From positions 1 through 64,000 of the IMG/VR virus record IMGVR_UViG_3300043219_000566: 64,000 nucleotides of DNA, one strand, 5' to 3'. Within the stretch, counting starts at the first letter, position 1. Each line of letters starts with the position of its first letter. Of the stretch, positions 1-64,000 are shown piece after piece. The position numbers and the translations under genes are program-made. The notes beneath the pieces were generated by a model. It searched no databases and was not told the origin of the DNA. It saw nothing but the letters and a program-made list of their open reading frames with translations.

Positions 1-210
1 GGCCAAGCACCCATCGCTGACGATACCGGCTAACCGCGAGTAGTTGGCTTGCTTGTTCTCCAGCAGACCTCGCGCGACAAACTGGTAGTACAACTGGCGC
101 AACGTCATCTTGTAACCGTTGGCCTGATACTCGTCGATGATCTCGTTCGCCTGCCGGATCAACTCCAGTGTCGCAGCGCGGAACGCAATGTACCTGTACT
201 TGATTTTCAT
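1..210 (-). CDS. N-terminal part of a Topo VI-A-like/DUF2399-type (WHD-Toprim) protein; runs off the window edge
   Basis: Hand translation from ATG at 210: MKIKYRYIAFRAATLELIRQANEIIDEYQANGYKMTLRQLYYQFVARGLLENKQANYSRLAGIVSDG. The TLRQLYY..V..G motif is typical of this family's N-terminus; the Toprim part is not visible. Confidence 0.5.
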   Translation of the reverse strand, partial: MKIKYRYIAFRAATLELIRQANEIIDEYQANGYKMTLRQLYYQFVARGLLENKQANYSRLAGIVSDGCLA

Positions 211-350
211 CAGTAGCTCCAGCAATACGAGCACCGCCGCCGCTGTAAACAGAGCCGGTAATCGCGCGGGTCCGGAGACCGCCGGAGACCACGCACGACT
301 ACCGTAAAGCGGAGTTACCGCCGACTCTGTTCAATGCCCCGTCAGCCGCG

Positions 351-1208
351 CTAGACGTCGATCGGATCGGGGTAAGGCGTTCCGGCCCTCCACGACAAGC
401 TCTGCGTCTCCTGGTTCTGCCGCCACAAGTTCCAGGCCTTGAAAGTCAACGCCAGTATGAACTCCTGCTTCAGATTGGACGTACGGCTGCCGCGGTTTTG
501 CTCCAACCGCGAGCGCAAGCGACGGATAGGGCTGTCCTCGCCGAGGTCCGCACCGTCGCCCAGCCTGGCAAAGAAAATATCCGCGGTGGGCTTGTCGGGC
601 TTGCTCAGCAGCCAGCGCGCGAACAAGCACAAGCCAGGAGGTAGCAGCCGCGGACCACGCGTCTGCGCACAAACCGCAAGCTCCGGGTACTTCTTCAACG
701 TCGCGAGAAGCTCGTGGATCAGCGGCGCATAACCGATGCGCATATGCGTCCGGTGCATACCGTTCAGGTAACGCCAGACCCAGCGCACGCCCGCCGCCAA
801 CGACGAGCAGTTGGAATGGCCCATCATGCCCAATACGTCCGCGAACGTGCGCCTTTTGCCGGTATCGAGCGTATGAAACGACTCCGGATCGGCCCCGAAA
901 ACCACGAAGCTCTCGATCGTCACCCCGCTGCGAACAATTGCTTCCAACCGATGCTGCCCGTCCATCAAACGGCATTTGTCCTTGTCGGGATAGCCGTCGA
1001 AAACGATGGTTTTGCCGTTCACCAACCACTCACCAGCAGTCATCGCCCGCGCGTAGGAATTAACCAACGACTCGGTCAGCTTACGATTTCTCGTGTTGTT
1101 CTTGAGCCAGAGCGACGCGCGGCGAGGGGAAATCGACATACACTTGCCAACAGCCTTCGTGACCTTCTCGTTCGCACTTCGAGACGCTCTCTTTGGTGTC
1201 TTAGACAT
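351..1208 (-). CDS. ParB N-terminal-like domain protein (phage type)
   Basis: YARAMTAGEW...LMDGQHRLEAIVRSG matches the DGQHRL motif of the ParB/Srx-like fold. Confidence 0.6.
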   Translation of the reverse strand: MSKTPKRASRSANEKVTKAVGKCMSISPRRASLWLKNNTRNRKLTESLVNSYARAMTAGEWLVNGKTIVFDGYPDKDKCRLMDGQHRLEAIVRSGVTIESFVVFGADPESFHTLDTGKRRTFADVLGMMGHSNCSSLAAGVRWVWRYLNGMHRTHMRIGYAPLIHELLATLKKYPELAVCAQTRGPRLLPPGLCLFARWLLSKPDKPTADIFFARLGDGADLGEDSPIRRLRSRLEQNRGSRTSNLKQEFILALTFKAWNLWRQNQETQSLSWRAGTPYPDPIDV

Positions 1209-1447
1209 TTCGTATTCCTCTCAACGACCACTCGCCAGCGTCCATCGCTCGCGAGTAGGTCCGAACCAACGACGCGTCCAGCTTCCGCTTTCTCAAATTG
1301 CGCTGAAGCCAGCGCGCCGCACGTCGTAAAGAAATCAACATCTTCTCGCGTTTCTTACTCGGCATTGTGTTCCTCAGACAACGTCAACATTGACGCAAGT
1401 TAGTGACGCACAACGCGCGCGCACTATCAGCAGTCGGAAACCAGCTG

Positions 1448-1879
1448 CTACCGACACACCGCATTGCGCTTACCGGCCCCCGTGGATTTCTTGCGATTGC
1501 AGACTTTGTCAGGCTCCGGCGGAACAGGACGATGAAGCGCTGTCCGCAGGACCAGAGTACCGTAGGCGAACTGCTTGATACCGCCCTTGTTCGCGTACAC
1601 CGGATCGATATGCTTCTGCAGCAACGCGTCATTTACGACCACGATGAACTGGTTCAGAGCAGCAATGCGCCGCCTGCCCGCTGGAACAGGGCTCCCCAGC
1701 AGCTGAACCATGATTGCCCCGTACATGTAAGCCAGACGAGGGCGATAACGAGACTTCACGAGCTTAGCAGCAATTTTGATCAGCTTCTCGCGATTTATGT
1801 GCAAGGACGCCCGCACAGTAGCCCCGTTACGCAGTGCAAATTCTCCCAGTCGATAACGCGCGACCTGGTTTCTGGCCAT
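1448..1879 (-). CDS. hypothetical protein
   Basis: ORF with GGAG RBS before MARNQV (ATG 1879). Confidence 0.55.
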   Translation of the reverse strand: MARNQVARYRLGEFALRNGATVRASLHINREKLIKIAAKLVKSRYRPRLAYMYGAIMVQLLGSPVPAGRRRIAALNQFIVVVNDALLQKHIDPVYANKGGIKQFAYGTLVLRTALHRPVPPEPDKVCNRKKSTGAGKRNAVCR

Positions 1880-1954
1880 ATTTTTCTCCAGCAGCCGGAC
1901 AAAACTCGTTCCCCTGCGCAACGGCCGCAAGACAGAGTCACCAGCTGATCAATT

Positions 1955-2152
1955 TCAACGTCCCGGCGGAACCGGGAACAGATCTTCTTCAGGCTTCTTA
2001 GCGTGCACCCGCGGGGACTTGACCCAGTAGAACTGAGATGACTCATCGCGACGCCGGAAACAGACCTTCTCGACCACCCCTATCTCGCGCGGGCCGTTGA
2101 GCGGCCGCACCATCACGCGCTCGCCAACCTGGTATATGGGATCGCTCGTCAC
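1955..2152 (-). CDS. small SH3-barrel-like (KOW/Tudor-like) protein
   Basis: YQVGERVMVRPLNGPREIGVVEKV...FYWVK; GTG start overlaps the stop of the upstream gene. Confidence 0.6.
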   Translation of the reverse strand: MTSDPIYQVGERVMVRPLNGPREIGVVEKVCFRRRDESSQFYWVKSPRVHAKKPEEDLFPVPPGR

Positions 2153-2523
2153 TATGCGTCCCCGCGCGCTGAAATTCGGACCTGCTTGCAACCGCGCCCG
2201 CAGGGCTCGTCCACCGCGGGCAAAGATACCTGGCCAGGAACGAAACCAATGCGCTCCCGCCAGCTATCGGCCATGCCGTGCAAGCCACCCACGTCGCTCG
2301 CCCGAATCTGCCCAGCAATCTTCTCCAAGTCGAACTCGATCTCGCGCTCGCAACGCGTGCCGGAAAACGCGTGCGCGCTGACCAGGTACCGCTGTTCCTC
2401 ATCAGGGTTCTTGCGCATTACACACGTGATCTGCGCTTTCACTCTCTTGCCATCCGACCTGACCACAAAGACGTGGTCGTTTCGGCGAAACTTCTTATCA
2501 GGTTGTTTCAGTTGCTCTAACAC
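2152..2523 (-). CDS. SH3-barrel-like domain protein
   Basis: KFRRNDHVFVVRSDGKRVKAQIT...RYLV; GGAGGAG RBS. Confidence 0.55.
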   Translation of the reverse strand: MLEQLKQPDKKFRRNDHVFVVRSDGKRVKAQITCVMRKNPDEEQRYLVSAHAFSGTRCEREIEFDLEKIAGQIRASDVGGLHGMADSWRERIGFVPGQVSLPAVDEPCGRGCKQVRISARGDA

Positions 2524-3151
2524 GGATCAACTCCTCCAAATCGCCGAGCTTCAGCAAACCGTGATGCGCAGCAATACGCTCGCTAGTACGCAGATCCAAA
2601 ATGTCGCAGAAGTCCAGCTGGGTCATCGCCTGGTACACAGGTCCGTCCTGCAAATCGTGCCCACGCCAAATCACAACCACGGTGCGCTCGTCCTCGAAAG
2701 TGTGCAGCACCAATTCCCCACCGCCGCAGTTCAAAATCGCGTGCAGCACAGTCGCGGCCGAGCCCAAGAGATTGCGGCGCACCTGGGGCTTGTTCGCCGT
2801 ACAGAGCGGCGGCACGTTTTCAGCCTGACCGTTGTAAGCCTCGATACGCCGGTACCAGCCGTTGAACAACTCCATCAGTTGCTCAAGCTTGTTGGTACCC
2901 ATATCGAGAACGTAGACCTCCGGTATCGACTGACCCGTGCTGCTAACTCGGCCGGAATGCGCAACACCGGAGGTCATGAATGCCTGTTGTTGAGGAAGAT
3001 TTTTAGCTGCCACCATACCTCCTGCTAGTCCGAGCCCACCGCCCGCAGCAAGCACGCTCGGCCGCCCCAGTGCTTGCTTCAAGGTTTTGCCAGACGTGCT
3101 GTAGCGCGCAGCAAATCTGGCCATTTTGCTCAATCGAACAAGCAAGTCCAT
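2498..3151 (-). CDS. hypothetical protein (alternative start 3016)
   Basis: 217-aa ORF with SD motifs before both ATG 3151 and ATG 3016. Confidence 0.55.
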   Translation of the reverse strand: MDLLVRLSKMARFAARYSTSGKTLKQALGRPSVLAAGGGLGLAGGMVAAKNLPQQQAFMTSGVAHSGRVSSTGQSIPEVYVLDMGTNKLEQLMELFNGWYRRIEAYNGQAENVPPLCTANKPQVRRNLLGSAATVLHAILNCGGGELVLHTFEDERTVVVIWRGHDLQDGPVYQAMTQLDFCDILDLRTSERIAAHHGLLKLGDLEELIRVRATETT

Positions 3152-3166
3152 CGTGACCTCCCCTGG

Positions 3167-3532
3167 TCAAGCGCACGCAGGTCCAGCTATCCGCTTACGC
3201 CGCACGTTACGGCGCTTCATCCAGCTCCGCTGCTCGTCGTCCCACAACACCTCGGGTACGCGCTCCTGCGCGAACGCGTAAGGCTTGCTGTCCACGAAAA
3301 GCATGAACTCCCAGGGTCCGCCGAACACCGAACTGCCGCCGATATTGTGCCAGCCACACGACAGCCTCTGACCCGCGGTATGGACTTCAGGGCACAATAA
3401 GCGCAACGCGATCAGCCGTTCAAGTCGCAGCAACGTCGCGGTCTGTCTCTGGTAGTTAGCACGCAGCTTTCCGAACTGATCTTGCAGCTCTGCGTACTTT
3501 TCGTCCGTCAACTGTTCTTTCTGTGCGCACAT
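3167..3532 (-). CDS. hypothetical protein
   Basis: 121-aa ORF co-oriented in the operon. Confidence 0.5.
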   Translation of the reverse strand: MCAQKEQLTDEKYAELQDQFGKLRANYQRQTATLLRLERLIALRLLCPEVHTAGQRLSCGWHNIGGSSVFGGPWEFMLFVDSKPYAFAQERVPEVLWDDEQRSWMKRRNVRRKRIAGPACA

Positions 3533-3702
3533 CGATCAAATCCTCCGGGTCGTGGACCCCGTTGCACTTGGCACACACAGCCAAGCGCATAACAAAAGTG
3601 AACGTGGCGCGGCAACAAGGTGTGCGCCAATCCGATATTCTGCTCATCGCCAGGCTCCTCAACTGATATTCCGGTCACGCCCACAACCGCCCCCATTCGG
3701 GA

Positions 3703-3915
3703 TCAACTCTTTTTCTGCGCCGCGCGCGCCTTGTGGTGCCTGCAAACGAACAGCGTAGGCTCGGAGACCGTGATCTTCGACCCGAACGTATCCGCCGCTT
3801 TGCACGTATTTGACTCCACGTAATGACTGCGACGACGTCGCCGCAACTTCGTGCAATTGGCGCACGAGCGCACTCGCTCGAAATGAAATAAAGCTTTGCA
3901 ATCCTTGGTATTCAT
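3703..3915 (-). CDS. small Cys/His-rich putative zinc-binding protein
   Basis: CANC...C...CRHH; CAGGAG RBS upstream. Confidence 0.5.
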   Translation of the reverse strand: MNTKDCKALFHFERVRSCANCTKLRRRRRSHYVESNTCKAADTFGSKITVSEPTLFVCRHHKARAAQKKS

Positions 3916-3945
3916 AGCTCACGTCTCCTGTAACTGCCCCCGCAA

Positions 3946-3978
3946 TAATGAAAGCCCCGGGGACTGGCCCCGGGGCTT
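3946..3978 (-). terminator. intrinsic terminator-like hairpin
   Basis: Perfect 11-bp stem AAGCCCCGGGG-5nt-CCCCGGGGCTT (3952-3978), followed on the minus strand by TCATTATT. Confidence 0.65.
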
Positions 3979-4020
3979 AGCGCTTCAACCCGCACCAAAT
4001 GCTTCAATCCACGCCGACAG

Positions 4021-4731
4021 CTACGGACCCGAGCCAGGACGCGCATTGATGCCGTTGGCATCCTTCAACTTGCGCTCCCAGCGCATCGGAACAGCATAGA
4101 CCGGGGGACACGGGTCGCAGTTCTCGTTGATGTCTTCATAGCACGCAAGCGTGTTAAACATGCAAGGAACTGTCCCATGCCCAGTACCGAGAATCAAAGC
4201 CTCGTTATCGAAAACCTTCTTGGCTCTGACCCTGATCTGATAAATGGTCTGGTAATCGCCGCTGGTGTCACACCAGACACACTCAGGGTATCCCGGAACG
4301 CCGCGCGCTACGAACGAGGCGTAATACCCCGTGTCATTGTCGAGCGTGTACACAGAGAAGTTGAAATCTTCGACAACGACCGTAGGCCCGGCATCCTCGA
4401 CCTCGAAATAGGTCGGATCGAAGTCGATCATTGTCTGGACGCCGTAAAGCGCATCGCTGTTTCCATGATCGCCGTCGCCGTCCCAATCGGCCTCGATCTC
4501 GACCCAGAACCACTCGCCGACAGTAACCACGCGCGGCGCGTCCAGTCCCAGCCGCGAGCAAGTTCCCGTGCACGTGTCCTCGCACGGCGGGTCATCTCCG
4601 TCCAGCGGATCGGGCAAATCGGGACCACCACCGAAAGTGATCACGTCGTCACCGCCAGCCTCCATGAAATCGAGCCCGTAAACTGCCGGAACTCCCAGCG
4701 CGAGTATCGCGCACAACAAAACGTACCGCAT
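4021..4731 (-). CDS. secreted protein with cohesin-like beta-sandwich domain
   Basis: Signal peptide MRYVLLCAILALGVPAVYG; VTVGEWFWVEIEA...LYGVQTMIDFDPTYFEV resembles cohesin-type strand patterns. Confidence 0.5.
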   Translation of the reverse strand: MRYVLLCAILALGVPAVYGLDFMEAGGDDVITFGGGPDLPDPLDGDDPPCEDTCTGTCSRLGLDAPRVVTVGEWFWVEIEADWDGDGDHGNSDALYGVQTMIDFDPTYFEVEDAGPTVVVEDFNFSVYTLDNDTGYYASFVARGVPGYPECVWCDTSGDYQTIYQIRVRAKKVFDNEALILGTGHGTVPCMFNTLACYEDINENCDPCPPVYAVPMRWERKLKDANGINARPGSGP

Positions 4732-4820
4732 GTCCAACTCCTTCAAACAGCCCGCAGAGCCACCACTGGCTCTGCAACTAAAGCGAAACGGCTACACGCC
4801 GCCTCGCCTCACTTACTACA

Positions 4821-5015
4821 TTAGCTCGCAGCCAGCGCCGGTCCCCACCACCAGATCCAACACGCGCTAACGGCAATCAACACCACAGATGCCAAAAGCG
4901 AGCCAGGCATTTTATCGAGCTTGCCGATCATCAAAGCAAAGAAGCACGCACTAATGTTAGCTACGAGCACGATCCAGGCGACAACCATAATCACAGTCAG
5001 CAAGAAACCGGGCAT
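4821..5015 (-). CDS. small two-TM membrane protein
   Basis: Two long hydrophobic segments in 64 aa. Confidence 0.5.
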   Translation of the reverse strand: MPGFLLTVIMVVAWIVLVANISACFFALMIGKLDKMPGSLLASVVLIAVSACWIWWWGPALAAS

Positions 5016-5031
5016 AGCGATCTCCGCAAGA

Positions 5032-5059
5032 AGCGAGGCGAGCCGAAGCCCGCCTCGCT
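5032..5059 (-). terminator. GC hairpin with cUUCGg loop, probable terminator or processing stem
   Basis: Minus strand AGCGAGGCGGGC-TTCG-GCTCGCCTCGCT, just after the stop of the 5083-5790 gene. Confidence 0.55.
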
Positions 5060-5082
5060 CGCGATTTCAACAACGTAGCGCG

Positions 5083-5790
5083 CTACGGTATTTCGAGCGC
5101 GTAGCACAGCAACAGCAGCGGATCGACCGGAGTCTCCTTCTTGTTCTTGATACAGCTACAGGTCCCGTGGCTGGAACAACTGCAGCGCGGATGAAACCCA
5201 GCCGAACAGCAGGCCTTGCACTTCCCGGTACACTCGCACGTGCCACCGGGGCACTTGTCCTCCGCAGGATGCGCGCCCATCGACCCGGCACGCGACTCCA
5301 AGCGCTCGTCGCCTTGCACAAACGTGAACTCGGCGTCGGCCAACGTGGCTGCGTAAACGAACTCGAAGTCGTGAATCGCATCGTCGGTCCAAACAGACAG
5401 GTACAGCACATCTTCTATCACGAGCGCGTCCACTACGCCAGTAGCGCGCCAGACGGTCTCGCCGTCGGCCGGAGCAATCGGCACGTCGTCACCCGCGGGA
5501 AACGACCAGCCGAGATTGGTACAGTCCCAGCCGTATGGCGCAGCGAACTCGACGATCCACTCGTGCTCCTCGCTATTGTACTCCAGCGCGCCATAGCCCA
5601 CGTAGGGCAGCTCGACACCGCCCAGCTTGTAGACCGTGATGTCGCACTGGAGCGCAGGAGACACAGCGCCCTTGGACATGTTCTGATCGAGCGGCATAAC
5701 ATGCGCTACAAAAATAGCAGACCAAGCGCACGCTACCCACCCTACCAGACACACACTTGCAACAAATCCACCTATCTTTAACATGACCAT
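5083..5790 (-). CDS. secreted/membrane protein with Cys-rich C-terminal domain
   Basis: N-terminal hydrophobic segment; C-terminal CPGGTCECTGKCKACCSAGFHPRCSCSSHGTCSC. Confidence 0.55.
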   Translation of the reverse strand: MVMLKIGGFVASVCLVGWVACAWSAIFVAHVMPLDQNMSKGAVSPALQCDITVYKLGGVELPYVGYGALEYNSEEHEWIVEFAAPYGWDCTNLGWSFPAGDDVPIAPADGETVWRATGVVDALVIEDVLYLSVWTDDAIHDFEFVYAATLADAEFTFVQGDERLESRAGSMGAHPAEDKCPGGTCECTGKCKACCSAGFHPRCSCSSHGTCSCIKNKKETPVDPLLLLCYALEIP

Positions 5791-5941
5791 TCTCCTTTAG
5801 AGGCTACCACCGAACGCCCGGCGACGCCGCCGGGTCATTACCGCGCTAACCTCGCTCGAAACCGGCGCAGGACGCGCCGATCAACCCACGTCAAATGATG
5901 CAAACGCGATCCTGTCCAGCCCTGCCCGGACGATCGCCTTG

Positions 5942-6499
5942 TCACGCCTGCTCGGCGATGCACTTCACCTGCGGAAGCTCAGCCCCGCTAGCTGGTTTAC
6001 ATAAAACCTTTCGGGCTTTAGGCTTGCGGGCTTTCCCTCGCTTCTTTGGGTTACGGGCATCACGCACCTCTTGAGGTACATCGGCAGTTACGCCGAGAGA
6101 ATCGAGGACTTTTGCGACCAGCGGCCCCAGCGCGGACAGTATCTTGGCCTGCCCGGATAATTCGAGCAGGGGATAATCAAGCTGGTTGTCCATGATGATA
6201 TGCCGCCTCTCGCGTCGCCCGGTAGCGACGTCCAACTCATACTTCACCTGATAGACAATGCGCTGGCCATCGCGAGACCCGTAATGCGCCTCGAAACGAA
6301 CTCGGGCATCTTGCTCAGTCTCGCCGTCGCGCCGGACAGTGATACCGTGCACGGATTCCAAGTGCTCGAACAGCGCCTCTTCGGTCTCGAACAACCCATG
6401 ACCGGAGACACCTCTGACCCCTTTGGTAGCAATGCAGTATTTGCATGCGATCATTCGTAACCTCCCCTGACACGTTAATGCACCAAACCTATTTCTCAA
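5942..6499 (-). CDS. hypothetical protein with N-terminal CxxC...HxxxxH zinc finger
   Basis: CKYC...EHLESVHG. Confidence 0.5.
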   Translation of the reverse strand: MRNRFGALTCQGRLRMIACKYCIATKGVRGVSGHGLFETEEALFEHLESVHGITVRRDGETEQDARVRFEAHYGSRDGQRIVYQVKYELDVATGRRERRHIIMDNQLDYPLLELSGQAKILSALGPLVAKVLDSLGVTADVPQEVRDARNPKKRGKARKPKARKVLCKPASGAELPQVKCIAEQA

Positions 6500-7401
6500 C
6501 GCCGCGCCGCCTGACGGTTCTCCTTGTACAGCTTACGCATGCGCTTGCGCAACCAGCTCTCCTGGTGATACGCATAGCGTCCCCAGTGCCGATGCAGCTT
6601 CTTCATGTCCTCGTAGTGGCGTCCGTCGATATCGGGCCAGATGTCGTGCCAGACATAGTCGAACTTGTACCGCCCGTTGGGCTTCCACACGTGAGCATCA
6701 GCATGAACCACGATCAGCTTGTCACCGTAGCGCGCCCGGTAGTGCCCAGCGACCAGCTTGATCACGTCGGCTTCTTTCTCGATCACCCAGACCTTCGTGA
6801 CCCGAGGATTATCGAGCGCAGCCTGCACCGCGACACCCAGGCCCAAGCCAGTAATGCACACAGTGCCGCTAACTTGGCCCAACCACCTGTGCTCGTGGAT
6901 CTCGGCAGGAGTGTCCGACATGATCACGTCGCTGCCTTCGCGACCTATTCGCGTATAACGCCCAGGAAAGATGAGCCGACCTTCGCGACGACCACGCACT
7001 GTGTTCTCCAGCGCAGCCGCGCTCTCGCTGACCTCAAAGCGCTCGACCACCCAACCACCGTGCTCGCCCTCTGGCACATCCACGCACCGCAGAAGACCAG
7101 GTCTCCAGCACTCCCACGAAGGATGCACCGTGCCTTGCCGCCCGCTCCGCTGCCCGTAGTAACGCCCGTGACTAGACCAGACCTCGACGTACCCGGGAAC
7201 AGAAAACGACTTCACGCGGCAACAGCGCGTATCGGCAATCACGCCGACGTTGATCGTATGGCCGACCACAAACCGGCTCCAGCCATCATTGACTTCGTCG
7301 TAAAACGCGTCACGCGCCGCGTGCGGGCGCATGATCATGCCGCCAGTACGCACGTACTTACCGTACTGGTCCTCCTTGATCTGAGTTTGAGCCATGATCA
7401 C
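6496..7401 (-). CDS. class I SAM-dependent methyltransferase (spermidine-synthase-like fold) with N-terminal extension
   Basis: VCITGLGLG (motif I), VWVIEKEADVI (motif II), VVHADA, FDYVWHDIWP. Confidence 0.75.
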   Translation of the reverse strand: MIMAQTQIKEDQYGKYVRTGGMIMRPHAARDAFYDEVNDGWSRFVVGHTINVGVIADTRCCRVKSFSVPGYVEVWSSHGRYYGQRSGRQGTVHPSWECWRPGLLRCVDVPEGEHGGWVVERFEVSESAAALENTVRGRREGRLIFPGRYTRIGREGSDVIMSDTPAEIHEHRWLGQVSGTVCITGLGLGVAVQAALDNPRVTKVWVIEKEADVIKLVAGHYRARYGDKLIVVHADAHVWKPNGRYKFDYVWHDIWPDIDGRHYEDMKKLHRHWGRYAYHQESWLRKRMRKLYKENRQAARR

Positions 7402-7421
7402 TCCAATAGTGCGCCTACTTC

Positions 7422-7781
7422 TTAGGCCAGCTTCCTGCGTCTGATCTCGTCCGTACGGCGAATATGCTTGATCACCTGCGTGAAACTGACCGGGTGCTGA
7501 CTCCGATGATCCGCATGCAGATCCTGGACTCGCTCGCGAGCAAGCGGCGAACGGATAGTACGGTACTTGTTGACGCCCGCGCCCATCTCACGGGCCAGCA
7601 CGCCCACGTGGTCGCGCTCGCCGTCGGTAATCTGGTCCTCGCGCAGCCCGTACAGCATGGCCGCGATCTGGCGGTAACCAAATCCCTCCGCAGCGTAGAA
7701 CTTGATCCACACCCTTTCCCAGTCGGTCGTGGACTCCTTCGCCCGACGGTGGCCGGGCGCGCGGGAGGTTACAGGTGGCAT
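7422..7781 (-). CDS. hypothetical HTH-like protein
   Basis: GFGYRQIAAML helix-turn-helix-like segment. Confidence 0.5.
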   Translation of the reverse strand: MPPVTSRAPGHRRAKESTTDWERVWIKFYAAEGFGYRQIAAMLYGLREDQITDGERDHVGVLAREMGAGVNKYRTIRSPLARERVQDLHADHRSQHPVSFTQVIKHIRRTDEIRRRKLA

Positions 7782-7784
7782 GAG

Positions 7785-8057
7785 CTAGACTCCTATCTCG
7801 TTGATCGACTTGGTGGCCAGCGCCAGCAGGTCCCGAACGTGCGCCAATCTCAGACGCAGTTCAGCAGCTTCAGTCTCGACCGGCCGCGACTCGGGCTCAG
7901 CAGGGGGACTCGCGATCTCTCCCTTTGAGGCCTGCGGCGGAACCGGGTACATGAAGCGCTGGCTCTTGAGTTTGCGCTTGCACGCTGCCTCGTGCTTACC
8001 CACACCATGGGGATGACACGGCCGGTAACAGAATTTGCAGTAAACGTTCTTGCACAT
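7785..8057 (-). CDS. small zinc-finger plus coiled-coil protein
   Basis: CKFC...HEAAC motif. Confidence 0.5.
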   Translation of the reverse strand: MCKNVYCKFCYRPCHPHGVGKHEAACKRKLKSQRFMYPVPPQASKGEIASPPAEPESRPVETEAAELRLRLAHVRDLLALATKSINEIGV

Positions 8058-8070
8058 TGGTTAATCCTCG

Positions 8071-8472
8071 TCACGAAGCACGTCGTTGGCGGGCTTTCCG
8101 GCGAGCGTGCCACAGCATGCCGTGGCCCGCGCTCCGTCCGGTGTAGTACACGCCTTGGATCAGCGCTTCGATCTGGTGGTAGTGGGAACTGACAAACGAT
8201 CGAGGGGTGCGCCAGCAGCCGGTAATCCAGCAATGACCCATGAACGAGCCGTCGGCGGCGTTGATCACACCGCATTGGCCGACATATTCAACGGGCCACC
8301 CGCGCTTGTCGCGCGGGAACTCTGGATAGCCGTAAGCCTCGGTGGGCGTCAGATATGCTCCGCCCGCCGTAAACTTCTGCCCCTGGAACTCGATCGTTAC
8401 GCTCTCCGCGAAGCCGACGGGCTCCCCGGTGCTGCGGCGCGTCACCACGCCGCGCTCAATCTCGATTTTCAT
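8071..8472 (-). CDS. hypothetical phage protein
   Basis: 133-aa ORF with normal composition, co-oriented. Confidence 0.55.
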   Translation of the reverse strand: MKIEIERGVVTRRSTGEPVGFAESVTIEFQGQKFTAGGAYLTPTEAYGYPEFPRDKRGWPVEYVGQCGVINAADGSFMGHCWITGCWRTPRSFVSSHYHQIEALIQGVYYTGRSAGHGMLWHARRKARQRRAS

Positions 8473-8711
8473 GGAATTGGAAGTGTAGAAACTCGATGGA
8501 AACCAGGAATACTACGTTTCGAGACGCTGTTTCAGCTGCGTAACGATACCACGCAGTCGTTCGCGCTGCGCTTCGTCGAGCGGCTCGTGTTCGGCTGCCT
8601 CGACCAGCGCATTAGCGCATAAAACCAACGTAGCCACCGCATCACCAAGCCTGCGAGATGCCTCTGGCTCTTGGGGCTCATCGTGAGTCTGACACATGTT
8701 GCTCTCCTTGC

Positions 8712-8921
8712 TCAAGAAATATGGAAAACCGGGTCGCCCTGCTCACCGTCGTAACGGTGAACATCGGCCGTCTCCAGCGCAGGCAACCGGCCTACGCCGA
8801 CAATGCTCTGCAAATCACGCATGACCTCCTTGGCTTTGATGCCAGGACTGAACACCAGCAACGCCCCGACACGATCACATTTCTCCGGAATGTCCTCATC
8901 GATGATTTTTACTTCGACCAT
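8712..8921 (-). CDS. hypothetical protein directly downstream of the TIGR array
   Basis: Strong AGGAGGAG RBS lying between the last array unit and the ATG. Confidence 0.6.
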   Translation of the reverse strand: MVEVKIIDEDIPEKCDRVGALLVFSPGIKAKEVMRDLQSIVGVGRLPALETADVHRYDGEQGDPVFHIS

Positions 8922-8942
8922 AGTGCTCCTCCTGCGAAAACA

Positions 8943-10462
8943 AACGCGCTTTTCCGAATCGGGTGTCTACAACCGGACGGCGCGCTCAACATGGGCGAGT
9001 GACTGAAGCAGAACGGCGCGCTAGTATTCGGCGGGTAACTGGGCACTCACGGCACGCTATCGTATGTTGGGTAACTAGGGTTCGGCGGCGCGCTTGTGCA
9101 AGTCGGGTGGCTACGTCCGGCCGACACGCTGACGTACAACGGATGACTGGCATCGCGAGGCGCGCTGCTGATCAATGGGGGGCTATCTCGGTATGGCACG
9201 CTAACCCGCTTCGGGTGTGACTTGCCGCGATCGGCGCGCTTCAACCATCTGGGTGACTGTTGCTATTCGGCGCGCTCTGACCCCACGAGTAACTCACACA
9301 CTCCGACACGCTCAGCTCATTCGGGTGACTGGCCGGATACGGCGCGCTGACGTTCACCGGATAACTAACATAAGGCGACACGCTTAGCTTGAGCGGGTGA
9401 CTAATCGGGGCTGGCGCGCTACGCCCGGAAGGTTAACTTTCTTGTCGCGGCACGCTGGGGACAAGCGGATGACTCGTTCTCACCGGCGCGCTAACTTGTC
9501 TAGGGTAACTGGGTCCGATCGGCACGCTAGCGTACAACGGTTGGCTCAGCCGATTCGGCCCGCTCATGCAGCTCGGAGGGCTAACCTGTAGCGGCGCGCT
9601 CTGGTGAACAGGGTGACTAATACTGGACGGCGCGCTTGGGCGACTCGGGAGACTAGATCCAAAACGGCACACTCATTCTCGTCGGGCAACTCCGGGTAAT
9701 CCGGCGCGCTTTCGAGCTAAGGGTAACTACACGAGTACGGCACGCGAATGTAACGCGGGTAACTGCTCCGCTGCGGCACGCTGCGGCACTGTGGGTAGCT
9801 TGATCGGCCTGGCACGCTTGGGCGACTCGGGCGACTGAAGTTGAGCGACACGCTGCGCCAGTACGGATGACTATATTCGTATGGCGCGCTGTTCACTGAC
9901 AGAGAGCTAAAACTGGTCAGCACGCTGCGCCAGTACGGATGTCTTGACACGTTCGGCACGCTGTTCCATCGCGGGTTACTATCCGTTGCAGGCGCGCTCT
10001 GCCTCCTAGGGTGACTGCCGCATGATGGCACGCTCCAACTACGCGGAGGACTACGTTGAAACGGCGCGCTATTGTGGTCTGGATAACTTCCACTATACGG
10101 CACGCTCCCACGACACGGGTAACTGTCCCACTCCGGCACGCTACCGCGTATAGGGTGACTTTCATCGACCGGCACGCTCAGTTTGCACGGATGTCTAATC
10201 TGCGCTAGCACGCTCCTGTTCCCCGGATGACTGGATACGTCCGGCACGCTTCTTCGCTTCGAGTTACTGTCAGCCGCAGGCACGCTACGTATTTCCGGGT
10301 AGCTAGTTTCGCACGGCACGCTCGTTCTTGCTGGATAACTCTCCTGTTCTGGCACGCTCCTGCGTCCAGGGTAACTTAGTCTGCGCGGCGCGCTCTGTTT
10401 CCGCGGATGACTGTTTCGCGACGGCGCGCTAAAACACTTCGGGTAACTGCCGTTCAGCGGCA
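8943..10462 (-). ncRNA. TIGR-like array, downstream half (about 42 units of 36 nt)
   Basis: Plus strand GG(C/A)(A/G)CGCT + 10 nt + GG(G/A)T(A/G)ACT + 10 nt, with a 36-nt period (9015, 9051, 9087 ... 10387, 10423). Minus strand reads AGYGYGCC(R)-N9-AGYYAYCC(R)-N9. Orientation is inferred from the co-oriented Nop-domain gene. Confidence 0.85.
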
Positions 10463-10474
10463 ACACACACACAA

Positions 10475-10501
10475 GGAGCCTGCGCGAATCGCGCAGGCTC
10501 C
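10475..10501 (-). terminator. 12-bp hairpin after the tasA stop (terminator or processing stem)
   Basis: GGAGCCTGCGCG-AAT-CGCGCAGGCTCC, followed on the minus strand by TTGTGTGTGTG rather than a U-tract. Confidence 0.5.
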
Positions 10502-10519
10502 CTGCATGGGCAGACAAAT

Positions 10520-11644
10520 CTACGCAGCCGCGCTGTCGCCGTGCTGCAGCTTGCGGTCCTGGTACGACGGGAAGACCGGCAGGCCTTCCAGCTTACGCCA
10601 CTGGCAGTAGAGATCCTTCAGGAACATCTTGACCATGTAACGCACCGACATCTGGTACCGACGGGCCGCACTGGTGATGTAGTGCAGCTTCCCGTCCTTA
10701 CCCTCTGCCTGCTTGCCATCGTTGTGCGTCCCGTACTGCTCGTGGTTGTTCATACGGTGCCGGTAATTGTAGTAGACCCGCGCGTACGAATCCTCCGGGC
10801 TGACCAGCACTTGCTTGCGCGGCCGCTTCCGGCGGTTCTTCTCGTCCTCGCGGCCCCAGAGCGTCGCGCCACAGACCGTCCACGTTCCTTCGACCTTGCG
10901 CTCCAGACAGCTCTTGATCCTCCGGACAACCTCGGGGGCCTCCTCGTACGTCCGCTCGTCGCAGTAATCCCACTTGCCCACCTTCAGCAAGTTGGGACCG
11001 AGCACGCCCATGAGCTTCGTCTTCAGCCACGGGTTGTACGTGACGCTGAGCCGCGTCACCTTATTGCCCGCATGGTTGGTGTACTCCCGATCAACCAGAT
11101 GCTCCTTGCGCTTGGAGCGCCCGCGGTGGTCTCCGGCGACATCGAGCCCAGCGTACTTCCACAGGCTAGACGCATACCTGGCCTTGCGGATGTCGAACTC
11201 GCTGATGATCACCGCTGCCGCAACTTCCCCGATCCCGTCGATCGAGTTCAGCCACGGCCAGATGGAGCACTCGCTCAACAGCGCAGGCAGCGATTTGACC
11301 AGCTCCTTCTCGGCCGCAAGCAAGCTGTCGAGTACCCCGAGCAGCGCCTTCTCCGCCCCGGTGGCGATCAGGCCCTCGCCCTCTTCGAGCGGAAGTTCGC
11401 TCGCCGCCGCATCCGAAAGCCGCTTGCAGCTCTCGCGGAGCGCCGCAAGGTACTCCAAGCTCTGCTTGCTCAGCTCCTTCTCGGCCTTGCCGGGTTCTTG
11501 CCCCAGCTTGAACTTGATCTCCCCCACCAGCCGGTTGCTGCACGCGATCCGCAAACGTTGCGCATCGTCGCGACCCCGGACCGCCAGGCGAACTGCTCGC
11601 CGGAAGAGATCGAAAGGGTCAATGTCTCTTACAGATGCTACCAT
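10520..11644 (-). CDS. tasA: TasA-like Nop-domain protein (IS110/Nop5-related, no recognisable RuvC or HNH domain), 374 aa
   Basis: Start MVASVRD at ATG 11644 after AGGAG. Coiled coil RDDAQRLRIACSNRL; Nop/IS110 C-terminal motif IWPWLNSIDGIGEVAAAVIISEFDIRKARYASSLWKYAGL...YNPWLKTKLMGVLG...RYMVKMFLKDLYCQWRKLEG. Flanked on both sides by 36-nt dual-repeat arrays. Confidence 0.8.
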   Translation of the reverse strand: MVASVRDIDPFDLFRRAVRLAVRGRDDAQRLRIACSNRLVGEIKFKLGQEPGKAEKELSKQSLEYLAALRESCKRLSDAAASELPLEEGEGLIATGAEKALLGVLDSLLAAEKELVKSLPALLSECSIWPWLNSIDGIGEVAAAVIISEFDIRKARYASSLWKYAGLDVAGDHRGRSKRKEHLVDREYTNHAGNKVTRLSVTYNPWLKTKLMGVLGPNLLKVGKWDYCDERTYEEAPEVVRRIKSCLERKVEGTWTVCGATLWGREDEKNRRKRPRKQVLVSPEDSYARVYYNYRHRMNNHEQYGTHNDGKQAEGKDGKLHYITSAARRYQMSVRYMVKMFLKDLYCQWRKLEGLPVFPSYQDRKLQHGDSAAA

Positions 11645-11690
11645 GGTACTTCTCCTGTGTGTGTGAATGAAACAATGTCTTCTTTCAAAG

Positions 11691-14300
11691 AAGACGCTTT
11701 TCTCAGTCGAGCAACTAGTGCTCGTCGGCACGCTTTGTTTTTCCGGATGTCTGGCCCTCGGCAGCGCGCTCCTTTTGCACGGATAACTACCTTCACTCGG
11801 CACGCTGTAGTCATCTGGATGTCTCGGCTCCGGCGGCGCGCTTAGTTACTCTGGGGGTCTAAGACCTAACGACACGCTAATTGCTGCTGGGAGACTTGTT
11901 CGTGACGGCGCGCTAGTCCCTTCTGGGTAGCTGTTTCGTGACGGCGCTCTATTAGTCCGTGGGTGGCTGCGTCTTCTCGGATCGCTAGGAGCGCGCGGAT
12001 GACTATCACGATACGGCGCGCTGAATCCCTACGGATGACTACCCGATCAAGGCGCGCTAGACGTCCACGAGTAGCTGTCACAAAGCGGCACGCTGCTGCT
12101 ACACGGATAACTAAATGCGGCAGGCGCGCTGTTCAAACATGGGTGGCTAGGGCGTGTTGGCGCGCTCAGGGCCTCTGGATTACTAAACGTTTCCGGCACG
12201 CTGTACGTCAACGGAAGACTCGTGTGATGCGGCACGCTGGGGCAATGCGGATGACTAACCAGGGCTGGCTCGCTCTCTTGTCATGGAGATCTAGGATGGA
12301 ACGGCACGCTCTGTCTTTCCGGGTGACTACCGCCGATTGGCGCGCTACTTCATCCTGGGTGACTGGACTACGTCGGCACGCTGCACGTTCGTGGGCAACT
12401 GGTGGATTGCGGCGCGCTCCGACTCACTGGGTAACTATCACCTGGTGGCGCGCTGGGGCAATCTGGGTGACTCGCACGATACGGCGGGTACGCGGCACGC
12501 TGAACTCGGCCGGGTGACTCATCAGGGACGGCACGCTCTTTTGTCGTGGGGATCTAGGCTGGAACGGCGCGCTCGGCCTTTCCGGGTGGCTGCGGTCGCG
12601 TGGCACGCTAAATCTAGGCGGGTATCTGGCCAAAAATGGCGCGCTTATGCAGCCCGGGTGGCTGACATTGCTCGGCACGCTGTACCTCAACGGAGATCTT
12701 TGTGAACGTGGCACGCTTATACGACACGGATGACTCTGGGTATGCGGCACGCTGAACTTGAGCGGGTGTCTCGCCCCGGTTGGCACGCTCCATCGTCCAG
12801 GGTGACTGGCGCGACATGGCACGCTGCACTTCTGCGGTTGTCTCCAGTCGCTTGGCGCGCTAGTCTTCTGCGGGCAACTTTAGTCGCACGACACGCTAGT
12901 CCCGCCTGGGTAACTCCGCCTTTTTGGCACGCTGGAGGAAGCTGGATGTCTACCTCGCCGCGGCACGCTAATTCCGAACGGGCGACTTATGACGCGCGGC
13001 ACGCTCCGCCCCGGCGGTTGACTGCGACTCCTTCGGCACGCTCAAGCGGTACGGGTTGCTGAGCGAACTAGGCGCGCTTTCGCGGAACGGGTGACTGTGA
13101 CTGTACGACACGCTCCGCTCGCTTGGATAGCTCCTTCTGTGCGGCGCGCTACGGTTGTTCGGGTGACTGCCACGATACGGCGCGCAAAGGCCCCTCGGGT
13201 GGCTGGCCAAAGACGGCGCGCTGGGACGGCTCGGGTGACTTAGTGGAGCTGGCGCGCTTATTGTGCGCGGAAGACTAACGCGACATGGCGCGCTCGTACG
13301 GTACGGGTGGCTATTTCGGAGCGGCACGCTAGGGTGACAAAGGAGACTTTGCTCACTCGGCGCGCTCATTCGATACGGGTGACTGAGCAAGCTAGGCGCG
13401 CTCTAAACAAGCGGTTGTCTCGTCCTGCTCGGCGCGCTGTAACCTGTCCGGGTGACTACCGCTTGTCGGCGCGCTCACTGCTTCTGGGTAACTGCCGTTT
13501 CTCGGCACGCTGAGTAGACGCGGGTAACTACCGCCTGCAGGCGCGCTATCGCTGACCGGATGACTCGGATGGAACGGCGCGCTGTGCACGTTTGGGCAAC
13601 TATTTCCGCATGGCACGCTGCACAAGCTCGGGTAGCTCGCATCATGCGGCACGCTGGTTCCTGACGGGTAGCTTGCAAGCTCAGGCGCGCTGCGCTCGCA
13701 CGGGTGACTTCTCCGCTGTGGCACGCTTTTGTCGTACGGATGACTTCTATCCTCCGGCGCGCTGATATTCTGCGGGTAGCTAACGGATGACGGCGCGCCT
13801 TCGCCGACTGGGTAACTAACGTGATACGGCACGCTGACTTCTGCTGGGCAACTTTCGACATACGGCACGCTCGACCAGCGCGGGTGTCTTGTAGCGCGTG
13901 GCGCGCTTTCTTCCCGCAGATGACTGTGCTGGTACGGCGCGCTATCTCCTTCAGGGGTGGCTAGAGCGATGCGGCACGCTATTACGGAACGGGTAACTCG
14001 GCCTAATTGGCGCACTGGACCGACACGGGTAGCTCGTGGCACGCGGTACGCTTATGTCCTACGGGTGTCTGGCATCTCACGACACGCTGTTCTTGCAAGG
14101 ATGACTTCCGCCAGACGGCGCGCTAAGTTGTCCCGAGTGGCTTCTATTGGACGGCGCGCTCGGCTGGCTCGGGTGACTGACAATGGACAGCACGCTAACT
14201 TCGTCGGGGTGACTGAGTTTCCACGGCGCGCTAATTGTGCCCGGATGACTAGCGTTGGACGGCACGCTGTAATCCAACGGGTAACTCCACTACTACGGCG
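11691..14300 (-). ncRNA. TIGR-like array, upstream half (about 72 units of 36 nt plus one truncated unit)
   Basis: Same alternating GGCRCGCT / GGRTRACT 8-mers with 10-nt variable gaps from 11691 to 14297; a few 37-nt units and a partial unit at 12483-12493. Confidence 0.85.
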
Positions 14301-15162
14301 TCGATCGAATCCGGTTGAGCATCTCCGACAAGTCGACTAGCCCAACCGCGCCATCACCGTCGGAATCGTACTCATCGTTCATCTCGCCGTAAACCGACAG
14401 CAACCCCGCAAGATCCGCCAGCGTAGCCGGAGCGCTCTCAATGATGATGATCGAACAACCGCGCCGCCCGGCAAGCAAGTTCCACCCACCATACTGTTCG
14501 TCGTAGATGGCGCTGTGTGAGTACATGTTGAACGAGAGCGGAATCTCGATCGTAGAGTTCGGCGCTATAGCAAGCGCCTCGAAGTGAAGCGTGTCGATCA
14601 ATAGGCCAGCCGGAGTTGCCTCTGGGAACGGACCCATACTGGCCCAGGCCTGGTAATCAGCAGTTCCATCCTCGTTGGTGTTGTTGATGCCGCCCAGCCC
14701 GCTGTCCGGCGGAAACCCCTGGAACATCCATTGACCACCGGACGTAGGATCAGGCGGCCAAGCCCCACCCTCGCCAACCAGCCGCAGCTCAGTCGGGTCC
14801 CACTGCAACAAGCAGTCGAGCAGGCAAAACGGTTCGTTCTGCCCAACCGCGAAGATGTGCACGTCGACGATGTCGCCTACGTGCCTCGTCTCGGCAGTGC
14901 AGCGTAGTTCAAGATCGACCGGAAGGTTGGCATTGGCCGGAACATCGTAGGCGAACACCGCGGTTGCAAAGGGCTCGTCGGTGCCCCACTCGTTGTCGTC
15001 CACCGCGTACAGCTCAACATAGACAGTGTCGCCTATTTCCGCGGCAGGAGTTTCAGTCCGCAGATCCAAATCAATAACCCGCCAGTCTTGAGCTTGCGCG
15101 CAGCAAACCGCCGCAACAGCTAGCACTGATGCAACCAGCGCCATTTTCCAAATCCGGGACAT
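14293..15162 (-). CDS. secreted protein with cohesin-like domain(s) and C-terminal dockerin/EF-hand-like motif
   Basis: Signal peptide ending AAVCCAQA; HVGDIVDVHIFAV...LQWDPTELRLVG; C-terminal LADLAGLLSVYG...YDSDGDGAVGLVDLSEML. Confidence 0.6.
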   Translation of the reverse strand: MSRIWKMALVASVLAVAAVCCAQAQDWRVIDLDLRTETPAAEIGDTVYVELYAVDDNEWGTDEPFATAVFAYDVPANANLPVDLELRCTAETRHVGDIVDVHIFAVGQNEPFCLLDCLLQWDPTELRLVGEGGAWPPDPTSGGQWMFQGFPPDSGLGGINNTNEDGTADYQAWASMGPFPEATPAGLLIDTLHFEALAIAPNSTIEIPLSFNMYSHSAIYDEQYGGWNLLAGRRGCSIIIIESAPATLADLAGLLSVYGEMNDEYDSDGDGAVGLVDLSEMLNRIRSTP

Positions 15163-15207
15163 GGCAAAATCTCCTTGTTTGACTAGAACAGCTACACGTT
15201 GGTCAGC

Positions 15208-15432
15208 TCACGCTAACACCGTCATCAGTTTATCGGACTGCAGCTTAGCGACCCGCTTTTCGTCGTCAAGAATCTCACGCCTGATGCGACGGATATTACG
15301 GCGCGCCCGAGCCAAGTTATCTTGCGCCCGGCGCAACTGCTCCTTCAGCTCCGATTGGCTGCCCAGATAATGCGCCGGGAGCCACGTTCCCTCCCGGTGC
15401 AGCAGCTGGACGCTCACCGCCGCAGCCTTCAT
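15208..15432 (-). CDS. small coiled-coil protein
   Basis: LKEQLRRAQDNLARARRNIRRIRREILDDEKRV. Confidence 0.4.
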   Translation of the reverse strand: MKAAAVSVQLLHREGTWLPAHYLGSQSELKEQLRRAQDNLARARRNIRRIRREILDDEKRVAKLQSDKLMTVLA

Positions 15433-16168
15433 CAGATCTCTCCTTCCCCCCAGCCGTTTCAAAAGACATAAGCTCGAAGTTGCACGCACCGACGAAGAAA
15501 TCTCCTTCGCTCGCGTACTCGACATCGAGCACCACCCAGAACTTCGTTACGTCGTTCTTGGGGTCGGTATCGGTGCAATTGCCCCAGACCTGCAGGCTGC
15601 AGCCCTTCGCGTTGCAAGCCCCGCCGCCGCCGACGCAGAACGTGCGTAGAACGTCGGCTTGCAGATACTTCAGCACCCCGGCATCCGGCCCCAACGACAT
15701 GCAATGCGGCGGATAGTGCGTGTCCTCGACCGACATCCACAGCATGCCCGACATGACGTAGGTTCCCTGCTCGACCTTGATCGGAGAGCAGTCCATCCCG
15801 TACGAGAAACAACCGTCCTGGCCGCCGTTGAACTCGCAATCTCCGCAATCACCAACGCAGTCCGAGTCGTACTCGAAGTGGTAATCTACGCGCGGGTAAC
15901 CAGGGTACAGACCGATCTTGGCGTGCACTTCGGTAAGCACGCCCAGCGACACGCCCTGCTCGTGATCGTACAGAGGCACGTCGAAGTCCACGTACGTATA
16001 GACCACGCCGTCCTTGTTGAACTTGCTCAACGGAACAACGAACTCAGCGTAAGCGTCGCCGTTAATCACGAAAAACCGAAAAGCCCGCGCAGGATCGTCC
16101 AACGTCGGGCCGTCTGCCGCAGCGGAACACACTAGCAGCAGCGCGCAAAGTAGACTGACAAGATTCAT
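15317..16168 (-). CDS. secreted Cys-rich protein
   Basis: Signal peptide MNLVSLLCALLLVCSAAA; many Cys and acidic residues. Confidence 0.55.
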   Translation of the reverse strand: MNLVSLLCALLLVCSAAADGPTLDDPARAFRFFVINGDAYAEFVVPLSKFNKDGVVYTYVDFDVPLYDHEQGVSLGVLTEVHAKIGLYPGYPRVDYHFEYDSDCVGDCGDCEFNGGQDGCFSYGMDCSPIKVEQGTYVMSGMLWMSVEDTHYPPHCMSLGPDAGVLKYLQADVLRTFCVGGGGACNAKGCSLQVWGNCTDTDPKNDVTKFWVVLDVEYASEGDFFVGACNFELMSFETAGGKERSDEGCGGERPAAAPGGNVAPGALSGQPIGAEGAVAPGAR

Positions 16169-16203
16169 TCGGACATCTCCTGTGCACGCGCCTGAAAGCG
16201 CGG

Positions 16204-17463
16204 CTAGGGCCAATACGTCGGGTGCGGGCGGTGCGCCACGCGCACCAGGTGCAACCCGTCCACGAACCGAAAATTATGCCGGTGGCCGTAGTCTACCAAC
16301 CGCCCGGATTGCACAAAAGAAATGTCGGCAAAGGTCACGCCGCGCGTGCTGCCGTCGAGCCGAATGAAGGTCCGCGCCGCCCAGGCCTCGTCGTGCAGAC
16401 AGCTAATCTGGATGTTGTTCGTCCCGCCGCCCAGCACCTCGTTGTCCCCGGAATCGCCCAACACGAACACCGCGTCGAGCCCCCCGGCGGTCTTGGCCGA
16501 AACGTAGACGTCGCGAATCCAGAGCGAGTGCGTGCGCGAGCCCAACTTGAACACGTAGCGCTCGGCCGGATCGGAGCCCGGTGGTGCAAGATCGCACGCG
16601 AAGAAACAGCTGCCGTCGATCACGCCTCCGGCGTTGCTAACCGCCTCGCTCGCCCCGGGTGTAAAGCCCCCCGCAATCGGCCCGTGCGGCGACGTGATCC
16701 GATAGTCGTTGTACGCACTGGTATAGAACGCCCCGCCCTTTTTGCCGGAAAACCGAAAGTAGCTCGCATCCGTGATTCGGTAAACTTCGCAGCCGATATT
16801 GACCACGCACGCGCCGCCGTAGGGGTTGGCGTCACCGTACCTCCCGCGGATCTTGCAGTGCCTGACGATCACGCCTCCGGAGCCCGCCATCGCAGCCGAG
16901 CGCCCCAGCAAGATTCCGCAGCCCGGTGGGGTGTAGGCCTCGTCCGGCCGAATGATCAGCCCTTCGAGCGTCGCCCAGTTGGAGCTGGCCATATCGACCA
17001 CCGGCGCGGTCGCCAGCTGCGGTGGAAACTGCACGTGCGCCAGGTAGTTGTGCTCGAAGCGCAAGTTCGTGCGCCCGGCATGGCGGAAGTCCAGCGTCTG
17101 AGGCCAGACCGTGTACGGCACGTACGGCACGTAGATGTCGCCGCCCGCGCGCTTGGCCCGGATCTGGGACTGCACGAACCAGAACTCAAGGTACATCTCG
17201 CGCAGAATCTCGTCGGGCAACAGCCCCGCGGTGGAGCGGAACTGCTCGGCCCGCGCCCGCGCTTCCGGCGTCGTCGGCGACAGCCCCTCCTTCTCCAACT
17301 GCTCCAAGAACTCCTGGATAGCCTTGTCGGGCGCGGGCGCTTGCTCATGCGGAAGCGGTACCGCGACACGCGCGGGTGCCTGTGGCTTTGTCTGAGGCGC
17401 GGCCTTCGGCTGCGCGCAAGCCACCACAGCCAACAGCGGCAACAACAACCAAGCTCTGATCAT
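16204..17463 (-). CDS. secreted protein or lipoprotein, possible beta-helix (pectin-lyase-like) repeats
   Basis: MIRAWLLLPLLAVVACAQ signal; beta-repeat-like segments such as VIVRHCKIRG, LWIRDVYV, IQISCL, VTFADISF. Confidence 0.45.
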   Translation of the reverse strand: MIRAWLLLPLLAVVACAQPKAAPQTKPQAPARVAVPLPHEQAPAPDKAIQEFLEQLEKEGLSPTTPEARARAEQFRSTAGLLPDEILREMYLEFWFVQSQIRAKRAGGDIYVPYVPYTVWPQTLDFRHAGRTNLRFEHNYLAHVQFPPQLATAPVVDMASSNWATLEGLIIRPDEAYTPPGCGILLGRSAAMAGSGGVIVRHCKIRGRYGDANPYGGACVVNIGCEVYRITDASYFRFSGKKGGAFYTSAYNDYRITSPHGPIAGGFTPGASEAVSNAGGVIDGSCFFACDLAPPGSDPAERYVFKLGSRTHSLWIRDVYVSAKTAGGLDAVFVLGDSGDNEVLGGGTNNIQISCLHDEAWAARTFIRLDGSTRGVTFADISFVQSGRLVDYGHRHNFRFVDGLHLVRVAHRPHPTYWP

Positions 17464-17620
17464 CAGCTTTCTCCTTTTTGTCTTTCGCAACAACAGAAAC
17501 GCTCCGGCGGTGAGAAACGACCGCATTTCCCACACATGGTCCAATGCCCAGTAAATTTTCGATCGATCCAGCGCAGCCAGCGCCGCCACCACGAATTGCC
17601 AAGAATGATCTGCGGGTTGC

Positions 17621-18028
17621 TCATCGCTTGCCTCGCTTTCGCTTCTTGCGGTAGCGCGCTACGATCGTCTTACGCAACGCCGCAACCTGAGCCGCAGTCG
17701 CGCGCACGCCGTGCTGCTCCCAGGCCTCCAGCTCAGCCACTTTATCCCATAGCTCGTTCTCGACGTAGTAGACGAACCAGCCCTCGCGATCGATCTGGCG
17801 CGGGATCTGGTTGACCACCTTGATGCGCCGCTTGTCCGAAGCGTTCACGGAAAAATCGAGATCGATACCGAAAGTCTTGAGCACCCGGTGGGCCAAACCC
17901 CGCAGCTGCAGCTCACAAATCAGCTTAGTTGTATGGACCGGATCGTGCATCCCGGTGACGTGGCAATCCTCGATGTACAGCGCTTCCAACACCTTCTCGA
18001 CCGTAGGGATCTTCGGCGGTTTTATCAT
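17621..18028 (-). CDS. hypothetical protein
   Basis: 135-aa ORF with AGGAG RBS. Confidence 0.55.
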   Translation of the reverse strand: MIKPPKIPTVEKVLEALYIEDCHVTGMHDPVHTTKLICELQLRGLAHRVLKTFGIDLDFSVNASDKRRIKVVNQIPRQIDREGWFVYYVENELWDKVAELEAWEQHGVRATAAQVAALRKTIVARYRKKRKRGKR

Positions 18029-18081
18029 GCTTCATGACTCCTTTTCGTTCGCCGCGTCACGAAGCTCGTGAGCCGCGACGG

Positions 18082-18717
18082 CTACTGATGCCTGATGCCG
18101 AACTGCCGCTCCCGGGGCAACAACGACATAACTTCGATGGCAATATCGTCCAGCTCATCAACGATGTTCCAGCCGCCATATTCGTCATCGTAAGCGCCGG
18201 CGACGGTCCAAAGATCAAACTCATCATGTATGACGAGCGTGGTCGCCCCGACACCCACGGCTTCAAAGATGAACGTCGTCACGTAGGTCCCGGCCGAAGT
18301 TGCTATCGGCAACGGGTTCCAGTAATTCGGCCAGGCATGATAGTCGCAGTCCCCATCCTCAAAAACCACATTCCATCCACCCATTCCGGAATCATCCGGA
18401 AAACCGGTGAACATCCAGTCGTAGTCGATATCGTCGCAGGGCTCAGCGTAGCCGTCTGGCGGCCATTCGGTCTCGCAGACCACGCCAAGTAACCGCAGAA
18501 CCGCCGAATCCCAGCGCAGGGGCGTAGTGACCATTGAGAACGGCTCATCCGTGCCCTCCCCGTTGTCGGCCACCGCGTACAGATCAACATACACGGTGTC
18601 GCCCACCTGCACCGCCGCCGTATCCGTTCGCAGGTCAAGATCGATCACGCGCCACGACTGAGCCTTGGCGGCAGCCAAGCCGCAACCCAAAACCAGAACA
18701 AGTAGTACAGCTCGCAT
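18082..18717 (-). CDS. secreted cohesin-like protein, paralogue of 14293-15162
   Basis: QSWRVIDLDLRTDTAAVQVGDTVYVDLYAV..GTDEPF vs QDWRVIDLDLRTETPAAEIGDTVYVELYAV..GTDEPF; both also share GFPxDSGxGG and YDxxYGGWN. Confidence 0.7.
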   Translation of the reverse strand: MRAVLLVLVLGCGLAAAKAQSWRVIDLDLRTDTAAVQVGDTVYVDLYAVADNGEGTDEPFSMVTTPLRWDSAVLRLLGVVCETEWPPDGYAEPCDDIDYDWMFTGFPDDSGMGGWNVVFEDGDCDYHAWPNYWNPLPIATSAGTYVTTFIFEAVGVGATTLVIHDEFDLWTVAGAYDDEYGGWNIVDELDDIAIEVMSLLPRERQFGIRHQ

Positions 18718-18814
18718 TTGTAGCTCCTTCGAGTTAGGACCAAAAACGCAGATAATCTTCTTGATTATCCTCGCGCGGCCCAATACTACCAGACGCTACT
18801 CCATGCGCAGAAAT

Positions 18815-19720
18815 TCAACGCTCCTTGGCGCGCCGCGCCAGCATCAACGTCTTGAACTCGTCGTAGCCCGGACGCGGCGTGAACTCCCCGGGCTCGTCGG
18901 TCTCCTGCAGGAGCCCGTAACCCGTTCCGTAATCGCACAAGCAGTACCAGAACACAGCCGAGATGCGCGGGTGCTCCAGATACTTGATTAGCGAGCCCCG
19001 CAGCGCCTGGTTGATAAACGCCCCCTTCTTACCGTCCTCGGTGATCCACAGCGGCTTGTCGGTCAGCTTCAGCACGTCGCGGACCAGCGTCCAGCCGCGA
19101 TCGTAGGGGTGGACCCCCACCGCATCGTAGCTGTCAGCCACTCCAGGCTGCTGCAACACGCGCCGCAGCCAGCCCACCGGTTCAGTATGCCCCAGCCCGG
19201 CCGTGATCACCGTGGCCTGCGGCTGTACCGCCTTGATCTCGCGGTAGGCCACCCGCAGCAACTCAGCATAACGCTCGGGAGACATGCTCTCGTTGTTGGG
19301 CTCGTTGCCGATCTCCCACAGGTGACAGCTGCTGCCGTAGTCCGTAACCAACGCGCGGCAGTAACGCGCGAAGCTCTCCAACGTAGCGCCCGTCGACGGC
19401 TCGTCGACGTTGATCAACCCCAGCGGCTCCATGTTGAACGCCCGCGTACCAATCAACCAGCGCCCCCGCACGTCGAGCCTGCCGCGGACGAAGTCACGCC
19501 AGCTGAGATCGATCCGCGCAGACTGCGCGCCCATCTCCCGAGCGATACGCAGCTTGGTAGCGCAGACCTCTTCGCCGTACTCCAGCGCGTCGATGTGCGA
19601 GATGACATGGTTAAGACCGACCAGGCCCGGCGGCACCGCCCGACGCACCCACACCAGCGGGCGCGCAGTACAGCCCACCGGCACCAACAGCAACAAAGCA
19701 AATAGTACGCTACGCATCAT
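18815..19720 (-). CDS. secreted or lipoprotein glycoside hydrolase, clan GH-A (GH5/GH39-like)
   Basis: Lipobox-like LLVPVGC; acid/base WEIGNEPN; DAVGVHPY; nucleophile LWITEDG; WYCLCD. Confidence 0.8.
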   Translation of the reverse strand: MMRSVLFALLLLVPVGCTARPLVWVRRAVPPGLVGLNHVISHIDALEYGEEVCATKLRIAREMGAQSARIDLSWRDFVRGRLDVRGRWLIGTRAFNMEPLGLINVDEPSTGATLESFARYCRALVTDYGSSCHLWEIGNEPNNESMSPERYAELLRVAYREIKAVQPQATVITAGLGHTEPVGWLRRVLQQPGVADSYDAVGVHPYDRGWTLVRDVLKLTDKPLWITEDGKKGAFINQALRGSLIKYLEHPRISAVFWYCLCDYGTGYGLLQETDEPGEFTPRPGYDEFKTLMLARRAKER

Positions 19721-20109
19721 AGTACTTCCCTCCATTTTTTGTTCGCCGCCCGCAGCTCCATCACCTCGTAAATGAACAGCGCCACCTCGGACGCGAGAGG
19801 CGTAGTACGCACCACTTCCAGCTTATTCGAGTCATACTTCCGCCGCTCCACGGTCCACACGCCACGTGCAGGCAAATAAGTCACCAAGTGCACGAGCGGC
19901 ACGTAGAGCAGAAGCCAGAGCTGCCGCTTGGTCAACGCGCGACAGCCAAACCGCGTCTGAACCCACTTATGCTCCTTCAGCTCGGAAGACACCACGAGCA
20001 AGTTGGGCAGCCCCACGGTATTCCGTCTGGGCGTCTCGACCGGAAACACCTGCAAGCCGCGGTCACTCAGAACTCGCTCCAACCTCCAGTTCATCTGCTG
20101 TTTGGTCAT
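19717..20109 (-). CDS. VRR-NUC-like PD-(D/E)xK fold protein with degenerate catalytic residues
   Basis: VGLPNLLVV...KWVQTR...LTKRQLW parallels GxPDL...xExK...LxxxQxxW, but with D replaced by N and ExK by QTR. Confidence 0.4.
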   Translation of the reverse strand: MTKQQMNWRLERVLSDRGLQVFPVETPRRNTVGLPNLLVVSSELKEHKWVQTRFGCRALTKRQLWLLLYVPLVHLVTYLPARGVWTVERRKYDSNKLEVVRTTPLASEVALFIYEVMELRAANKKWREVL

Positions 20110-20473
20110 GACGCTGCTCCTTACGCTTACGTCTGCGCAGGTACGTACTGAACTTCGCTGCTCGATGCCCCTGGCCCAGCGCCGGAGCGAAATGCCGCAG
20201 CAGCTCGATCGGCACCTCGTCCAAAGGGAACTCCCGCCGCGAGTCGTCGCCACGCTTGATCACGTACGACGAGCGCGTAAACGGGTAGTGAAACTCGATA
20301 TCGATCGAGATCCGTCCGTGCTCGAACACGTCCAGACAGAGCTTGGTGAGCAGCATGGACAACGTCAGCTCGACCAACAGCCCCCTGCGCTTGGTTTCGT
20401 TCTCGCGCCACTGCTTCGTAACTGCCTCGCCCAGCACGCTGAACTGGCGGACCCGCAAAAATCGGGCATCCAT
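20063..20473 (-). CDS. hypothetical protein
   Basis: 136-aa ORF with GGAGG RBS. Confidence 0.5.
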   Translation of the reverse strand: MDARFLRVRQFSVLGEAVTKQWRENETKRRGLLVELTLSMLLTKLCLDVFEHGRISIDIEFHYPFTRSSYVIKRGDDSRREFPLDEVPIELLRHFAPALGQGHRAAKFSTYLRRRKRKEQRHDQTADELEVGASSE

Positions 20474-21036
20474 ACGACACCTCCACTTACTCTCGAAAGA
20501 AATGAAAGAAAGGCCAGGCAGCGGTTTCCGGCTCGTTCTGAACCCGGTCGGGATTGGGTGAGCTACATAATCCGTCGCGGGCCGAAGCCTGTCATAGCCG
20601 CTCTCTGCGGTCGAGTCTCTACAAGAGAACCCAGCCTCTCTTACAACTCATGCTAGCGCCATTCAACCCTCTCGGCTAACCGCTGCACCCGCGCAACGAA
20701 GCGCTCCAACCAGCCAAGATCGTCGCGCTTCGGTGCTAGAAAGGAGAGATCGAGCGTGCCGCCGATGTGCGGCCCGTCGATCTCCTGCAGCCCCAGCTTG
20801 TCCAGCTTCTGCTTCAGCTGCTTCATGCCCTCGTCCATCTGTTGCTCCCCGGTACCGCCGCCAGCCGCTGGCAAAAAGTAGCCGTGCTCGGACTCGGGGC
20901 ACTGGAGCTGAAGCACAACGCCGACGACGTATACCGATGGTTTCATGATTCGCTCTCCTCGTAATTGCAGCCAGGAGTGGTACATGCCCATTCTGACTGC
21001 TCGGTGTCGTTATTACACGACCTCAGCGCCAGACCC

Positions 21037-21573
21037 TCACAGAGCCGGGCAAGGTCTGCCACTGATGTCGACTTCCGGCCGGTGCTTCGCCAACCAGGCC
21101 CGCGCCTCGTTCGCGTTGACCGCGACCTCGAAGCACAGCTGCTCTCTCTCGACGTAGGTCAATATAGCGCGCACATCGCAGTCGTAGTCAGCCATGAAGT
21201 GCGCTACAACATCGGCCCTGAAGTCGCCGCGGAAGCCGCACGCGACTAGCTGCAACAACTCGGGTTCCGTAGCTGAGTCCAGAAAGTGTGCACAGTCGAA
21301 GGTAGCGCTCATCGCGAAGTCGTCGCTGTACACTTCGGCCTTTACGGTATCGCCTCCGCACCACGAGCGCGTCGCACAGAGCATGAAAGAGCGCAAGTCC
21401 CTCGCTACTTCCTCGACAACCGTGAGCTGGTACTGGTCGAAGGGATAGGGCTCGACATGAAAGGGCGTCGACTCCCGGACCAGCCGCTTGACCGCCTCTT
21501 GAGCCAGCCGAGAGTTCCCCGCCAGCACCCGGCTGACCGGGCGTTGAGTCATCGCCAGCAAGTGTTCGTACAT
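21037..21573 (-). CDS. hypothetical phage protein
   Basis: 178-aa ORF with GGAG RBS. Confidence 0.55.
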   Translation of the reverse strand: MYEHLLAMTQRPVSRVLAGNSRLAQEAVKRLVRESTPFHVEPYPFDQYQLTVVEEVARDLRSFMLCATRSWCGGDTVKAEVYSDDFAMSATFDCAHFLDSATEPELLQLVACGFRGDFRADVVAHFMADYDCDVRAILTYVEREQLCFEVAVNANEARAWLAKHRPEVDISGRPCPAL

Positions 21574-21724
21574 CGGTTTGTTTCTCCATCTTCGCCCGCA
21601 GTTCAGCCAGCAGGCGGTTCGCGCAAAAGATCCGCATCTCGGCTACCAGCGCTTCGGAGAGCCGAGGCTTGGGCAGACCTATCCAGTAGTACATCAGCTC
21701 GTCCCCTTTCAGAAACGTAGCGCG

Positions 21725-22108
21725 CTACGCCTCGACGAGACGGCAGCGCACGAGGTAGCAGTCCGACTCGCTGAGCGAGAACTTGATCGGAATATCGAAG
21801 GTGAAAGAGATCCATACGGCCTCCATCGCGCCAACAAGCGTCCACGCAGGCTCGTCTTCGACTGTCAACGCTGGTATCGCGAAAAACTGCAGCTTGGCTT
21901 TCGACGTCGGCCCCTTGATCGCGAGCTTGCCCGTCGTGTTCAACCACACCACGCCTTCGTTAGTGGAATGTGGCCACCGGCCGGACTGGTCGGCGATACC
22001 GATGCGCCCGGAGTTATTGTCCTTGAAGAAACGGTGTTCGCCCGAGAAGTTCCGCAGCACCTCCCAGTCGTACAGTTTGTGATCGTGCTTGGCCGCCGCC
22101 GCGCTCAC
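21725..22108 (-). CDS. hypothetical protein
   Basis: 127-aa ORF overlapping the stop of the upstream gene. Confidence 0.5.
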   Translation of the reverse strand: MSAAAAKHDHKLYDWEVLRNFSGEHRFFKDNNSGRIGIADQSGRWPHSTNEGVVWLNTTGKLAIKGPTSKAKLQFFAIPALTVEDEPAWTLVGAMEAVWISFTFDIPIKFSLSESDCYLVRCRLVEA

Positions 22109-22737
22109 GAAGTCCCCGCGAGTATCGACAACGCGTCGAGAGGCTGCGCGTCAAGAGGCTGCGCATCGGACACCGGCGACTTGCCGCAAAGTATCGCCAG
22201 CTCCTGGTCAACGTCCGCCTGCACCCTGATTAGCTCCGCCTGGCGTCCGAGATCGAACGCCTGGCAAAGCAGCGTTTCGACCTCAGCAGGTCTTAGCCCT
22301 CCACGGTCGCGAATCGGCTTCATTAGTTCGTTAACAGCACAGATTTTAGAAATCATCAGTCGCTCCTTGTTTCAAGTCCCGTCTACGCTTGGTGAAGTGC
22401 GCAGCGGGATACCAGTCCCCGCAGCGCGTACAAAGCCACCAGCCGTTTGCCTGCAATACCAAGCGGCGCGAACACTCTGGGCAGCGGGGCTTCGTCGCCA
22501 GTTTCGGCGGCTTGGGTTTGCGCGACTTCATGTCGTGCCCGCCGAGCTTCGTACCCGCCTCCGCAGAAAGCGCACTCCGGTTTGTTTGATCCACCGCCGG
22601 ATCGTAGCTGGAGAGCGCGCAGCCGACTCGGCGATTTGTCGTGTAGACTGCCCGCTATCCCAGCATTGACGAGCTGCGATCATTTCGCAGATGTGTACGA
22701 ATGTGAACATCTCCACCTCCTCGCAACTTCCCCCGGC

Positions 22738-22998
22738 TCATTGGCCCTCAAGATACTCGTACAACTCGCCGAAGCTCGGCTCGTCTTCCGGAAACGATTC
22801 CTTGCCCGTCATGCTCTTGCGGATGCACATGCAGTAGATGCAGGTCTTGAAGCGCGACGGGCGACCGTCCCAGATCCCGCTGATCCGCTCGTACAGCCAG
22901 CCCTTCTGGATGATATTGCCGCATTCGCAGCAGCGGTGTTCTTTGCGCGCCCGCACCATTTTGCGCACGAATGCCTCGGGCATGGCCAGATCGCTCAC
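22738..22998 (-). CDS. small phage zinc-finger protein
   Basis: ARKEHRCCECG...GIWDG...FKTCIYC. Confidence 0.6.
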   Translation of the reverse strand: MSDLAMPEAFVRKMVRARKEHRCCECGNIIQKGWLYERISGIWDGRPSRFKTCIYCMCIRKSMTGKESFPEDEPSFGELYEYLEGQ

Positions 22999-23612
22999 GC
23001 CGTACGCTCCGCCCTGCGCTGGTTATCAAGTGGCACGAAGACCTCGTGTCCTAAGCGCCTGAGCGCACTGTAGATCGAGCTAGCGTGGCCAATGAACTGC
23101 TCGTACGGCAGGTTAGCCAGCCAGAACAGCTGCTTGACCGTCGTCGGCTCGGACTGCACCAGCAAAGCCTGTACCACATGGACAGCTTCGCTCTCGCCCG
23201 CCTCAATCAGCGTCGCGAAGATGTCGCAAACCTCGCCCTCGGGCTTAGGCAACAGCCGCGACTGCTGCGCGCGCCAGATATTGCCGCCCTCGTCGTAGAT
23301 CTCGGCATCCGGGTGGTCGCCGTCGATCTGGTAGATGTACGGCTCCTTACACTCAAAGCCCCAACGCACCGGATCGATGATCTGATGGTCGGGCGTGACG
23401 ATCCAGCCGTGCTGAACGAAACCGAGATGGCGGTACTTCACCCAGCGACTAGCCGGATGTAGCTTGCCACGATAGTGACCGTAAACAGCAACTCCGTCGA
23501 AGACTTTGATGCGCACCAGCGCGCTAGCTATCTCGTAACAATGTCCATTCCAGTCCGGCGGCTCGACGTCGAGCAGCTCGCCGAGCGCTTCGATATCGCA
23601 TTCTAGTCGCAT
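22995..23612 (-). CDS. putative papain/transglutaminase-like fold protein
   Basis: GHCYEIA (Cys), QHGWI (His), IIDP (Asp), in the order expected for a catalytic triad. Confidence 0.45.
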   Translation of the reverse strand: MRLECDIEALGELLDVEPPDWNGHCYEIASALVRIKVFDGVAVYGHYRGKLHPASRWVKYRHLGFVQHGWIVTPDHQIIDPVRWGFECKEPYIYQIDGDHPDAEIYDEGGNIWRAQQSRLLPKPEGEVCDIFATLIEAGESEAVHVVQALLVQSEPTTVKQLFWLANLPYEQFIGHASSIYSALRRLGHEVFVPLDNQRRAERTA

Positions 23613-23803
23613 GGCTTAATATCCTTGGGTGCCCGCGGCACAGCCGCGGGGTAACCATCGATCCGCACCCAAAGCGGAAAGTTAGAGTTGCTCGGGTTCT
23701 TCGACAACCTAGCAATCTTACCGGGCTTCCAGCTCAGTAAATCAGCGGACTTGACCAATACACGCTGGCCGACGTTGTAAGTAGGCAAATCAGTAGCTGA
23801 CAT
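23603..23803 (-). CDS. small SH3-barrel-like protein
   Basis: YNVGQRVLVKS...WKPGKIA...WVRIDG. Confidence 0.6.
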   Translation of the reverse strand: MSATDLPTYNVGQRVLVKSADLLSWKPGKIARLSKNPSNSNFPLWVRIDGYPAAVPRAPKDIKPCD

Positions 23804-24123
23804 CAGGACTCCTTCGGCAGCATGGCTGCCTGCCGACTCATCTCAGCTTGCTGCAGCACCGGGTCATACTCGTGATACTGCATCCAGGCGCTCAACACGC
23901 GCAAAACGTCCCCGGTAGCGATCTTGCAGACACTCGGCGGCGCGCGATCAACCGCCGAATTCACGTTTGCCAACGGCCGCTCAACCCCCGTAGTTACAAC
24001 ATACACGTTGCCGTCAGACGAGATGATGTCGATAACTTGGGCGCACGACACGCGGTGCGTATCGCCGTTAGCCGTATCGAATTGCAGTAACATCGTAGTT
24101 CCTCCTGTTGGACTTGCTCCGTC

Positions 24124-24576
24124 TCAATTATGCGCCTGTATTTCCCGCCAGGCGCGAATGAGCAACGTAGTAGTCGTGGGAATCAGCCGGTCGCAACGCA
24201 CGAAGAACCGATCGCGCAATACTGCGTTAAGCCCCGAAGTCATCACGTAGCCGCAGTGCCCGAATTCCTGCGTGAACCGGCCAGACACCTCGTAGTAGAT
24301 CACGGAATGCTGAACGCGTGGCGTCGGGCCGGTGTACCCGACCTCGACGAAGTAACCGTGCAGGGGCACAGACAGAGAACGGTGCGTGGGCGGACCGATG
24401 ATCTCAACCGGGCCGTACGCGTGCTTGAACACCGCCCGCTCGCCGAGCTGGAACCGAACGGCCGAGGGCACCCCACCTGGGGGCACCAAGAAACCGTCCA
24501 GCCCATTTATATGATTGCTGACGATCAGCTCCGGAGCGCGGTTGCTGTCGCTAACGCATGCTGCCTGACGGGTCAC
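24124..24576 (-). CDS. protein with SH3-barrel-like segment
   Basis: FQLGERAVFKHAYGPVEIIG...YFVEV. Confidence 0.45.
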   Translation of the reverse strand: MTRQAACVSDSNRAPELIVSNHINGLDGFLVPPGGVPSAVRFQLGERAVFKHAYGPVEIIGPPTHRSLSVPLHGYFVEVGYTGPTPRVQHSVIYYEVSGRFTQEFGHCGYVMTSGLNAVLRDRFFVRCDRLIPTTTTLLIRAWREIQAHN

Positions 24577-25101
24577 GAAGTATCCTCAGCAGAATTGTCA
24601 GCATCCCACGCCCCGCCAGACTCAGTAAGCCGAGAGAGTCTCCGCGCGCGAGAGCGCATCGCCTTCGTCGCCGCAACGTTGGGAGAACATCCCTCCGAGA
24701 TCAAGAACGCCGCCTCGGCGATCATGGCCGCCACCGTGGCAACGACGTACCCGCGGAGACACACCCGCGGAACGCCGCCGCTGGCGCTGATATAGCCGAC
24801 GTCGCCGCCGATCTCATCCGGACCGTACGATTCCTCTTTGTTCAAGTGCACCGTCAAAGTGCTCGCGTTGTCCCTAATAAGCCGCATGTCGTGCTCCTTT
24901 TTGAAATGAAAGAGATGTGGACCTGCTCACACAGGGCTTGTTCTTGGCATGAGCGCGATCTCGCCCCAGAACTGCGCCGCCGTGATTCGAGCGGAGTTGG
25001 CAGCCAGCGTAGCAACCAGCTCGCCCATCGTGTCGCGCTGATGTTTCAGCAACCCCAGCGTGTCGCTGTCCATCCGAACCAGCTGGTAAACGGCATCGTC
25101 A

Positions 25102-25332
25102 CTAGAACGTGCCATGTCGCAGCCAACGGATACCCCGGCGGCGTTCGTCTTCTTGCGCATCGCAACGCTCCGTAACCCTGTCCCAGAATTCCTTAGCCGT
25201 AATCGGCCCCTTGGCCATAATCAGCCCCCCAACAAAATCAGCCTTGTTGATCGCGGCCACGTTGCCGACGCACATGCCGATCTCCTCGTAGGCCAAGAAC
25301 CCACAATGGGTTTGTTCAGCGTGTTCGCTCAT
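25102..25332 (-). CDS. hypothetical protein with GPITAxEFWD motif
   Basis: KGPITAKEFWDRV; paralogue of the adjacent gene. Confidence 0.5.
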   Translation of the reverse strand: MSEHAEQTHCGFLAYEEIGMCVGNVAAINKADFVGGLIMAKGPITAKEFWDRVTERCDAQEDERRRGIRWLRHGTF

Positions 25333-25570
25333 CGATTCGCTTACACAGCTGGTCCCAGAACTCCCCGGCCGTAATCGGTCCGTAGAGCGCCGCATCATCC
25401 AAGATCGACCCGATGTCCACGTTGTACGTGTGCAGTGCCTTCACGTTCCGCATGAACTTGGGGGTCACGATCTTGCCGAACATGACTCTTGTCAGTGGTG
25501 CGCGAACGTACTCAAGGTGGTCAGCCATCGGCATCTCGTAGCGCGCTACGAATCTCGGCGTCCTCTTCAA
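25316..25570 (-). CDS. hypothetical protein with GPITAxEFWD motif
   Basis: YGPITAGEFWDQL. Confidence 0.5.
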   Translation of the reverse strand: MKRTPRFVARYEMPMADHLEYVRAPLTRVMFGKIVTPKFMRNVKALHTYNVDIGSILDDAALYGPITAGEFWDQLCKRIDERTR

Positions 25571-25749
25571 CCGCGCACGTCGGGCAAAGCCCCAGGTAGT
25601 TGGCGTGCGGCAGATCCGGAGTGTACTCGATGCCCTGCCACCCGGTGCTCAGCGCCTCGAAGATCGTCTCCACGTCCATCCCGGCGTCGCACATGGCGCA
25701 CGCCAGCGAGAAGGGTACGCCGAACTTGAACAGCACCCGCGGCGGCGGG

Positions 25750-26082
25750 TCATCCGCTGCTCGCGCTACCGCTTGCCGAGCTAGTTCGAGTATGTCCATG
25801 TCCATGTAGACCTCGTCTCTTCATCCACCGCGCCCGGTGCCGGGGCGATAAGCTATGTGCGTAGGGTGCAAGCGAAAGGCACCTCTCGCGGACCAGCCGT
25901 GCTGGGTCCTTCGGGTACAATACCGAAACAACCCACCACCTGCGTTCCTGCCCATACGGGTTCAGTCGAATCAGCTTCACGCGGTAAACCGAGCGGCTAG
26001 CACGAGTTAGCGAATCGTTGAGATAAGCGGTGTCGCCTGCCTTGAAGGTGTATTCGCCAGCGGGCACGTGGTGCTCCCTCAA
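25750..26082 (-). CDS. SH3-barrel-like protein
   Basis: YTFKAGDTAYL...VYRVKLI...WWVVSV. Confidence 0.5.
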   Translation of the reverse strand: MREHHVPAGEYTFKAGDTAYLNDSLTRASRSVYRVKLIRLNPYGQERRWWVVSVLYPKDPARLVRERCLSLAPYAHSLSPRHRARWMKRRGLHGHGHTRTSSASGSASSG

Positions 26083-26300
26083 TCGCCGTTTCTGGCCCAG
26101 AAACGCGGGCTTTCATCCGGTACATCGTACCTCGCTACAAGCCTGCAGCGCTAGCCTGCGGGTCTATCGGCGGCTTTTTCTTAGCACTTGGCGATTTTCC
26201 CCGACCGGAAAATAAATCCCGGATTCAGGCCAGAAATGGGGGTGCGCGGATGCCTAGTAACAGGGTTCAGTTACTTCGGGCGGATTCCAGCCAGTCTCCA

Positions 26301-26945
26301 TTACGAGCTTGAGCTGCGAGTCCCCCCGTCCCGCGTACCGAGCCAGCGTTTCTCAGCGCCAGCAAACTGTAGATCAGACATCGCCATGGGGCTCCAACGG
26401 TACGTGGCTGCAATCTCGGCCGCGGCGCTGACGACCAGCCTGATGTACTCAATGCTCTCGCTGTACTTCTTGCTCGTCACTACCAAGGCCCGCAGATGGA
26501 CAGATCTGGCCTGCAAGATGCGCAAAGCAGCCGAAGTCACGAACACGGACTGGCCGCTGTCCAGAGACAGCTCACAGACGCGGTAGAGCGGTTTCCCGGG
26601 GCTGTACGGCTTCACGTAGACGTCTGAGCCCACCGAAGGCAGCAAATCGCCGTCAGCACGCCTTAGCCGCTTCCTACGGCCCTTCAGGCCGGTCGGTCCA
26701 GCCTTCAGGAACCGCTCGGAGAACCAGTCGCCCCTGAGCTTGGCTTCGCCCCAGTGATCCACCGGCCGCACCTGGTGATTGACGTGATACCAGACGTACG
26801 GGGGAGTGAGAATGGCTCTGACCACCATGACAACCCCGATGGTCTCCACGCTGGTGCCGAACGAGTCCTTGCAGGCCCGATGCGGCTTGATCATGACCTC
26901 GTCGCCGGGGAAGAACCGGTGCCGGGGATTGGTGATGTCAGGCAT
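26301..26945 (-). CDS. protein with two SH3-barrel-like segments
   Basis: RFFPGDEVMIK...GVVMVV...WYHV, and PSVGSDVYVKP; GAGGAGG RBS. Confidence 0.55.
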   Translation of the reverse strand: MPDITNPRHRFFPGDEVMIKPHRACKDSFGTSVETIGVVMVVRAILTPPYVWYHVNHQVRPVDHWGEAKLRGDWFSERFLKAGPTGLKGRRKRLRRADGDLLPSVGSDVYVKPYSPGKPLYRVCELSLDSGQSVFVTSAALRILQARSVHLRALVVTSKKYSESIEYIRLVVSAAAEIAATYRWSPMAMSDLQFAGAEKRWLGTRDGGTRSSSS

Positions 26946-27200
26946 GATTCCTCCTCGTTCTGTCCGTTATGCCAGTTGTGCCAGCACCCCTGTGACAACG
27001 GGGGGGTATTTCGCAAGACAAAACAGGCGGTTTTTCACGTAAGTCCTTTACCGACAACGACATAGATGTCTGACAGCGCCGGTTCGCCAATTCAGTCGCC
27101 ATTTCCAGCCTATGAAAGGGGGGTCATCGTAACGCGCTACAGCGCACCCGCTCTGGCGGGCTTAAAACGAAGAAAGTACTGCCGCGCGCGAGCAAGGACA

Positions 27201-27503
27201 CTACGGCGCAGACCGGGACAAGTTGTAACGTGCCTGACGGCGACTCTGCGCCGCCGCCTCAAACGCGTCCACGATCTCCTGGCTTACGGTCTTCTGCATC
27301 TCGTCCTCGCGGAACCAGAAACGAAGGCTGCCGTCCACTTGCACGCAGTAACGCCTGCCGCGATCTCTGGTCAAACAGCTGAACACGTAGCCGAAGCACT
27401 CCACGATCGTAGGAGCAGCATTCCAGTCGCCCGAGAGACAACCACGCCGACAGCAACGAACGCGATCACCTATCTTGAACTTGCGCTGCTCGCCGAGCAT
27501 CAT
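27201..27503 (-). CDS. SH3-chain paralogue (last in the chain)
   Basis: KFKIGDRVRC...RYCVQVDG...FREDEMQKTVSQEIVDAF. Confidence 0.7.
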   Translation of the reverse strand: MMLGEQRKFKIGDRVRCCRRGCLSGDWNAAPTIVECFGYVFSCLTRDRGRRYCVQVDGSLRFWFREDEMQKTVSQEIVDAFEAAAQSRRQARYNLSRSAP

Positions 27504-27786
27504 CGTCTCCTTTCGGACAACCAGCGTTGAACCAGTCGCACAGCACCTTGGAGGCGCTGTAGGAGCGCAAGCGCGACTTGTGCATAGGCACCCAGCACCG
27601 CCTGACGAACGCGCTGCTGCAATTCACGATAGAGACCAGAGCTTTCTTCTGATCGAGCCACTCGATCTTGCAGGTCAGCCACACGTCGGAAGTCTGGTTG
27701 GAGCGGCACTGTACAATGTCGCCAGTGCGCATCAGCAACTCCCGCTCATCCGACCGCGGCAACGTCAGCTGCTGTATCGGCATCAT
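27466..27786 (-). CDS. divergent SH3-chain member
   Basis: MRTGDIVQC...CKIEW; GAGGAGG RBS. Confidence 0.55.
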   Translation of the reverse strand: MMPIQQLTLPRSDERELLMRTGDIVQCRSNQTSDVWLTCKIEWLDQKKALVSIVNCSSAFVRRCWVPMHKSRLRSYSASKVLCDWFNAGCPKGDDDARRAAQVQDR

Positions 27787-27788
27787 CG

Positions 27789-28214
27789 TCACCTCCTCGC
27801 AAGCAGCGGCGCACCACGCTTGCATCGCTTCTCCTTCCAGAACCGTACCAGCAACGTGGACGTAGTGGGTTTCAACGCATTGGGCCACACGAACTTCCGC
27901 GGCTGGGTAGCAGCTTCAGGGTGCATCGCCACGATTTTGGTGGAGAAGTACTCCATCTGCGGAACAACGTCGTCAGAAATCCCGGACACCTCGTAGTAAG
28001 CCGACGTCTGTCCGTGCAGCTTGAACGGGCCATCAATGATCGTCACCAGCACGTTCGCCGGAAGGAACAACGCGCGCTCGCCGCGAGTGAACCGATCTTT
28101 CTTCGGCAACGTCTGCAGATCGAGCCGCTCGTTTCTCGCAGGCCCGGTCTCGGACTCGATCAGAACTGGTTGCAGAAATATGATCGGCATGCGTCTGGTT
28201 TGCCCTCCAGGCAT
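27789..28214 (-). CDS. divergent SH3-chain member
   Basis: RFTRGERALF...VTIIDG...YYEV; starts at the junction motif ATG. Confidence 0.55.
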   Translation of the reverse strand: MPGGQTRRMPIIFLQPVLIESETGPARNERLDLQTLPKKDRFTRGERALFLPANVLVTIIDGPFKLHGQTSAYYEVSGISDDVVPQMEYFSTKIVAMHPEAATQPRKFVWPNALKPTTSTLLVRFWKEKRCKRGAPLLARR

Positions 28215-28425
28215 CAGCTATCTCCTGTGTAGTAGTTTTCTCCATTTCGTTCTCGGTGAACCACACTCGTTGAGAGCCGCCGTCTATCTGCACGACATAC
28301 CGGTGGTCGGTGAGGGTGCGAGTCGAGATATCAACCACGTGGCCGTAGTAGCGCTCGGGCAAGCATAGGCACGGGTAGCACAAAACGCGATCACCCACCT
28401 TGAACTTGGGCTGCACGCCAAGCAT
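28033..28425 (-). CDS. SH3-chain paralogue
   Basis: PKFKVGDRVLC...RYVVQIDG...FTENEMEKTTTQEIADAW. Confidence 0.7.
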   Translation of the reverse strand: MLGVQPKFKVGDRVLCYPCLCLPERYYGHVVDISTRTLTDHRYVVQIDGGSQRVWFTENEMEKTTTQEIADAWRANQTHADHISATSSDRVRDRACEKRAARSADVAEERSVHSRRARVVPSGERAGDDH

Positions 28426-28663
28426 CGACGACCTCCTGTCCAGCGGTCTTCTGCAACTCTTCTTCTCCGAACCTGTAACGACCGCCGCCGTCCAGCTGCA
28501 CGAAGTAGCGAGAAGCACCCCAGTTCCGGCGTAAGCTGACTACGTAACCGTAGCGATGCGGAACAGCAGCAAAAGCAAGGTTCCCGTGCTCCCGGCTCAT
28601 GAGAAAATACGTGCAGCACATAACCCGGTCACCCACCTTGAACTTGGGCAGCTCTCCAGGCAT
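28391..28663 (-). CDS. SH3-chain paralogue
   Basis: MPGELPKFKVGDRVMC...RYFVQLDG...EELQKTAGQEVVDAW. Confidence 0.75.
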   Translation of the reverse strand: MPGELPKFKVGDRVMCCTYFLMSREHGNLAFAAVPHRYGYVVSLRRNWGASRYFVQLDGGGRYRFGEEELQKTAGQEVVDAWRAAQVQGG

Positions 28664-28874
28664 CGGCGATCTCCTGTCCAACGGTTTTTTGCAGCTCGCG
28701 CTCGACAAACGCGCAGCAACCCCGGCCGTCTATCTGCACGTGGTAGATGAGCCTACCAGCGTATTCACAAATCCAGCTCACGTAACCGGTGCCCCAGGCG
28801 CGAATAGACAACCTGCGATGTGAGTCGCAAAAAACGCGGTCACCGATCTCGAACTTGGTCTGCATGCCAGGCAT
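28629..28874 (-). CDS. SH3-chain paralogue
   Basis: KFEIGDRVFC...YHVQIDG...ERELQKTVGQEIADAW. Confidence 0.75.
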   Translation of the reverse strand: MPGMQTKFEIGDRVFCDSHRRLSIRAWGTGYVSWICEYAGRLIYHVQIDGRGCCAFVERELQKTVGQEIADAWRAAQVQGG

Positions 28875-29094
28875 CGACGACCTCCTGCCCTACGGTTTTT
28901 TCCAACTCGCCCTCAAAGAACGGGCGGTGAGTAGCATTGCTCAAGTCCACGTAGTAAATACATGGGTTGTTCTCGTGCACTGAAACCATACGCACGCAAC
29001 CGCAGCCCCATGGCCGCGAAATCCGACCTGTCCGATCGCGCTCGTCGCAACGAACGCGATCACCTTTCTTGAACTTGGGCGGCTCTCCAGGCAT
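28840..29094 (-). CDS. SH3-chain paralogue
   Basis: MPGEPPKFKKGDRVRC...YYVDLS...EGELEKTVGQEVVDAW. Confidence 0.75.
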   Translation of the reverse strand: MPGEPPKFKKGDRVRCDERDRTGRISRPWGCGCVRMVSVHENNPCIYYVDLSNATHRPFFEGELEKTVGQEVVDAWHADQVRDR

Positions 29095-29299
29095 CGACGA
29101 TCTCCTGACTCGTGGTGAGCTGTAACTCGTACTCGTACACCCGGTATAACTCGCCGCCATCTGCACAAACTACGTAATCCTGGGGAAACGTGCATTCGCA
29201 CACGCGTCCGAAGCTCACACTCGTAGGACGTAGGTTTGGAAAAGCGGTATCGACGATAAAACGAACGCGATCACCCACCCTGAATCGCTTTCCAGGCAT
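29060..29299 (-). CDS. SH3-chain paralogue
   Basis: RFRVGDRVRF...YVVCADG...EYELQLTTSQEIVDAW. Confidence 0.75.
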   Translation of the reverse strand: MPGKRFRVGDRVRFIVDTAFPNLRPTSVSFGRVCECTFPQDYVVCADGGELYRVYEYELQLTTSQEIVDAWRAAQVQER

Positions 29300-29537
29300 C
29301 ACTAATCTCCTGAGACACTGCGATCTCTACGTGCTCCTTCTTGATTAGTATCGGATGACGCGTGCCGTTGAGCCGCACCTCGCAAATCGAGTTCATAAAC
29401 TCGGCAGATTGCCCAGAAAACGCGCGCCCGTCGCCGATCTCGGTAACCAGCCCGAACGCGGGCGCACCGAGCTGTCGGTAGCACAGGACCCGGTCACCGA
29501 TCTTGAGCGTCGGGAACTTGAGTATCTCGCCAGGCAT
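29271..29537 (-). CDS. SH3-chain paralogue
   Basis: TLKIGDRVLC...FGLVTEI...EVRLNG...IAVSQEISDAW. Confidence 0.75.
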   Translation of the reverse strand: MPGEILKFPTLKIGDRVLCYRQLGAPAFGLVTEIGDGRAFSGQSAEFMNSICEVRLNGTRHPILIKKEHVEIAVSQEISDAWKAIQGG

Positions 29538-29820
29538 CGACAATCTCCTGCGTCGCTGTCTTCTCCATCAGCTCCTCCGGGATCATGGCACCTGTGCCGC
29601 CGTTGCGGTAACGCACCATGTAGAAACCGCGCAACTCAGCAGACTTCGCTGGTGGGCTGCGCTCGCCCCGCGGATCGAGCGTAACGGCTGAGAAGCTGAT
29701 TACTATTTCGTTCTTAACCGTAGCAAAACCAGCACGATGAATCCCCCTGGTCGATTTCACCAAGACCTGATCACCGGGCTTAAAAGCGTGCTCGCCGGGC
29801 TTGAAGGTCGGGGAAAGCAT
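29494..29820 (-). CDS. SH3-chain paralogue
   Basis: FKPGDQVLVK...YMVRYRNG...EELMEKTATQEIVDAW. Confidence 0.75.
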   Translation of the reverse strand: MLSPTFKPGEHAFKPGDQVLVKSTRGIHRAGFATVKNEIVISFSAVTLDPRGERSPPAKSAELRGFYMVRYRNGGTGAMIPEELMEKTATQEIVDAWRDTQVPDAQDR

Positions 29821-30016
29821 CGATGATCTCCTGTGCCGCCGTTTTGCGCGCCCAGCACTTGCCATGCGTGCTGGGCCTCGAACAGCGGTCGAACTTGATG
29901 TCGATACAGCCGGGTACCATCGCCAACAGCACTCGGCCAAGCATCCAACGCGGCCGCGCGACGGAACCTACGTTCAAAGCAACGCGGTCACCGGGCTTGA
30001 AGATCGGAGAAGGCAT
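29780..30016 (-). CDS. SH3-chain paralogue
   Basis: FKPGDRVAL...LGRV...DIKFD...KTAAQEIIDAF. Confidence 0.7.
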   Translation of the reverse strand: MPSPIFKPGDRVALNVGSVARPRWMLGRVLLAMVPGCIDIKFDRCSRPSTHGKCWARKTAAQEIIDAFPDLQARRARF

Positions 30017-30269
30017 CGATGATCTCCTGTGTCGCTGTCTTGCACACCCGCGCCGGATGAACCGCGGTGGAGCTGCTGTAACCGTTAAATACAACGTCAA
30101 CAAGCTCTGGGTGCGCTTTGAGTTCCTGAACCTGGAAATCGAAAGGAGGAGTCGGCGGAGGCAGACAAGTCGCCGGGGCGCACACTCTCCCGAAAAACAG
30201 CCACGGGGTGTTGCCGGAGCCCAGGTTCACCTGCACACAGTCACCGATTTTTAAGGTCGGGGAAGGCAT
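29988..30269 (-). CDS. SH3-chain paralogue
   Basis: TLKIGDCVQV...FGRV...DVVFNG...KTATQEIIDAF. Confidence 0.7.
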   Translation of the reverse strand: MPSPTLKIGDCVQVNLGSGNTPWLFFGRVCAPATCLPPPTPPFDFQVQELKAHPELVDVVFNGYSSSTAVHPARVCKTATQEIIDAFSDLQAR

Positions 30270-30462
30270 CGATGATCTCCTGAGTCGCCGTTAGTTGTAC
30301 ATCGTGCTTGAAATGGAGACCGTGCCAGTTCTCCCCGTCGAACCGCACCAGCGCGCCCCACCCGTGTTCAAGCCCGGCTACATAGCCAAGCCGCCGTCTG
30401 TCCGGACGACGCGAAACGTAAACGATAACGCGGTCACCGATTTTTAAGGTCGAGGAAGGCAT
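30241..30462 (-). CDS. SH3-chain paralogue
   Basis: TLKIGDRVIV...LGYV...VRFDG...LTATQEIIDAF. Confidence 0.75.
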   Translation of the reverse strand: MPSSTLKIGDRVIVYVSRRPDRRRLGYVAGLEHGWGALVRFDGENWHGLHFKHDVQLTATQEIIDAFPDLKNR

Positions 30463-30664
30463 CGATGATCTCCTGCGTAGCTGTCAGAAAAACGTACTCG
30501 GCATGGACGAGAATCTCCTTTCCGTCGTTCAATCGCACGCGGACACTGTAGCAGCCACCGCGGATAATGCGCCCAAGGCCGCGCTGGCTGCCGTCCCAGC
30601 GCACACATACGACGTGATCACCCTCCTCGAACACCTTGAACGCTCTGTTCGTTCTTAAAAGCAT
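30434..30664 (-). CDS. SH3-chain paralogue
   Basis: FEEGDHVVC...LGRII...VRLNDG...LTATQEIIDAF. Confidence 0.75.
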   Translation of the reverse strand: MLLRTNRAFKVFEEGDHVVCVRWDGSQRGLGRIIRGGCYSVRVRLNDGKEILVHAEYVFLTATQEIIDAFLDLKNR

Positions 30665-30887
30665 TGATGATCTCCTGCGACGTCGTGCGCCACATCCAGT
30701 CCGCGAACACCCGGGGCGTTGCCACCGTCTTGCCCTTGATCACGCGCACGTCGTACATCGGCACGCGCTGGTTGTTCATGGAGGGGTCGCGAACTGTCCC
30801 GGCATACTTGATAACAGTGCCGATAAGCGCGTCGCCGAACAGCTGGATGAGCACGCGCTCACCGGGCTTGAACTTATCGAAGACCAT
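30618..30887 (-). CDS. SH3-chain paralogue
   Basis: KFKPGERVLI...IGTVI...YDVRV...RTTSQEIINAF. Confidence 0.75.
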   Translation of the reverse strand: MVFDKFKPGERVLIQLFGDALIGTVIKYAGTVRDPSMNNQRVPMYDVRVIKGKTVATPRVFADWMWRTTSQEIINAFKNEQSVQGVRGG

Positions 30888-31255
30888 CAGCTCAATCCGA
30901 ACTTGAGCAAGAGCTGCTCGGTGGCGGGCAGCTCCAGCTCGGCGCGGTAGGCAAAGACGAATTTACTGGCGTGCAACGACCGCAGTTTGAATAATCGGAG
31001 ACCGTGCTTGTCGTAGTCGTATTTAACCACCCGAGCAAAACCCTCTTCCCACCAATCTACAGAGTACCAGCAGCAGTAATAGACTCGTTGCCCGACATGT
31101 GGACACCACGGTTTCTGCGCCAGGTCGATTGGGGCGGTTGGCTCCGGCAACTGCACGGGCTTGGGTTCACGCTGATCAGACTCGGCAAGAGCCTGGAAAT
31201 CGATCGGGGAAGTTGGCGCGGGCGGGCAGACGGGTTTCGGCTTTTTCCCGAACAT
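30887..31255 (-). CDS. Pro-rich N-terminus plus SH3-barrel-like domain
   Basis: PHVGQRVYYC...FARVV...AELELPATEQLL. Confidence 0.55.
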   Translation of the reverse strand: MFGKKPKPVCPPAPTSPIDFQALAESDQREPKPVQLPEPTAPIDLAQKPWCPHVGQRVYYCCWYSVDWWEEGFARVVKYDYDKHGLRLFKLRSLHASKFVFAYRAELELPATEQLLLKFGLS

Positions 31256-31265
31256 GACGTAGCCC

Positions 31266-31541
31266 TCAGCTAGCAGCTGCATGCCGCTCGGCAGCCCAGG
31301 TCCGCACTAGCTCGTGGCTCGCCGAACGTACGATGCCCAGCTCCAAAACGTTACAAGTTGCTCCGGTATTCAACGAGCGCACCTGGTAGACGTTCCCGGA
31401 AACACCGTGTTTGCGCATGAGAATGCGCCAACGCTGGCTGATGTTGCCGCGGTAGTGCAAACAGACTTCCTCGCCGTGATCAAACCGAAAAGGACTGATC
31501 CGGCGGTGAGTTCGCTTCTTGGTAGCTAATCGTTCACTCAT
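31266..31541 (-). CDS. divergent SH3-chain member
   Basis: RFDHGEEVCL...VYQVRSL...RSASHELVRTW. Confidence 0.55.
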   Translation of the reverse strand: MSERLATKKRTHRRISPFRFDHGEEVCLHYRGNISQRWRILMRKHGVSGNVYQVRSLNTGATCNVLELGIVRSASHELVRTWAAERHAAAS

Positions 31542-31876
31542 GGTTCACCGTCCAATCTCGGAGAATGCAGCATGCGGGCGTGCGAGGCGAGCGTCTCGGC
31601 CCCGTCCAAACAAACCTCGTTGGCCGGAAGCGAGAGGGTACCTCGGTCCACAGGCGACGCCGCATCCAAGATTCTCAGCCAATACCACACCTGCCTGCCG
31701 CTCTGTCCCACTGAGTCTACGCGGGCACGGCAGCCTTCGAGCCGCCGATACTTGTGGGACCGGCTCGCGGTGGAAAGTGGCTTGCGGATGACGACAATGT
31801 CACCAGGCTGCAACACTTCCGTGGCCGGAGGGTCCTCACGGTCTTCGATCCAGTCCTGTAGCGACTTGGTTGTCAT
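31538..31876 (-). CDS. divergent SH3-chain member
   Basis: LQPGDIVVI...GCRARV...YWLRI; ATGA overlap with the upstream gene. Confidence 0.55.
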   Translation of the reverse strand: MTTKSLQDWIEDREDPPATEVLQPGDIVVIRKPLSTASRSHKYRRLEGCRARVDSVGQSGRQVWYWLRILDAASPVDRGTLSLPANEVCLDGAETLASHARMLHSPRLDGEP

Positions 31877-32145
31877 AGGTTTAGATGTCTTCTGTGGCCA
31901 GCGGCAACCTCTGCGCTGACCGCAATAGCCAGGTCCTGGTGACGTAACGACCACACCTTTCTGTGTTTGGGATGCACGTTCTCAAAAGTGACCCGCACGA
32001 TCCAGTAACCGGCTGCGCCATCCCCCTCGTACGAACACGACTGCACCAAGGCGCGCTTGCCGTGCATCGGGTGCGCTCTACTTACGGGCGTAACCCACTC
32101 GCCCTCAGTAAAGGGCGGTGGGTTACGGGTAGTTCGACCGCTCAT
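31873..32145 (-). CDS. divergent SH3-chain member (first in the chain)
   Basis: PFTEGEWVT...GKRALV...WIVRVTF...AIAVSAEVAA. Confidence 0.55.
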   Translation of the reverse strand: MSGRTTRNPPPFTEGEWVTPVSRAHPMHGKRALVQSCSYEGDGAAGYWIVRVTFENVHPKHRKVWSLRHQDLAIAVSAEVAAGHRRHLNL

Positions 32146-32157
32146 AGCAGTCCCTCG

Positions 32158-32742
32158 TTAGTCGATTTCGCTTTCGTCCACCTCGAAATCTGAGAGATCC
32201 GGCGGCTCAAAATCATCCAAGGACTCTAATTCTCCGACGCCGTCGTTGCCGCTCGCGATCAGCTCCTCGTAGGTCTTCTCCGTCGGTCCCTGCTTGATTT
32301 CGTCCGTAGTCAACGTGTGCTGATGCTCCACGTTGGGTTTTGATAGCTTGCTTCCCACCGATAATTCAGCCAGATCGACACCTAGCTCCTTGGCGATAGC
32401 GCCCAAGTTGATGTTCGCGTCTGGTTGTCCCCGCACCGGCCCCATCGAATGGACCTTGTTGGTCTCCGTGTCTTTGGCCAGAATGCAGCCGGTCGTCGAG
32501 TCGTAGCGGCAGATGAATTTATCAGTGTTCTGGGGGCTGACTTTGACAGTATCTTGCAGAGCGACGAGGTACAGCTGACCTTCCTCGTTACAACACAGCA
32601 TGTTGATGCCGTTACTACGGACCAAGCGGGTCTCGTGAATACCGACCACCGACGATTGACCAGCTGACAGACGTACGGGCTTTGCAAAAAATACGCTGAT
32701 TTTGGGTAATTGTGCGATCAACTCCTGAGAGAGGTTTTTCAT
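32158..32742 (-). CDS. hypothetical protein with acidic C-terminal tail
   Basis: AAGGAG RBS before MKNLSQ; ends DDFEPPDLSDFEVDESEID. Confidence 0.6.
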   Translation of the reverse strand: MKNLSQELIAQLPKISVFFAKPVRLSAGQSSVVGIHETRLVRSNGINMLCCNEEGQLYLVALQDTVKVSPQNTDKFICRYDSTTGCILAKDTETNKVHSMGPVRGQPDANINLGAIAKELGVDLAELSVGSKLSKPNVEHQHTLTTDEIKQGPTEKTYEELIASGNDGVGELESLDDFEPPDLSDFEVDESEID

Positions 32743-32776
32743 CGCCACTGACTCCTTGCTTGTGCATCGATCGTCC

Positions 32777-33040
32777 TCAAGTGAGGTCGACGCTCTCGCG
32801 CGCGGGAGCGTGGTAGCGCGTCTCTTCGCCCGGCTGGTAGACTTCGATGTCCTCGACAGTAACGTTGAATAAAGGGCAACCGTCTTCAGGAATCCTGCCG
32901 ATTGCCTCGTGTTTACTGTCGACGAGCTGGAACTTAACGCAGGCCGCTGCGACCTTCCTGGCAGCATCGTTCCTGTTCTCAGCACTTATGCGCAACCGCA
33001 CCCAGCCATCTACCGTGATGCCGACGTCATAGTCTGGCAT
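32777..33040 (-). CDS. small hypothetical phage protein
   Basis: MPDYDVGITVDGWVRLRISAENRNDAARK. Confidence 0.5.
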   Translation of the reverse strand: MPDYDVGITVDGWVRLRISAENRNDAARKVAAACVKFQLVDSKHEAIGRIPEDGCPLFNVTVEDIEVYQPGEETRYHAPARESVDLT

Positions 33041-33087
33041 GACTATCACCAAAAAAGAGAGCGAGCATCCCTGCTCGCCCGGTTGCG

Positions 33088-33816
33088 CTAGACCAATTTC
33101 TCACACTCCGCAATCGTCGATTTCAGTTTTGCCAGCGCAGCTTTCATCTGCTTGACCGCATCGCGCACCGCAGTACGCGCTTCGCGGCGCTGCACGGTGT
33201 CTTCGATCGCCTGCAGGTTCTTCGCTGCCTCGGGAACCCGCTCCAGGTGAGCCACCATAGTGGCCGCTTCAGCGCCGATGCGCTTGAAGGCCTGCGGAGC
33301 GTTCTTTACCGCAATCCGCGGCTTTTTAGGCCCGCGCTTCAGCAGCTTCCGCACGGCGTCGTCGAACCCGGCCGGTCCGAGATTCCCCGCCAAAATCTCT
33401 TTCAGCACGATCACGCGGTCGCTGTCCGAAAATCCGGTCCACTTGCCCATCATGCGCCAACTCGGTGGCTGCGGCAAAGCACGCAGCTCCTCCAGAGTAG
33501 CCGTGCTGATGTGATTATGGAACTTGATGCACTGCTGAAGACTCAGCCGCCCGATGCCCAAGTCTGCGGCGATACAGTCGACGGAGACCTCGCCGTACGT
33601 CTCCTTGTTCTTCTTGGACAGCAGCTTGCGCGCGTGACCCCCGCGGTGGTAGCTGTGCCGCAGCCAGTAGGCTCTGCCCGCGGATTCCATCTCCCCCATC
33701 TTGCCGATGAGCTTCCTATACTCGCGCTGCTGCGCACTAGTGCGCTCCAGCTTGCCACGCGGACTTGCGCCCGCTGCAGGCGGGTTCATACCGCTCGCTC
33801 GCGCCTTCTTCGCCAT
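33088..33816 (-). CDS. DUF1016 (YhcG) N-terminal-like DNA-binding protein
   Basis: YGEVSVDCIAADLGIG..SLQQCIKFH...PPSWR echoes the YG..i..LA..L....L.....FY...LSW pattern; AGGAG RBS. Confidence 0.4.
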   Translation of the reverse strand: MAKKARASGMNPPAAGASPRGKLERTSAQQREYRKLIGKMGEMESAGRAYWLRHSYHRGGHARKLLSKKNKETYGEVSVDCIAADLGIGRLSLQQCIKFHNHISTATLEELRALPQPPSWRMMGKWTGFSDSDRVIVLKEILAGNLGPAGFDDAVRKLLKRGPKKPRIAVKNAPQAFKRIGAEAATMVAHLERVPEAAKNLQAIEDTVQRREARTAVRDAVKQMKAALAKLKSTIAECEKLV

Positions 33817-33831
33817 GAGAATTCTCCTCTG

Positions 33832-35328
33832 CTATTCGGGAAAGATTTTCCGGACCTGATCATCAGACACGGTTGAAGCCCTCGCAACAATTGCAGCCCA
33901 GTCGAGATCGAGGATGTCACCAGCTACCTGTTCCAGCTGGATCTGCCGCACCGTGTCCTCGATCGCTTGCGACATTCGCGTAAGACCATTCTGAAGGGTG
34001 AAGGCGCTGAGGGCAAGACCCGCAACCATGTTTCTCTCGGTCGCCACGCCGATTTGCCACAAACGCAGGTCCTGGTTCGAGAAAAACGACCGGTACGAGG
34101 AGCCAATCGCGATGAGCAAGCGCTCGATCGTCAGTGAGTCATCCTCCTTGAACTGGATGTGCTGCAAGGCGAGCAAGCGGTCCAGATGGGCGGTTACCAG
34201 CGGAATCTGGGTGTGAACAAACTTGGTCAGCTTGCCCTCCAGGTTGTCCAGATCCACCTTCCCGGCGTGAGTGACGCCCCAAGCATCGGCAGCGAACAGA
34301 GTTATGCCGCGAGTAAGCGCGCGGTAGATGAACGGCAGCACCCCGCAGCGCCGGTTGCCGATCTCGCCCGAGAAGAAGAACAGGCCGCCGCCGTAATCGC
34401 TGTCCCGCTCAGTCCGCGAAATCGAGGGCATCAGCACCGCGCCCTTGAGCAAATCGCCGTCGAAGAACCCGCGCTCAGTGACGCCGGTAGGCACCAGCCT
34501 GGCCAGAAGCCGCATAAGCCACTGGTGGCTGATATCGTCCCGGTAGTTCTTGTGCAGAATCGCCCGGCAGGTGCGATAAGCGGGCCAATCGCCGCTCTTG
34601 TGGTCGGGGCGCAACGTGCGCAGCATCACCGTCTGCGGCTCGAACTCGTCCAACGCGTTGAGACTGCCGTACTTATCTCCGATCAACCGGAGCGCGTAGT
34701 TGACCAAATCCTCGGCGTGACTCCACGAGGACCGCACCTCTTCCTTGGGAGCGCCCCAGATCAGCGATTTCAGCAGCCCGCCGGTCAGCGAACGGAGATG
34801 GGTCTTGTCGCTCGCGTAGCGCGCTACGGCTTGCAGAAAGGAGCCCGCAGGAGCCATCCGCAGCCGTCGCATCTCCTGCGGCGAGCAGGTCTCCGGCCCG
34901 GGGTCATAGGGCGACGGCGTCGCCGGAAGCGGTGGACCGTAGCACACGATCACGAACCTGTGTTCCGCGCCATGCTGGTGCTGCAGCCCTCCCTGCGAGG
35001 CACGCAGCTGCCGGAATGTGATCAAGCGGTCGTCGATCAGCTTGGTGAAATACTCCACCTTGGCCAACAAATCGGTGATTGGCCGTCCGTGCTCGCGCAA
35101 CCGGCGGCCCAGCTTCCTGATCGTGCCATGCGAAACCTGGGCCTGGATCGCGGCCGAGCGCACCTCGAACGCGGTCTTGGGCTTGGTCGCCTCGGTCTTG
35201 GTAGCCCGCTCGCGTTGACGCTGAGCCTGCTGCTCCAACGTCCCCATCCCTGCGATCGGATCGTGGGGCTCGGGCGCGGAGACCTGGGGAGTGGTATCGA
35301 AAGTCTGGGGGGTAGTCATGACGCTCAT
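33832..35328 (-). CDS. DUF932-like domain protein
   Basis: FFFSGEIGNRRCGVLPFIYRALTRGI resembles the DUF932 NSExG...l.pf.yr..C.NG motif, followed by HAGK. Confidence 0.5.
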   Translation of the reverse strand: MSVMTTPQTFDTTPQVSAPEPHDPIAGMGTLEQQAQRQRERATKTEATKPKTAFEVRSAAIQAQVSHGTIRKLGRRLREHGRPITDLLAKVEYFTKLIDDRLITFRQLRASQGGLQHQHGAEHRFVIVCYGPPLPATPSPYDPGPETCSPQEMRRLRMAPAGSFLQAVARYASDKTHLRSLTGGLLKSLIWGAPKEEVRSSWSHAEDLVNYALRLIGDKYGSLNALDEFEPQTVMLRTLRPDHKSGDWPAYRTCRAILHKNYRDDISHQWLMRLLARLVPTGVTERGFFDGDLLKGAVLMPSISRTERDSDYGGGLFFFSGEIGNRRCGVLPFIYRALTRGITLFAADAWGVTHAGKVDLDNLEGKLTKFVHTQIPLVTAHLDRLLALQHIQFKEDDSLTIERLLIAIGSSYRSFFSNQDLRLWQIGVATERNMVAGLALSAFTLQNGLTRMSQAIEDTVRQIQLEQVAGDILDLDWAAIVARASTVSDDQVRKIFPE

Positions 35329-35576
35329 GTTTCTCCTTGCTCACGCCAAAAAGGCTCCAACGCCTTCTCGACGTCTGCGATAGGCGTGGTCTTGGACAAG
35401 AACTCGATCTGGGCGTGCCAGCCCTCGCCATTGGTCAGCGACGCCTGACGCGCGGCCGCGTTGCAAACTAGCTCATTGAGTTTGCTGACCATGCCCTGGG
35501 GATCTTTGATGTTACGTGGCGGACCCATCCGCTTGACCAGTTTCATGAATTCGGGACTCATGCTTCCTCCAATCAA
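35325..35576 (-). CDS. hypothetical protein
   Basis: 83-aa ORF with ATGA overlap. Confidence 0.5.
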   Translation of the reverse strand: MIGGSMSPEFMKLVKRMGPPRNIKDPQGMVSKLNELVCNAAARQASLTNGEGWHAQIEFLSKTTPIADVEKALEPFWREQGET

Positions 35577-36010
35577 CTACTCTTCTTGCGCCGCGCCTCG
35601 AAGAACGCATCGTGGAACGCCACAATGGCGTCCTGGCGCTCACGGACATTCAGCAAACTGTGCGCCACGCCGAGCAACTCCAGCGTGATCCCGGACTTCT
35701 CCAGCTGCTGCAACCCGCTGTTCTCAGCCGCGCTCAAGCCCCCGTTCAACACGTAGCTAAAATCACGGCGGGCCAGGTGCCCAAGCACCTCGCGCAAGTT
35801 GCGGGACAGCCGGAACTGCGGCAACGTGCTCGCCAGCCCAGCGAACAGCTTCTGCACACCCGCGTCGCAGTGACGTTGCATGAGCCTCTGCAGCGCGCGC
35901 TGATTCGCCGCGGTCAGCTCCACGCGCGGAGCAGACCAGCGGCACGCAGCTGTCTCCGTCGGCCGAGACCGGCGTGCAAACGGCCCCTTGCCCCGCTGTT
36001 GCTCCGGCAT
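35573..36010 (-). CDS. hypothetical protein
   Basis: 145-aa ORF in the operon. Confidence 0.5.
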   Translation of the reverse strand: MPEQQRGKGPFARRSRPTETAACRWSAPRVELTAANQRALQRLMQRHCDAGVQKLFAGLASTLPQFRLSRNLREVLGHLARRDFSYVLNGGLSAAENSGLQQLEKSGITLELLGVAHSLLNVRERQDAIVAFHDAFFEARRKKSS

Positions 36011-36024
36011 AGGTGCACCTCGAT

Positions 36025-36603
36025 TTAGGGATCAAACGTCCACTGCCAGTGTGAACGCAACACGCTCATCAGGTCGCGCAGATACTGCAGGATCACATTG
36101 CCCTGCCCAGTCTGCCAGACCAGCATGCCGCCACGCACCGGATGGTCCTTGCTCGGGAAGTGGGAAATGACCTCGGTGTAATTGTGAAGCGCAACGATAT
36201 GTTCAGCCCAGGCGGGACGAAAGCACACGGCCAGGTGGCGACTTGTCGCACCAAAACGCTCGCGTGTCTCCTCCCAGAGCTGCGCCCACAACTTCCGAGT
36301 CTTGGGTCCGTCGATCCGATGAGCCAACATCCAGTTCGGGTCGGGAAACCCGGCCATCTTCTTGGGATTGAACGCTTGCTCAACCCGGAAATCACGCACC
36401 GCGCGAAATGTGATCGGGCAGCTCGTGTAGTCGCTGAACCATTCCGGAGTGAAACACTCGGGGTCTCCGGCTTGACCGCGGAAATAGACCGCCGTCGTTG
36501 AAGCCAACCCCAGCCCCTTGATGATCGCGCGGCAGACCCGGTGCTCGAACGTTCCCTGTTTCTGGCTGTCCAGCTCGTCGAAGAACTTATCGTAGTCGCT
36601 CAT
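36025..36603 (-). CDS. hypothetical protein
   Basis: 192-aa ORF with ATGA overlap. Confidence 0.6.
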   Translation of the reverse strand: MSDYDKFFDELDSQKQGTFEHRVCRAIIKGLGLASTTAVYFRGQAGDPECFTPEWFSDYTSCPITFRAVRDFRVEQAFNPKKMAGFPDPNWMLAHRIDGPKTRKLWAQLWEETRERFGATSRHLAVCFRPAWAEHIVALHNYTEVISHFPSKDHPVRGGMLVWQTGQGNVILQYLRDLMSVLRSHWQWTFDP

Positions 36604-37016
36604 CTCTTCTTTTTGCCGAGTTTCTGCTCAGCGATACGCTGCTGGACGATCTGTGGCACGTTATCCGGGATCATCGGCACGCCCGGCGGCCAGCAAGTAA
36701 GCGCCGTCTTCCCCGTCACCGTGCATCGACGTTTTGGACCGTAAAGCAGGGTACCGTGGCGCTCGCAATCCCGCGCGCGCTTATGAAACTGGTCATAATC
36801 CAGCTGCACGCCGTGCATCTGGCCGATCTCGCGCGCGGTCAATCCGGGCCACATGACCACCATCCCGGCTGCCAGAGATTCGTTTCTGCTCTGCATGCCG
36901 GATTCTTGCAGCTCTTTGGCTGACTTCTTGGATGTGGATGGGTCAGTTGTACGAGCAGCAAACGTTGACCTTCTATCCATTCTATTTCTCCTCTGCTCCA
37001 TTGTCTCCGCCAGCAC
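36600..37016 (-). CDS. winged-helix-like protein
   Basis: GLTAREIG...FHKRARDCERHG...KRRCTVTGKTA. Confidence 0.5.
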   Translation of the reverse strand: MLAETMEQRRNRMDRRSTFAARTTDPSTSKKSAKELQESGMQSRNESLAAGMVVMWPGLTAREIGQMHGVQLDYDQFHKRARDCERHGTLLYGPKRRCTVTGKTALTCWPPGVPMIPDNVPQIVQQRIAEQKLGKKKR

Positions 37017-37404
37017 CTACCAGCTGGCGACAACGGGTCAGCACGTAGTTGTAACCTACGTCAGGGAACCGACGTGATCGATCCGGCTCGCACGGCACCG
37101 CTCGATCGTCGACGTAAGCACTGGCAATCGGCTTGCCCGCGCCAGTCCAGATCTCGTCATAGGGCAAATTCCAGCGTTTCAGCCAAGCAGCCACTTTGGC
37201 TTCCAGCGCCTCGGATGGAAACTCGTCACCATGCGCGGATTCGCTGGCTCGCGTCGTGAAGATAGTGACCTTCGCGATCTTGCGTAAACCTGCTAGAAAC
37301 TCACGCGCTCCTGGAAACGGGTCGTCGAAGTGATCCACACCCTTGTAACTCGTGTACTGCGCCAATACACCGTCTAAGTCGACGCAGACTGTTTTCTTGG
37401 CCAT
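36982..37404 (-). CDS. HAD-superfamily phosphatase
   Basis: Motif I VCVDLDGVLA, motif II IFTTR, motif III/IV GKPIASAYVDDRA. Confidence 0.8.
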   Translation of the reverse strand: MAKKTVCVDLDGVLAQYTSYKGVDHFDDPFPGAREFLAGLRKIAKVTIFTTRASESAHGDEFPSEALEAKVAAWLKRWNLPYDEIWTGAGKPIASAYVDDRAVPCEPDRSRRFPDVGYNYVLTRCRQLVGAGGDNGAEEK

Positions 37405-37440
37405 ATCCGCTTCCTCCGCTACGAACCGAGCGAGAAAACA

Positions 37441-37474
37441 ACGAGGCGAGCCCAACAGACAGGCCCGCCTCGCT
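37441..37474 (-). terminator. hairpin sharing its stem with 5032-5059
   Basis: Minus strand AGCGAGGCGGGCC-loop-GGCTCGCCTCGT then TGTTTT, just after the RecA-like gene. Confidence 0.5.
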
Positions 37475-37494
37475 TTCGACTCCCGCCAGGGATA

Positions 37495-38766
37495 CTACGA
37501 TTCGCTCGGCGATTTCTTGTCAGGTTCTGGGGGTACGATAACAGCCGGGTCGAACGTCTGCCAGCGCGCGATATGGAAGTAGTCCTGCAGCGCCTTGTAG
37601 AGCGTCGTCTCTTGCCGCACCGCCAATCCCAGATCCTGCCCAGTCACGTCTTTCAGCCCAAGCTGCTTGCAATTGAAACGCGGATCTGGCTTGGTGCCAC
37701 CCTGCACCACATGGCACAGATCCTTGATGTCGGCGTGATCCCAGCCTGCTAAGAACTCGGCCGTAGCCAAGTCCCATTCCCAGCGCGGGACCTGGAGCGG
37801 CGGCGCTCCGCCGCCGGGATCGACCCACTGCCACGAGAACCGCACGGCGCAACGCAAGCGATCGACCCCGAAAGCGTTCTTGTTCAAGACCATGCGGACC
37901 AGGTTGTAACCGCGGCTGTTGTTGTCGCTCTTGTAGCGATCGACCACCGCGAAACGAAAATCGTATCCGCCCATGAAATCGGGAGCCTTGCCGCCCGGCG
38001 TCTGCTTCTCGGCTCTCCCGGCCATAAACGACGACTGCATCCCACCCGGCTTCTCGTGGCGCACCATGACGATGTACCAGGGCGTATACGTGAACGTCTG
38101 AATCTGCAACCAGTCGCTGATCGACTTGGCTGTACGCATACCCTGAGTATTAGAGGCCTGTCCGTCCTTCATGGCAGACCTGATATTGGTCTCCGTGGTA
38201 CGGCCAGTGAGCGAGTCGACAATCATCGCAGCGGGCAGCAGCGGCATACGCTGCTCTTTCTTCTTGAGGCGGCGTCCGATAGCAAAAGTATCCCGGTACT
38301 TGCGGAGATCGCGCCCGAAGAGTTCGGACCATTGATCCAAGGTCTCGCATACCCGCACCTGCCACGAGTTCGTTCCCAGCACCGTGTGCGCCAAGTCTCC
38401 GATCAGATTCTCGGCCAGGCCGGGAGAGTACTTACCCTCGGTATCGTACAGCCGGGCAAATCCGCCACCGGGCTGCATGATGCACCAGCGCGCCAGCTCG
38501 AAAGCGAAGCTCGACTTGTGGCTAGCCGGGCGGCCAGCCAACATGATCAAATGCTCCATGAACAATACGTTGTTCTGCGTCACGTATTGCAACGCCAACG
38601 ACGGTAGCTCGACGCCGTACTTGCGCGCCTTGGTCTCGTCGCCCACCAGCACGTTGTGCCGCCCCATGATCTTGGTTGCCTCTCTCATTTCAGCGTCGAA
38701 AAACGAGGCGTATTGTTCATCCTCCGGGGGGACGTCAGCCGGGAGGTCAGTAGTCTTTTTGGCCAT
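37495..38766 (-). CDS. RecA/UvsX-like recombinase
   Basis: Walker A variant AGRPASHKSS; YDTEG; Walker B MIVDSLT; PGGKA..F. Confidence 0.8.
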   Translation of the reverse strand: MAKKTTDLPADVPPEDEQYASFFDAEMREATKIMGRHNVLVGDETKARKYGVELPSLALQYVTQNNVLFMEHLIMLAGRPASHKSSFAFELARWCIMQPGGGFARLYDTEGKYSPGLAENLIGDLAHTVLGTNSWQVRVCETLDQWSELFGRDLRKYRDTFAIGRRLKKKEQRMPLLPAAMIVDSLTGRTTETNIRSAMKDGQASNTQGMRTAKSISDWLQIQTFTYTPWYIVMVRHEKPGGMQSSFMAGRAEKQTPGGKAPDFMGGYDFRFAVVDRYKSDNNSRGYNLVRMVLNKNAFGVDRLRCAVRFSWQWVDPGGGAPPLQVPRWEWDLATAEFLAGWDHADIKDLCHVVQGGTKPDPRFNCKQLGLKDVTGQDLGLAVRQETTLYKALQDYFHIARWQTFDPAVIVPPEPDKKSPSES

Positions 38767-38780
38767 CGGTCGTCCTCATC

Positions 38781-38815
38781 AAAAAGCAGGGGGCCGGATA
38801 TCCCGACCCCCCGCT
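38781..38815 (-). terminator. intrinsic terminator
   Basis: GC stem (GGGGGTCGG-GATAT-CCGGCCCCC) followed by TGCTTTTT on the minus strand. Confidence 0.6.
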
Positions 38816-38836
38816 GATCTAGTTGGAGGCTTACCC

Positions 38837-40279
38837 CTAACTGCCCGGAGTAGGCGGCGCGGAGTTAGCTTCGCCTGGAGTAGCCTCCTTCCGCGCGTGG
38901 TCCAGCGCGTCCATCATACCTTGCATATTGTCCGTATCGGTACCAACCGGTTGTGACCCCGCCGGAGCCGCTGGCTCAGCGGAAGAAGCCGGATCGCTGG
39001 GCGGCACAGCTGCAGAAACAGGAACCGCGGATGCAGGAGCGCCCGGCAAAGGAGGCGCAGCCCCCTGAGCCCACGGCAGAGTCGCGGCTGTGCTTGCCGC
39101 CGGAGCAGCAGCAGCAGGAGCGCCGGGCGGCGGCGGTGTAGCCGCAGTTGGCGTAGCCGGGTCGGGCGGAGTAGGTGGAACCGCCGACGCAGGAGCAGCC
39201 GCAGCCGGAGCCGGAACACTGCCCACCGCTGCTTCGGTCAGCTTGCGTAACTTGTTCTGCAGCCGCGGGCTTAGCAGCTCGGTCTCGTCCCGAAAGGCCT
39301 CGATAAGCAGATCGTCGGGAAAGCCGACTTCGAGAGCTGCGACCAGATCGTGTTCGTCTTTCCATATCTGCAGGATCTCGTCCCACGGAGTCATGCAGTA
39401 CTGCTTGAGATACTGGTCAGGAACCGGGCAGGGATGCTTCTCCAGCAACGTAGCTTCGACTCGGTACTTGTCGCGGTCGTCGCTCGCGCCCTGAGCCGTG
39501 CCGCCGAAAGACACTGGACCTGCCGCCTGTGCAGTTTGAGCAGCCCGCGGATCGGACTGGCCCGGACGTCCGAAGTTGATCAAGCACCCAGTCTGCGGGT
39601 GAACGAGCTTGCCGTGGTAGCGAAACACCTGCGACCAATCGTCGCCGTTGTAGTTCTTCGCAGTCTCCAGCTCAGCCATGGTTAACTCGACCAGAGCCGT
39701 TTGCGCTGCCGGAGGAGCGAAGAAGATGCAGTTCAACTTGGGGTTCTGGTGGCTGACTCGGCGCAGCGGACCACTGGAGGTCATGTACCACGTCAGCATA
39801 CCCCTGAAGAAAACGAACGTCTTGGCTTTCGACTTCTGCGTAGTACCAAACACGACGTCCCGCTGGTCTGCGGCCCACGGAGCCCAATGACTCGGCGCAG
39901 TCCCGCTGTTGAGCCGGTGATACAGCGTGTTCCGCACCTGGTCCCAGATGCGCAAGCCACGCCGTTGCGACGGGTCAGCGAGCTTGTCGTCACCTTCGAT
40001 GGTAAGGAGCAGCGTTACCTTCTCTTTCCCGGGATCTCCACCGCCGAGGTACTGAATACCATAGTGATTGCCGTTCACCCAGTTCCCTACGTCCGGGATG
40101 TCACGGCCGGTCCGGGCGGGCAACGCTTGTCCGTTGGCGTCCAGCTCGGGGTAGATCCGCAACTGGATACCGGACTGCGTCACCCGAAACAGATCAAAGG
40201 TACTGCGCGCCCCGGTCTGAGCGTTTAGCACCATGATCCCACGTGGGGATTGACTCCCCGAGGGGTCTGAAAAACCCAT
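38837..40279 (-). CDS. putative single-stranded DNA-binding protein with Pro/Ala-rich C-terminal tail
   Basis: Lies between the polymerase and RecA genes and ends in a long low-complexity tail; function inferred from context only. Confidence 0.4.
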   Translation of the reverse strand: MGFSDPSGSQSPRGIMVLNAQTGARSTFDLFRVTQSGIQLRIYPELDANGQALPARTGRDIPDVGNWVNGNHYGIQYLGGGDPGKEKVTLLLTIEGDDKLADPSQRRGLRIWDQVRNTLYHRLNSGTAPSHWAPWAADQRDVVFGTTQKSKAKTFVFFRGMLTWYMTSSGPLRRVSHQNPKLNCIFFAPPAAQTALVELTMAELETAKNYNGDDWSQVFRYHGKLVHPQTGCLINFGRPGQSDPRAAQTAQAAGPVSFGGTAQGASDDRDKYRVEATLLEKHPCPVPDQYLKQYCMTPWDEILQIWKDEHDLVAALEVGFPDDLLIEAFRDETELLSPRLQNKLRKLTEAAVGSVPAPAAAAPASAVPPTPPDPATPTAATPPPPGAPAAAAPAASTAATLPWAQGAAPPLPGAPASAVPVSAAVPPSDPASSAEPAAPAGSQPVGTDTDNMQGMMDALDHARKEATPGEANSAPPTPGS

Positions 40280-40302
40280 CTTTTCTGTCCTTTCTACTTA
40301 TT

Positions 40303-40569
40303 TCACGATCCGCCCGTACGCCAGGCTTCGTAAGCGAGCATCATACGCTCTAATTTATCAACGTACTCGAAGATCATTTCCTGGTTCTCAGTCAACACAA
40401 CACGGGTTTCTGGGTCGACAGCCCTCCATCTCTCGGGCTGGATACGAGTCAGTTCCGGACGTTCTGGCAGCGTCAACGCAGGTGCCCGAGCATTCACTCC
40501 GTTGCACCCTGCCAGAAACATCAAACTAACGACGCTTGCGATTCCAGTGTTCAACGCCCATCGGGTCAT
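40303..40569 (-). CDS. lipoprotein, o-spanin (Rz1)-like
   Basis: Signal peptide with lipobox FLAG-C followed by the Pro-rich APALTLPERPEL; overlaps the upstream gene in another frame. Confidence 0.55.
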   Translation of the reverse strand: MTRWALNTGIASVVSLMFLAGCNGVNARAPALTLPERPELTRIQPERWRAVDPETRVVLTENQEMIFEYVDKLERMMLAYEAWRTGGS

Positions 40570-40768
40570 CGGTGTCTTCCGAACTATCCAGATTCGGACG
40601 CTCAGCCTCGTTGGCTGCGTCTCTGATCTTCTGCTCCGCGTCGCGGGCAGCCTGTTCCTCGCGCCTGCGGCGATCTGCCGTAGCCGCTTGTTGATCTTTC
40701 TTCTGAGAGCGCCAGATGCCAAGTGCTTCCAGCACTGCTCGAAGTATGAAACTAAGCCACTTCATCAC
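40526..40768 (-). CDS. i-spanin (Rz)-like protein
   Basis: N-terminal hydrophobic helix followed by the charged coiled coil RRRREEQAARDAEQKIRDAANEAE. Confidence 0.45.
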   Translation of the reverse strand: MMKWLSFILRAVLEALGIWRSQKKDQQAATADRRRREEQAARDAEQKIRDAANEAERPNLDSSEDTDDPMGVEHWNRKRR

Positions 40769-43700
40769 GCCGTCCTCGGCAAGTACGGTTCCGGCACGCC
40801 CATCTTCTCTAACTTGGCACGCAGCTCGGCTGCGGCCTCGGGCTCCTTCTTCGGATCAGGCTTCTCGTCCCAGCGCAGGAACAGCTCCTTGTCGACGTCG
40901 ATGGCGTAGCCACCGTTAGCAAACTTGCTGTCGTCAACGAGATCGTAGAGCCCGTTACACACGCCCTTCGGCGGCAGTGGGATACGAGCCAGATTGCTCA
41001 TGCACCAATCGATGAGGCAGTTCGTCCGCATCATCAAATCGATAGAGCCCACGGCTACCTCGAAGATCAAAGCGTCATGCACACCCAGAGCAATACGGAA
41101 GTCGAGCGAGTAATTGCGCTGCACGCGATACTGCTCGCGCGCATCACGGCAATTATACACCGCCTTGTTCAAACATTCCGCTACCGTGCTCTGAATCGGA
41201 AAATTGCAAGCCTCTCGCTCCTGCTGTGACATCACGGACGAGTCGTCTACCGTGTGGAACCGCCGATAACGCCAGCACGGGTTGATCAAATAGCCCGGAG
41301 AATGAACTGCCTGGCGACACAGATCCAAGAACCGCGACACCTCGACAAACTCGCTGTGGAAACTGTTGATCATCGCCTGGCAATCGTCGGTCGTAACCTC
41401 GACGCCCTCCTGCTTTAGCTCGCGGGCAATCGCCCCGGCCGAACGGCCGTAAGGGATGCCGAAATTGACGGTTTTGGCCGCCACGCGCTTGTCCTTACCG
41501 ATGCTCTCGACGTAGCCCTTGGGCGGGCCGTGCATAACGGCGCAGTACGGCAGCTTGAAACCGCTGATCGCGCGCTCGGCGTGCAGGTCTCGCTTCCAGG
41601 GAATCATCTTCACGGTGGTGTCCACCGCAGTAGAGAACACGTGCCATTGCCCAGCACGATCCTTGTACTCCCCGTAACGCGTACCGGACGGGATCTCGTC
41701 GCCCTCCCTGACGGCGATATCACGCACCCAATCCGGGTGCAGCCAGCGGTACGGCTCGCCTAGCGCGTCAACCAGCACCGGGTAAGGCGGACGCTCTGTC
41801 AGCACGTTCCAGAATTGCAGGTCCCCGGACAGCAGAGCCAACACGATCAGCTCAGCTTGGCAGTAGTCGGCTTCGACCAGCACATAGCCGGGCTGCGCCA
41901 TAAAAATAGAACGGATCTTGGGCGGAGCCTGCTCCCACTTGGCGAACATAGCGTGCAGCTCAGGCTCGCGGCGTTTGGGCAAGTTCTGAAGATTGGGCTT
42001 TCGGGAAGCCCAGCGACCGGTCTCCAGTATCTGCAGAATATGAGTGCGCACCCGCCCGTCAGGGTCGACGTGCTGCATCAATCCGCCCTCGGTAATCTCG
42101 TGTGTATCCGGGTCGATTACCGGCAAGCTAGTGAAGTTCTTGCAGACCTGATCCACGAAACGCAGTTTACGCAGCTGGTTGGCCACCGGGTCCTCGGGAG
42201 ACAAAATCCCCAAGGTTTCCTTGTCGGTGCTGGGCGCACACTCCAGCTGACGTCTATCGCGCAGCACCCGATCCCAGTCGATCGGTGGCTTATCGGTGCT
42301 TTTGATCGGAGTCAACCCGCAGCAGTAGGCCCCCGCGGGCCGAAGGCGGATCGGCACGAGCGGCGTATCCCGCTTCTTGCCATTGAACGCCTCGCCGAAC
42401 AGTAGCTCGCGCACGTGCTGGATCGAGCGAAAATTGAAAGCTGGCCATTCGATCTGCTTGCGCAAGTAATCGAGCAACTCCGTTTTCTTGCGATCGTAAG
42501 TAATCGCCAGCTCGGTGATCCGATCCCGGTCTGCCAGCAGACCGGTTTCCTCGATCTCCAAAATGCCCACGCACGAACGCATCTCTTCGGACAGTAGCTC
42601 AGCCAGCTTCGCGCGATCCTCGTGGCACATATTGTCCTGCTCAGCGTACCGCTCATCGAGCCGCTCGTCGCAGCGCCAGGTCACGTCGGCATCGAACAGG
42701 GCGTAGAGATACAACACGTGCTCCGGGATCAATCCGAAGCCCTTGGCAGCTGGCACCGCGAGTTCGTCGAGCCATCCCTGCAGCTCGGTTTCGTACCGAT
42801 CCACGTCGGTGTACTTGAGCATCAGCGAGGACAGATCCTGCTTGGCACTCTCGTACAACAGGTGGTGCTTCAGCATGGTGTCGAAGCCGTCGGCGTACTT
42901 GTCGATAAAGTCGATGCCCAGCGATTTCACCCACGGATAATCAGCCCGCAAATTGTGTCCGCCGATCCGCGTGCCAGGATGCAGCAGTAGCCGCGCCAGC
43001 TCTTTGCTGACTTCCGCCATCTCCGCGTCGGTGAAATTGGGCACCAGAGCGTTGAGCACCTCGACGCCCATCTCCGGGACTTTGTTGCCAGCCGCATCAG
43101 TCCACACGTAACCCAAGGCAGGCTGTCCGTCGTCGTCTACGTACTCCATGTCGTACGCCAGCGCCTGCGAAACAGTGGGCTTGGGGAAGCTAATGAGATT
43201 GGGATGCCCGTTCACGGAAGCGTAATGCCGCGGAAAAGGTACCCGCGCGTGGCGGTGGAAAGGAATCAACACCGCGTGCCCGGATTTGTACGACAACTGC
43301 AACGTCAACAGCTTGCCGTCGGCCCACGGGCTACGACCAGACCACTCGCAGTCCAACGCGAGCTTGTTCTCGCTCTCCTGCAACCGCTGGTCTACGTACT
43401 CACGTACCTGATGAACCGAGCGCAGTACACAAGCATTGTTGACCTGCCCGTCCACGTCCTGATACTCCCGCGGAATCTGTTTGCGTATCGTGCCGCAGGC
43501 AAAACTCGACGCTCGCGCCAGATCGTTGGACAGCCCGTCCCGCATATTCGGCTCACGAGCTACCGCAGCCGGGTGCATGGTCGGAAAGGTGTTGATGACG
43601 ATCTCTTCGGGCACCTGCCCGGCGATATCGCACTCTTCGGGCTCCTGCCCACTGCTGTCGCATTGACGCGGCAAATGCGTCGTCCAGAGTCTTACCGACC

Positions 43701-44349
43701 CGCGGCTCTTGGTCACCGATGAGCCCCTGCCGTGAAAATGCTTGATAGCCTCGGTGCCCAGCAGAATCACTAGCTTCGGCCGGATGATAACCAGTTCTGC
43801 CCACAGCAACCAGGCACATTCCTTGACCCAGGCCTGCTTGAACTTACCACCCGGCGGAGGCTGGAAACGGCAAATGTTGGTAAAGTAGGCATCGTCGAGA
43901 AAGTCAGCGATACCCTGCTCGATCAAGCAACGCTGCAGCTCGCGTCCGCTCTCGCCGACGAACAGATAATCTGTGTCGTACTCGGTGCGGCCAGGATGTT
44001 TGCCGACGACCACGACCTTAGCGCAGCCGGGCCGCGGGCCACGAGGAAAGGCTTGCGCGGCCGTGCCCCGATTCGCATCGCGGGCAATCGGCTTGAACCC
44101 CGTGTGCCCAGGAATGAACTTCGCCGTATAAGGCAACCCGACGCCGATCGCGTCGGGGATCGGGCGGTTGTACACGTCACATAGCAAGTTCCAGAGAAAC
44201 GCCATGAAGTCGAAACGGTTCCGAAACGAATCTTCGAGAATGCTAGCCAACGCCGGACCCAGCGGAGGACCGTACGGGCGCTGCTCCTCGACGTTGCGCA
44301 ACGCCTCGACCCACGGCGGCAACCTCGGGTCGATAATCACTTGGCACAC
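40765..44349 (-). CDS. polA: family A DNA polymerase with N-terminal uracil-DNA-glycosylase-like domain and 3'-5' exonuclease
   Basis: UDG-like VGKHPG...FVGESG...YFTNIC...MHPAAV; Exo I LDCEW, Exo II HNLRAD, Exo III YALFDA; Pol motif A EADYCQAE, motif B RVAAKTVNFGIPYG, motif C VHDAL. Confidence 0.93.
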   Translation of the reverse strand: MCQVIIDPRLPPWVEALRNVEEQRPYGPPLGPALASILEDSFRNRFDFMAFLWNLLCDVYNRPIPDAIGVGLPYTAKFIPGHTGFKPIARDANRGTAAQAFPRGPRPGCAKVVVVGKHPGRTEYDTDYLFVGESGRELQRCLIEQGIADFLDDAYFTNICRFQPPPGGKFKQAWVKECAWLLWAELVIIRPKLVILLGTEAIKHFHGRGSSVTKSRGSVRLWTTHLPRQCDSSGQEPEECDIAGQVPEEIVINTFPTMHPAAVAREPNMRDGLSNDLARASSFACGTIRKQIPREYQDVDGQVNNACVLRSVHQVREYVDQRLQESENKLALDCEWSGRSPWADGKLLTLQLSYKSGHAVLIPFHRHARVPFPRHYASVNGHPNLISFPKPTVSQALAYDMEYVDDDGQPALGYVWTDAAGNKVPEMGVEVLNALVPNFTDAEMAEVSKELARLLLHPGTRIGGHNLRADYPWVKSLGIDFIDKYADGFDTMLKHHLLYESAKQDLSSLMLKYTDVDRYETELQGWLDELAVPAAKGFGLIPEHVLYLYALFDADVTWRCDERLDERYAEQDNMCHEDRAKLAELLSEEMRSCVGILEIEETGLLADRDRITELAITYDRKKTELLDYLRKQIEWPAFNFRSIQHVRELLFGEAFNGKKRDTPLVPIRLRPAGAYCCGLTPIKSTDKPPIDWDRVLRDRRQLECAPSTDKETLGILSPEDPVANQLRKLRFVDQVCKNFTSLPVIDPDTHEITEGGLMQHVDPDGRVRTHILQILETGRWASRKPNLQNLPKRREPELHAMFAKWEQAPPKIRSIFMAQPGYVLVEADYCQAELIVLALLSGDLQFWNVLTERPPYPVLVDALGEPYRWLHPDWVRDIAVREGDEIPSGTRYGEYKDRAGQWHVFSTAVDTTVKMIPWKRDLHAERAISGFKLPYCAVMHGPPKGYVESIGKDKRVAAKTVNFGIPYGRSAGAIARELKQEGVEVTTDDCQAMINSFHSEFVEVSRFLDLCRQAVHSPGYLINPCWRYRRFHTVDDSSVMSQQEREACNFPIQSTVAECLNKAVYNCRDAREQYRVQRNYSLDFRIALGVHDALIFEVAVGSIDLMMRTNCLIDWCMSNLARIPLPPKGVCNGLYDLVDDSKFANGGYAIDVDKELFLRWDEKPDPKKEPEAAAELRAKLEKMGVPEPYLPRTA

Positions 44350-45407
44350 TCCTGCTGCTGTTGCTGATTCTTGGACAACGCGTCCTGCTTAGCAATGAAG
44401 TCCCAGAGCCAAGCGCGAGTATGGCTGCCAGGATCACCGTCGGGCAACGGCACGTAGAACGCCCCGCGGTCCAGCCGCAAGCTGCCCAACGCGCCGCTAT
44501 TGAGCTGCTGCGTCACTAGCCAACCAACAGCCTTGGCATCGGCGTCCACCATGACAGCCACACGAGCATGTTTGCACTCGCGGAACAGCAGCCCCATCTG
44601 GTGCATCGACAAGCTCTTGCCCAGCATCGCTGTCGCTGCGTCGCCGACGCGCGCAACATCGGTAACGCCCTCGGTAAGCACGACGATATCGTGGCATTTC
44701 GCCCGATCCAGATTGTAGAGCACCTGGCTCTTAGCGAACCCCGGCAAGGTCCAGTACTTCGGTTCCTCGCAAACACTGAGCCCCGGAACCGCGCGGCTTT
44801 GATAGCCGACCAAGATGCGCTCGTCGTGCTTGACCTGCAGAATAGGAATGAAGATGCGCCGAGCCAGAAAACGTTCTGGGCTGTCGTGGTAATACATCCA
44901 GTAGTACCGCTCGCTCAGCTCAACGCAATCGTACCCACGCCGCTCCAGATACGCGCGCGCAGGATGTGTAGCTGGAAGATCCGCCAGAAGGCAATACTGC
45001 CCTTCAGGCAACTCCCGCGGCTTCAGCTCGGGGGGCTTATCGAGCACCTGCGGCGCGGCTAGTGCGCGGATCTGCCCGAAGTGCGGACGAATCATGTCGG
45101 CCAGATATAGATCCCCGGCATTGGCGTTGCAATGGTAGCACACTGCCGGATGCAAGATACGCGTCCTCGTGCGCGCGTCGAACGTACCAAACATGTACGA
45201 AATCCACAGCCGCGGCCGGTGGTCTTTGCAAAGCGGGCAACAAACACAGTAATACTCGCAATGATGAATTCGCATGCGAGTATGACCTTTCGAGCGGTAG
45301 TACGTGATCTCACCCCGCGCGCCGGGGCTGGAGATCACGACTTGCGTAAAACGAGCTTTCAGCGTACGGTACAAAACCGGATTGAGAACAGTAGGTTCCA
45401 TGCTCAC
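44337..45407 (-). CDS. DNA primase (Zn-binding plus TOPRIM)
   Basis: CCPLCKDH...CYHC; GYQSR, KYWTLPG, LYNLD, LTEGVTD, MVDAD. Confidence 0.85.
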   Translation of the reverse strand: MSMEPTVLNPVLYRTLKARFTQVVISSPGARGEITYYRSKGHTRMRIHHCEYYCVCCPLCKDHRPRLWISYMFGTFDARTRTRILHPAVCYHCNANAGDLYLADMIRPHFGQIRALAAPQVLDKPPELKPRELPEGQYCLLADLPATHPARAYLERRGYDCVELSERYYWMYYHDSPERFLARRIFIPILQVKHDERILVGYQSRAVPGLSVCEEPKYWTLPGFAKSQVLYNLDRAKCHDIVVLTEGVTDVARVGDAATAMLGKSLSMHQMGLLFRECKHARVAVMVDADAKAVGWLVTQQLNSGALGSLRLDRGAFYVPLPDGDPGSHTRAWLWDFIAKQDALSKNQQQQQECAK

Positions 45408-46885
45408 GTATCCCTCGTCTCCGCAGCTACGCTCGGGCGGGTCCCGCCGGAAGCAGTGTTAGTCCCGGCCGGGCGACCCAGCTGACCATGTTCTTCGTCG
45501 GTCACCTGCCGCCCAAGTTCCTGTTCGTCTGTTCGGACCAGTTCTCCTCGATCATTGAGTACGTAACCAGCAACTTCCACCCGACAGCGCCAACCGTCGA
45601 TACGCACCCAGATTGCTTTCTCCGGGTTAGAGCGCGAGGCCGATAAGTTCAGATACGCGATCGGCTTGTCCTCAGCGCATTTCACGCCCAAGCACAACAC
45701 GTCGTGCATGTACTGCGCGAACAGCTTGCACTCGGCCGCGTCCATGTGACTAGGCTTGCGCATCGCATTTCGATTCCCCGCCGCATCCATCTGGTGCGCC
45801 AGCACAATACAGATCCCTAAGCGACCTACCAGCATCTTCACTTTCTCGCACACCGCTTGAACCTGGTGGCGCATGTGGCGACTGGGATCGAGGCCCATCA
45901 TACCCATGTGGGCAGTTACCATCGGCAATACGTGATCAACGATAACCAGCTGGCCTAACGCTTTGTTACGTTGCAAAGTCTCCAGCGTAGTTTCCAACTC
46001 GCCCGCGCCACCGTAGCCTTGCCCCTCTTGAGCGCCCGACATATCCACCAACGTCAGCTGCCGCACCAGCGCAGCATGCGCTACTTTTAGATCCGGTAGA
46101 ATCTCCAGGTCGATCTCGCTGGCTTTCTTGCCTTCCAGCTTCTCACGGTGGTACTTGTTCATGAACGATATCAGCAACTTGGGCCACTGTTTTCGTGTGG
46201 ACTCTTCGTACGTGATGTAAGTCACACGGTGGCTGGGATCGCGCTTGATAAAGTCGCAAGTCAACGAATGACACAAGCTCGTTTTGCCACCCTTCATCGG
46301 CCCGAGCAGCCCAATTGCTTCGCCAAGGCGAATACCACCCATGGTTGCGTCGACCGGCCCGCAGCCAGTCTTGAGGCGCACCTCTTCAGTGAACGCATCG
46401 ATTCCCAGCCCTGCTAAATCCTCGACTTTCACCGCGCTGACGCGCGACGCAGTCAGTGCTCGGTGCATCTCCTCGACTAACTCGGTGGTAACGCCCATCT
46501 GCAACATGCTCTGCATGTGCGGCTCGGCCCGCCGAGTGAGCACGAATTCCCCTAGCAGGGGCGCGATTAGCTGGTGATTGAGCGCGGAAGCAGGATAAGC
46601 GAAAACGAGACTCAACGCCTGCGCGATAGAGTCATCTGTCAGCCCGTGGTAAGGAAACTGTTCCTGCAGCAACCGCATGACTGCTGGTGCAAAATGCTCT
46701 TTGGGAGTAAGCGCTCCGTGACGTCGGAAGTTATCCCGCGAAACAACCCAGAATGCCATGTCCAGAATCTCGGATTGCGAGTTGAACAAGGCTTCGTCAA
46801 CGCGGGACTCCGCGGCCCGGATCGTATCCGGATCTCGAACTAAGTGGATTATCAGCAACTGGCGTTGCTGCGGGGTCATTGCCAT
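45404..46885 (-). CDS. DnaB-like replicative helicase (SF4)
   Basis: GPMKGGKT Walker A, TYEE, VIVDHV Walker B, LAHQ, and a C-terminal SR arginine-finger region. Confidence 0.85.
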   Translation of the reverse strand: MAMTPQQRQLLIIHLVRDPDTIRAAESRVDEALFNSQSEILDMAFWVVSRDNFRRHGALTPKEHFAPAVMRLLQEQFPYHGLTDDSIAQALSLVFAYPASALNHQLIAPLLGEFVLTRRAEPHMQSMLQMGVTTELVEEMHRALTASRVSAVKVEDLAGLGIDAFTEEVRLKTGCGPVDATMGGIRLGEAIGLLGPMKGGKTSLCHSLTCDFIKRDPSHRVTYITYEESTRKQWPKLLISFMNKYHREKLEGKKASEIDLEILPDLKVAHAALVRQLTLVDMSGAQEGQGYGGAGELETTLETLQRNKALGQLVIVDHVLPMVTAHMGMMGLDPSRHMRHQVQAVCEKVKMLVGRLGICIVLAHQMDAAGNRNAMRKPSHMDAAECKLFAQYMHDVLCLGVKCAEDKPIAYLNLSASRSNPEKAIWVRIDGWRCRVEVAGYVLNDRGELVRTDEQELGRQVTDEEHGQLGRPAGTNTASGGTRPSVAAETRDT

Positions 46886-47423
46886 CGTCCAACACCTCTG
46901 CGAACGTCATCGGCAACATGCGTCCCAACAACGTTTTCATCTTGGGCCGCAACCGCAGCTCCGCGCGTGCAGCTTCGCGGAACTGAGACGCGATACCTGG
47001 TAACCCGGCCCGGACTGCAACGCAGAAACGAAAAGAGGGCGAGAAGCCGTTGTGTGAATTGGTCAAGATACCGACGAGATTTTCACCCACACGCAGGCAG
47101 CCCTGGAGCCGTGCTAAATAGGACTCCAAGAGCATCAACTCGTCCCGGGCTTCCGTTCCCATGAAAGCACGCGTTCTAGCGATCGCACGTTCGCCCACGA
47201 GCATGTTGGGATACGAGTTCTTCTGCTGCTCGATAAGGGCGCGTACGTGCAGATCCGGGTCGAATCCGTGTCTGAGGCAGATCGACGCAGCCTCTTGCCA
47301 AAAACCGTTCTGGCGGGTGCCTGGCGTGTACTTTCGCCAATGGCCACCCTTGACACGGACCCTCATAATGTAGCTCGCCCGGATAGCCGTTGCAACCAGG
47401 TCGAGATCAACTTCGTGGTCCAT
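46797..47423 (-). CDS. hypothetical protein upstream of the helicase
   Basis: 208-aa ORF overlapping the helicase start. Confidence 0.55.
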   Translation of the reverse strand: MDHEVDLDLVATAIRASYIMRVRVKGGHWRKYTPGTRQNGFWQEAASICLRHGFDPDLHVRALIEQQKNSYPNMLVGERAIARTRAFMGTEARDELMLLESYLARLQGCLRVGENLVGILTNSHNGFSPSFRFCVAVRAGLPGIASQFREAARAELRLRPKMKTLLGRMLPMTFAEVLDDGNDPAATPVADNPLSSRSGYDPGRGVPR

Positions 47424-47616
47424 TTGGTCACTCTGGGGTCATTGGTGCCATTCTACCACACTCCCTCAGCCACCGTAGCCTCCGGCAGCCGTCGGACTTC
47501 GCCGTGACTCCTTCGCCCCGGCCAACGGGATGATCAGTGGATTGCGTGCAAACCTTCCACCTCGGCGTCGGTGCACTCGCGATAGCAGTCCTGGCACCTG
47601 TGCATTTTCGGCTCCT

Positions 47617-49086
47617 TTACGGATAGTGAATTGTCCAACCCTTACCGCGGTAGTGGCGCAAGCGAGCGTTCGAGCGCGTCTTAAACCGCTTATCGAAGCC
47701 GTCGTCGAAGTCGACCAGTAGCCCCGTCTGACCGCGCGACAACCTTCCGGGGATCTGAGTGTTGGAAATAGGGGCCGACCTACCATCGGCTCGAACCAGA
47801 ACGTCCAGATGACGGAAATCGACTCCCTGGCTCCAAACGCCGGTAGCGATCGCGAACTTCATCGTGCCGCGCTCAAAGCGACGGCGGTACTGTTCGCGAT
47901 GCTCGGAAGTACACAGCCAACCCGGACCCTGTGGCAACAAGCCAAGCGAGCGGAAAGTCCGGACCTGCTCGGCCTGTACCGGCCCGTGGACCAACGGCCA
48001 CTGCGGCAAGAAATTGGCCTTGAGATGCAGAGCGTGCTCTACCTTGTCGACCATGATCAACACCTGCTTTTCCTGCATCGCATGTGTTGAAGCAGCGTGG
48101 GCGACCATCTGGTTACGCAACTGATTGCGCCAGACCCCGTAGCGAAACTGGGCTACGTCGTTGTCGTACGAAATAGGTACGCCTGGCACGCGGTAGACAT
48201 GCACGGTAATCGTAGCTACGCGGCCCTTGGACTCGGCCTCCTGGTACGGCAACACGTAGATCACCGGGCCGAACATGGCCTCGATCGCTAGATCCGCACC
48301 GTCGCTTCGGCCTTCGGGACTGGCGCTGAAACCAAACATGCGGCAATTACGCAAACCCCCGATTTTGCGCATGCGCTCCTCGGCCGCAGCCTCATGTACC
48401 TCGTCGTAAAGAAACAGTCGGCACTTGTCGACCGCGCAACGCTGCAACGAATCGATAGTCGAGACCGTTACACGCCGAGGAGAGTTAAAACCTCCGCCAA
48501 CTCGACCCAGCTCCTGCGGGGGTACGTGGCCGTTCAATCGCTCGAACAGCGAATTCACCACGTCGCGCCGGTAGGTACAGACAATGATGTTGCTGCTGGG
48601 ATAAGCACGCGCCAGTTGCTCTATCAAGAAAGTCTTACCCCAAGCAGTAGGCGAGTCGATCACGCCCATGTCAGCTGCAAAAATCGTGGCTAAACACTTG
48701 TTCTGGTCATCGCGGTCTTTGAGCAACTCGTGCTGCAAGCAATCCAGACGCGGGGGCGGCAGAATTAAAGGGCGCAAATCCTGAATGTCCCAATCGATAC
48801 CGCACTGCTGAAACAACTTGGTCGCGCGGTGCGTAAGCCCCGCGGTAAAGACGACACTAGAGTGCGTAGGACCCTGCTGCAAACGACACAAGTACCGGGG
48901 CTCGGTACGAAACTTCTGCCCGGTAAGGTTGACTATCCGGCGATCGTTCCGCAGCTTGAGCCCGTACTTGAAATGGCGACGTAGCAGCTCGTGCAACCCG
49001 CCGATCGTTATCCCCGCCTGGGGAATAGCCTCGACCAGGTTGCCCGAGCGCCGCATGAGTATTTTGGACATTAGCTTCTCGCTCAA
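47617..49086 (-). CDS. SF2 DEAD/DEAH-like helicase (UvsW-like)
   Basis: SPTAWGKT, DEVH, SASP, GVWSQGVD, QIPGRLSR. Confidence 0.88.
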   Translation of the reverse strand: MSEKLMSKILMRRSGNLVEAIPQAGITIGGLHELLRRHFKYGLKLRNDRRIVNLTGQKFRTEPRYLCRLQQGPTHSSVVFTAGLTHRATKLFQQCGIDWDIQDLRPLILPPPRLDCLQHELLKDRDDQNKCLATIFAADMGVIDSPTAWGKTFLIEQLARAYPSSNIIVCTYRRDVVNSLFERLNGHVPPQELGRVGGGFNSPRRVTVSTIDSLQRCAVDKCRLFLYDEVHEAAAEERMRKIGGLRNCRMFGFSASPEGRSDGADLAIEAMFGPVIYVLPYQEAESKGRVATITVHVYRVPGVPISYDNDVAQFRYGVWRNQLRNQMVAHAASTHAMQEKQVLIMVDKVEHALHLKANFLPQWPLVHGPVQAEQVRTFRSLGLLPQGPGWLCTSEHREQYRRRFERGTMKFAIATGVWSQGVDFRHLDVLVRADGRSAPISNTQIPGRLSRGQTGLLVDFDDGFDKRFKTRSNARLRHYRGKGWTIHYP

Positions 49087-50090
49087 GACAAAGCGGCCCG
49101 GTAAGACTCCTCGGCCGCGCTCTTATCTCCCAGGAAGAACCGCGCTTCGTCGAAATGCTGGGGCGGCGACTCGTGCATCACCTCCATCCAGTTCAGCCAA
49201 ATGAAATTGGCAAGCTTGACGTTATGTCGCCAGTTCGCCAGGAACAGCGCTTCCGCAGCCTCTGCGCCGTCGTCCAGGTACAGCTGCATCCAGCGCAGCG
49301 CGTAGCGGCAGAAGAAGAACTTAGGGGCGTTCAACGAAGAGGCTTTGATCCCCTTTAGCTGTATCATTTTCGCCATAGGCGCAGAGAGAATGCGCCAGAC
49401 CGGCCCGGAAATATGCGTCCCAGCCGTAGCGTCCTCTGCGCTGTATATGCCGCAGCGCTCCTTGAACAACCCGGACCGGCGCGGGTCCGCCGTGTTCACG
49501 TACCAAGTCGGGTCTACCAGATCACCGATGATGTGAAGGGCCACCACCGGATCTAGGCCGAAAATCCAACTCAGCCGCTTCCACAGCGGATGAGCCGAAA
49601 CCGTAGCGACGATTTCTCCCGGGTTAGAGAACGCCTCGACGTAGCCCGCCTTGATGGCTTTGATCACATCCGCCGGGCTATGCGATTTCAACGCTCCGGT
49701 TTCACGCATAATCGCCTGCTGAGCACGCTGGTACAGACTCACGATACGCACGTTGGTGTAGTCCACCGGCCGCGCCCTACGAATGCCCCCGTGAATCGGG
49801 TGCGGGTTCTCAAAACACAGCTGCCGAACAAGAAGTTTGGCATCGTCGAACTTCTTGAAACCGTAAACGGGATCACCGCTCGCCGGACAAGCTGTCATCA
49901 AAAAACGCGTGTGCTTGCCGTCGTTCAACTGCTTGTACAAATCTGCAGCCAGAGCTGAGTTGTGACGCGTAGCAAATACGACGTGATACTCGCTTGGCAC
50001 ATCTCCCATGTCGAGAGGAATGCCGCTGCTAAACTCGTCGACGTGAGTCTTTCCGTCGGGATCGACGAAGTGATGCACAATCTGCGGCAT
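49083..50090 (-). CDS. divergent Nop/IS110-like domain protein
   Basis: HPLWKRLSWIFGLDPVVALHIIGDLVDP...LFKERCGI and the terminal KLANFIWLNW parallel TasA IWPWLNSIDGIGEVAAAVIISEFD...LWKYAGL and KMFLKDLYCQW. Confidence 0.45.
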   Translation of the reverse strand: MPQIVHHFVDPDGKTHVDEFSSGIPLDMGDVPSEYHVVFATRHNSALAADLYKQLNDGKHTRFLMTACPASGDPVYGFKKFDDAKLLVRQLCFENPHPIHGGIRRARPVDYTNVRIVSLYQRAQQAIMRETGALKSHSPADVIKAIKAGYVEAFSNPGEIVATVSAHPLWKRLSWIFGLDPVVALHIIGDLVDPTWYVNTADPRRSGLFKERCGIYSAEDATAGTHISGPVWRILSAPMAKMIQLKGIKASSLNAPKFFFCRYALRWMQLYLDDGAEAAEALFLANWRHNVKLANFIWLNWMEVMHESPPQHFDEARFFLGDKSAAEESYRAALS

Positions 50091-50613
50091 CGTGGTCTCC
50101 TCTTGTGACCGGGGCGACGATCATTCCGCCCCGGATGTAAGCATGCTTGAAAATACACCGGACCTCGGGCAAATAGCGTTTCAGCGGGCGATTCAGCTGG
50201 CAGTTCTTGCTTCGGGAACGCGCGTGTATCCACGTCCGCAGCTTACCACGCCGATCGCCCCCGCAGGTAGTAATGTAAACGACGCCGCCTGGACACGCGA
50301 CAGTTCGAGCCAACACTAGCGCAGCTCGGCGCTTCGCGCGAGTTGAAATCACATTGAGCACGTTGGACAACGTCACAGTGTCGACTTGCTCAGCAGCGTC
50401 CTTGAGCGCTTGATCGTTGCGCGCTGAATCGAACCAGCCCGGATCGTACTCGATGTTGCCTACGTCTACCGTCTTCAATTTACCGGTCAACATCCTGTAG
50501 GGTCCGCTGCCCAGATCAAAATTGACCGAGCCAGCGCACCAACCGAAGGTGCGCTGAACTCGGTAGAAGATCTCAGGCGTCGCTCGACGAGCCGTGAACT
50601 TAGAGGCGCTCAT
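50029..50613 (-). CDS. small class I SAM-dependent methyltransferase
   Basis: NFDLGSGP (motif I), EYDPGW, DTVTLSNVLNVI. Confidence 0.7.
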   Translation of the reverse strand: MSASKFTARRATPEIFYRVQRTFGWCAGSVNFDLGSGPYRMLTGKLKTVDVGNIEYDPGWFDSARNDQALKDAAEQVDTVTLSNVLNVISTRAKRRAALVLARTVACPGGVVYITTCGGDRRGKLRTWIHARSRSKNCQLNRPLKRYLPEVRCIFKHAYIRGGMIVAPVTRGDHDAADCASLRRSRRKDSRRRV

Positions 50614-52928
50614 GCTGCCAGCTCCTCCACCTGCCCTCCTTTGCGCAGGACAATAGCCTGATCGAACGACCCCAGCAGCTGCGGAGAGTGCGTAATCAAG
50701 AAGATCTGCACCCCGGCGCTGTGGGCATACTGCTGAACGTGGCTCAGCACGCCGACGAAGTACTGGATGTTGTCCTCGTCGAGCTGGGCCGTCGGCTCAT
50801 CCAGCGCCAAAATACCCAGCCGAGCAGACATGACCTCGTTGACCGCCAGCAGAAAGCTGACGCTGAACCTGACCTTCTCGCCGCCCGAGAGCGACGAAGC
50901 GTCTCGGTCGGACGTGTCGGCGAACGTGCAGCGGAAAGAGTAGTTACCCGCATGCTGCTCCAGCGCAGCAGTGAAATCGGACTGCATCAGGTCCAAGAAG
51001 CGCTGGATATGCAGGTCAATGGCCTGCAGGAACCGGCGCGCCAGCAGCTGAGGCAACTTGCCACGATGGAACAGATCACGAGCGTCGTCCAGTGTGCTGC
51101 GCACAACGTTCACGCGATCGATTTGCTCCTGCAGCCGCTCGGCCCGCTCGATCCTAGTCAGCAACGCAGTAATCCGCAGCTTGACTCCGGCGTGCTGCTC
51201 CTCGGCCCGCGCCAGTTCAACGCGCTTGTCGGAAGCCAGCTTGATAACCTGACGACAACGCTCGATGCTGTCGAGCGTAAGCTGCGCCAGTTCGGGCACA
51301 AGCGCGGTCAACTGCCGGTTCAGCTCGCTGCGAGCTGTCGTAGCGGCATCCAACGCTTCCTTGGCCAGATTGACTGCGCGTGAACACTGGTCGGAGTTGC
51401 GCTCGGCTGTGATCTTAGAACCAGCCAGCCCGTCGTACTCAGTGATGACGCTGCGCCGCTTGCTCCGCTCCGCGTCGCTGTAGACCAGCTCAGGTTGCTC
51501 AGGCAAACCACCGACGACCCGCTGGTAGTCCTCCATGATCTTCTTGCCGTCCCGCTGCAGCCCGCTGCTCTCGGTGTCATACGCAGCGCAGGCTCGCTCG
51601 TAGTCAAGTCGCTGAGCCGCGCGCTCGCGCTTGTTTGACACCAATTCGCGGTGCCGCGGCTCAGCATTCTCACGGCGTGCACGGAACTTCTCGATCTCCT
51701 TCATCAGATCCGGAATAGCCTGACCGCACGTCGGGCAAGTCGCCTTCACGTTGCTGCCGTCCACCAACCCCCTGTAGCTGCTGATGAACGTGTCGGCCTC
51801 GCGCAGCGTGCTGCCGACCCCCTGCAGCTCAGTCTCTTCTTTATCGGTCCAGATCTCGGACAACGCTACAGGAGGCTTCAGAGCCCGGAGACGTATTGCA
51901 ATCCGGCCTGCTTCTGCATCCAAGTCATCCCGGCGAGACAGCGCGATCTGCACCGCGTTTGCCTTGGCCAAGAACTGATTGGCTTCGTCGTACTGGAGCT
52001 GCAGCGCCACGATCTGCGCAATGAGAGCCTGCACGCCGGAATCAGCAGTGGTATGCTGCTGTTGCTGCGTCGCCCAATGGCTCTGGCCGTTGACACAGCG
52101 TTCTTCAGCCTGAACGATCTTGTCCCGCAGCTCCTGGGCGCTCTCCCACCAATCGATGTCCCGCTGCGCACCCTCGGCGTCGATTTTGCTCAACTCGCCC
52201 CGTCGGTTGCTCACCGACTGCGTAGCTGCAGTCTCCTCGTGCTGCAGCCCTTCGCGCTCCTGTTTGAGCGCATCCAGATCCTCCGTGGAACGCAACTCGG
52301 GCACACCGCGCAGCTCCTCGCCCAGCATGGACCAGATCCTCTCGAATTGGTCCAAGCCGAACAGCCGGTGCATGGCCTTGGTGCGCGTGCTGTCGTCGCT
52401 GTCGACAATGGCACTGATCTGGTTCTGCTCGATGAAAGCGTAATGGCCCAAGAGCGCGAGGTCGTCGCCCAGCAACTCGCGCAACCGCTCGTCGGCCGCT
52501 TTGACACCAGAAATCTCGTGCCACTCCTCGTCGGACCCGACCCGGCGCGACTTGACCATTGCCGTCTGAGATCCCTTCATCTTAGAGCGGCGCTCGGCTA
52601 GCTCGGCTGCGGTGTACTCCTGCCCCGGAGAACTGGGCGGACCGGTGATGGAAATGGTGCGCCTGACCACGATCTCCATGTTGTCGTGCTGCAAGCCCAC
52701 CTCGAACGAACCGCTCTTGGCTTTCTTGCCGCCCGGCAGATCGCGGACGAAGTCGGCCAGGTTGCTGTACTTGCGAAAGTCACCCGTGGGAGCCGTGTAG
52801 AGCACCTCGATCAACGTGGACTTGCCGACGCCGTTGGGGCCTACAACGCCGATCAACCCGTTGGAGAAATCGAAGCGCGCTTTGGCAAACGGGCCGAGGT
52901 TTCTTAGCTTCGCGTAGGTGTATATCAT
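50610..52928 (-). CDS. sbcC: SbcC/Rad50-like ATPase
   Basis: GPNGVGKST, coiled coils with a CPTCG zinc hook, LSGGE signature, LDEPT, ITH; start MIYTYAKL at 52928. Confidence 0.92.
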   Translation of the reverse strand: MIYTYAKLRNLGPFAKARFDFSNGLIGVVGPNGVGKSTLIEVLYTAPTGDFRKYSNLADFVRDLPGGKKAKSGSFEVGLQHDNMEIVVRRTISITGPPSSPGQEYTAAELAERRSKMKGSQTAMVKSRRVGSDEEWHEISGVKAADERLRELLGDDLALLGHYAFIEQNQISAIVDSDDSTRTKAMHRLFGLDQFERIWSMLGEELRGVPELRSTEDLDALKQEREGLQHEETAATQSVSNRRGELSKIDAEGAQRDIDWWESAQELRDKIVQAEERCVNGQSHWATQQQQHTTADSGVQALIAQIVALQLQYDEANQFLAKANAVQIALSRRDDLDAEAGRIAIRLRALKPPVALSEIWTDKEETELQGVGSTLREADTFISSYRGLVDGSNVKATCPTCGQAIPDLMKEIEKFRARRENAEPRHRELVSNKRERAAQRLDYERACAAYDTESSGLQRDGKKIMEDYQRVVGGLPEQPELVYSDAERSKRRSVITEYDGLAGSKITAERNSDQCSRAVNLAKEALDAATTARSELNRQLTALVPELAQLTLDSIERCRQVIKLASDKRVELARAEEQHAGVKLRITALLTRIERAERLQEQIDRVNVVRSTLDDARDLFHRGKLPQLLARRFLQAIDLHIQRFLDLMQSDFTAALEQHAGNYSFRCTFADTSDRDASSLSGGEKVRFSVSFLLAVNEVMSARLGILALDEPTAQLDEDNIQYFVGVLSHVQQYAHSAGVQIFLITHSPQLLGSFDQAIVLRKGGQVEELAA

Positions 52929-53350
52929 GTTCCGTCCTTTTTGAGAATGCCCGCTGCAATCGCGCAGATCTCGGCACTGGCTATCGGCTCGGTCACGACC
53001 CGGTAGATGGCAATCTGCTCCCGGCACATATCGGGATCTTGTAAAGCCTCCAGGAAGCCGCGGTGGTCGCCCCACTCCGCCTCGTAATCGCTACCAAGGC
53101 CCAGCGCCAGAAACACTAAGCGCAAGTTGAGCCCCCAGACCGCGACCTGGTATTTATCGTCCGGAGCCTCCAGCTTGATTTCGTAGCGCGCTACGCTGCG
53201 ATCGAGCTTGTCCCACGTGGCTACGCTGAACGTTTGCCCCTCCACGAAAGCCACGATCATATTGCGGTCGGTGTCTACCACGGTGCCGACCGCGCCTTCG
53301 TCCAATCCGTACTCCTTGGCTGCGCCAAGACAAGACACTCGTACATACAT
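52925..53350 (-). CDS. hypothetical protein
   Basis: 141-aa ORF in the operon. Confidence 0.55.
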   Translation of the reverse strand: MYVRVSCLGAAKEYGLDEGAVGTVVDTDRNMIVAFVEGQTFSVATWDKLDRSVARYEIKLEAPDDKYQVAVWGLNLRLVFLALGLGSDYEAEWGDHRGFLEALQDPDMCREQIAIYRVVTEPIASAEICAIAAGILKKDGT

Positions 53351-53588
53351 GCGATTTCCTATCCGGGTAGAGGTCTAATCAGGAGCATTGTTCATAAAAT
53401 CGCGCAGGTTCATCGTGAACGTCGTCGTCACGCTCCCAGCCTCGATCTTCAACGATCCCACCGAACAATCTACGCCAAGCCGAGCGCCGAGTATGTCGGC
53501 GAAACCCCGCCGGACGGATTCAGGATCAGGCTGGTTCTGAACTATCTTTTTGATTGCTGCAATCTTGGCAGCGTCCATCACTGTCTCC

Positions 53589-54749
53589 CTAAGCGGCCGT
53601 CGGATCGTCGACAACCTGGTGCCTATGCTTCAGAGCGTGCACGACTTCCTTGGGGCTAGCCGCCGCCGCCAGCTCGCTGACAAAACCATGTAGCTCGGGA
53701 GCAACCTCCCGGTCCACCAGCTCGTCGATAGCGTCCTGCACGGACACAGTGGCGCTCAGCTCAGCGTCCACGTCCTGCTCGGGCATCAGCGCCCGGTTGG
53801 GCATGGGATGAAAGATGAGCTGGCCCTTCTCGATCGCAGACCCGAGCTTGTCCATGATCAACTGGTACGCGTCGGGGATAGCCACGTTGTAACGCAGCGC
53901 CACGAACGGCACCGCCACCGTCGTCGGAACACCTGCGTCGTCGGCCGCAGCCGCGGCCTGCTGGTAGGCTCCTTCGATCTTGCCCAGCCACTCGGTCAGC
54001 TCGTTCTCCCAGCGGATGTCGTTGAAGATGAACGGACGGGTCAGCAGCGAGATACGCTCGAAGTTGAAAGCACCTTCCGACGCGGTCCCCGGCTTACCCC
54101 GCCGACAGACCAGAAAAGACTTGGACGGCGGCTCGGACACCGAGCGCATCGTCGCGGAACCGGTATAGAGCCACTTGCGCCCTTCGGTCTCGCCGGACTG
54201 CGGCAAGCCGTGCCAGTCGCCGAGCACGGTGCGCTTCACGTGCTCCGGGACCCAGCTCATGTCGATGTGCCAGGCTTCCTCGATGCCCATCACGTCGCGA
54301 GTCAAGCCGTGCATGACCAGGATCTCGCAGTCGTCGGGAACACTCTTCAAGCGCTCCTGAACAGAGACGCGTGGCGTGTAGTCGAGCCCGGACACCCGGA
54401 TAGCGTCGCCGAAGGTGAACTGCTGCTGGTGTAAATGCAGCCGGGCGCTGTCGGAGTCCGGCGGCACACCCGGCCAGGCATAACCGTCCTGGCGATCGTG
54501 TTGCCCCTGGACGCACCCAACCCGGAGCCCAGCGATAGCCTCGTAGAACTCACGCAGCGTAGCAGAGTCCGGAAAGCGCTTGTCGAAAGTATCCCCCAGG
54601 AAAATCAGATCCAGCTTGTGCTCGCGGCAGTAGTCCGTGATCTGCCGCAACGCGAAGGACGTGTCCCCGACCATGTTCGGGTGAGTAGCGTACGTCGTCT
54701 TCGCGTGGTGTAGATCGCCCGCGAAAGCGATGCCGGTTGCGTCTTTCAT
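53589..54749 (-). CDS. sbcD: SbcD/Mre11-like metallophosphoesterase nuclease
   Basis: GDLH, GDTFD, GQHD, MHG, GDWH, YTGS motifs. Confidence 0.9.
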   Translation of the reverse strand: MKDATGIAFAGDLHHAKTTYATHPNMVGDTSFALRQITDYCREHKLDLIFLGDTFDKRFPDSATLREFYEAIAGLRVGCVQGQHDRQDGYAWPGVPPDSDSARLHLHQQQFTFGDAIRVSGLDYTPRVSVQERLKSVPDDCEILVMHGLTRDVMGIEEAWHIDMSWVPEHVKRTVLGDWHGLPQSGETEGRKWLYTGSATMRSVSEPPSKSFLVCRRGKPGTASEGAFNFERISLLTRPFIFNDIRWENELTEWLGKIEGAYQQAAAAADDAGVPTTVAVPFVALRYNVAIPDAYQLIMDKLGSAIEKGQLIFHPMPNRALMPEQDVDAELSATVSVQDAIDELVDREVAPELHGFVSELAAAASPKEVVHALKHRHQVVDDPTAA

Positions 54750-54766
54750 TTGTGTGCTCCTCGGCC

Positions 54767-55105
54767 TCATTCAGACCACTTGCTGTCGTCTTCGAGCGTC
54801 GACCACGCGCCGTTGAAGGCTTCCCAGCCCGCTGCAAGCAGTCGAGTAGCCGCTATCTCCACGCGCTCCTGGTCGCCATTGAGAAAGCCCTTCGCGCGCA
54901 TCCGGACAGACTTCAGCACGCCGTGCTCGCCGATTACGCCGATGACATCCACGATCTCCAGTTGACGCGGCGCGCCTGGCACGCGCAAAACGCTGCCGAT
55001 CGGCAAAATCAGATCCTCGACCGACAACACACGCTTGCCGAAATCTCGCTGCTGCCCTTGGCGAGTGTCGCGCGTGGTGAAGCGGCAATAGATCCTGATA
55101 CGCAT
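54767..55105 (-). CDS. hypothetical protein
   Basis: 112-aa ORF with GGAGG RBS. Confidence 0.55.
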   Translation of the reverse strand: MRIRIYCRFTTRDTRQGQQRDFGKRVLSVEDLILPIGSVLRVPGAPRQLEIVDVIGVIGEHGVLKSVRMRAKGFLNGDQERVEIAATRLLAAGWEAFNGAWSTLEDDSKWSE

Positions 55106-55109
55106 TGAA

Positions 55110-55691
55110 TTATCCTCCTGCAGCCATCAGATCGCTGATCAAATGACGCATCAAGCGGTAGTGCATGATGTGAGCCAACGGGTCGACAGCCTCGTCGAGA
55201 TTCACGTGCCAACGGCACTTGGCCGCGCCCTCCGTCTGTGACATGGTACAAAGCGCTGCGACCGGCTCCTTGCGCGACACGTCGAGCGCGAACAAAGCGA
55301 ACTTCGAGTCAGTCAGCTGGTTGCAGAAACAGGCCCCCAGACTGAACAACTCATGCGCCTCAGCCACGTAGCCGGTCCTGGCCTGCAGCTCCGCCAGCGC
55401 GGCCGCAACAACGAAGTCAGCCCGGCGCGTCACGGGCGCATCCGGGTCGAAGTTTTCGACGCTGCCGGTGATCGAACTGACCAGCTGGCGTGTATCCCAG
55501 GGCACAACCACTTCGTGCTGTAGCAAAACCTCTAATGCCACGAACCCGGGAACCGGGCGGTAAGGCAGCACCGCCAATTTGTGGCCAGCGCAGTGCGTCT
55601 CGTGTAGGTAAGCGTGAGTGCTGATTCCAGACTTGGAGCGCAGCTCGCGCAACTCGACCCGCCCGGTTCCGCACACCGTGTGGATTTCCAT
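55110..55691 (-). CDS. Nudix-fold protein (degenerate Nudix box)
   Basis: TGSVE...AALAELQARTGY: the box lacks the canonical RELxEE glutamates. Confidence 0.55.
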   Translation of the reverse strand: MEIHTVCGTGRVELRELRSKSGISTHAYLHETHCAGHKLAVLPYRPVPGFVALEVLLQHEVVVPWDTRQLVSSITGSVENFDPDAPVTRRADFVVAAALAELQARTGYVAEAHELFSLGACFCNQLTDSKFALFALDVSRKEPVAALCTMSQTEGAAKCRWHVNLDEAVDPLAHIMHYRLMRHLISDLMAAGG

Positions 55692-55707
55692 ATTGTCCTC
55701 CGCTGCG

Positions 55708-55878
55708 TTAGAAACGTCCTACGTTGAAGAATCCACCCTCCTCGTCTTCGTCAGACTCATCCTGACACTCGTCGTAGGCGGCGGCGTCGTCGAATTCGTC
55801 GTCGGAGTCGGTAGACTCGCAATCCTCGACTAGATCATCATCGTCGTCGTCGAACTCATCCTTTGGCCTTATAGCCAC
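55708..55878 (-). CDS. 56-aa hyper-acidic protein (not in the ORF track), possible DNA mimic
   Basis: GGAGG 6 nt before GTG 55878; MAIRPKDEFDDDDDDLVEDCESTDSDDEFDDAAAYDECQDESDEDEEGGFFNVGRF; 26 of 56 residues are D or E. Confidence 0.6.
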   Translation of the reverse strand: MAIRPKDEFDDDDDDLVEDCESTDSDDEFDDAAAYDECQDESDEDEEGGFFNVGRF

Positions 55879-56899
55879 GACTTGCCTCCGCTGCGGGAAG
55901 ATCGGGCCTCACCAAAACAGGCTTGAACCACAGCACCTTGGCCTGCGACCGACCTTTGCCGTACAGGACCGTGTGAAAATGACCGCGGCGCAGATGGCTA
56001 CGCGTCAGCTCTCCACGCTGCTCACCGGACTCGTCTCTCGCTGGACGCAGTGTACTGGGCAGCGAGATCTCCCGGCCCACCAGCCATCCGAACTTGCCGC
56101 GGTGCTTGGCCCGCTCGAATAGCTCCTCGCGCACATGCGGATCGGCGGAATGCCGGTAACGCTCAACATGCCGGTTCAGCACGTCAGCTTCGATTACCTT
56201 ATCGGCATTGGTCGCCAGCAAGCAAGTTCCCAGGGCCAGGCGAATCGCCGACATCAATGAAGCGTCGGAGATCGTGCGCCCCTTGTCCCAGTCATAGCGT
56301 TCCCGGCCCAGCCAGCGCTCCAGCACCGTCTCGAATAACTCGTCCTCGTCAGTGATCTCGATCACCTGGAAAGCCACGATCGGCAGCCGTTTACCAGCGT
56401 GGATCTGGAAGCCCTCGCCCCAGTCGAACCAGAAAATCAAGCGGCGCGTGTTGGGTAGCGCGGGCTCCAGTATCTCGCTGACGCGGCCCTTCTCGCCTGG
56501 GTAGATCTCGTCCACCAGGATGGCGCGCAGCATGTAACCCGCGTCGTCGCACAACGCAGGTATCTCTTCTTCGCCCAGCCGGAACAGAATAGTGGACAAC
56601 GGCGCATGCACGTATTTGCACGGCACCTTGATGTCGGTGTGAGACAGCATGCGTGTGATTGCTGAGTAGAGCTTGAAGTAAGGACAGCGCGCTCGGTACC
56701 AGTTGCCTTCGACGTGCGCCTGGTTGTAAGCCACGCATTCCATGGTGGCCGTGTAAGCGGGGTCCTTCTGCTTGGCCTGCGTGATCCGCGCCATGATGTC
56801 GAGTAGTAGCTGGCCGTAGAAGCGCAGCGGGTCGTCGGTCAAGGAGGACTGCTCGGCGCGCAGCGCCTGAAACTGCGTCAGCCAGTTATAGAACTTCAT
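55856..56899 (-). CDS. AcrVA2-like protein
   Basis: C-terminal SHLRRGHFHTVLYGKGRSQAKVLWFKPVLV resembles the HxRRGHxH...G.G......W...V tail recalled for AcrVA2; similar size (347 aa). Confidence 0.55.
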   Translation of the reverse strand: MKFYNWLTQFQALRAEQSSLTDDPLRFYGQLLLDIMARITQAKQKDPAYTATMECVAYNQAHVEGNWYRARCPYFKLYSAITRMLSHTDIKVPCKYVHAPLSTILFRLGEEEIPALCDDAGYMLRAILVDEIYPGEKGRVSEILEPALPNTRRLIFWFDWGEGFQIHAGKRLPIVAFQVIEITDEDELFETVLERWLGRERYDWDKGRTISDASLMSAIRLALGTCLLATNADKVIEADVLNRHVERYRHSADPHVREELFERAKHRGKFGWLVGREISLPSTLRPARDESGEQRGELTRSHLRRGHFHTVLYGKGRSQAKVLWFKPVLVRPDLPAAEASRGYKAKG

Positions 56900-57877
56900 G
56901 GCTCGGTTCCTCGCCCAGCGGTCGCCCCGGTCACTCGATGTCCTGGTCGAAAATGGAGCGAGCAAACTCGCGGAGCAGTTCCCATTGCCTATCGTCCAGT
57001 ACGATCGACGCGTGCGTAGCCAGGTCCTCGTGGTAGTCGTAGATGTCGAGTTGGAGAAGGCGCGGCTTAGCTGCGACGCCGTAAAACAGCTCTGTAGCGG
57101 TCAAGCGCGAGCGGATCTCGCTGGGGTTGTCTGGGCTGCCGATGTCTTGCACAACCACCATGGCCCCCTCGTCGCCGCAATCGAACGGCGCGGGGCGCGA
57201 GCAGACTAGGTCCAGAGGCGGGGTGGGTGAATCGTTCGAGTCGGACATGATAATCTCCTGAGCAAAATGGGCTTTGAGAAAGGCGTCATAGGCTCCTAGA
57301 AAAACGGCCGCGCCCGAGAGCGCGGCTGCCATGATACGGGGTAGTGGACTGCGGTCGCGCCTACGGGTCGCGCGGACTGGAATCGAAATCCTGGCAAGAA
57401 CGGGGCGCACCGGGCTTTTGTTCCTCGGCAGAAGCTGCGCAAGGCTGGATCGCCTTCGTAGCAACGTGCGTCAGATACAGCAAAGCACCCGTGCCCACGC
57501 ACTCCAGAACTTCTTCGCTCTTGCGCATAAACACCTCCTGGAAAAGAGCGTTGTCGGGACAGTCAAATACTGGAGTAGATACTCTGATCGGGTCGTGATC
57601 GACAGGCTCAATGATCAGTTCTACGCGTGCTTTCATTTCGGTTCTCCTTCGGAGTGTGTGTAGAAAAAAGCAGGGCGGCGTCGGCGAGGCGTCGGGGGAA
57701 AACGCCTGCTGCCGAGCTGCCGCCCGCGGTCTGCTGAAGCTGGCTCGCGCGTCGTTCGAGTCAGCTCCACAAGAGTGTTGGACGTGCCAAAGCGTCGAGT
57801 TCAGCAACGCCGACCCACGTGTGGGATACTTGACTGTACAATTGTTGAGTTCTGAGTCAACCCCGGTAACAAAATTT

Positions 57878-58201
57878 TTAGCTATCGAGCACTTGCACAG
57901 CGTGCTGCAACTCGTGCCCGGGTGCGCTCGTGAACACGGCGTTGTTGAAAGTTGCGTCGCGTTTGAGCAGGGGGTCAGCGAACGGGAAGTCATCGGGCGG
58001 CAATGCCGCAGGTTCTTCCAGAATCTGTAGCGGAAACGCAGCCGGTTGAGCAGTGTTGGGCCGAGTTACGAACTGGCGCGACTGGCATTGTGCTCGGCCG
58101 CCAGCCAAAGCCCGCTGGGCTTCGTCTCGGTCGGCAGCGTCGGCTACGTAGATCTCTTGGTACACCGCAGGAAGAGTTCGGATCATTTTGAAGCTAGGCA
58201 T
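57878..58201 (-). CDS. hypothetical protein
   Basis: GGAG RBS; MPSFKMIRTLPAVYQEIYVADA. Confidence 0.5.
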   Translation of the reverse strand: MPSFKMIRTLPAVYQEIYVADAADRDEAQRALAGGRAQCQSRQFVTRPNTAQPAAFPLQILEEPAALPPDDFPFADPLLKRDATFNNAVFTSAPGHELQHAVQVLDS

Positions 58202-58212
58202 GAGCTTCTCCG

Positions 58213-58803
58213 TTACGCAGTTAGCACAACGTAATTCGGCGTCAGAAAGCGCTTGTTAGCCCGCGCCAACACGGAGCGCATGAAGCTCCGGATCTCTGGC
58301 AAACGCTGCGCGAGGTCGCGGAGGATATTGAGATTCTCGTTTACCACCCAGCGGAACCGCGTCAGCATCTCAGCTAGCCCGTCGTCCGGAGACCGGTCGA
58401 CCAGAATGAGGTTGTCCTCCATCCAGTCGAGCGTGGCCCGGACGCGCACATAGAACATGACTGCGTCATGCGCGCATACGCTGCCGCGCCGCAGAGCTTC
58501 CAGGTAGATCTCCAGGCTGGGCGTCAAGAAGCACTTGAGCGCTAACCGGATCAGCTGGCCACGGTTCATCAAGGAGACTTGCGCATCTACCTGGTCGTAC
58601 AGGTAGCGGTTCACTCCGAACAAGCGCGCAGTTGCCAGCGTCTCGACGAAGTGCCAAAGCGGCTCCAACTCGGAAACGCGGAACTTGCGTCGGCCACGGT
58701 GAAACGCGCAAATCTCGCGATACGCGGTCACTAGACGCTCAGCGTAATGAATCGCAGGCGCAGGACCTCCGTCCCGAAACTGGTCGCATCGGATGTAACT
58801 CAT
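58213..58803 (-). CDS. hypothetical protein
   Basis: Helical ORF, probable start MSYIRC. Confidence 0.55.
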   Translation of the reverse strand: MSYIRCDQFRDGGPAPAIHYAERLVTAYREICAFHRGRRKFRVSELEPLWHFVETLATARLFGVNRYLYDQVDAQVSLMNRGQLIRLALKCFLTPSLEIYLEALRRGSVCAHDAVMFYVRVRATLDWMEDNLILVDRSPDDGLAEMLTRFRWVVNENLNILRDLAQRLPEIRSFMRSVLARANKRFLTPNYVVLTA

Positions 58804-58869
58804 ACAGAACTCTCGACTACACCTCGTTTGAGAGGTGTGCTGCAAAACGTCAGAGGGCGTAACGCGTCC

Positions 58870-59739
58870 CTAATAGCGCTCGTCTACCTGCTCTGGGTCG
58901 AGCTTAGCTGAGTCGACGGACACGTCTTGTTCGGCTCCTGGCGGCGGGGCAGTCGGTGCTTTGAACGGCGGCGCGGACGGCGGCAGCTCAGGGGGTGCGG
59001 ACGGCGGAACTGCTTCTTCCGCCGCCCGCGGCTCTGGAGAAACATTCGTGTTGTCCGCCGGGAGCGGTTCCTCGGTCGGCACGTTCTCTGGCGAAGAAAC
59101 CGGCAGACTCGTGGTCTCGACGGGGGCCTCCACGGGCTCTGCCGTCCGAGCGGTGGACACGTCAGCGCGCAGCACGGAGGAAGTCGCCCCTGTCCGAGCG
59201 ATGAACAAGCTGCCATGACGCTGCAGACTGAGTTGCGACATGTGCTGGGTCAGGATGTCTTCCAGCTGCGTAGCGGTGGCATCGCTGCACTGGTGAGCGA
59301 CGAAGATCGCGCCCTCGGACAGCAAAGGCACCAGCAAGTCGACGATAGCTTGAAGCCGATGCGTGGGATAGCGATCGGCGCGCAGAAGTCGGATCAGGTC
59401 GTACTGCTGACGAGTGATTGTGGCGTGCAACCCGGTCAGCATAATCCGGCGATGCTTGTGGCGGGGGCTAGGAACCACGACTCCGTCCGGGCAGCCCGCG
59501 GCCTTGAGTTCCTCGACGAAGATCTTCGTGAAGCGGTGCTTGGGCACGGCTACACGGCTGGCAGCGCGGTTGGAGTGGTTCAGCAACGTCAGCGCCGTCA
59601 AGTCTGCGCCAACGTCCAGGAAAACCGGATTGTCCAGTTCGCCCAGCAGCTCCTCGATCTGGTACAGCTCCTGCATCGGAACGAGATCCGGCTGAATGAC
59701 GGCCCAACGCTTGTACAGCGTAATTGCGTTTTGGTTCAT
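58870..59739 (-). CDS. methyltransferase-fold protein with Pro-rich tail
   Basis: VFLDVG, YDLIRL and LVPLLSEGAIFVAH follow the class I MTase strand order; the glycine loop is degenerate. Confidence 0.45.
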   Translation of the reverse strand: MNQNAITLYKRWAVIQPDLVPMQELYQIEELLGELDNPVFLDVGADLTALTLLNHSNRAASRVAVPKHRFTKIFVEELKAAGCPDGVVVPSPRHKHRRIMLTGLHATITRQQYDLIRLLRADRYPTHRLQAIVDLLVPLLSEGAIFVAHQCSDATATQLEDILTQHMSQLSLQRHGSLFIARTGATSSVLRADVSTARTAEPVEAPVETTSLPVSSPENVPTEEPLPADNTNVSPEPRAAEEAVPPSAPPELPPSAPPFKAPTAPPPGAEQDVSVDSAKLDPEQVDERY

Positions 59740-59832
59740 AACCGTGTTCTCCGTCGGAGTTAGGGCTGCATTGTGAACTTTTTCGCCGTGCGCTGCAAGT
59801 CGAGCCCTACGAATCGTAGCGCGCTACGCAGT

Positions 59833-60081
59833 TCAGCAACCGAGATCCCATATGCTGCGGGTGCCGTAACCGTGTTCGGTGCCCTCGGCTAAGTACACCA
59901 CGTTCTCTCGGGTAGCGTTAGTGCCACTGGGCTTGAAGTGCTCGTCCAAGTCGGTACAAGGCGCAATAATCTCGACGCCGTATTCGATCGGGTGACGTGC
60001 TTGAGACATGATGCGCAGCTTCGCATCAGGGTCTTGGTCCTGAAGAATTTCCAGTGCTTCCCTCACGGTCATGTCGGGCAT
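59833..60081 (-). CDS. small hypothetical phage protein
   Basis: CAGGAG RBS; MPDMTVREALEILQDQDPDA. Confidence 0.6.
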   Translation of the reverse strand: MPDMTVREALEILQDQDPDAKLRIMSQARHPIEYGVEIIAPCTDLDEHFKPSGTNATRENVVYLAEGTEHGYGTRSIWDLGC

Positions 60082-60116
60082 AGCTCGCTTCTCCTGTTCG
60101 AGTTTGGACAGTCGAT

Positions 60117-60353
60117 TCAGCCCGCCTGGTCCTCTTCGTTGAGCATTCCCATCTCTGTTCCATCCGTGCTGGGAACGCCCGAGAGTAGGCCGGGAGCGCG
60201 AGCTGGCCTGCCAGTGTGTTCCGTTCCACGTCTTGCGAGCGTTCGCACCGGGGCTGACTTGGCTCGGTTTCCGCACCGACACTTCCGACAGGTCAAGTTC
60301 TCGCTTGCCTCCATCGGAGCCATTGGTTCACTACATTCTACGCACTCGCTCAT
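60117..60353 (-). CDS. small zinc-ribbon protein
   Basis: CVEC...CRKC; CAGGAG RBS. Confidence 0.5.
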   Translation of the reverse strand: MSECVECSEPMAPMEASENLTCRKCRCGNRAKSAPVRTLARRGTEHTGRPARAPGLLSGVPSTDGTEMGMLNEEDQAG

Positions 60354-60485
60354 TACTGTTCTCCTGGTTATTCACGTAGTTCATAGCCTAACACGATCTT
60401 GCTTCATCGGCTGCTTAACAGTTTCAGGAACCACCGTTAGCTCTTTGGTTTGGCCCCGCTTTCTCTGGCGAGGACAACGGCGAAG

Positions 60486-60543
60486 CCCGCCGAAGGCGGG
60501 AGCGCCGGTAGACACTACTACCCTAAAGGGTAGTAGTAGCTAC
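60486..60543. promoter_or_regulatory. intergenic inverted-repeat cluster (possible origin or regulatory site)
   Basis: CCCGCC-GAA-GGCGGG (60486-60500) and a perfect ACTACTACCCT-AA-AGGGTAGTAGT (60514-60537) extended by GTAG/CTAC. Confidence 0.4.
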
Positions 60544-60625
60544 GGTCACAAACGTCTAACTCACGTAGGTTACGCTAGAAAACCGGCTGTAAGTGCTTGT
60601 CAGCGCGTGTGTTGTAACCGCGTGT

Positions 60626-61414
60626 TCACTTCATGACGTGAAAGCGGAACGCTCGGTTCCAGTCGACTACCCAGCGGCCGACGGTCCAATCGACGTCGAT
60701 CCAGCCGGGACAGTACCTCAGTGCGCCGAGCGCTTGAGCAGGAGGTAGGTGGAGCCGCTCCAACGAGTGAGGAGCAACCATATCGGGGTCGTCTCGCATC
60801 TGTCCCCGCAGATCCGGTACGCGGGGACCGATAACGCAGAACTGGTGAAAGTACCGCGCCACCTTGTTCTCGACCTCGACCCAGAGACGGCTGGCATGAA
60901 GCCCAGTCACGCCGGAGAGATGCGGCAGCAACCGCTTCCGCACGTAGGCGCACGGGTAGTGGCGGGTCTGTAATGCACGCACCTCGTCCAGCACAGCATC
61001 TTCGACGATCTCGATTTGCCAAGACAGCAGAATCAACTCGTCGGTATCAGCCCAGGCTTTGATCCGGGGCAACAGCCGCCGAATGTAGCGGTAGTAGCAG
61101 TAGGGGCAGAAACGATCTCCGCACGAGTAGCGTGCGTTCGGCCGGTTCAGCTTGACCCCGGCTACACGACAGTTGCGCATCTGATGGGCTCGCTGCTCCG
61201 ACAAGTGCTCGGATTTCTCAGCAGACGTGACGTACTGGTTCCACCGGTAACGAGCTGCGGCAAACTGCCCGGCTAGTTCCCGACGATCGCTCTGAACGGC
61301 TACAGCCTTCACCCAGCCGCGTGCTTTGTCGCTTCCCAGGGAGCCATAGACGAGCGAGTACGCGATAGAGTCGGCCCAGGACTGCTCCCAGACTTTCTGG
61401 ACCCTCGTTAGCAT
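60626..61414 (-). CDS. hypothetical protein with weak resemblance to HUH replication initiators
   Basis: MRNC...SCGDRFCPYC Cys cluster and FHQFCVIG; the canonical HUH motif is incomplete. Confidence 0.35.
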   Translation of the reverse strand: MLTRVQKVWEQSWADSIAYSLVYGSLGSDKARGWVKAVAVQSDRRELAGQFAAARYRWNQYVTSAEKSEHLSEQRAHQMRNCRVAGVKLNRPNARYSCGDRFCPYCYYRYIRRLLPRIKAWADTDELILLSWQIEIVEDAVLDEVRALQTRHYPCAYVRKRLLPHLSGVTGLHASRLWVEVENKVARYFHQFCVIGPRVPDLRGQMRDDPDMVAPHSLERLHLPPAQALGALRYCPGWIDVDWTVGRWVVDWNRAFRFHVMK

Positions 61415-61458
61415 CGGTCCTCCATGACGTGGCTTCTACCGTTTTGGGGCACAGGACG

Positions 61459-63732
61459 TCAACCGGACTTGCCGAACAGCAACTCCAACTGCTCGGGGCG
61501 CGAGCGCTCAGGGCGCGGACGACGGCGCACGGTTTCACGAGCAGCTAGGACGCCAAGTGTGCGCAGCGCATGGAGATAGCTCGCTACGGAGTAGAACCGC
61601 GAGTACTCGGCGCGATCTCCCGCTACTAATCTCAGCTCGTTGTTTTCGGCATGCCGGTCGAACTCGATCACCAGGCTCATCACCTGCGAGCGAATATGAC
61701 TGCTGCCAGACAACTCGATGCGCTTGTTGCGCGGGTAGCACCCACCGCATGACTCGGCGTAGCCGATGGAATCGTAGCTCATGCTGAAAGTACGGTCGAA
61801 CAGTAGCAGCATGGGGTATGAATCGTGCAGCAGATTGGCAATTGCCAGATGCACCTGCGGAGAAACAAAAGCCGTCCACGTCAAGTCGTCCCAGTCGCGC
61901 ACGACCGGAAGACTGACTAGCTGCGTCCACTGCCGATAGCTGACGACCACGAAGTCGCTGGAGATCTTCTGGGTGTCTTTCTGCAGCACGACACACTGCC
62001 GCGCGGATTTGGCCGCGTCCGAGAACTCGACGTTCGTCATTCGCGCCTCGGAAGTATCGACCGTTTTGGTATCCAGCGGGCGACAGGTCCGCCAAGGCGC
62101 GCGCAGGTTTTTCATCCACGGGAAAAGCGGAATCAGCTGCTCGACGTCGATGCTGCCGCGAGAAGAACCCACCTCGCGCAACACCTGGTACTGCCAGGGC
62201 TCGATACCCGTGCGCCGCTTGTCGATTGCGCATTGAACTTCATTTGCGAGCGCAGGGCCACGGCAACGGTCAGGGCGCGTGCCGCAATCGTAACGACCGT
62301 AGTGGAGAGGATCTCTGTTATTGCTGTAAAGGAAGCACGACGGGCAGAGCAGTCGGCGAAGCCGCCGGAGTCGCCCGCCCTGTTGCGCAGATAAACTCCG
62401 AGCTTCCCGCAGACTCTCGTTGTTTTCCACATCGTTGCTGAGGTTATTGGCCAGGTAGGGCTCGAAGTGCATCCGCAATATAGCAGTTCGCGGCTCGCCG
62501 TACGTTTGGCTCGGCAACAAAGCCTCCAACAACGGCTCGGCGCAAGTGAGCATTTTCGGAAACAGATCTGTCCCAGCGATGCAGTTGTACGTCATAAACT
62601 GACACTCGCCGATCGACCAGTTTATCCGCCGCGGGCAGCTCTGCATGCACACGTCTCGGTAAGTAAGTATTCGAGACTGGTGCGCAACAATGGTGCGGCG
62701 CGGATAGATCACATCGACTGCCTTAGCCTCGTGCGCACGAGCTGTACGTACTGCGCGACGCCACCAGTGCGCAGAACTGATTCGGCGGCCGTAGACGTAA
62801 TAAGCCCGGAAATCGGACTGGTTGTAACCACCCGGCTGGATGAGCAGCCGCGCCGCCGCGGCTAATATCGGCAACGGGTAGATGTGTACAGCTAGTTCGT
62901 TGGGATCTGCTCGCAAATCGTAGTGGGTGTGCTGATCCATGTTGCTGCGCGGCAGCACGAAAACCGCGGCGTTGACGAGCTTTTCCCAAGGAATCCGGTC
63001 TAACTCCTCCTTCTTGATGTAAGTTACGCCCAGTTCCCCGCGAGACAAGCCAGCTCCCAGCGCAGTGCGGAGCAGCGGAAAAATATCCTTTACCGGCTGG
63101 TGGTCTTCGATCTCGACGCACGTGTTTTTTAGATCTACGAGATCGTTCACAACCGGCAACGTTAGCGGGTTGCTGTTGGGTCCCCGAACACAAGTCGACA
63201 TGCTCCAGCTGCGCTTGTCCATACTAGCCAGAGGCAAGCACGTCCAAATAGGAAATCGGCTCATTCTAGGTACTCTTGTAAGGCTTGGTTCGTACCGATT
63301 TGGCGACAGCGCTCGAAGAAGCGCTGCGTATCGAGTCTGGTGAACTTCTTCTTGGTAGGCTCGACAATCACGCGCTTGAGCGCAGCATTCTGCGCACGGC
63401 GCTCGCGCGGTATCAGATTGCGCTTGCAGTACGCATAGAACTCGTCGGAGCTGGTAAGCCGCCAAGTATAGCGATTGTGCGGACCGGTGTAGTGCCTGGT
63501 CATCGAGTCGTCTTTGATCGTGTAGAACGTTGATAACCAGCGCCCCACGAAATTGAGCAGTTCCAAGTTGATCGCGAGGCGAACGCGCATACTCCACTTG
63601 CGGACCTGCGGAAAGACCTTGACAACTTCGGCTTCGGAGTCCATTTGCGCGCAGCCTCGCATCTCGCACAACTCGGCATACGTGATCATGTAGCCCCGAT
63701 GCGGATACTTGCTGCGCACAAGCCATACCCAC
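61459..63732 (-). CDS. large hypothetical protein (true start probably near 63264)
   Basis: Long ORF with Cys clusters (CPSC, CGGC); its N-terminal part overlaps the next gene. Confidence 0.55.
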   Translation of the reverse strand: MGMACAQQVSASGLHDHVCRVVRDARLRANGLRSRSCQGLSAGPQVEYARSPRDQLGTAQFRGALVINVLHDQRRLDDQALHRSAQSLYLAAYQLRRVLCVLQAQSDTARAPCAECCAQARDCRAYQEEVHQTRYAALLRALSPNRYEPSLTRVPRMSRFPIWTCLPLASMDKRSWSMSTCVRGPNSNPLTLPVVNDLVDLKNTCVEIEDHQPVKDIFPLLRTALGAGLSRGELGVTYIKKEELDRIPWEKLVNAAVFVLPRSNMDQHTHYDLRADPNELAVHIYPLPILAAAARLLIQPGGYNQSDFRAYYVYGRRISSAHWWRRAVRTARAHEAKAVDVIYPRRTIVAHQSRILTYRDVCMQSCPRRINWSIGECQFMTYNCIAGTDLFPKMLTCAEPLLEALLPSQTYGEPRTAILRMHFEPYLANNLSNDVENNESLREARSLSAQQGGRLRRLRRLLCPSCFLYSNNRDPLHYGRYDCGTRPDRCRGPALANEVQCAIDKRRTGIEPWQYQVLREVGSSRGSIDVEQLIPLFPWMKNLRAPWRTCRPLDTKTVDTSEARMTNVEFSDAAKSARQCVVLQKDTQKISSDFVVVSYRQWTQLVSLPVVRDWDDLTWTAFVSPQVHLAIANLLHDSYPMLLLFDRTFSMSYDSIGYAESCGGCYPRNKRIELSGSSHIRSQVMSLVIEFDRHAENNELRLVAGDRAEYSRFYSVASYLHALRTLGVLAARETVRRRPRPERSRPEQLELLFGKSG

Positions 63733-63989
63733 TGGTCTGAGTACTGTATGTCCGGGCTATAGCGCACCGTCTTCATCCACTTCTCTTTTCTGGTCTGCGC
63801 GTCGAGCGCCAGCAGCGGCCGGACGATGTAATCCGGGCACTTGGAGCGCGCATGTCCGCTGAACCAGCGCTCCAGATCGCAAGTGTCTACCTCTGTTTTG
63901 GACAATGCGAACACGTGTAATATCCAGGGGTCAGGCAATGCTACGGGAATATCGGTCTCGCTGAACGGCCCAGCGCAGCTCTCCGCCAC
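63261..63989 (-). CDS. hypothetical protein
   Basis: 242-aa ORF, co-oriented. Confidence 0.5.
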   Translation of the reverse strand: MAESCAGPFSETDIPVALPDPWILHVFALSKTEVDTCDLERWFSGHARSKCPDYIVRPLLALDAQTRKEKWMKTVRYSPDIQYSDQWVWLVRSKYPHRGYMITYAELCEMRGCAQMDSEAEVVKVFPQVRKWSMRVRLAINLELLNFVGRWLSTFYTIKDDSMTRHYTGPHNRYTWRLTSSDEFYAYCKRNLIPRERRAQNAALKRVIVEPTKKKFTRLDTQRFFERCRQIGTNQALQEYLE

Positions 63990-64000
63990 CCGCTTGCAGT

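What the first reader, a model, noticed from the sequence alone, without database searches (positions are those of the whole stretch)
27201..32145. Chain of about 16 SH3-barrel-like mini-genes linked by a triple-purpose junction sequence
Seen: tandem genes of about 70-140 aa share an N-terminal (F/L)KxGDRV, a variable core and, in the core members, a C-terminal (K/L)TxxQE(I/V)xDA(W/F). At 12 junctions CAG GAG ATC GTC GAT GCC encodes QEIVDA and also supplies AGGAG-N7-ATG for the next gene in the +1 frame. In most cases the upstream stop is the TGA inside the next gene's GGTGA(T/C) Gly-Asp codons. The result is a conserved overlap of about 30-45 nt alternating with hypervariable cores, a repeat-spacer layout at the protein level. 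Inference: a translationally coupled, recombination-prone cassette library, for example of diverse binders of host or anti-phage proteins. I do not recognise this as a described system.
Basis: partly seen in the sequence, partly recalled or inferred. Interest (0 to 1): 0.85.

Follow-up and report, generated by a model that had tools for sequence, protein, structure and literature searches.

The report
Tandem overlapping beta-barrel genes in phage
A 216-kb uncultured phage carries an unbroken chain of about 19 tiny genes, 13 of them clear copies of one unannotated Tudor/SH3-like barrel protein, in which the end of each gene also carries the ribosome-binding site and start codon of the next; the layout is unusual and recurs in a few deep-sea sediment contigs, but what the proteins do is unknown.

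Summary
From 32145 to 27201 there are 19 small genes with no intergenic gap over 2 nt. Thirteen form one family (HMM E 1e-21 to 1e-33). Twelve junctions share CAGGAG-N7-ATG, none expected by chance, always with a +1 frame shift. Overlaps are 29-47 nt at eleven junctions and 182 nt at the twelfth. Codon choice shows the signals are selected in their own right. The Asp codon holding the ATG is GAT or AAT in all 12 genes followed by another gene, and GAC in the terminal one. The Gly codon that supplies the upstream stop is GGT in 13 of 13, against 21% usage elsewhere. A confident AlphaFold model gives a five-stranded small barrel plus a C-terminal helix, resembling Tudor, PWWP, SH3 and KOW domains. 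No Pfam, PHROG or NCBIfam family matches. The same junction logic occurs in at least four other metagenome arrays. Synonymous sites in the cores are saturated, and one related fragment keeps the gene order, so this is an old, stable paralogue operon rather than a fast-shuffling cassette library. Translational coupling is inferred, and function is unknown. It is a new variant of known kinds.

The parts
33059..33080 (-). Terminator-like hairpin with a T-run upstream of the operon, a likely transcript boundary
   Evidence: This is a consensus match only.
31873..32145 (-). g1, 90 aa, a peripheral small gene at the start of the gap-free chain
   Evidence: It has no significant match to the core HMM.
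31538..31876 (-). g2, 112 aa, peripheral; ATGA overlap with g1; contains PGDIVV
   Evidence: hhalign E 0.038, motif only.
31266..31541 (-). g3, 91 aa, peripheral; ATGA overlap with g2; its C-terminus resembles the core helix
   Evidence: (hhalign E 0.003).
30887..31282 (-). g4, 122-131 aa, peripheral and Pro-rich; its stop overlaps the g5 start by 1 nt (TGATG)
   Evidence: repeat D13, shared with g8.
30618..30887 (-). g5, 89 aa, the first core member
30434..30664 (-). g6, 76 aa, core; junction ATG at 30664; 47-nt overlap
30241..30462 (-). g7, 73 aa, core; 29-nt overlap; its orthologue in L002 is 50% identical
29988..30269 (-). g8, 93 aa, core, with a Pro-rich loop insertion; its orthologue in L002 is 42% identical
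29780..30016 (-). g9, 78 aa, core; stops at a TAA; 41-nt overlap with g10
29494..29820 (-). g10, 108 aa, core; duplicated head motif and long loops
29271..29537 (-). g11, 88 aa, core
29060..29299 (-). g12, 79 aa, core; this is the member that was modelled
   Evidence: pLDDT 87.5; five strands plus helix 63-78.
28840..29094 (-). g13, 84 aa, core
28629..28874 (-). g14, 81 aa, core
28391..28663 (-). g15, 90 aa, core
28033..28425 (-). g16, 130 aa, core; it has a long tail because g17 lacks the GGTGA stop
27789..28214 (-). g17, 133-141 aa; starts at a standard junction ATG but has a different body; its paralogue lies at 24127-24585
27466..27786 (-). g18, 105-106 aa, non-core; ends in the GGTGA of g19 after a junction-type 35-nt overlap
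   Evidence: single-sequence model, pLDDT 52, inconclusive.
27201..27500 (-). g19, 99 aa, the last core member; it keeps the QEIVDA peptide but uses GAC GCG, so it has no embedded ATG
26301..26945 (-). g20, 214 aa, lying after a 255-nt gap; weak barrel-like N-terminal match
   Evidence: E 0.02.
26217..26235 (-). Terminator-like site after g20
   Evidence: This is a consensus match only.

Best explanation
This is an old, tandemly duplicated operon in a 216-kb jumbo phage. It encodes many separate small proteins that share one scaffold: a five-stranded Tudor/SH3-like barrel followed by a C-terminal helix. The helix begins with T-x-x-Q-E-I-(I/V)-D-A. The codons for Q-E spell the Shine-Dalgarno sequence AGGAG, and seven bases later the codons for D-A spell the ATG of the next gene in the +1 frame. 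In this phage the upstream gene then usually ends at the TGA inside the next gene's Gly-Asp codons. Each ATG-to-ATG unit is therefore self-contained, carrying a start codon, the scaffold, and the translation signals for whatever gene follows. Unequal crossing-over between junctions can add, remove or swap units without breaking expression. That is how the array most likely grew, by slow birth and death of units. Ribosomes probably initiate at each internal SD or re-initiate after terminating about 30 nt downstream, so the whole chain can be expressed from one transcript (inferred). The paralogues differ mainly in two loops of variable length on the face where related domains bind ligands, and in net charge. 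I therefore read them as a repertoire of binding modules with different partners, used during infection (inferred, low confidence).
For: Gene chain and junctions. Family membership.

Selection on the translation signals themselves: Q and E are always CAG GAG. The Asp/Asn codon is xAT in 12 of 12 members followed by a gene, against 38% GAT usage elsewhere, and it is GAC in terminal g19. The Gly codon of the G-D motif is GGT in 13 of 13, against 21% usage. Other conserved residues have third-position identity of only 0.2-0.6. In array L124 the residue after the embedded ATG varies among A, V, D and G, which are all G-initial codons, so the ATG is more conserved than the amino acid. Other genes of the phage use AGGAG/GGAGG 7-10 nt before their ATG.

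Fold: AF2 pLDDT 87.5, with Foldseek matches to PWWP, Tudor, integrase SH3, KOW and SPbeta YorP and to many uncharacterised small phage proteins. The family profile also hits multi-Tudor and multi-SH3 repeat proteins.

Recurrence: the same junction logic occurs in L003, L004/5/6, L124 and L002, at GC contents of 48% and 58% and with overlap lengths of 14-20 nt.

Tandem duplication: adjacent cores are more similar than in random orders (p = 0.0008).

Loop-length variation: the beta1-to-beta2 segment spans 11-24 residues and the beta2-to-beta3 segment 11-31, against 17-20 for the remainder. Isoelectric points range from 5.3 to 11.1.
Against: There are no expression data, so coupling, stoichiometry and even translation of each member are inferred. 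No conserved RNA hairpin occludes the SD, so structure-mediated coupling is not indicated. Overlaps of 29-47 nt are long for termination-reinitiation. No function, ligand or characterised homologue is known. Foldseek E-values are weak (5e-3 or worse against PDB). The peripheral genes (g1-g4, g17, g18, g20) could not be shown to share the fold.
Confidence: 0.6

Rival explanations
1. Active cassette library. The junctions are recombination hot spots, and the array is reshuffled, expanded and contracted on short time scales to vary a binder repertoire.
For: Junctions share 20-40 nt of near-identity. Similar paralogues sit next to each other. g17 and g18 look like foreign or strongly diverged bodies sitting between intact junction remnants. 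The phage encodes a UvsX-like recombinase and SbcCD.
Against: No repeat pair exceeds about 76% identity over 138 nt, and most identity is confined to about 20 nt. Synonymous sites are saturated. L002 keeps the g7-g8 order at 42-50% identity. L004, L005 and L006 are 99.9% identical with identical gene order, and L126 equals L127, although these may be re-assemblies of the same samples.
Confidence: 0.15
2. The chain encodes subunits of one hetero-oligomeric assembly, such as a ring or filament of small barrels comparable to Sm/LSm paralogues. The tight coupling would then serve fixed stoichiometry.
For: Tightly coupled operons often encode complex subunits (established knowledge). Natural in-frame fusions of neighbouring members occur in two independent arrays (L003 junction at 819 and L124 junction at 2018).
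Against: Only neighbours can be fused by a single indel, so the fusions are not specific evidence. Member numbers and loop sizes differ between arrays. No oligomer prediction could be run.
Confidence: 0.1
3. Programmed +1 frameshifting at the xGG-TGA stop reads into the next gene's frame and makes beads-on-a-string multi-barrel proteins.
For: The next gene is always in the +1 frame. The stop is TGA followed by C or T. A +1 slip at the stop would land exactly on the Gly-Asp codons. Fixed fusions of this kind exist in L003 and L124. Multi-barrel repeat proteins exist in nature.
Against: The P-site codon is CGG or AGG at most junctions, and these re-pair poorly after a +1 slip. The SD lies 29 nt or more upstream of the stop, not the roughly 3 nt seen in prfB. 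Every downstream gene keeps its own SD and ATG under selection.
Confidence: 0.07
4. This is a decayed multi-domain repeat protein broken by frameshifts, that is, pseudogene debris.
For: The profile resembles long multi-Tudor and multi-SH3 proteins.
Against: All 12 junctions have the same +1 offset, with SD and ATG preserved. Codon choice shows selection for the ATG and the TGA. The design is conserved in at least four divergent arrays. No core ORF carries an internal stop.
Confidence: 0.03

Closest known systems
Translationally coupled overlapping genes in phage and bacterial operons (ATGA/TGATG overlaps, termination-reinitiation)
   Same: The genes are on the same strand with no gaps. The SD of each gene lies inside the preceding ORF. 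g1-g5 use the classic 1-4 nt overlaps.
   Different: In the core the SD and the ATG are built into a conserved peptide motif of a repeated protein family. Overlaps are 29-47 nt, always in the +1 frame, and the same junction is repeated 12 times.
Tudor, PWWP, SH3 and KOW small beta-barrel domains, including multi-Tudor and Mind-bomb SH3 repeat proteins
   Same: The predicted fold matches. The family profile hits proteins with up to 24 such repeats (Pfam Tudor_5, SH3_15).
   Different: No member reaches any Pfam threshold. There is no conserved aromatic cage. The units are separate genes, not repeats in one chain. The C-terminal QEIxDA helix is specific to this family.
Small uncharacterised phage barrels such as SPbeta YorP (PDB 2HEQ) and DUF4314 proteins
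   Same: They have similar size and fold and are phage-encoded.
   Different: Those are single-copy genes with no known junction architecture, and there is no significant sequence similarity. Their function is equally unknown.
Tandem arrays of divergent paralogous immunity genes (polyimmunity loci) and orphan cassettes of polymorphic toxin systems (PMC3113570, PMC3482391, PMC2935791)
   Same: They are arrays of many divergent small paralogues. In Rhs/CdiA orphan cassettes, conserved junction motifs flank variable parts and permit recombination.
   Different: There is no toxin gene or toxin-associated domain nearby, the protein families are unrelated, and here every unit is a complete, separately initiated gene. 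This is an analogy only.
Integron gene-cassette arrays
   Same: Both are series of short, promoterless ORFs separated by a recurring junction.
   Different: There is no attC-like inverted repeat. No integrase was detected among the ORFs scanned. The junction is coding in two frames, and the cassettes are homologous to each other.

Membership tests
Small beta-barrel (SH3/Tudor/PWWP/KOW-like) fold | Five-stranded, highly bent antiparallel barrel of about 60 residues | tested here: met
   The AF2 model of g12, built with a 31-sequence alignment, has pLDDT 87.5 and strands at 11-16, 27-37, 41-46, 51-55 and 59-61. This is a prediction, not a solved structure.
Small beta-barrel (SH3/Tudor/PWWP/KOW-like) fold | Structural similarity to solved members | tested here: met
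   Foldseek TM-scores normalised to the query are 0.55-0.63 against PHF1, PHF20 and Pcl Tudor domains, PWWP 6kco, the foamy-virus integrase C-terminal domain, and KOW. E-values are only 5e-3 to 9e-2.
Pfam Tudor / SH3 / KOW families | Sequence match above the family's gathering score | tested here: not met
   Nine of the 13 core members were scanned, and none gave a Pfam hit at E up to 10. Only the family profile links to proteins carrying Tudor_5 or SH3_15.
Methyl-lysine/arginine-reading 'royal family' Tudor domains | Conserved aromatic cage of three to four aromatic residues | tested here: not met
   The invariant and near-invariant columns are G, D, V, G, V, V, T, Q, E, D and A. No set of conserved aromatic residues occurs in the barrel.
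Translationally coupled operon | Co-directional genes with start/stop overlap and an SD inside the upstream ORF | tested here: met
   with codon evidence.
Translationally coupled operon | Downstream translation depends on upstream translation | not testable with these tools
   This needs reporter assays or ribosome profiling.
Integron cassette array | attC recombination sites (imperfect inverted repeats) between cassettes | tested here: not met
   The consensus fold of the 12 junctions is -0.86 kcal/mol with no covariation. No inverted repeats occur at the junctions.
Integron cassette array | Adjacent tyrosine-recombinase integrase | tested here: inconclusive
   No integrase appeared among the roughly 30 larger ORFs scanned, but not every ORF of the window was scanned.
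Diversity-generating retroelement | Template/variable repeat pair of high identity with adenine-specific differences, plus a reverse transcriptase | tested here: not met
   No repeat pair above about 76% identity longer than the junction. No reverse transcriptase among the ORFs scanned.
prfB-type programmed +1 frameshift site | Slippery P-site codon, an A-site stop, and an SD-like element about 3 nt upstream | tested here: not met
   Stops read CGG/AGG/GGG-TGA-(C/T), and the SD lies at least 29 nt upstream of the stop. Only GGG (4 junctions) could re-pair after a slip.

The most novel reading that the evidence does not exclude
The junction is a self-propagating expression-and-recombination module that lets phages build and remodel a repertoire of small barrel binders. 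Each binder would be tuned to a different host or defence protein, making the array a phage-encoded, germline-style binder library whose units can be duplicated, swapped or fused without ever losing expression.
Probability: 0.15. Interest if true: 0.8.

Novelty: new variant of a known kind. Interest (0 to 1): 0.55.

Why it matters
This is a clean natural example of one short sequence under three simultaneous constraints: a peptide motif, a ribosome-binding site with start codon, and dual-frame coding. The last gene of the array, which needs no downstream start, serves as an internal control. It shows how a protein family can carry its own translation signals, so that each tandem duplicate is expressed at once. 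It also defines an unannotated family of small phage proteins, about 3% of the window (27.2-32.1 kb) and found so far in only a few environmental phages. The scaffold-plus-variable-loop design makes it a candidate set of host-directed binders. Gene callers handle the array poorly: two pipelines disagree on several start sites.

Tried and rejected
1. Pfam, PHROGs and NCBIfam scans of members gave nothing significant.

2. BLAST against 50,697 phage records found no DNA match for the array. The polymerase has only distant relatives, under 25% identity.

3. The search for related loci with the family alignment or with the polymerase in IMG/VR returned only the source contig.

4. A single-junction DNA pattern is too unspecific and gave 115 or more chance loci.

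5. Two-junction patterns gave the following:
   - IMG/VR: only this contig was a true hit. Eight other loci were chance matches with no HMM match.
   - Metagenome scan: two true arrays (L123, which is the same contig as L004, and L124). L122 is a chance match in a repeat protein. L125 is an unrelated tandem repeat next to a capsid-like gene.
   - Genome scan of 185,579 species: three chance hits and no relatives, so there is no prophage or host clue.

6. Profile comparison of g2, g3, g17 and g18 with the family gave only motif-level hints.

7. The single-sequence AF2 model of g18 has low confidence, pLDDT 52.

8. No conserved RNA structure was found at the junctions.

9. The word-indexed protein search with the alignment recovered only 7 proteins, all from loci already in hand.

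10. Literature searches found no description of such an array. Sample identifiers for the source metagenome were not found in any paper.

11. CRISPR-like, DGR and integron readings were considered and rejected; see the membership tests.

Full report
**Source and setting**

The window is the first 64 kb of IMG/VR contig IMGVR_UViG_3300043219_000566, which is 216,501 bp long. Window coordinates equal contig coordinates. A second assembly of the same sequence, Logan SRR11832402 (216,295 bp), starts at a different point and is identical over 20 kb. This suggests a complete, circularly permuted jumbo-phage genome.

The window encodes a replication and recombination module on the minus strand:
- an SbcC/SbcD-like pair;
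- a superfamily-2 helicase;
- a DnaB-like helicase;
- a primase;
- a family-A polymerase fused to a UDG-superfamily domain;
- a UvsX-like recombinase.

There are no tRNAs. GC content is uniform at 58-63%, including the array. No cultured phage is close: there is no DNA match, and the polymerase is under 25% identical to its best hits.

**The observation**

The genes lie on the minus strand. I fixed start codons by reading every candidate start together with its upstream 20 nt. From 32145 to 27201 there are 19 consecutive small genes, g1 to g19, with no intergenic gap larger than 2 nt.

Thirteen of them (g5-g16 and g19) form one family (alignment A1). An HMM built from them recovers exactly these 13 from the six-frame translation of the whole window, at E 1e-21 to 2e-33. 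The next-best hit has E 0.011.

Twelve junctions, the starts of g6 to g17, read CAGGAG, then seven bases, then ATG. The downstream gene is always shifted by +1. The overlap is 29-47 nt, except for 182 nt at g16/g17. A stricter 17-base version of the junction occurs nine times, all inside the array on the minus strand, against zero expected in 100 shuffles. The repeat finder independently reports 13 copies spaced 193-283 nt apart.

The upstream stop is the TGA inside the next gene's GGTGA(T/C) at ten of the twelve junctions and also at g18/g19. Its count of about 16 corresponds to 13 demonstrable members plus peripheral small genes.

**Are the embedded signals functional or incidental?**

I back-translated A1 into a codon alignment. 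At conserved residues away from the junction (the Gly and Val of strand 2, the Val of strand 3, the Thr before the helix), third-position identity is 0.21-0.59. That is close to saturation, so the paralogues are old. Codon choice at the junction sites is very different:

| Site | Codon use in the array | Usage in 16 other genes of the phage |
|---|---|---|
| Gln and Glu of QE (spell AGGAG) | CAG GAG in 13/13 | CAG 83% of Gln codons; GAG 77% of Glu codons |
| Asp/Asn holding the ATG | GAT or AAT in all 12 members followed by another gene | GAT 38% of Asp codons |
| Gly of the G-D motif (supplies the TGA) | GGT in 13/13 | GGT 21% of Gly codons |

The terminal member g19 is a built-in control. 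It keeps the peptide Q-E-I-V-D-A but writes Asp-Ala as GAC GCG, so it has no ATG. This shows two things. The peptide motif is conserved for the protein's own sake, and the ATG is selected only where a gene follows.

Array L124 gives the complementary result. There the residue after the embedded ATG varies among Ala, Val, Asp and Gly. These are all amino acids with G-initial codons, so the ATG is more conserved than the amino acid.

Other genes of this phage use AGGAG or GGAGG 7-10 nt before their ATG, so the embedded motif matches the phage's ordinary ribosome-binding sites.

The geometry of the +1 overlap also explains the nucleotide conservation. The wobble position of the head frame is the first codon position of the tail frame, so no site is free to vary. 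No appeal to gene conversion is needed.

**Fold**

I built a 31-sequence alignment (A2) from the 13 window members and 18 members from other loci. With it, AlphaFold2 gives a confident model of g12 (mean pLDDT 87.5). It has five strands, at 11-16, 27-37, 41-46, 51-55 and 59-61, followed by a helix at 63-78. The helix is the T-x-x-Q-E-I-V-D-A-W segment. The region that overlaps the next gene therefore encodes a helix in one frame and the unstructured N-terminal head in the other.

Foldseek against the PDB returns the following:
- a Drosophila PWWP domain (6kco);
- SPbeta prophage YorP (2heq);
- the Tudor domains of PHF1, PHF19, PHF20 and Pcl;
- the SH3-like C-terminal domain of foamy-virus integrase;
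- KOW domains.

TM-scores are 0.5-0.63, but E-values are only 5e-3 or worse. Against predicted viral structures, the matches are dozens of uncharacterised small phage proteins, including a DUF4314 protein.

An exhaustive HMMER search of 1.84 billion representative proteins with A1 gave 825 hits at E up to 0.001. The top of the list is dominated by long proteins with up to 24 matched repeats. These carry the Pfam Tudor_5, SH3_15, Agenet or 53BP1-Tudor domains and are largely eukaryotic. They match only the barrel, not the helix.

No individual member reaches any Pfam, PHROG or NCBIfam threshold. No aromatic cage is conserved. Fold-level membership in the small beta-barrel class is therefore supported. 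Membership in any named sequence family is not.

**Variation among members**

Once the head and tail are removed, most pairs of cores have no detectable similarity, with BLAST bit scores of 0-15. Only the block g13-g16 plus g19 reaches 23-33 bits.

Length variation is concentrated in two segments:
- strand 1 to strand 2: 11-24 residues;
- strand 2 to strand 3: 11-31 residues;
- strand 3 to the helix: fixed at 17-20 residues.

In SH3, Tudor and chromo domains these two loops form the ligand-binding face (established knowledge). Isoelectric points range from 5.3 to 11.1, which argues against one common nucleic-acid ligand. The description "conserved ends, hypervariable cores" is fair. However, the scaffold residues inside the cores are conserved, so the analogy with a repeat-spacer array is loose.

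**History of the array**

Adjacent cores are more similar than in random orders (permutation p = 0.0008). Two junction subtypes are clustered: heads reading M-P-S-x-T-L-K-I-G-D in g7-g10, and heads reading M-P-G-E-x-P-K-F-K-V-G-D in g11-g16 and g19. This indicates growth by local tandem duplication.

g17 begins at a standard junction ATG and shares its first ten bases with its neighbours, then diverges. It has a paralogue at 24127-24585 (33% identity, E 9e-8). g18 ends with a junction-type 35-nt overlap into g19. These two genes are either strongly diverged members or bodies exchanged at junctions. Profile comparison shows only motif-level similarity, and a single-sequence model of g18 is too uncertain to decide (pLDDT 52).

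Several observations count against ongoing shuffling:
- No repeat pair exceeds about 76% identity over 138 nt.
- Synonymous sites are saturated.
- The 531-bp fragment L002, from a related phage, carries genes whose best matches are g7 (50% identity) and g8 (42%), in that order. A third gene follows with a g9-like head.

The three copies of the L004 array are 99.9% identical and co-linear. They may come from the same or linked samples, so this says little.

**Recurrence elsewhere**

Small homologues with the C-terminal motif led to several further contigs:
- L002 (531 bp, GC 58%);
- L003 (1.8 kb, GC 58%, six genes);
- L004/L005/L006 (4.9 kb, GC 48%, about 12 family genes plus further overlapping small genes);
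- L124 (2.9 kb, GC 48%, about 11 genes), found through the two-junction DNA pattern.

L003, L004 and L124 come from deep-sea sediment metagenome assemblies KR126 and K940 (accessions SDBU and SDBV; PMC6401483).

In all of these arrays Q-E-(I/L)-I-(D/N)-A is written as CAGGAG-N7-ATG, and the next gene starts in the +1 frame. The upstream stop falls elsewhere, however, giving overlaps of 14-20 nt. The conserved invention is therefore the SD and ATG inside the helix motif. The TGA-in-GGTGA detail is specific to the window's lineage.

The two-junction pattern found no other true array in 2.9 million IMG/VR contigs. It found none in one genome for each of 185,579 prokaryotic species. The design is rare, and no host could be inferred.

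In two arrays a one-base indel inside the overlap has fused two neighbours into a two-barrel ORF, at the L003 junction at 819 and the L124 junction at 2018. This shows that separate and fused forms interconvert easily.

**Mechanism**

The following points are shown:
- a gap-free, co-directional chain of genes;
- an SD and an ATG under selection at each junction;
- a shared barrel-plus-helix scaffold;
- an origin by tandem duplication;
- evolutionary persistence of the design.

The following points are inferred:
- The chain is one transcript. Terminator-like sites lie at 33080-33059 and 26235-26217, and nothing convincing lies between them.
- Ribosomes initiate at each internal SD, or re-initiate after terminating about 30 nt downstream.
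- Unequal crossing-over between junctions adds or removes expressed units.

No conserved hairpin masks the SD, so coupling by unmasking of RNA structure is not indicated.

The function is unknown. I commit, at low confidence, to a repertoire of binding modules with different partners during infection. This rests on the variable loops on the canonical binding face, the heterogeneous charge, and the phage's investment of about 5 kb in the family. The rival readings are an active cassette library, a hetero-oligomeric complex, programmed +1 frameshifting, and a decayed repeat protein. They are weighed in the Rival explanations section.

**Verdict**

The triple-purpose junction is supported by codon-level evidence with an internal control. 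The fold assignment is supported at the class level. The recombination-library and binder ideas remain hypotheses, and the available comparative data point to slow turnover.

I rate this as a new variant of known kinds, namely a tandem paralogue array combined with a translationally coupled overlapping operon, built on an unannotated protein family. It is moderately interesting in its own right, and more so if the members prove to target host defence or takeover factors.

Noticed in passing
window 9050-14290 (-), with 10520-11803 (-): A second multi-copy family of about ten diverged ORFs (35-53% identity, E down to 2e-27) with no Pfam match. An IS110-family transposase-like ORF (Transposase_20) sits between copies.
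   Followed up: partly
window 24127-24585 (-) and 27789-28214 (-): g17 has a paralogue 3 kb downstream (33% identity over 114 aa, E 9e-8). Both end in a P-T-T-x-T-L-L-x-R-x-W motif, which looks like a degenerate form of the core family's helix motif.
   Followed up: partly
window 30128-30167 and 31189-31228 (-): The loop insertion of g8 and the Pro-rich region of g4 share a short motif, P-P-x-P-T-x-P-x-D-F-Q (75% DNA identity). It may be a short linear interaction motif.
   Followed up: no
window 40765-44349 (-): A family-A DNA polymerase of 1194 aa carries an N-terminal uracil-DNA-glycosylase-superfamily domain and a 3'-5' exonuclease domain.
   Followed up: no
window 14293-15162 (-) and 18082-18783 (-): Two larger ORFs are paralogues (38% identity over 213 aa, E 3e-36) with no Pfam match.
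   Followed up: no
L126 and L127 (contig 19060-39299): The JGI and Logan gene calls for identical DNA disagree on the start sites of several array genes (for example g6, g14, g15). The overlapping junction starts confuse automatic gene callers.
   Followed up: partly
L004 2725-3728 (+): At the end of the deep-sea array, three adjacent 111-113 aa paralogues carry a Cys-rich insertion with two C-x-x-C pairs, which looks like a zinc ribbon. They lack the QEIIDA junction and end in S-Y-P-x-S-Y-A-L-A-x-W.
   Followed up: no
L125 4700-6700 (-): A chance hit of the DNA pattern: a 207-nt tandem repeat next to a capsid-like gene on a 19.9-kb contig. It is unrelated to the family.
   Followed up: partly

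Follow-up and report, generated by a model that had tools for sequence, protein, structure and literature searches.

A predicted array-less TasR relative in the replication module of uncultivated ~200-kb phages

TIGR-Tas was first described in 2025 (Faure et al. 2025, PMC12045711), and mutation of D11 in TaTasR was found to abolish cleavage (PMC12045711). The available text of a preprint (Xu et al., bioRxiv 10.64898/2026.09.09.750476) describes a compact branch of TasR found in dense viral genomes, the "divergent tas clade", which is devoid of both arrays and the coiled coil, as well as nuclease-dead TasR proteins (PateTasR and CsTasR) that still bind DNA and act as RNA-guided repressors. As far as the available text goes, the array-less branch is listed by the TIGR-Tas authors as an open question. 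A RuvC-like domain followed by a coiled coil and a Nop-related C-terminal domain also occurs in the IS110 family (IS621, ISCro4), and Nop5 and Nop56/58 join an inactive RuvC-like N-terminal domain to a coiled coil and a Nop domain.

The protein studied here is encoded in a window of 64,000 nt, positions 1 to 64,000 of IMG/VR record IMGVR_UViG_3300043219_000566, in which a first-pass annotation made from the sequence had placed a second, highly divergent Nop/IS110-like protein at 49083-50090. The open reading frame is real, begins with ATG on the minus strand and encodes 335 aa, and the three peptides singled out in that annotation, HPLWKRLSWIFGLD (49551-49592), LFKERCGI (49446-49469) and RHNVKLANFIWLNW (49188-49229), lie where they had been placed. 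The gene, its predicted domains and its neighbors are arranged as follows:

40765-47423, minus strand: conserved 208-aa ORF, DnaB-like helicase, primase and UDG-PolA fusion polymerase (Pfam, tblastn)
47617-49086, minus strand: XPB/Rad25-like SF2 helicase, directly downstream of the gene under study (Pfam ResIII, Helicase_C)
49083-50090, minus strand: the gene under study, encoding a predicted array-less TasR-like protein (ORF call, homologues, model, fold matches)
49776-50090, minus strand: its RuvC/RNase H-like domain, about residues 1-105 (strand-helix pattern of the models, structural matches, column counts)
49593-49769, minus strand: its predicted hairpin of two helices (108-132 and 139-166), spanning about residues 108-166
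49086-49592, minus strand: its Nop/Tas-type C-terminal domain, about residues 167-335 (TasH Z 10.6, profile alignment, conserved columns)
50029-50613, minus strand: possible SAM methyltransferase, a variable 194-aa ORF upstream of the gene (Methyltransf_12 E 0.086, FDLGSGP motif)
50610-53075, minus strand: Rad50/SbcC-like ATPase, upstream (Pfam SMC_N, AAA_23, SbcC_Walker_B; PHROG 77)
53589-54770, minus strand: Mre11/SbcD-like phosphoesterase (Pfam Metallophos)

Sequence searches with the protein alone returned no match in Pfam (E up to 1), PHROGs or PDB, and tblastn returned none in GenBank phages. The peptides had been aligned by eye with segments of the canonical Tas that the same genome encodes (11225-11263, 11144-11164 and 10598-10642); BLASTP gave 12/37 identities at E = 1.3 for this by-eye segment, and at the level of sequence the likeness, taken alone, is not above chance. 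Family profiles recovered the proposed register, apart from an offset of one residue upstream of W301, the residue that pairs with the Tas W of the terminal helix in the profile alignment. Profiles A1 and A2 were found to represent one family (hhalign 99.9%, E 2e-32), and their comparison with the window's Tas family (A3), which itself matches PDB TasR and TasH at ~1e-20, gave hhalign E-values of 0.021 for A1, 9e-4 for A2 and 3.2e-5 for the merged family of 84 sequences (probability 73%, 273 columns). Identity to Tas proteins is only ~10-14%, and the HMMER profiles of A1 and A2 had no match in PDB.

The AlphaFold model of the protein (pLDDT 76.5, with low confidence in the last 25 residues) was best matched by TasR (9mty; Z 12.8, 259 residues aligned over 3-334, Foldseek probability 1.0), followed by TasH (Z 10.6, residues 111-335), ISCro4 (Z 7.9) and Nop5 (1nt2, 3nvm; Z ~5), with Z values of 11-13 being only moderately strong for largely helical proteins. 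A compact relative, P0028, which is ~18% identical and was modelled independently (pLDDT 95.9), ranked the same families in the same order (TasR Z 11.5, TasH 8.4, ISCro4 7.7), Nop5 being found for the first model only. The BFVD viral structures contained no meaningful match. A Nop/IS110 structural likeness had been predicted by eye and was borne out, with TasR, TasH, ISCro4 and IS621 as the top structural matches, while the label itself is refined: the protein is closer to TasR than to IS110, the third-best structural family (Z 7.7-7.9), or to Nop5 and Nop56/58, whose match is far weaker than that of Tas. On the basis of these profiles and models, the protein is regarded as a highly diverged TasR relative.

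The resemblance to TaTasR covers the whole layout. The order of RuvC-like domain, predicted hairpin of coiled-coil length and Nop/Tas C-terminal domain is the same, the lengths are nearly equal, and landmarks spanning 170 residues of the TaTasR sequence (Table S1 of PMC12045711) are collinear with the protein (D10/D11, N44/N44, HP97-98/HP101-102, helix start 108/109, HP167-168/HP168-169). The suspected N-terminal RuvC/DEDD fold appears in the models as a RuvC/RNase H-like fold of ~105 residues, which on its own matched RuvX, poxvirus resolvase, YqgF, RuvC, Cas12/TnpB RuvC domains and chloroplast resolvase at Z 5-6.6. The hairpin, as predicted, has the length and position of the TaTasR coiled coil, given as K109-H168 in the methods of the preprint (bioRxiv 10.64898/2026.09.09.750476). 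The C-terminal domain, with the family motifs HP-L-W..LSWI, DPTWYV, F-K-E-R-C-G and W301, opens as in TasR with an HP-aromatic motif and finishes with a long terminal helix ending in W. In contrast, a D-P-[TR]-W-[YF]-V loop motif is invariant in the family and missing from Tas. A Y/H processing dyad is not clear in the family, conserved Phe being found at the positions aligned with Y-x6-H of the window's Tas in a low-confidence part of both alignment and model. A homodimer prediction scored 0.00, which is no answer and speaks neither for nor against dimerisation.

Within the family, the hairpin linker measures 39-62 aa in the subfamily of the protein, and the median for the remaining members is 28 aa. 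The compact majority, A2 (~300 aa, with a linker of ~28 aa at the place of the TasR coiled coil), fits the available description of the divergent tas clade (bioRxiv 10.64898/2026.09.09.750476), whereas the subfamily of the protein keeps a hairpin of coiled-coil length. Compared by description, independently of identifiers and sequences, the present family and the array-less clade in the available text of the preprint probably belong to the same superfamily. Members were found on viral contigs only, and no relative turned up in two scans covering 185,579 bacterial and archaeal species with one genome per species. One entry, AF-A0A3M1VGY1, is a family member as judged by its motifs, and it already sits under the Tas helix-hairpin-helix motif in the alignment behind the TIGR HMM (Data S1, PMC12045711). 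The identifiers of four contigs (that of the window and those of three relatives) were not found among the entries listed in the supplement of PMC12045711.

In related phages the gene occupies a reproducible position. Gene order was the same in 7/7 loci fetched by protein identity, the order of the genes corresponding to 40765-47423 was retained in all related loci, and the position of the Mre11/SbcD-like gene was likewise conserved. A set of 80 related IMG/VR loci was found through the helicase and covered with flanks of 10 kb; a homologue on the same strand as the helicase was present in 60 and absent from 20, and it lay ~0-2.5 kb upstream of the helicase in all but L013 and L014 (same site in 58/60). 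Presence of the gene on the helicase tree required 5 changes versus 17.7 for shuffled labels, and the protein's pairwise distances correlated with those of the helicase (Pearson 0.93). These data demonstrate that the gene is inherited vertically with the replication module and lost in some lineages. TasR differs in that it is found in a stand-alone locus, whereas this gene is fixed in a replication/recombination operon. It is neither a mobile element nor a stand-alone defence cassette, and the word "domesticated" used in the first-pass annotation agrees with the fixed syntenic position, the co-divergence with the neighboring helicase and the lack of IS features. Considering that the gene is missing from 20/80 related modules, it is not a core part of the replisome, and its purpose could be a different one, for instance regulation or conflict between phages.

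Another difference from TasR is that no TIGR array adjoins the gene, as had been noticed at the outset: all 101 TIGR-unit matches lie at 8978-14286, 35 kb away, and TRF detected no tandem repeats at 47-51 kb. It had been suggested that the protein could use tigRNAs in trans. It would then load tigRNAs from these arrays and be guided to DNA, for example as a repressor or as a second effector beside the resident Tas. The 101 units and canonical Tas in the same genome, the retained hairpin of TasR length and the RNA-guided repression attributed to nuclease-dead TasR in the available text of the preprint (bioRxiv 10.64898/2026.09.09.750476) favor this proposal, yet we consider it unlikely. No Tas gene was found within 10 kb in any of the 80 helicase-found loci, including the 60 that carry the gene, and neither Tas nor a 36-nt array was found within the 10-kb flanks of the seven look-up loci. 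When the best 80 Tas-bearing IMG/VR contigs were compared with the module-carrying contigs, co-occurrence was confined to the window's own contig. The low identity to Tas and, at low alignment confidence, the Phe at the dyad positions also speak against it, and with relatives residing in phages that have no detectable Tas or array nearby, trans use is improbable as the general mode of the family. A guide RNA encoded in cis was considered and rejected, as no Rfam family or tRNA was matched in the window, no promoter or terminator signal rose above chance, and no conserved non-coding gap was seen near the gene in relatives, where gaps of at least 70 nt are rare.

Catalytic residues of the RuvC-like domain were assigned from sequence and secondary structure rather than from a three-dimensional superposition, and on this mapping the acidic set, unlike that of TasR, is incomplete: D10, the equivalent of TaTasR D11, is kept, followed by H43, K80 and D82/D83. 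Acids occupy all four TasR-equivalent positions in 0/24 members of the subfamily and 3/108 other members, and under the canonical RuvC mapping three acids are present in 17/132 family members. A first mapping to positions 10, 65 and 110 was revised after comparison with the TaTasR sequence, because "beta-3" of the model corresponds to canonical beta-4 and D110 falls where the coiled coil begins; it also gave an incomplete site. In the family alignment, no IS110-type conserved Ser was observed among the 16 columns that follow the G-[LIV] motif (G-L-x-P-like). Based on the incomplete acidic set, the protein is probably no longer a nuclease. D10 is nevertheless conserved in 22/24 subfamily members and acids at 82/83 are common there, whereby an unconventional active site may persist.

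It is doubtful, in our estimation, that the protein is still active as a structure-specific nuclease. It would then be a RuvC-type resolvase of Holliday junctions or branches, fitted with an additional DNA-binding domain and acting on Rad50/Mre11-helicase intermediates. The resolvase matches of the N-terminal domain, the conserved D10 and 82/83 acids and the location among recombination genes would suit such an enzyme. Twenty other large ORFs of the window, scanned against Pfam for a resolvase or recombinase, had no hit. The RNase H-like fold is common to the protein and to RuvC, RuvX and the poxvirus resolvases, but the complete acidic site of the latter is not; H43 and K80 stand in place of acids, and the mosaic loss of acids across the family is what one would expect of a site that has been inactivated. 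With respect to these substitutions, the protein resembles nuclease-dead TasR as presented in the available text of the preprint, in which a RuvC-like domain with substituted catalytic positions stands beside an intact Nop domain; those proteins, mostly of CPR bacteria, are accompanied by TIGR arrays of the stem-loop type, whereas the present family has no detectable array and resides on viral contigs.

The reading that we favor, with about even confidence, is that of a divergent, array-less protein of the TasR branch serving as a non-cleaving accessory of recombination-dependent replication in ~200-kb phages. On this reading the protein is a very divergent array-less member of this branch of the superfamily of Nop-domain RNA-guided proteins, operon-embedded at a fixed position in a large clade of uncultivated ~200-kb phages, with the module order Mre11 - Rad50/SbcC - TasR-like protein - XPB-like helicase - DnaB - primase - UDG-PolA. 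The incomplete RuvC acids and the missing IS110-type Ser suggest that it most likely acts without cutting, and we infer a nucleic-acid-binding, DNA-distorting accessory factor. Its ligand may be RNA, an RNA:DNA hybrid or branched DNA, and recombination-dependent replication would be supported or regulated by it in concert with its neighbors Rad50/Mre11 and the helicase. Gene order and fold are the basis of this proposed role. A guide RNA, if there is one, would need a source outside the locus.

With this locus, array-less TasR-like proteins acquire a genomic address that can be found again: in the replication module of a large clade of ~200-kb phages, with Rad50/SbcC on one side and an XPB-like helicase on the other. 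Their vertical inheritance along with the module, their loss in particular lineages and the decay of their nuclease site are added to what is known of them. The available text of the preprint (bioRxiv 10.64898/2026.09.09.750476) makes no mention of a conserved place in the replication module, of co-divergence with the helicase or of losses in particular lineages. By virtue of its hairpin of coiled-coil length, the subfamily bridges canonical TasR and the compact array-less forms.

A bolder proposal, for which we see a slim chance, is that a Tas-type RNA-guided DNA binder was exapted as a working part of the phage replication/recombination machinery. For example, the protein might use trans-encoded or transcript-derived RNA, or recognise RNA:DNA hybrids; origins or recombination intermediates whose DNA it had opened or bent might then be handed to the XPB-like helicase and Rad50/Mre11. 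If true, this would be the first RNA-guided protein of the superfamily to work in a phage's own DNA metabolism rather than in inter-element conflict, and it would answer what the array-less TasR branch does. If a guide RNA were involved, its source would represent a new way of supplying guides; if none were, an RNA-guided scaffold would have been turned into a plain factor of DNA metabolism.

It is very improbable that the likeness to Tas is convergent or generic, with an RNase H-like domain and a helical bundle behind it that share no ancestor with Tas. The pairwise BLASTP value, the HMMER profiles that match nothing in PDB or Pfam, the Foldseek E-values of only about 2e-3 to 3e-3 and the fact that helical folds can reach Z ~13 by chance arrangement would all be compatible with convergence. 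On the other hand, the two independent models share their top three families over the whole length, the merged profile aligns with the Tas family in the register expected from structure, the landmarks are collinear with TaTasR, and the structural alignment published earlier (PMC12045711) already has AF-A0A3M1VGY1 beneath the helix-hairpin-helix motif of Tas. An IS110-family transposase or insertion-sequence remnant that landed in the replication operon by chance is hardly credible, for despite the IS621 and ISCro4 matches and weak Transposase_20 (PF02371) matches in 2/56 relatives (best E 0.028), the gene is single-copy in the window, has no Pfam IS110 match (PF01548/PF02371), no conserved DEDD tetrad or Ser in its family and, as first noted, no convincing terminal repeats marking IS ends, while its insertion site, shared by 58 of the 60 loci that carry it, its co-divergence with the helicase and the absence of relatives from the bacterial and archaeal genomes scanned also speak against such an origin.

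As for the immediate neighbors, the gene had been described as lying between a methyltransferase and an SF2 helicase, and the first of these assignments is weak. The methyltransferase-like ORF, which overlaps the start of the gene by 62 nt, had no PDB match, and a homologue at the same position was found only in L006 (48% identity) among the seven fetched loci of relatives (L001-L004 and L006-L008); it is not a conserved partner of the protein. Unlike Nop5 and Nop56/58, the protein has no conserved methyltransferase partner, and the Nop5-fibrillarin analogy was rejected as a general model. The helicase assignment, by contrast, holds: its gene overlaps that of the protein by 4 nt, and its closest PDB relatives are XPB, with XPBII at E 2e-10.

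The ORF at 49083-50090 (minus strand), which starts with ATG and encodes 335 aa, carries the peptides quoted in the first-pass annotation and specifies a TasR-type Nop-domain protein whose nuclease site is probably decayed and which has no array beside it; the gene has been retained, operon-embedded but dispensable, in a phage replication/recombination module. The protein had no match in Pfam, PHROG or PDB sequences. A word-indexed search recovered six relatives with 42–54% identity, all of 331–339 aa (alignment A1), and an exhaustive profile search gave 93 representatives, 23 of them close, with a long tail of ~300-aa proteins aligned mainly in the C-terminal half. Alignment A2, made from fifty-six of these tail proteins, proved homologous to A1 in hhalign (99.9%, E 2.4e-32, 248 columns). 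The family members are unnamed and lack both Pfam domains and relatives in cultured phages, and no relative was found among 185,579 bacterial and archaeal species represented by one genome each. The most conserved residues are G101-G102, H167-P168-x-W170, D193-P194-x-W196, P203, G214, R262 and W301, and the D-P-[TR]-W-[YF]-V loop is specific to the family, with no counterpart in Tas.

The window covers the opening 64 kb of a 216,501-bp contig (IMGVR_UViG_3300043219_000566), and the target shares it with the following features.

53589-54770, minus strand: Mre11/SbcD, first of the genes listed in order on this strand
Between Mre11/SbcD and Rad50/SbcC, minus strand: 141-aa ORF
50610-53075, minus strand: Rad50/SbcC
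50029-50613, minus strand: variable methyltransferase-like ORF of 194 aa between Rad50/SbcC and the target; it contains an FDLGSGP motif and matches Methyltransf_12 weakly (E 0.086)
47617-49086, minus strand: XPB-like SF2 helicase, downstream of the target
After the helicase, in order, minus strand: 208-aa ORF, DnaB-like helicase, primase, UDG-PolA fusion polymerase
10520-11643, minus strand: canonical Tas in which no nuclease domain is obvious, with a C-terminal Y-x6-H processing dyad

The methyltransferase-like ORF overlaps the start of the target by 62 nt, has a 48%-identical homologue in the same place in one relative's locus (L006) and is absent there from the other fetched loci; it is a variable insertion at the SbcC/target junction. 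The solved structures nearest to the SF2 helicase are archaeal XPBII/Rad25 (E 2e-10), and archaeal XPB acts together with the Bax1 nuclease.

Gene order was unchanged in seven loci fetched via family members down to ~18% identity. Retrieval started from the helicase yielded 80 IMG/VR loci, many on contigs of 185–235 kb, and 60 of them carried the TasR-like gene on the same strand, ~0–2.5 kb upstream of the helicase in all carriers except L013 and L014. The remaining 20 lacked it even after one profile iteration; in these, SbcC abuts the helicase directly or an unrelated ~170–205-aa ORF lies between them. The Mre11-Rad50-helicase-DnaB-primase-PolA module was kept with the gene missing in L011, L012, L017, L020, L018, L028, L049, L052, L069 and L078. 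On the helicase tree, gene presence required 5 changes versus 17.7 with shuffled labels; one clade carried the gene in 56 of 57 rows, and the window's lineage falls in the remainder of the tree, where the gene is missing from most relatives. Pairwise distances in the protein tracked those in the helicase (Pearson 0.93, Spearman 0.73, both inflated by near-copies), the protein evolving faster (mean p-distance 0.66 vs 0.53). Synteny, tree changes and correlated distances thus indicate that the gene has been passed down vertically with the module, with losses, and is not mobile.

The TIGR locus of the window is very large and of dual-repeat type, with 101 matches to a 36-nt unit against ~0.5 expected by chance; the plus-strand motifs CGGCRCGCT and CGGRTGACT alternate at 18-nt intervals, with spacers of 9 nt between them. 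The units are confined to 8978-10448 and 11726-14286, to either side of tas, with none elsewhere in the window, so the nearest lies 35 kb from the target, and the earlier remark that no array adjoins it holds. The database version of Tas has 344 aa, and the mechanical 427-aa ORF from a GTG at 11803 therefore extends into the array. Three long ORFs, 9717-10517 (minus), 13392-14042 (minus) and 11963-12517 (plus), lie wholly inside the arrays and are probably not genes; the two minus-strand ones had no Pfam match. With arrays and target in one genome, the target may use tigRNAs in trans in this phage, a reading that we consider doubtful overall, and it is improbable that the family is kept for such use. 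Both a Tas gene and the 36-nt array were absent within 10 kb in the seven fetched loci, no Tas gene occurred in the 80 helicase loci, and non-coding gaps of at least 70 nt within 3.5 kb of the gene were rare and not conserved. Between the best 80 Tas-bearing IMG/VR contigs and the module-carrying contigs, the window's own was the sole overlap.

An AlphaFold model of the target from a 7-sequence alignment (pLDDT 76.5, pTM 0.74) has the RuvC-type N-terminal domain that had been proposed for checking, an RNase H-like strand-helix fold, after which come a pair of long helices (108-132 and 139-166) and a C-terminal domain that is also helical. Foldseek ranked TIGR-TasR 9mty highest (probability 1.0), the IS110 recombinases IS621 and ISCro4 next and TasH after them, in line with the likeness first seen by eye. 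A Foldseek-independent aligner gave 9mty_B a Z of 12.8 (259 residues over 3-334), TasH 10.6 (111-335) and ISCro4 7.9, with a poxvirus resolvase and Nop5 next at ~Z 5. Since such scores carry only moderate weight in a helical protein, the distant relative P0028 was folded too, from its own 56-sequence alignment (pLDDT 95.9, pTM 0.92), and gave the same ranking (TasR Z 11.5 over 4-301, TasH 8.4, ISCro4 7.7). From the RuvC-like domain to the HP motif, members of the target's subfamily have 39–62 aa, and elsewhere in the family the median is 28 aa; the subfamily is predicted to retain a hairpin of TasR length.

TasR depends on D11, and four conserved acids lie close to its metal. Read by eye, the target is nearly collinear with TaTasR (Table S1, Faure et al., PMC12045711) over the first 170 residues, the TaTasR/target landmarks being D11/D10, E43-N44/H43-N44, D87..D90-S-K/K80..D83-A-K85, H101-P102/H97-P98, coiled coil K109-H168/helices 108-166 and H168-P169/H167-P168. 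Mapped through these landmarks, the target itself has D10, H43, K80 and D82/D83; in its subfamily, D10 is present in 22/24, an acid at 41-43 in 1/24 and D at position 80 in 7/24, often with an acid at 82/83. All four acids occur in none of the subfamily and in 3/108 other members, and the canonical RuvC beta-4 mapping gave three acids in just 17/132 members. Such a mosaic of substitutions is the pattern that decay of the site would leave. That the protein is an active resolvase using an unconventional site is improbable; the P0028 N-domain does resemble RuvX, poxvirus and chloroplast resolvases, YqgF, RuvC and Cas12/TnpB RuvC domains (Z 5–6.6). The best-supported role is a non-cleaving accessory one, which we infer from the fold, published work on nuclease-dead TasR and gene order. 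The target would bind or distort nucleic acid without cutting, and in doing so would assist or regulate recombination-dependent replication alongside its neighbours Rad50/Mre11 and the XPB-like helicase. That it is specifically an RNA-guided or RNA:DNA-hybrid-recognising factor of replication or recombination seems rather improbable.

The peptides compared by eye with the target are located in ORF 10520-11803, whose product is a bona fide Tas with >700 relatives and a family profile matching TasR (7e-21) and TasH (2e-20) in the PDB. The likeness alone was not significant (BLASTP on the same segment, 12/37 identities, E = 1.3), but family profiles recovered its register: the merged 84-sequence target family aligned with the Tas family over 273 columns (E 3.2e-5, probability 73%), with both quoted segments matched in register: the Tas helix-hairpin-helix motif pairs with the HP-x-W helix, and the same Trp closes the terminal helix in each family. 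The A1 and A2 profiles taken singly aligned with the Tas family more weakly (E 0.021 and 9e-4). Convergence as the source of the resemblance is accordingly very unlikely. Descent from an IS110 element, to which the structural matches to IS621 and ISCro4 might point, can practically be set aside, no family column holding a conserved serine at the recombinase serine position.

The Tas superfamily is already known, and an array-less viral branch is mentioned in the accessible part of one preprint (bioRxiv 10.64898/2026.09.09.750476). The published structural alignment behind the TIGR HMM (Data S1, PMC12045711) already includes AF-A0A3M1VGY1, whose aligned segment shows the signature motifs of the target family, its membership being judged from visible motifs alone. 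No report of the fixed genomic address, helicase co-divergence, lineage-specific losses, mosaic RuvC-site decay or the target's subfamily with its predicted hairpin of coiled-coil length was found in the accessible literature.

Elsewhere in the module, the family A DNA polymerase (40765-44349, minus, 1194 aa) shares only ~22–24% identity with SPO1 and T5-like polymerases; its counterparts in relatives have an N-terminal UDG-like domain (PF03167), and the L007 homologue has a LAGLIDADG insertion. A 193-nt gap (47424-47616) separates the helicase from the next ORF, with a similar one in L006 (164 nt) and none in most relatives; a simple promoter/terminator scan found nothing above chance in it. 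In L001 the helicase is followed by an inserted HNH/NUMOD4 homing endonuclease, and two close relatives have AcrVA2-like (PF26125) genes a few kb upstream of Mre11 (L001 2906-3961, L006 3150-4199). Across the window, 20 further large ORFs had no Pfam match at E up to 1e-3, and no tRNA or Rfam match was obtained. GC content is ~0.58–0.63, and GC skew is negative over most of the window, which fits its mostly minus-strand genes.
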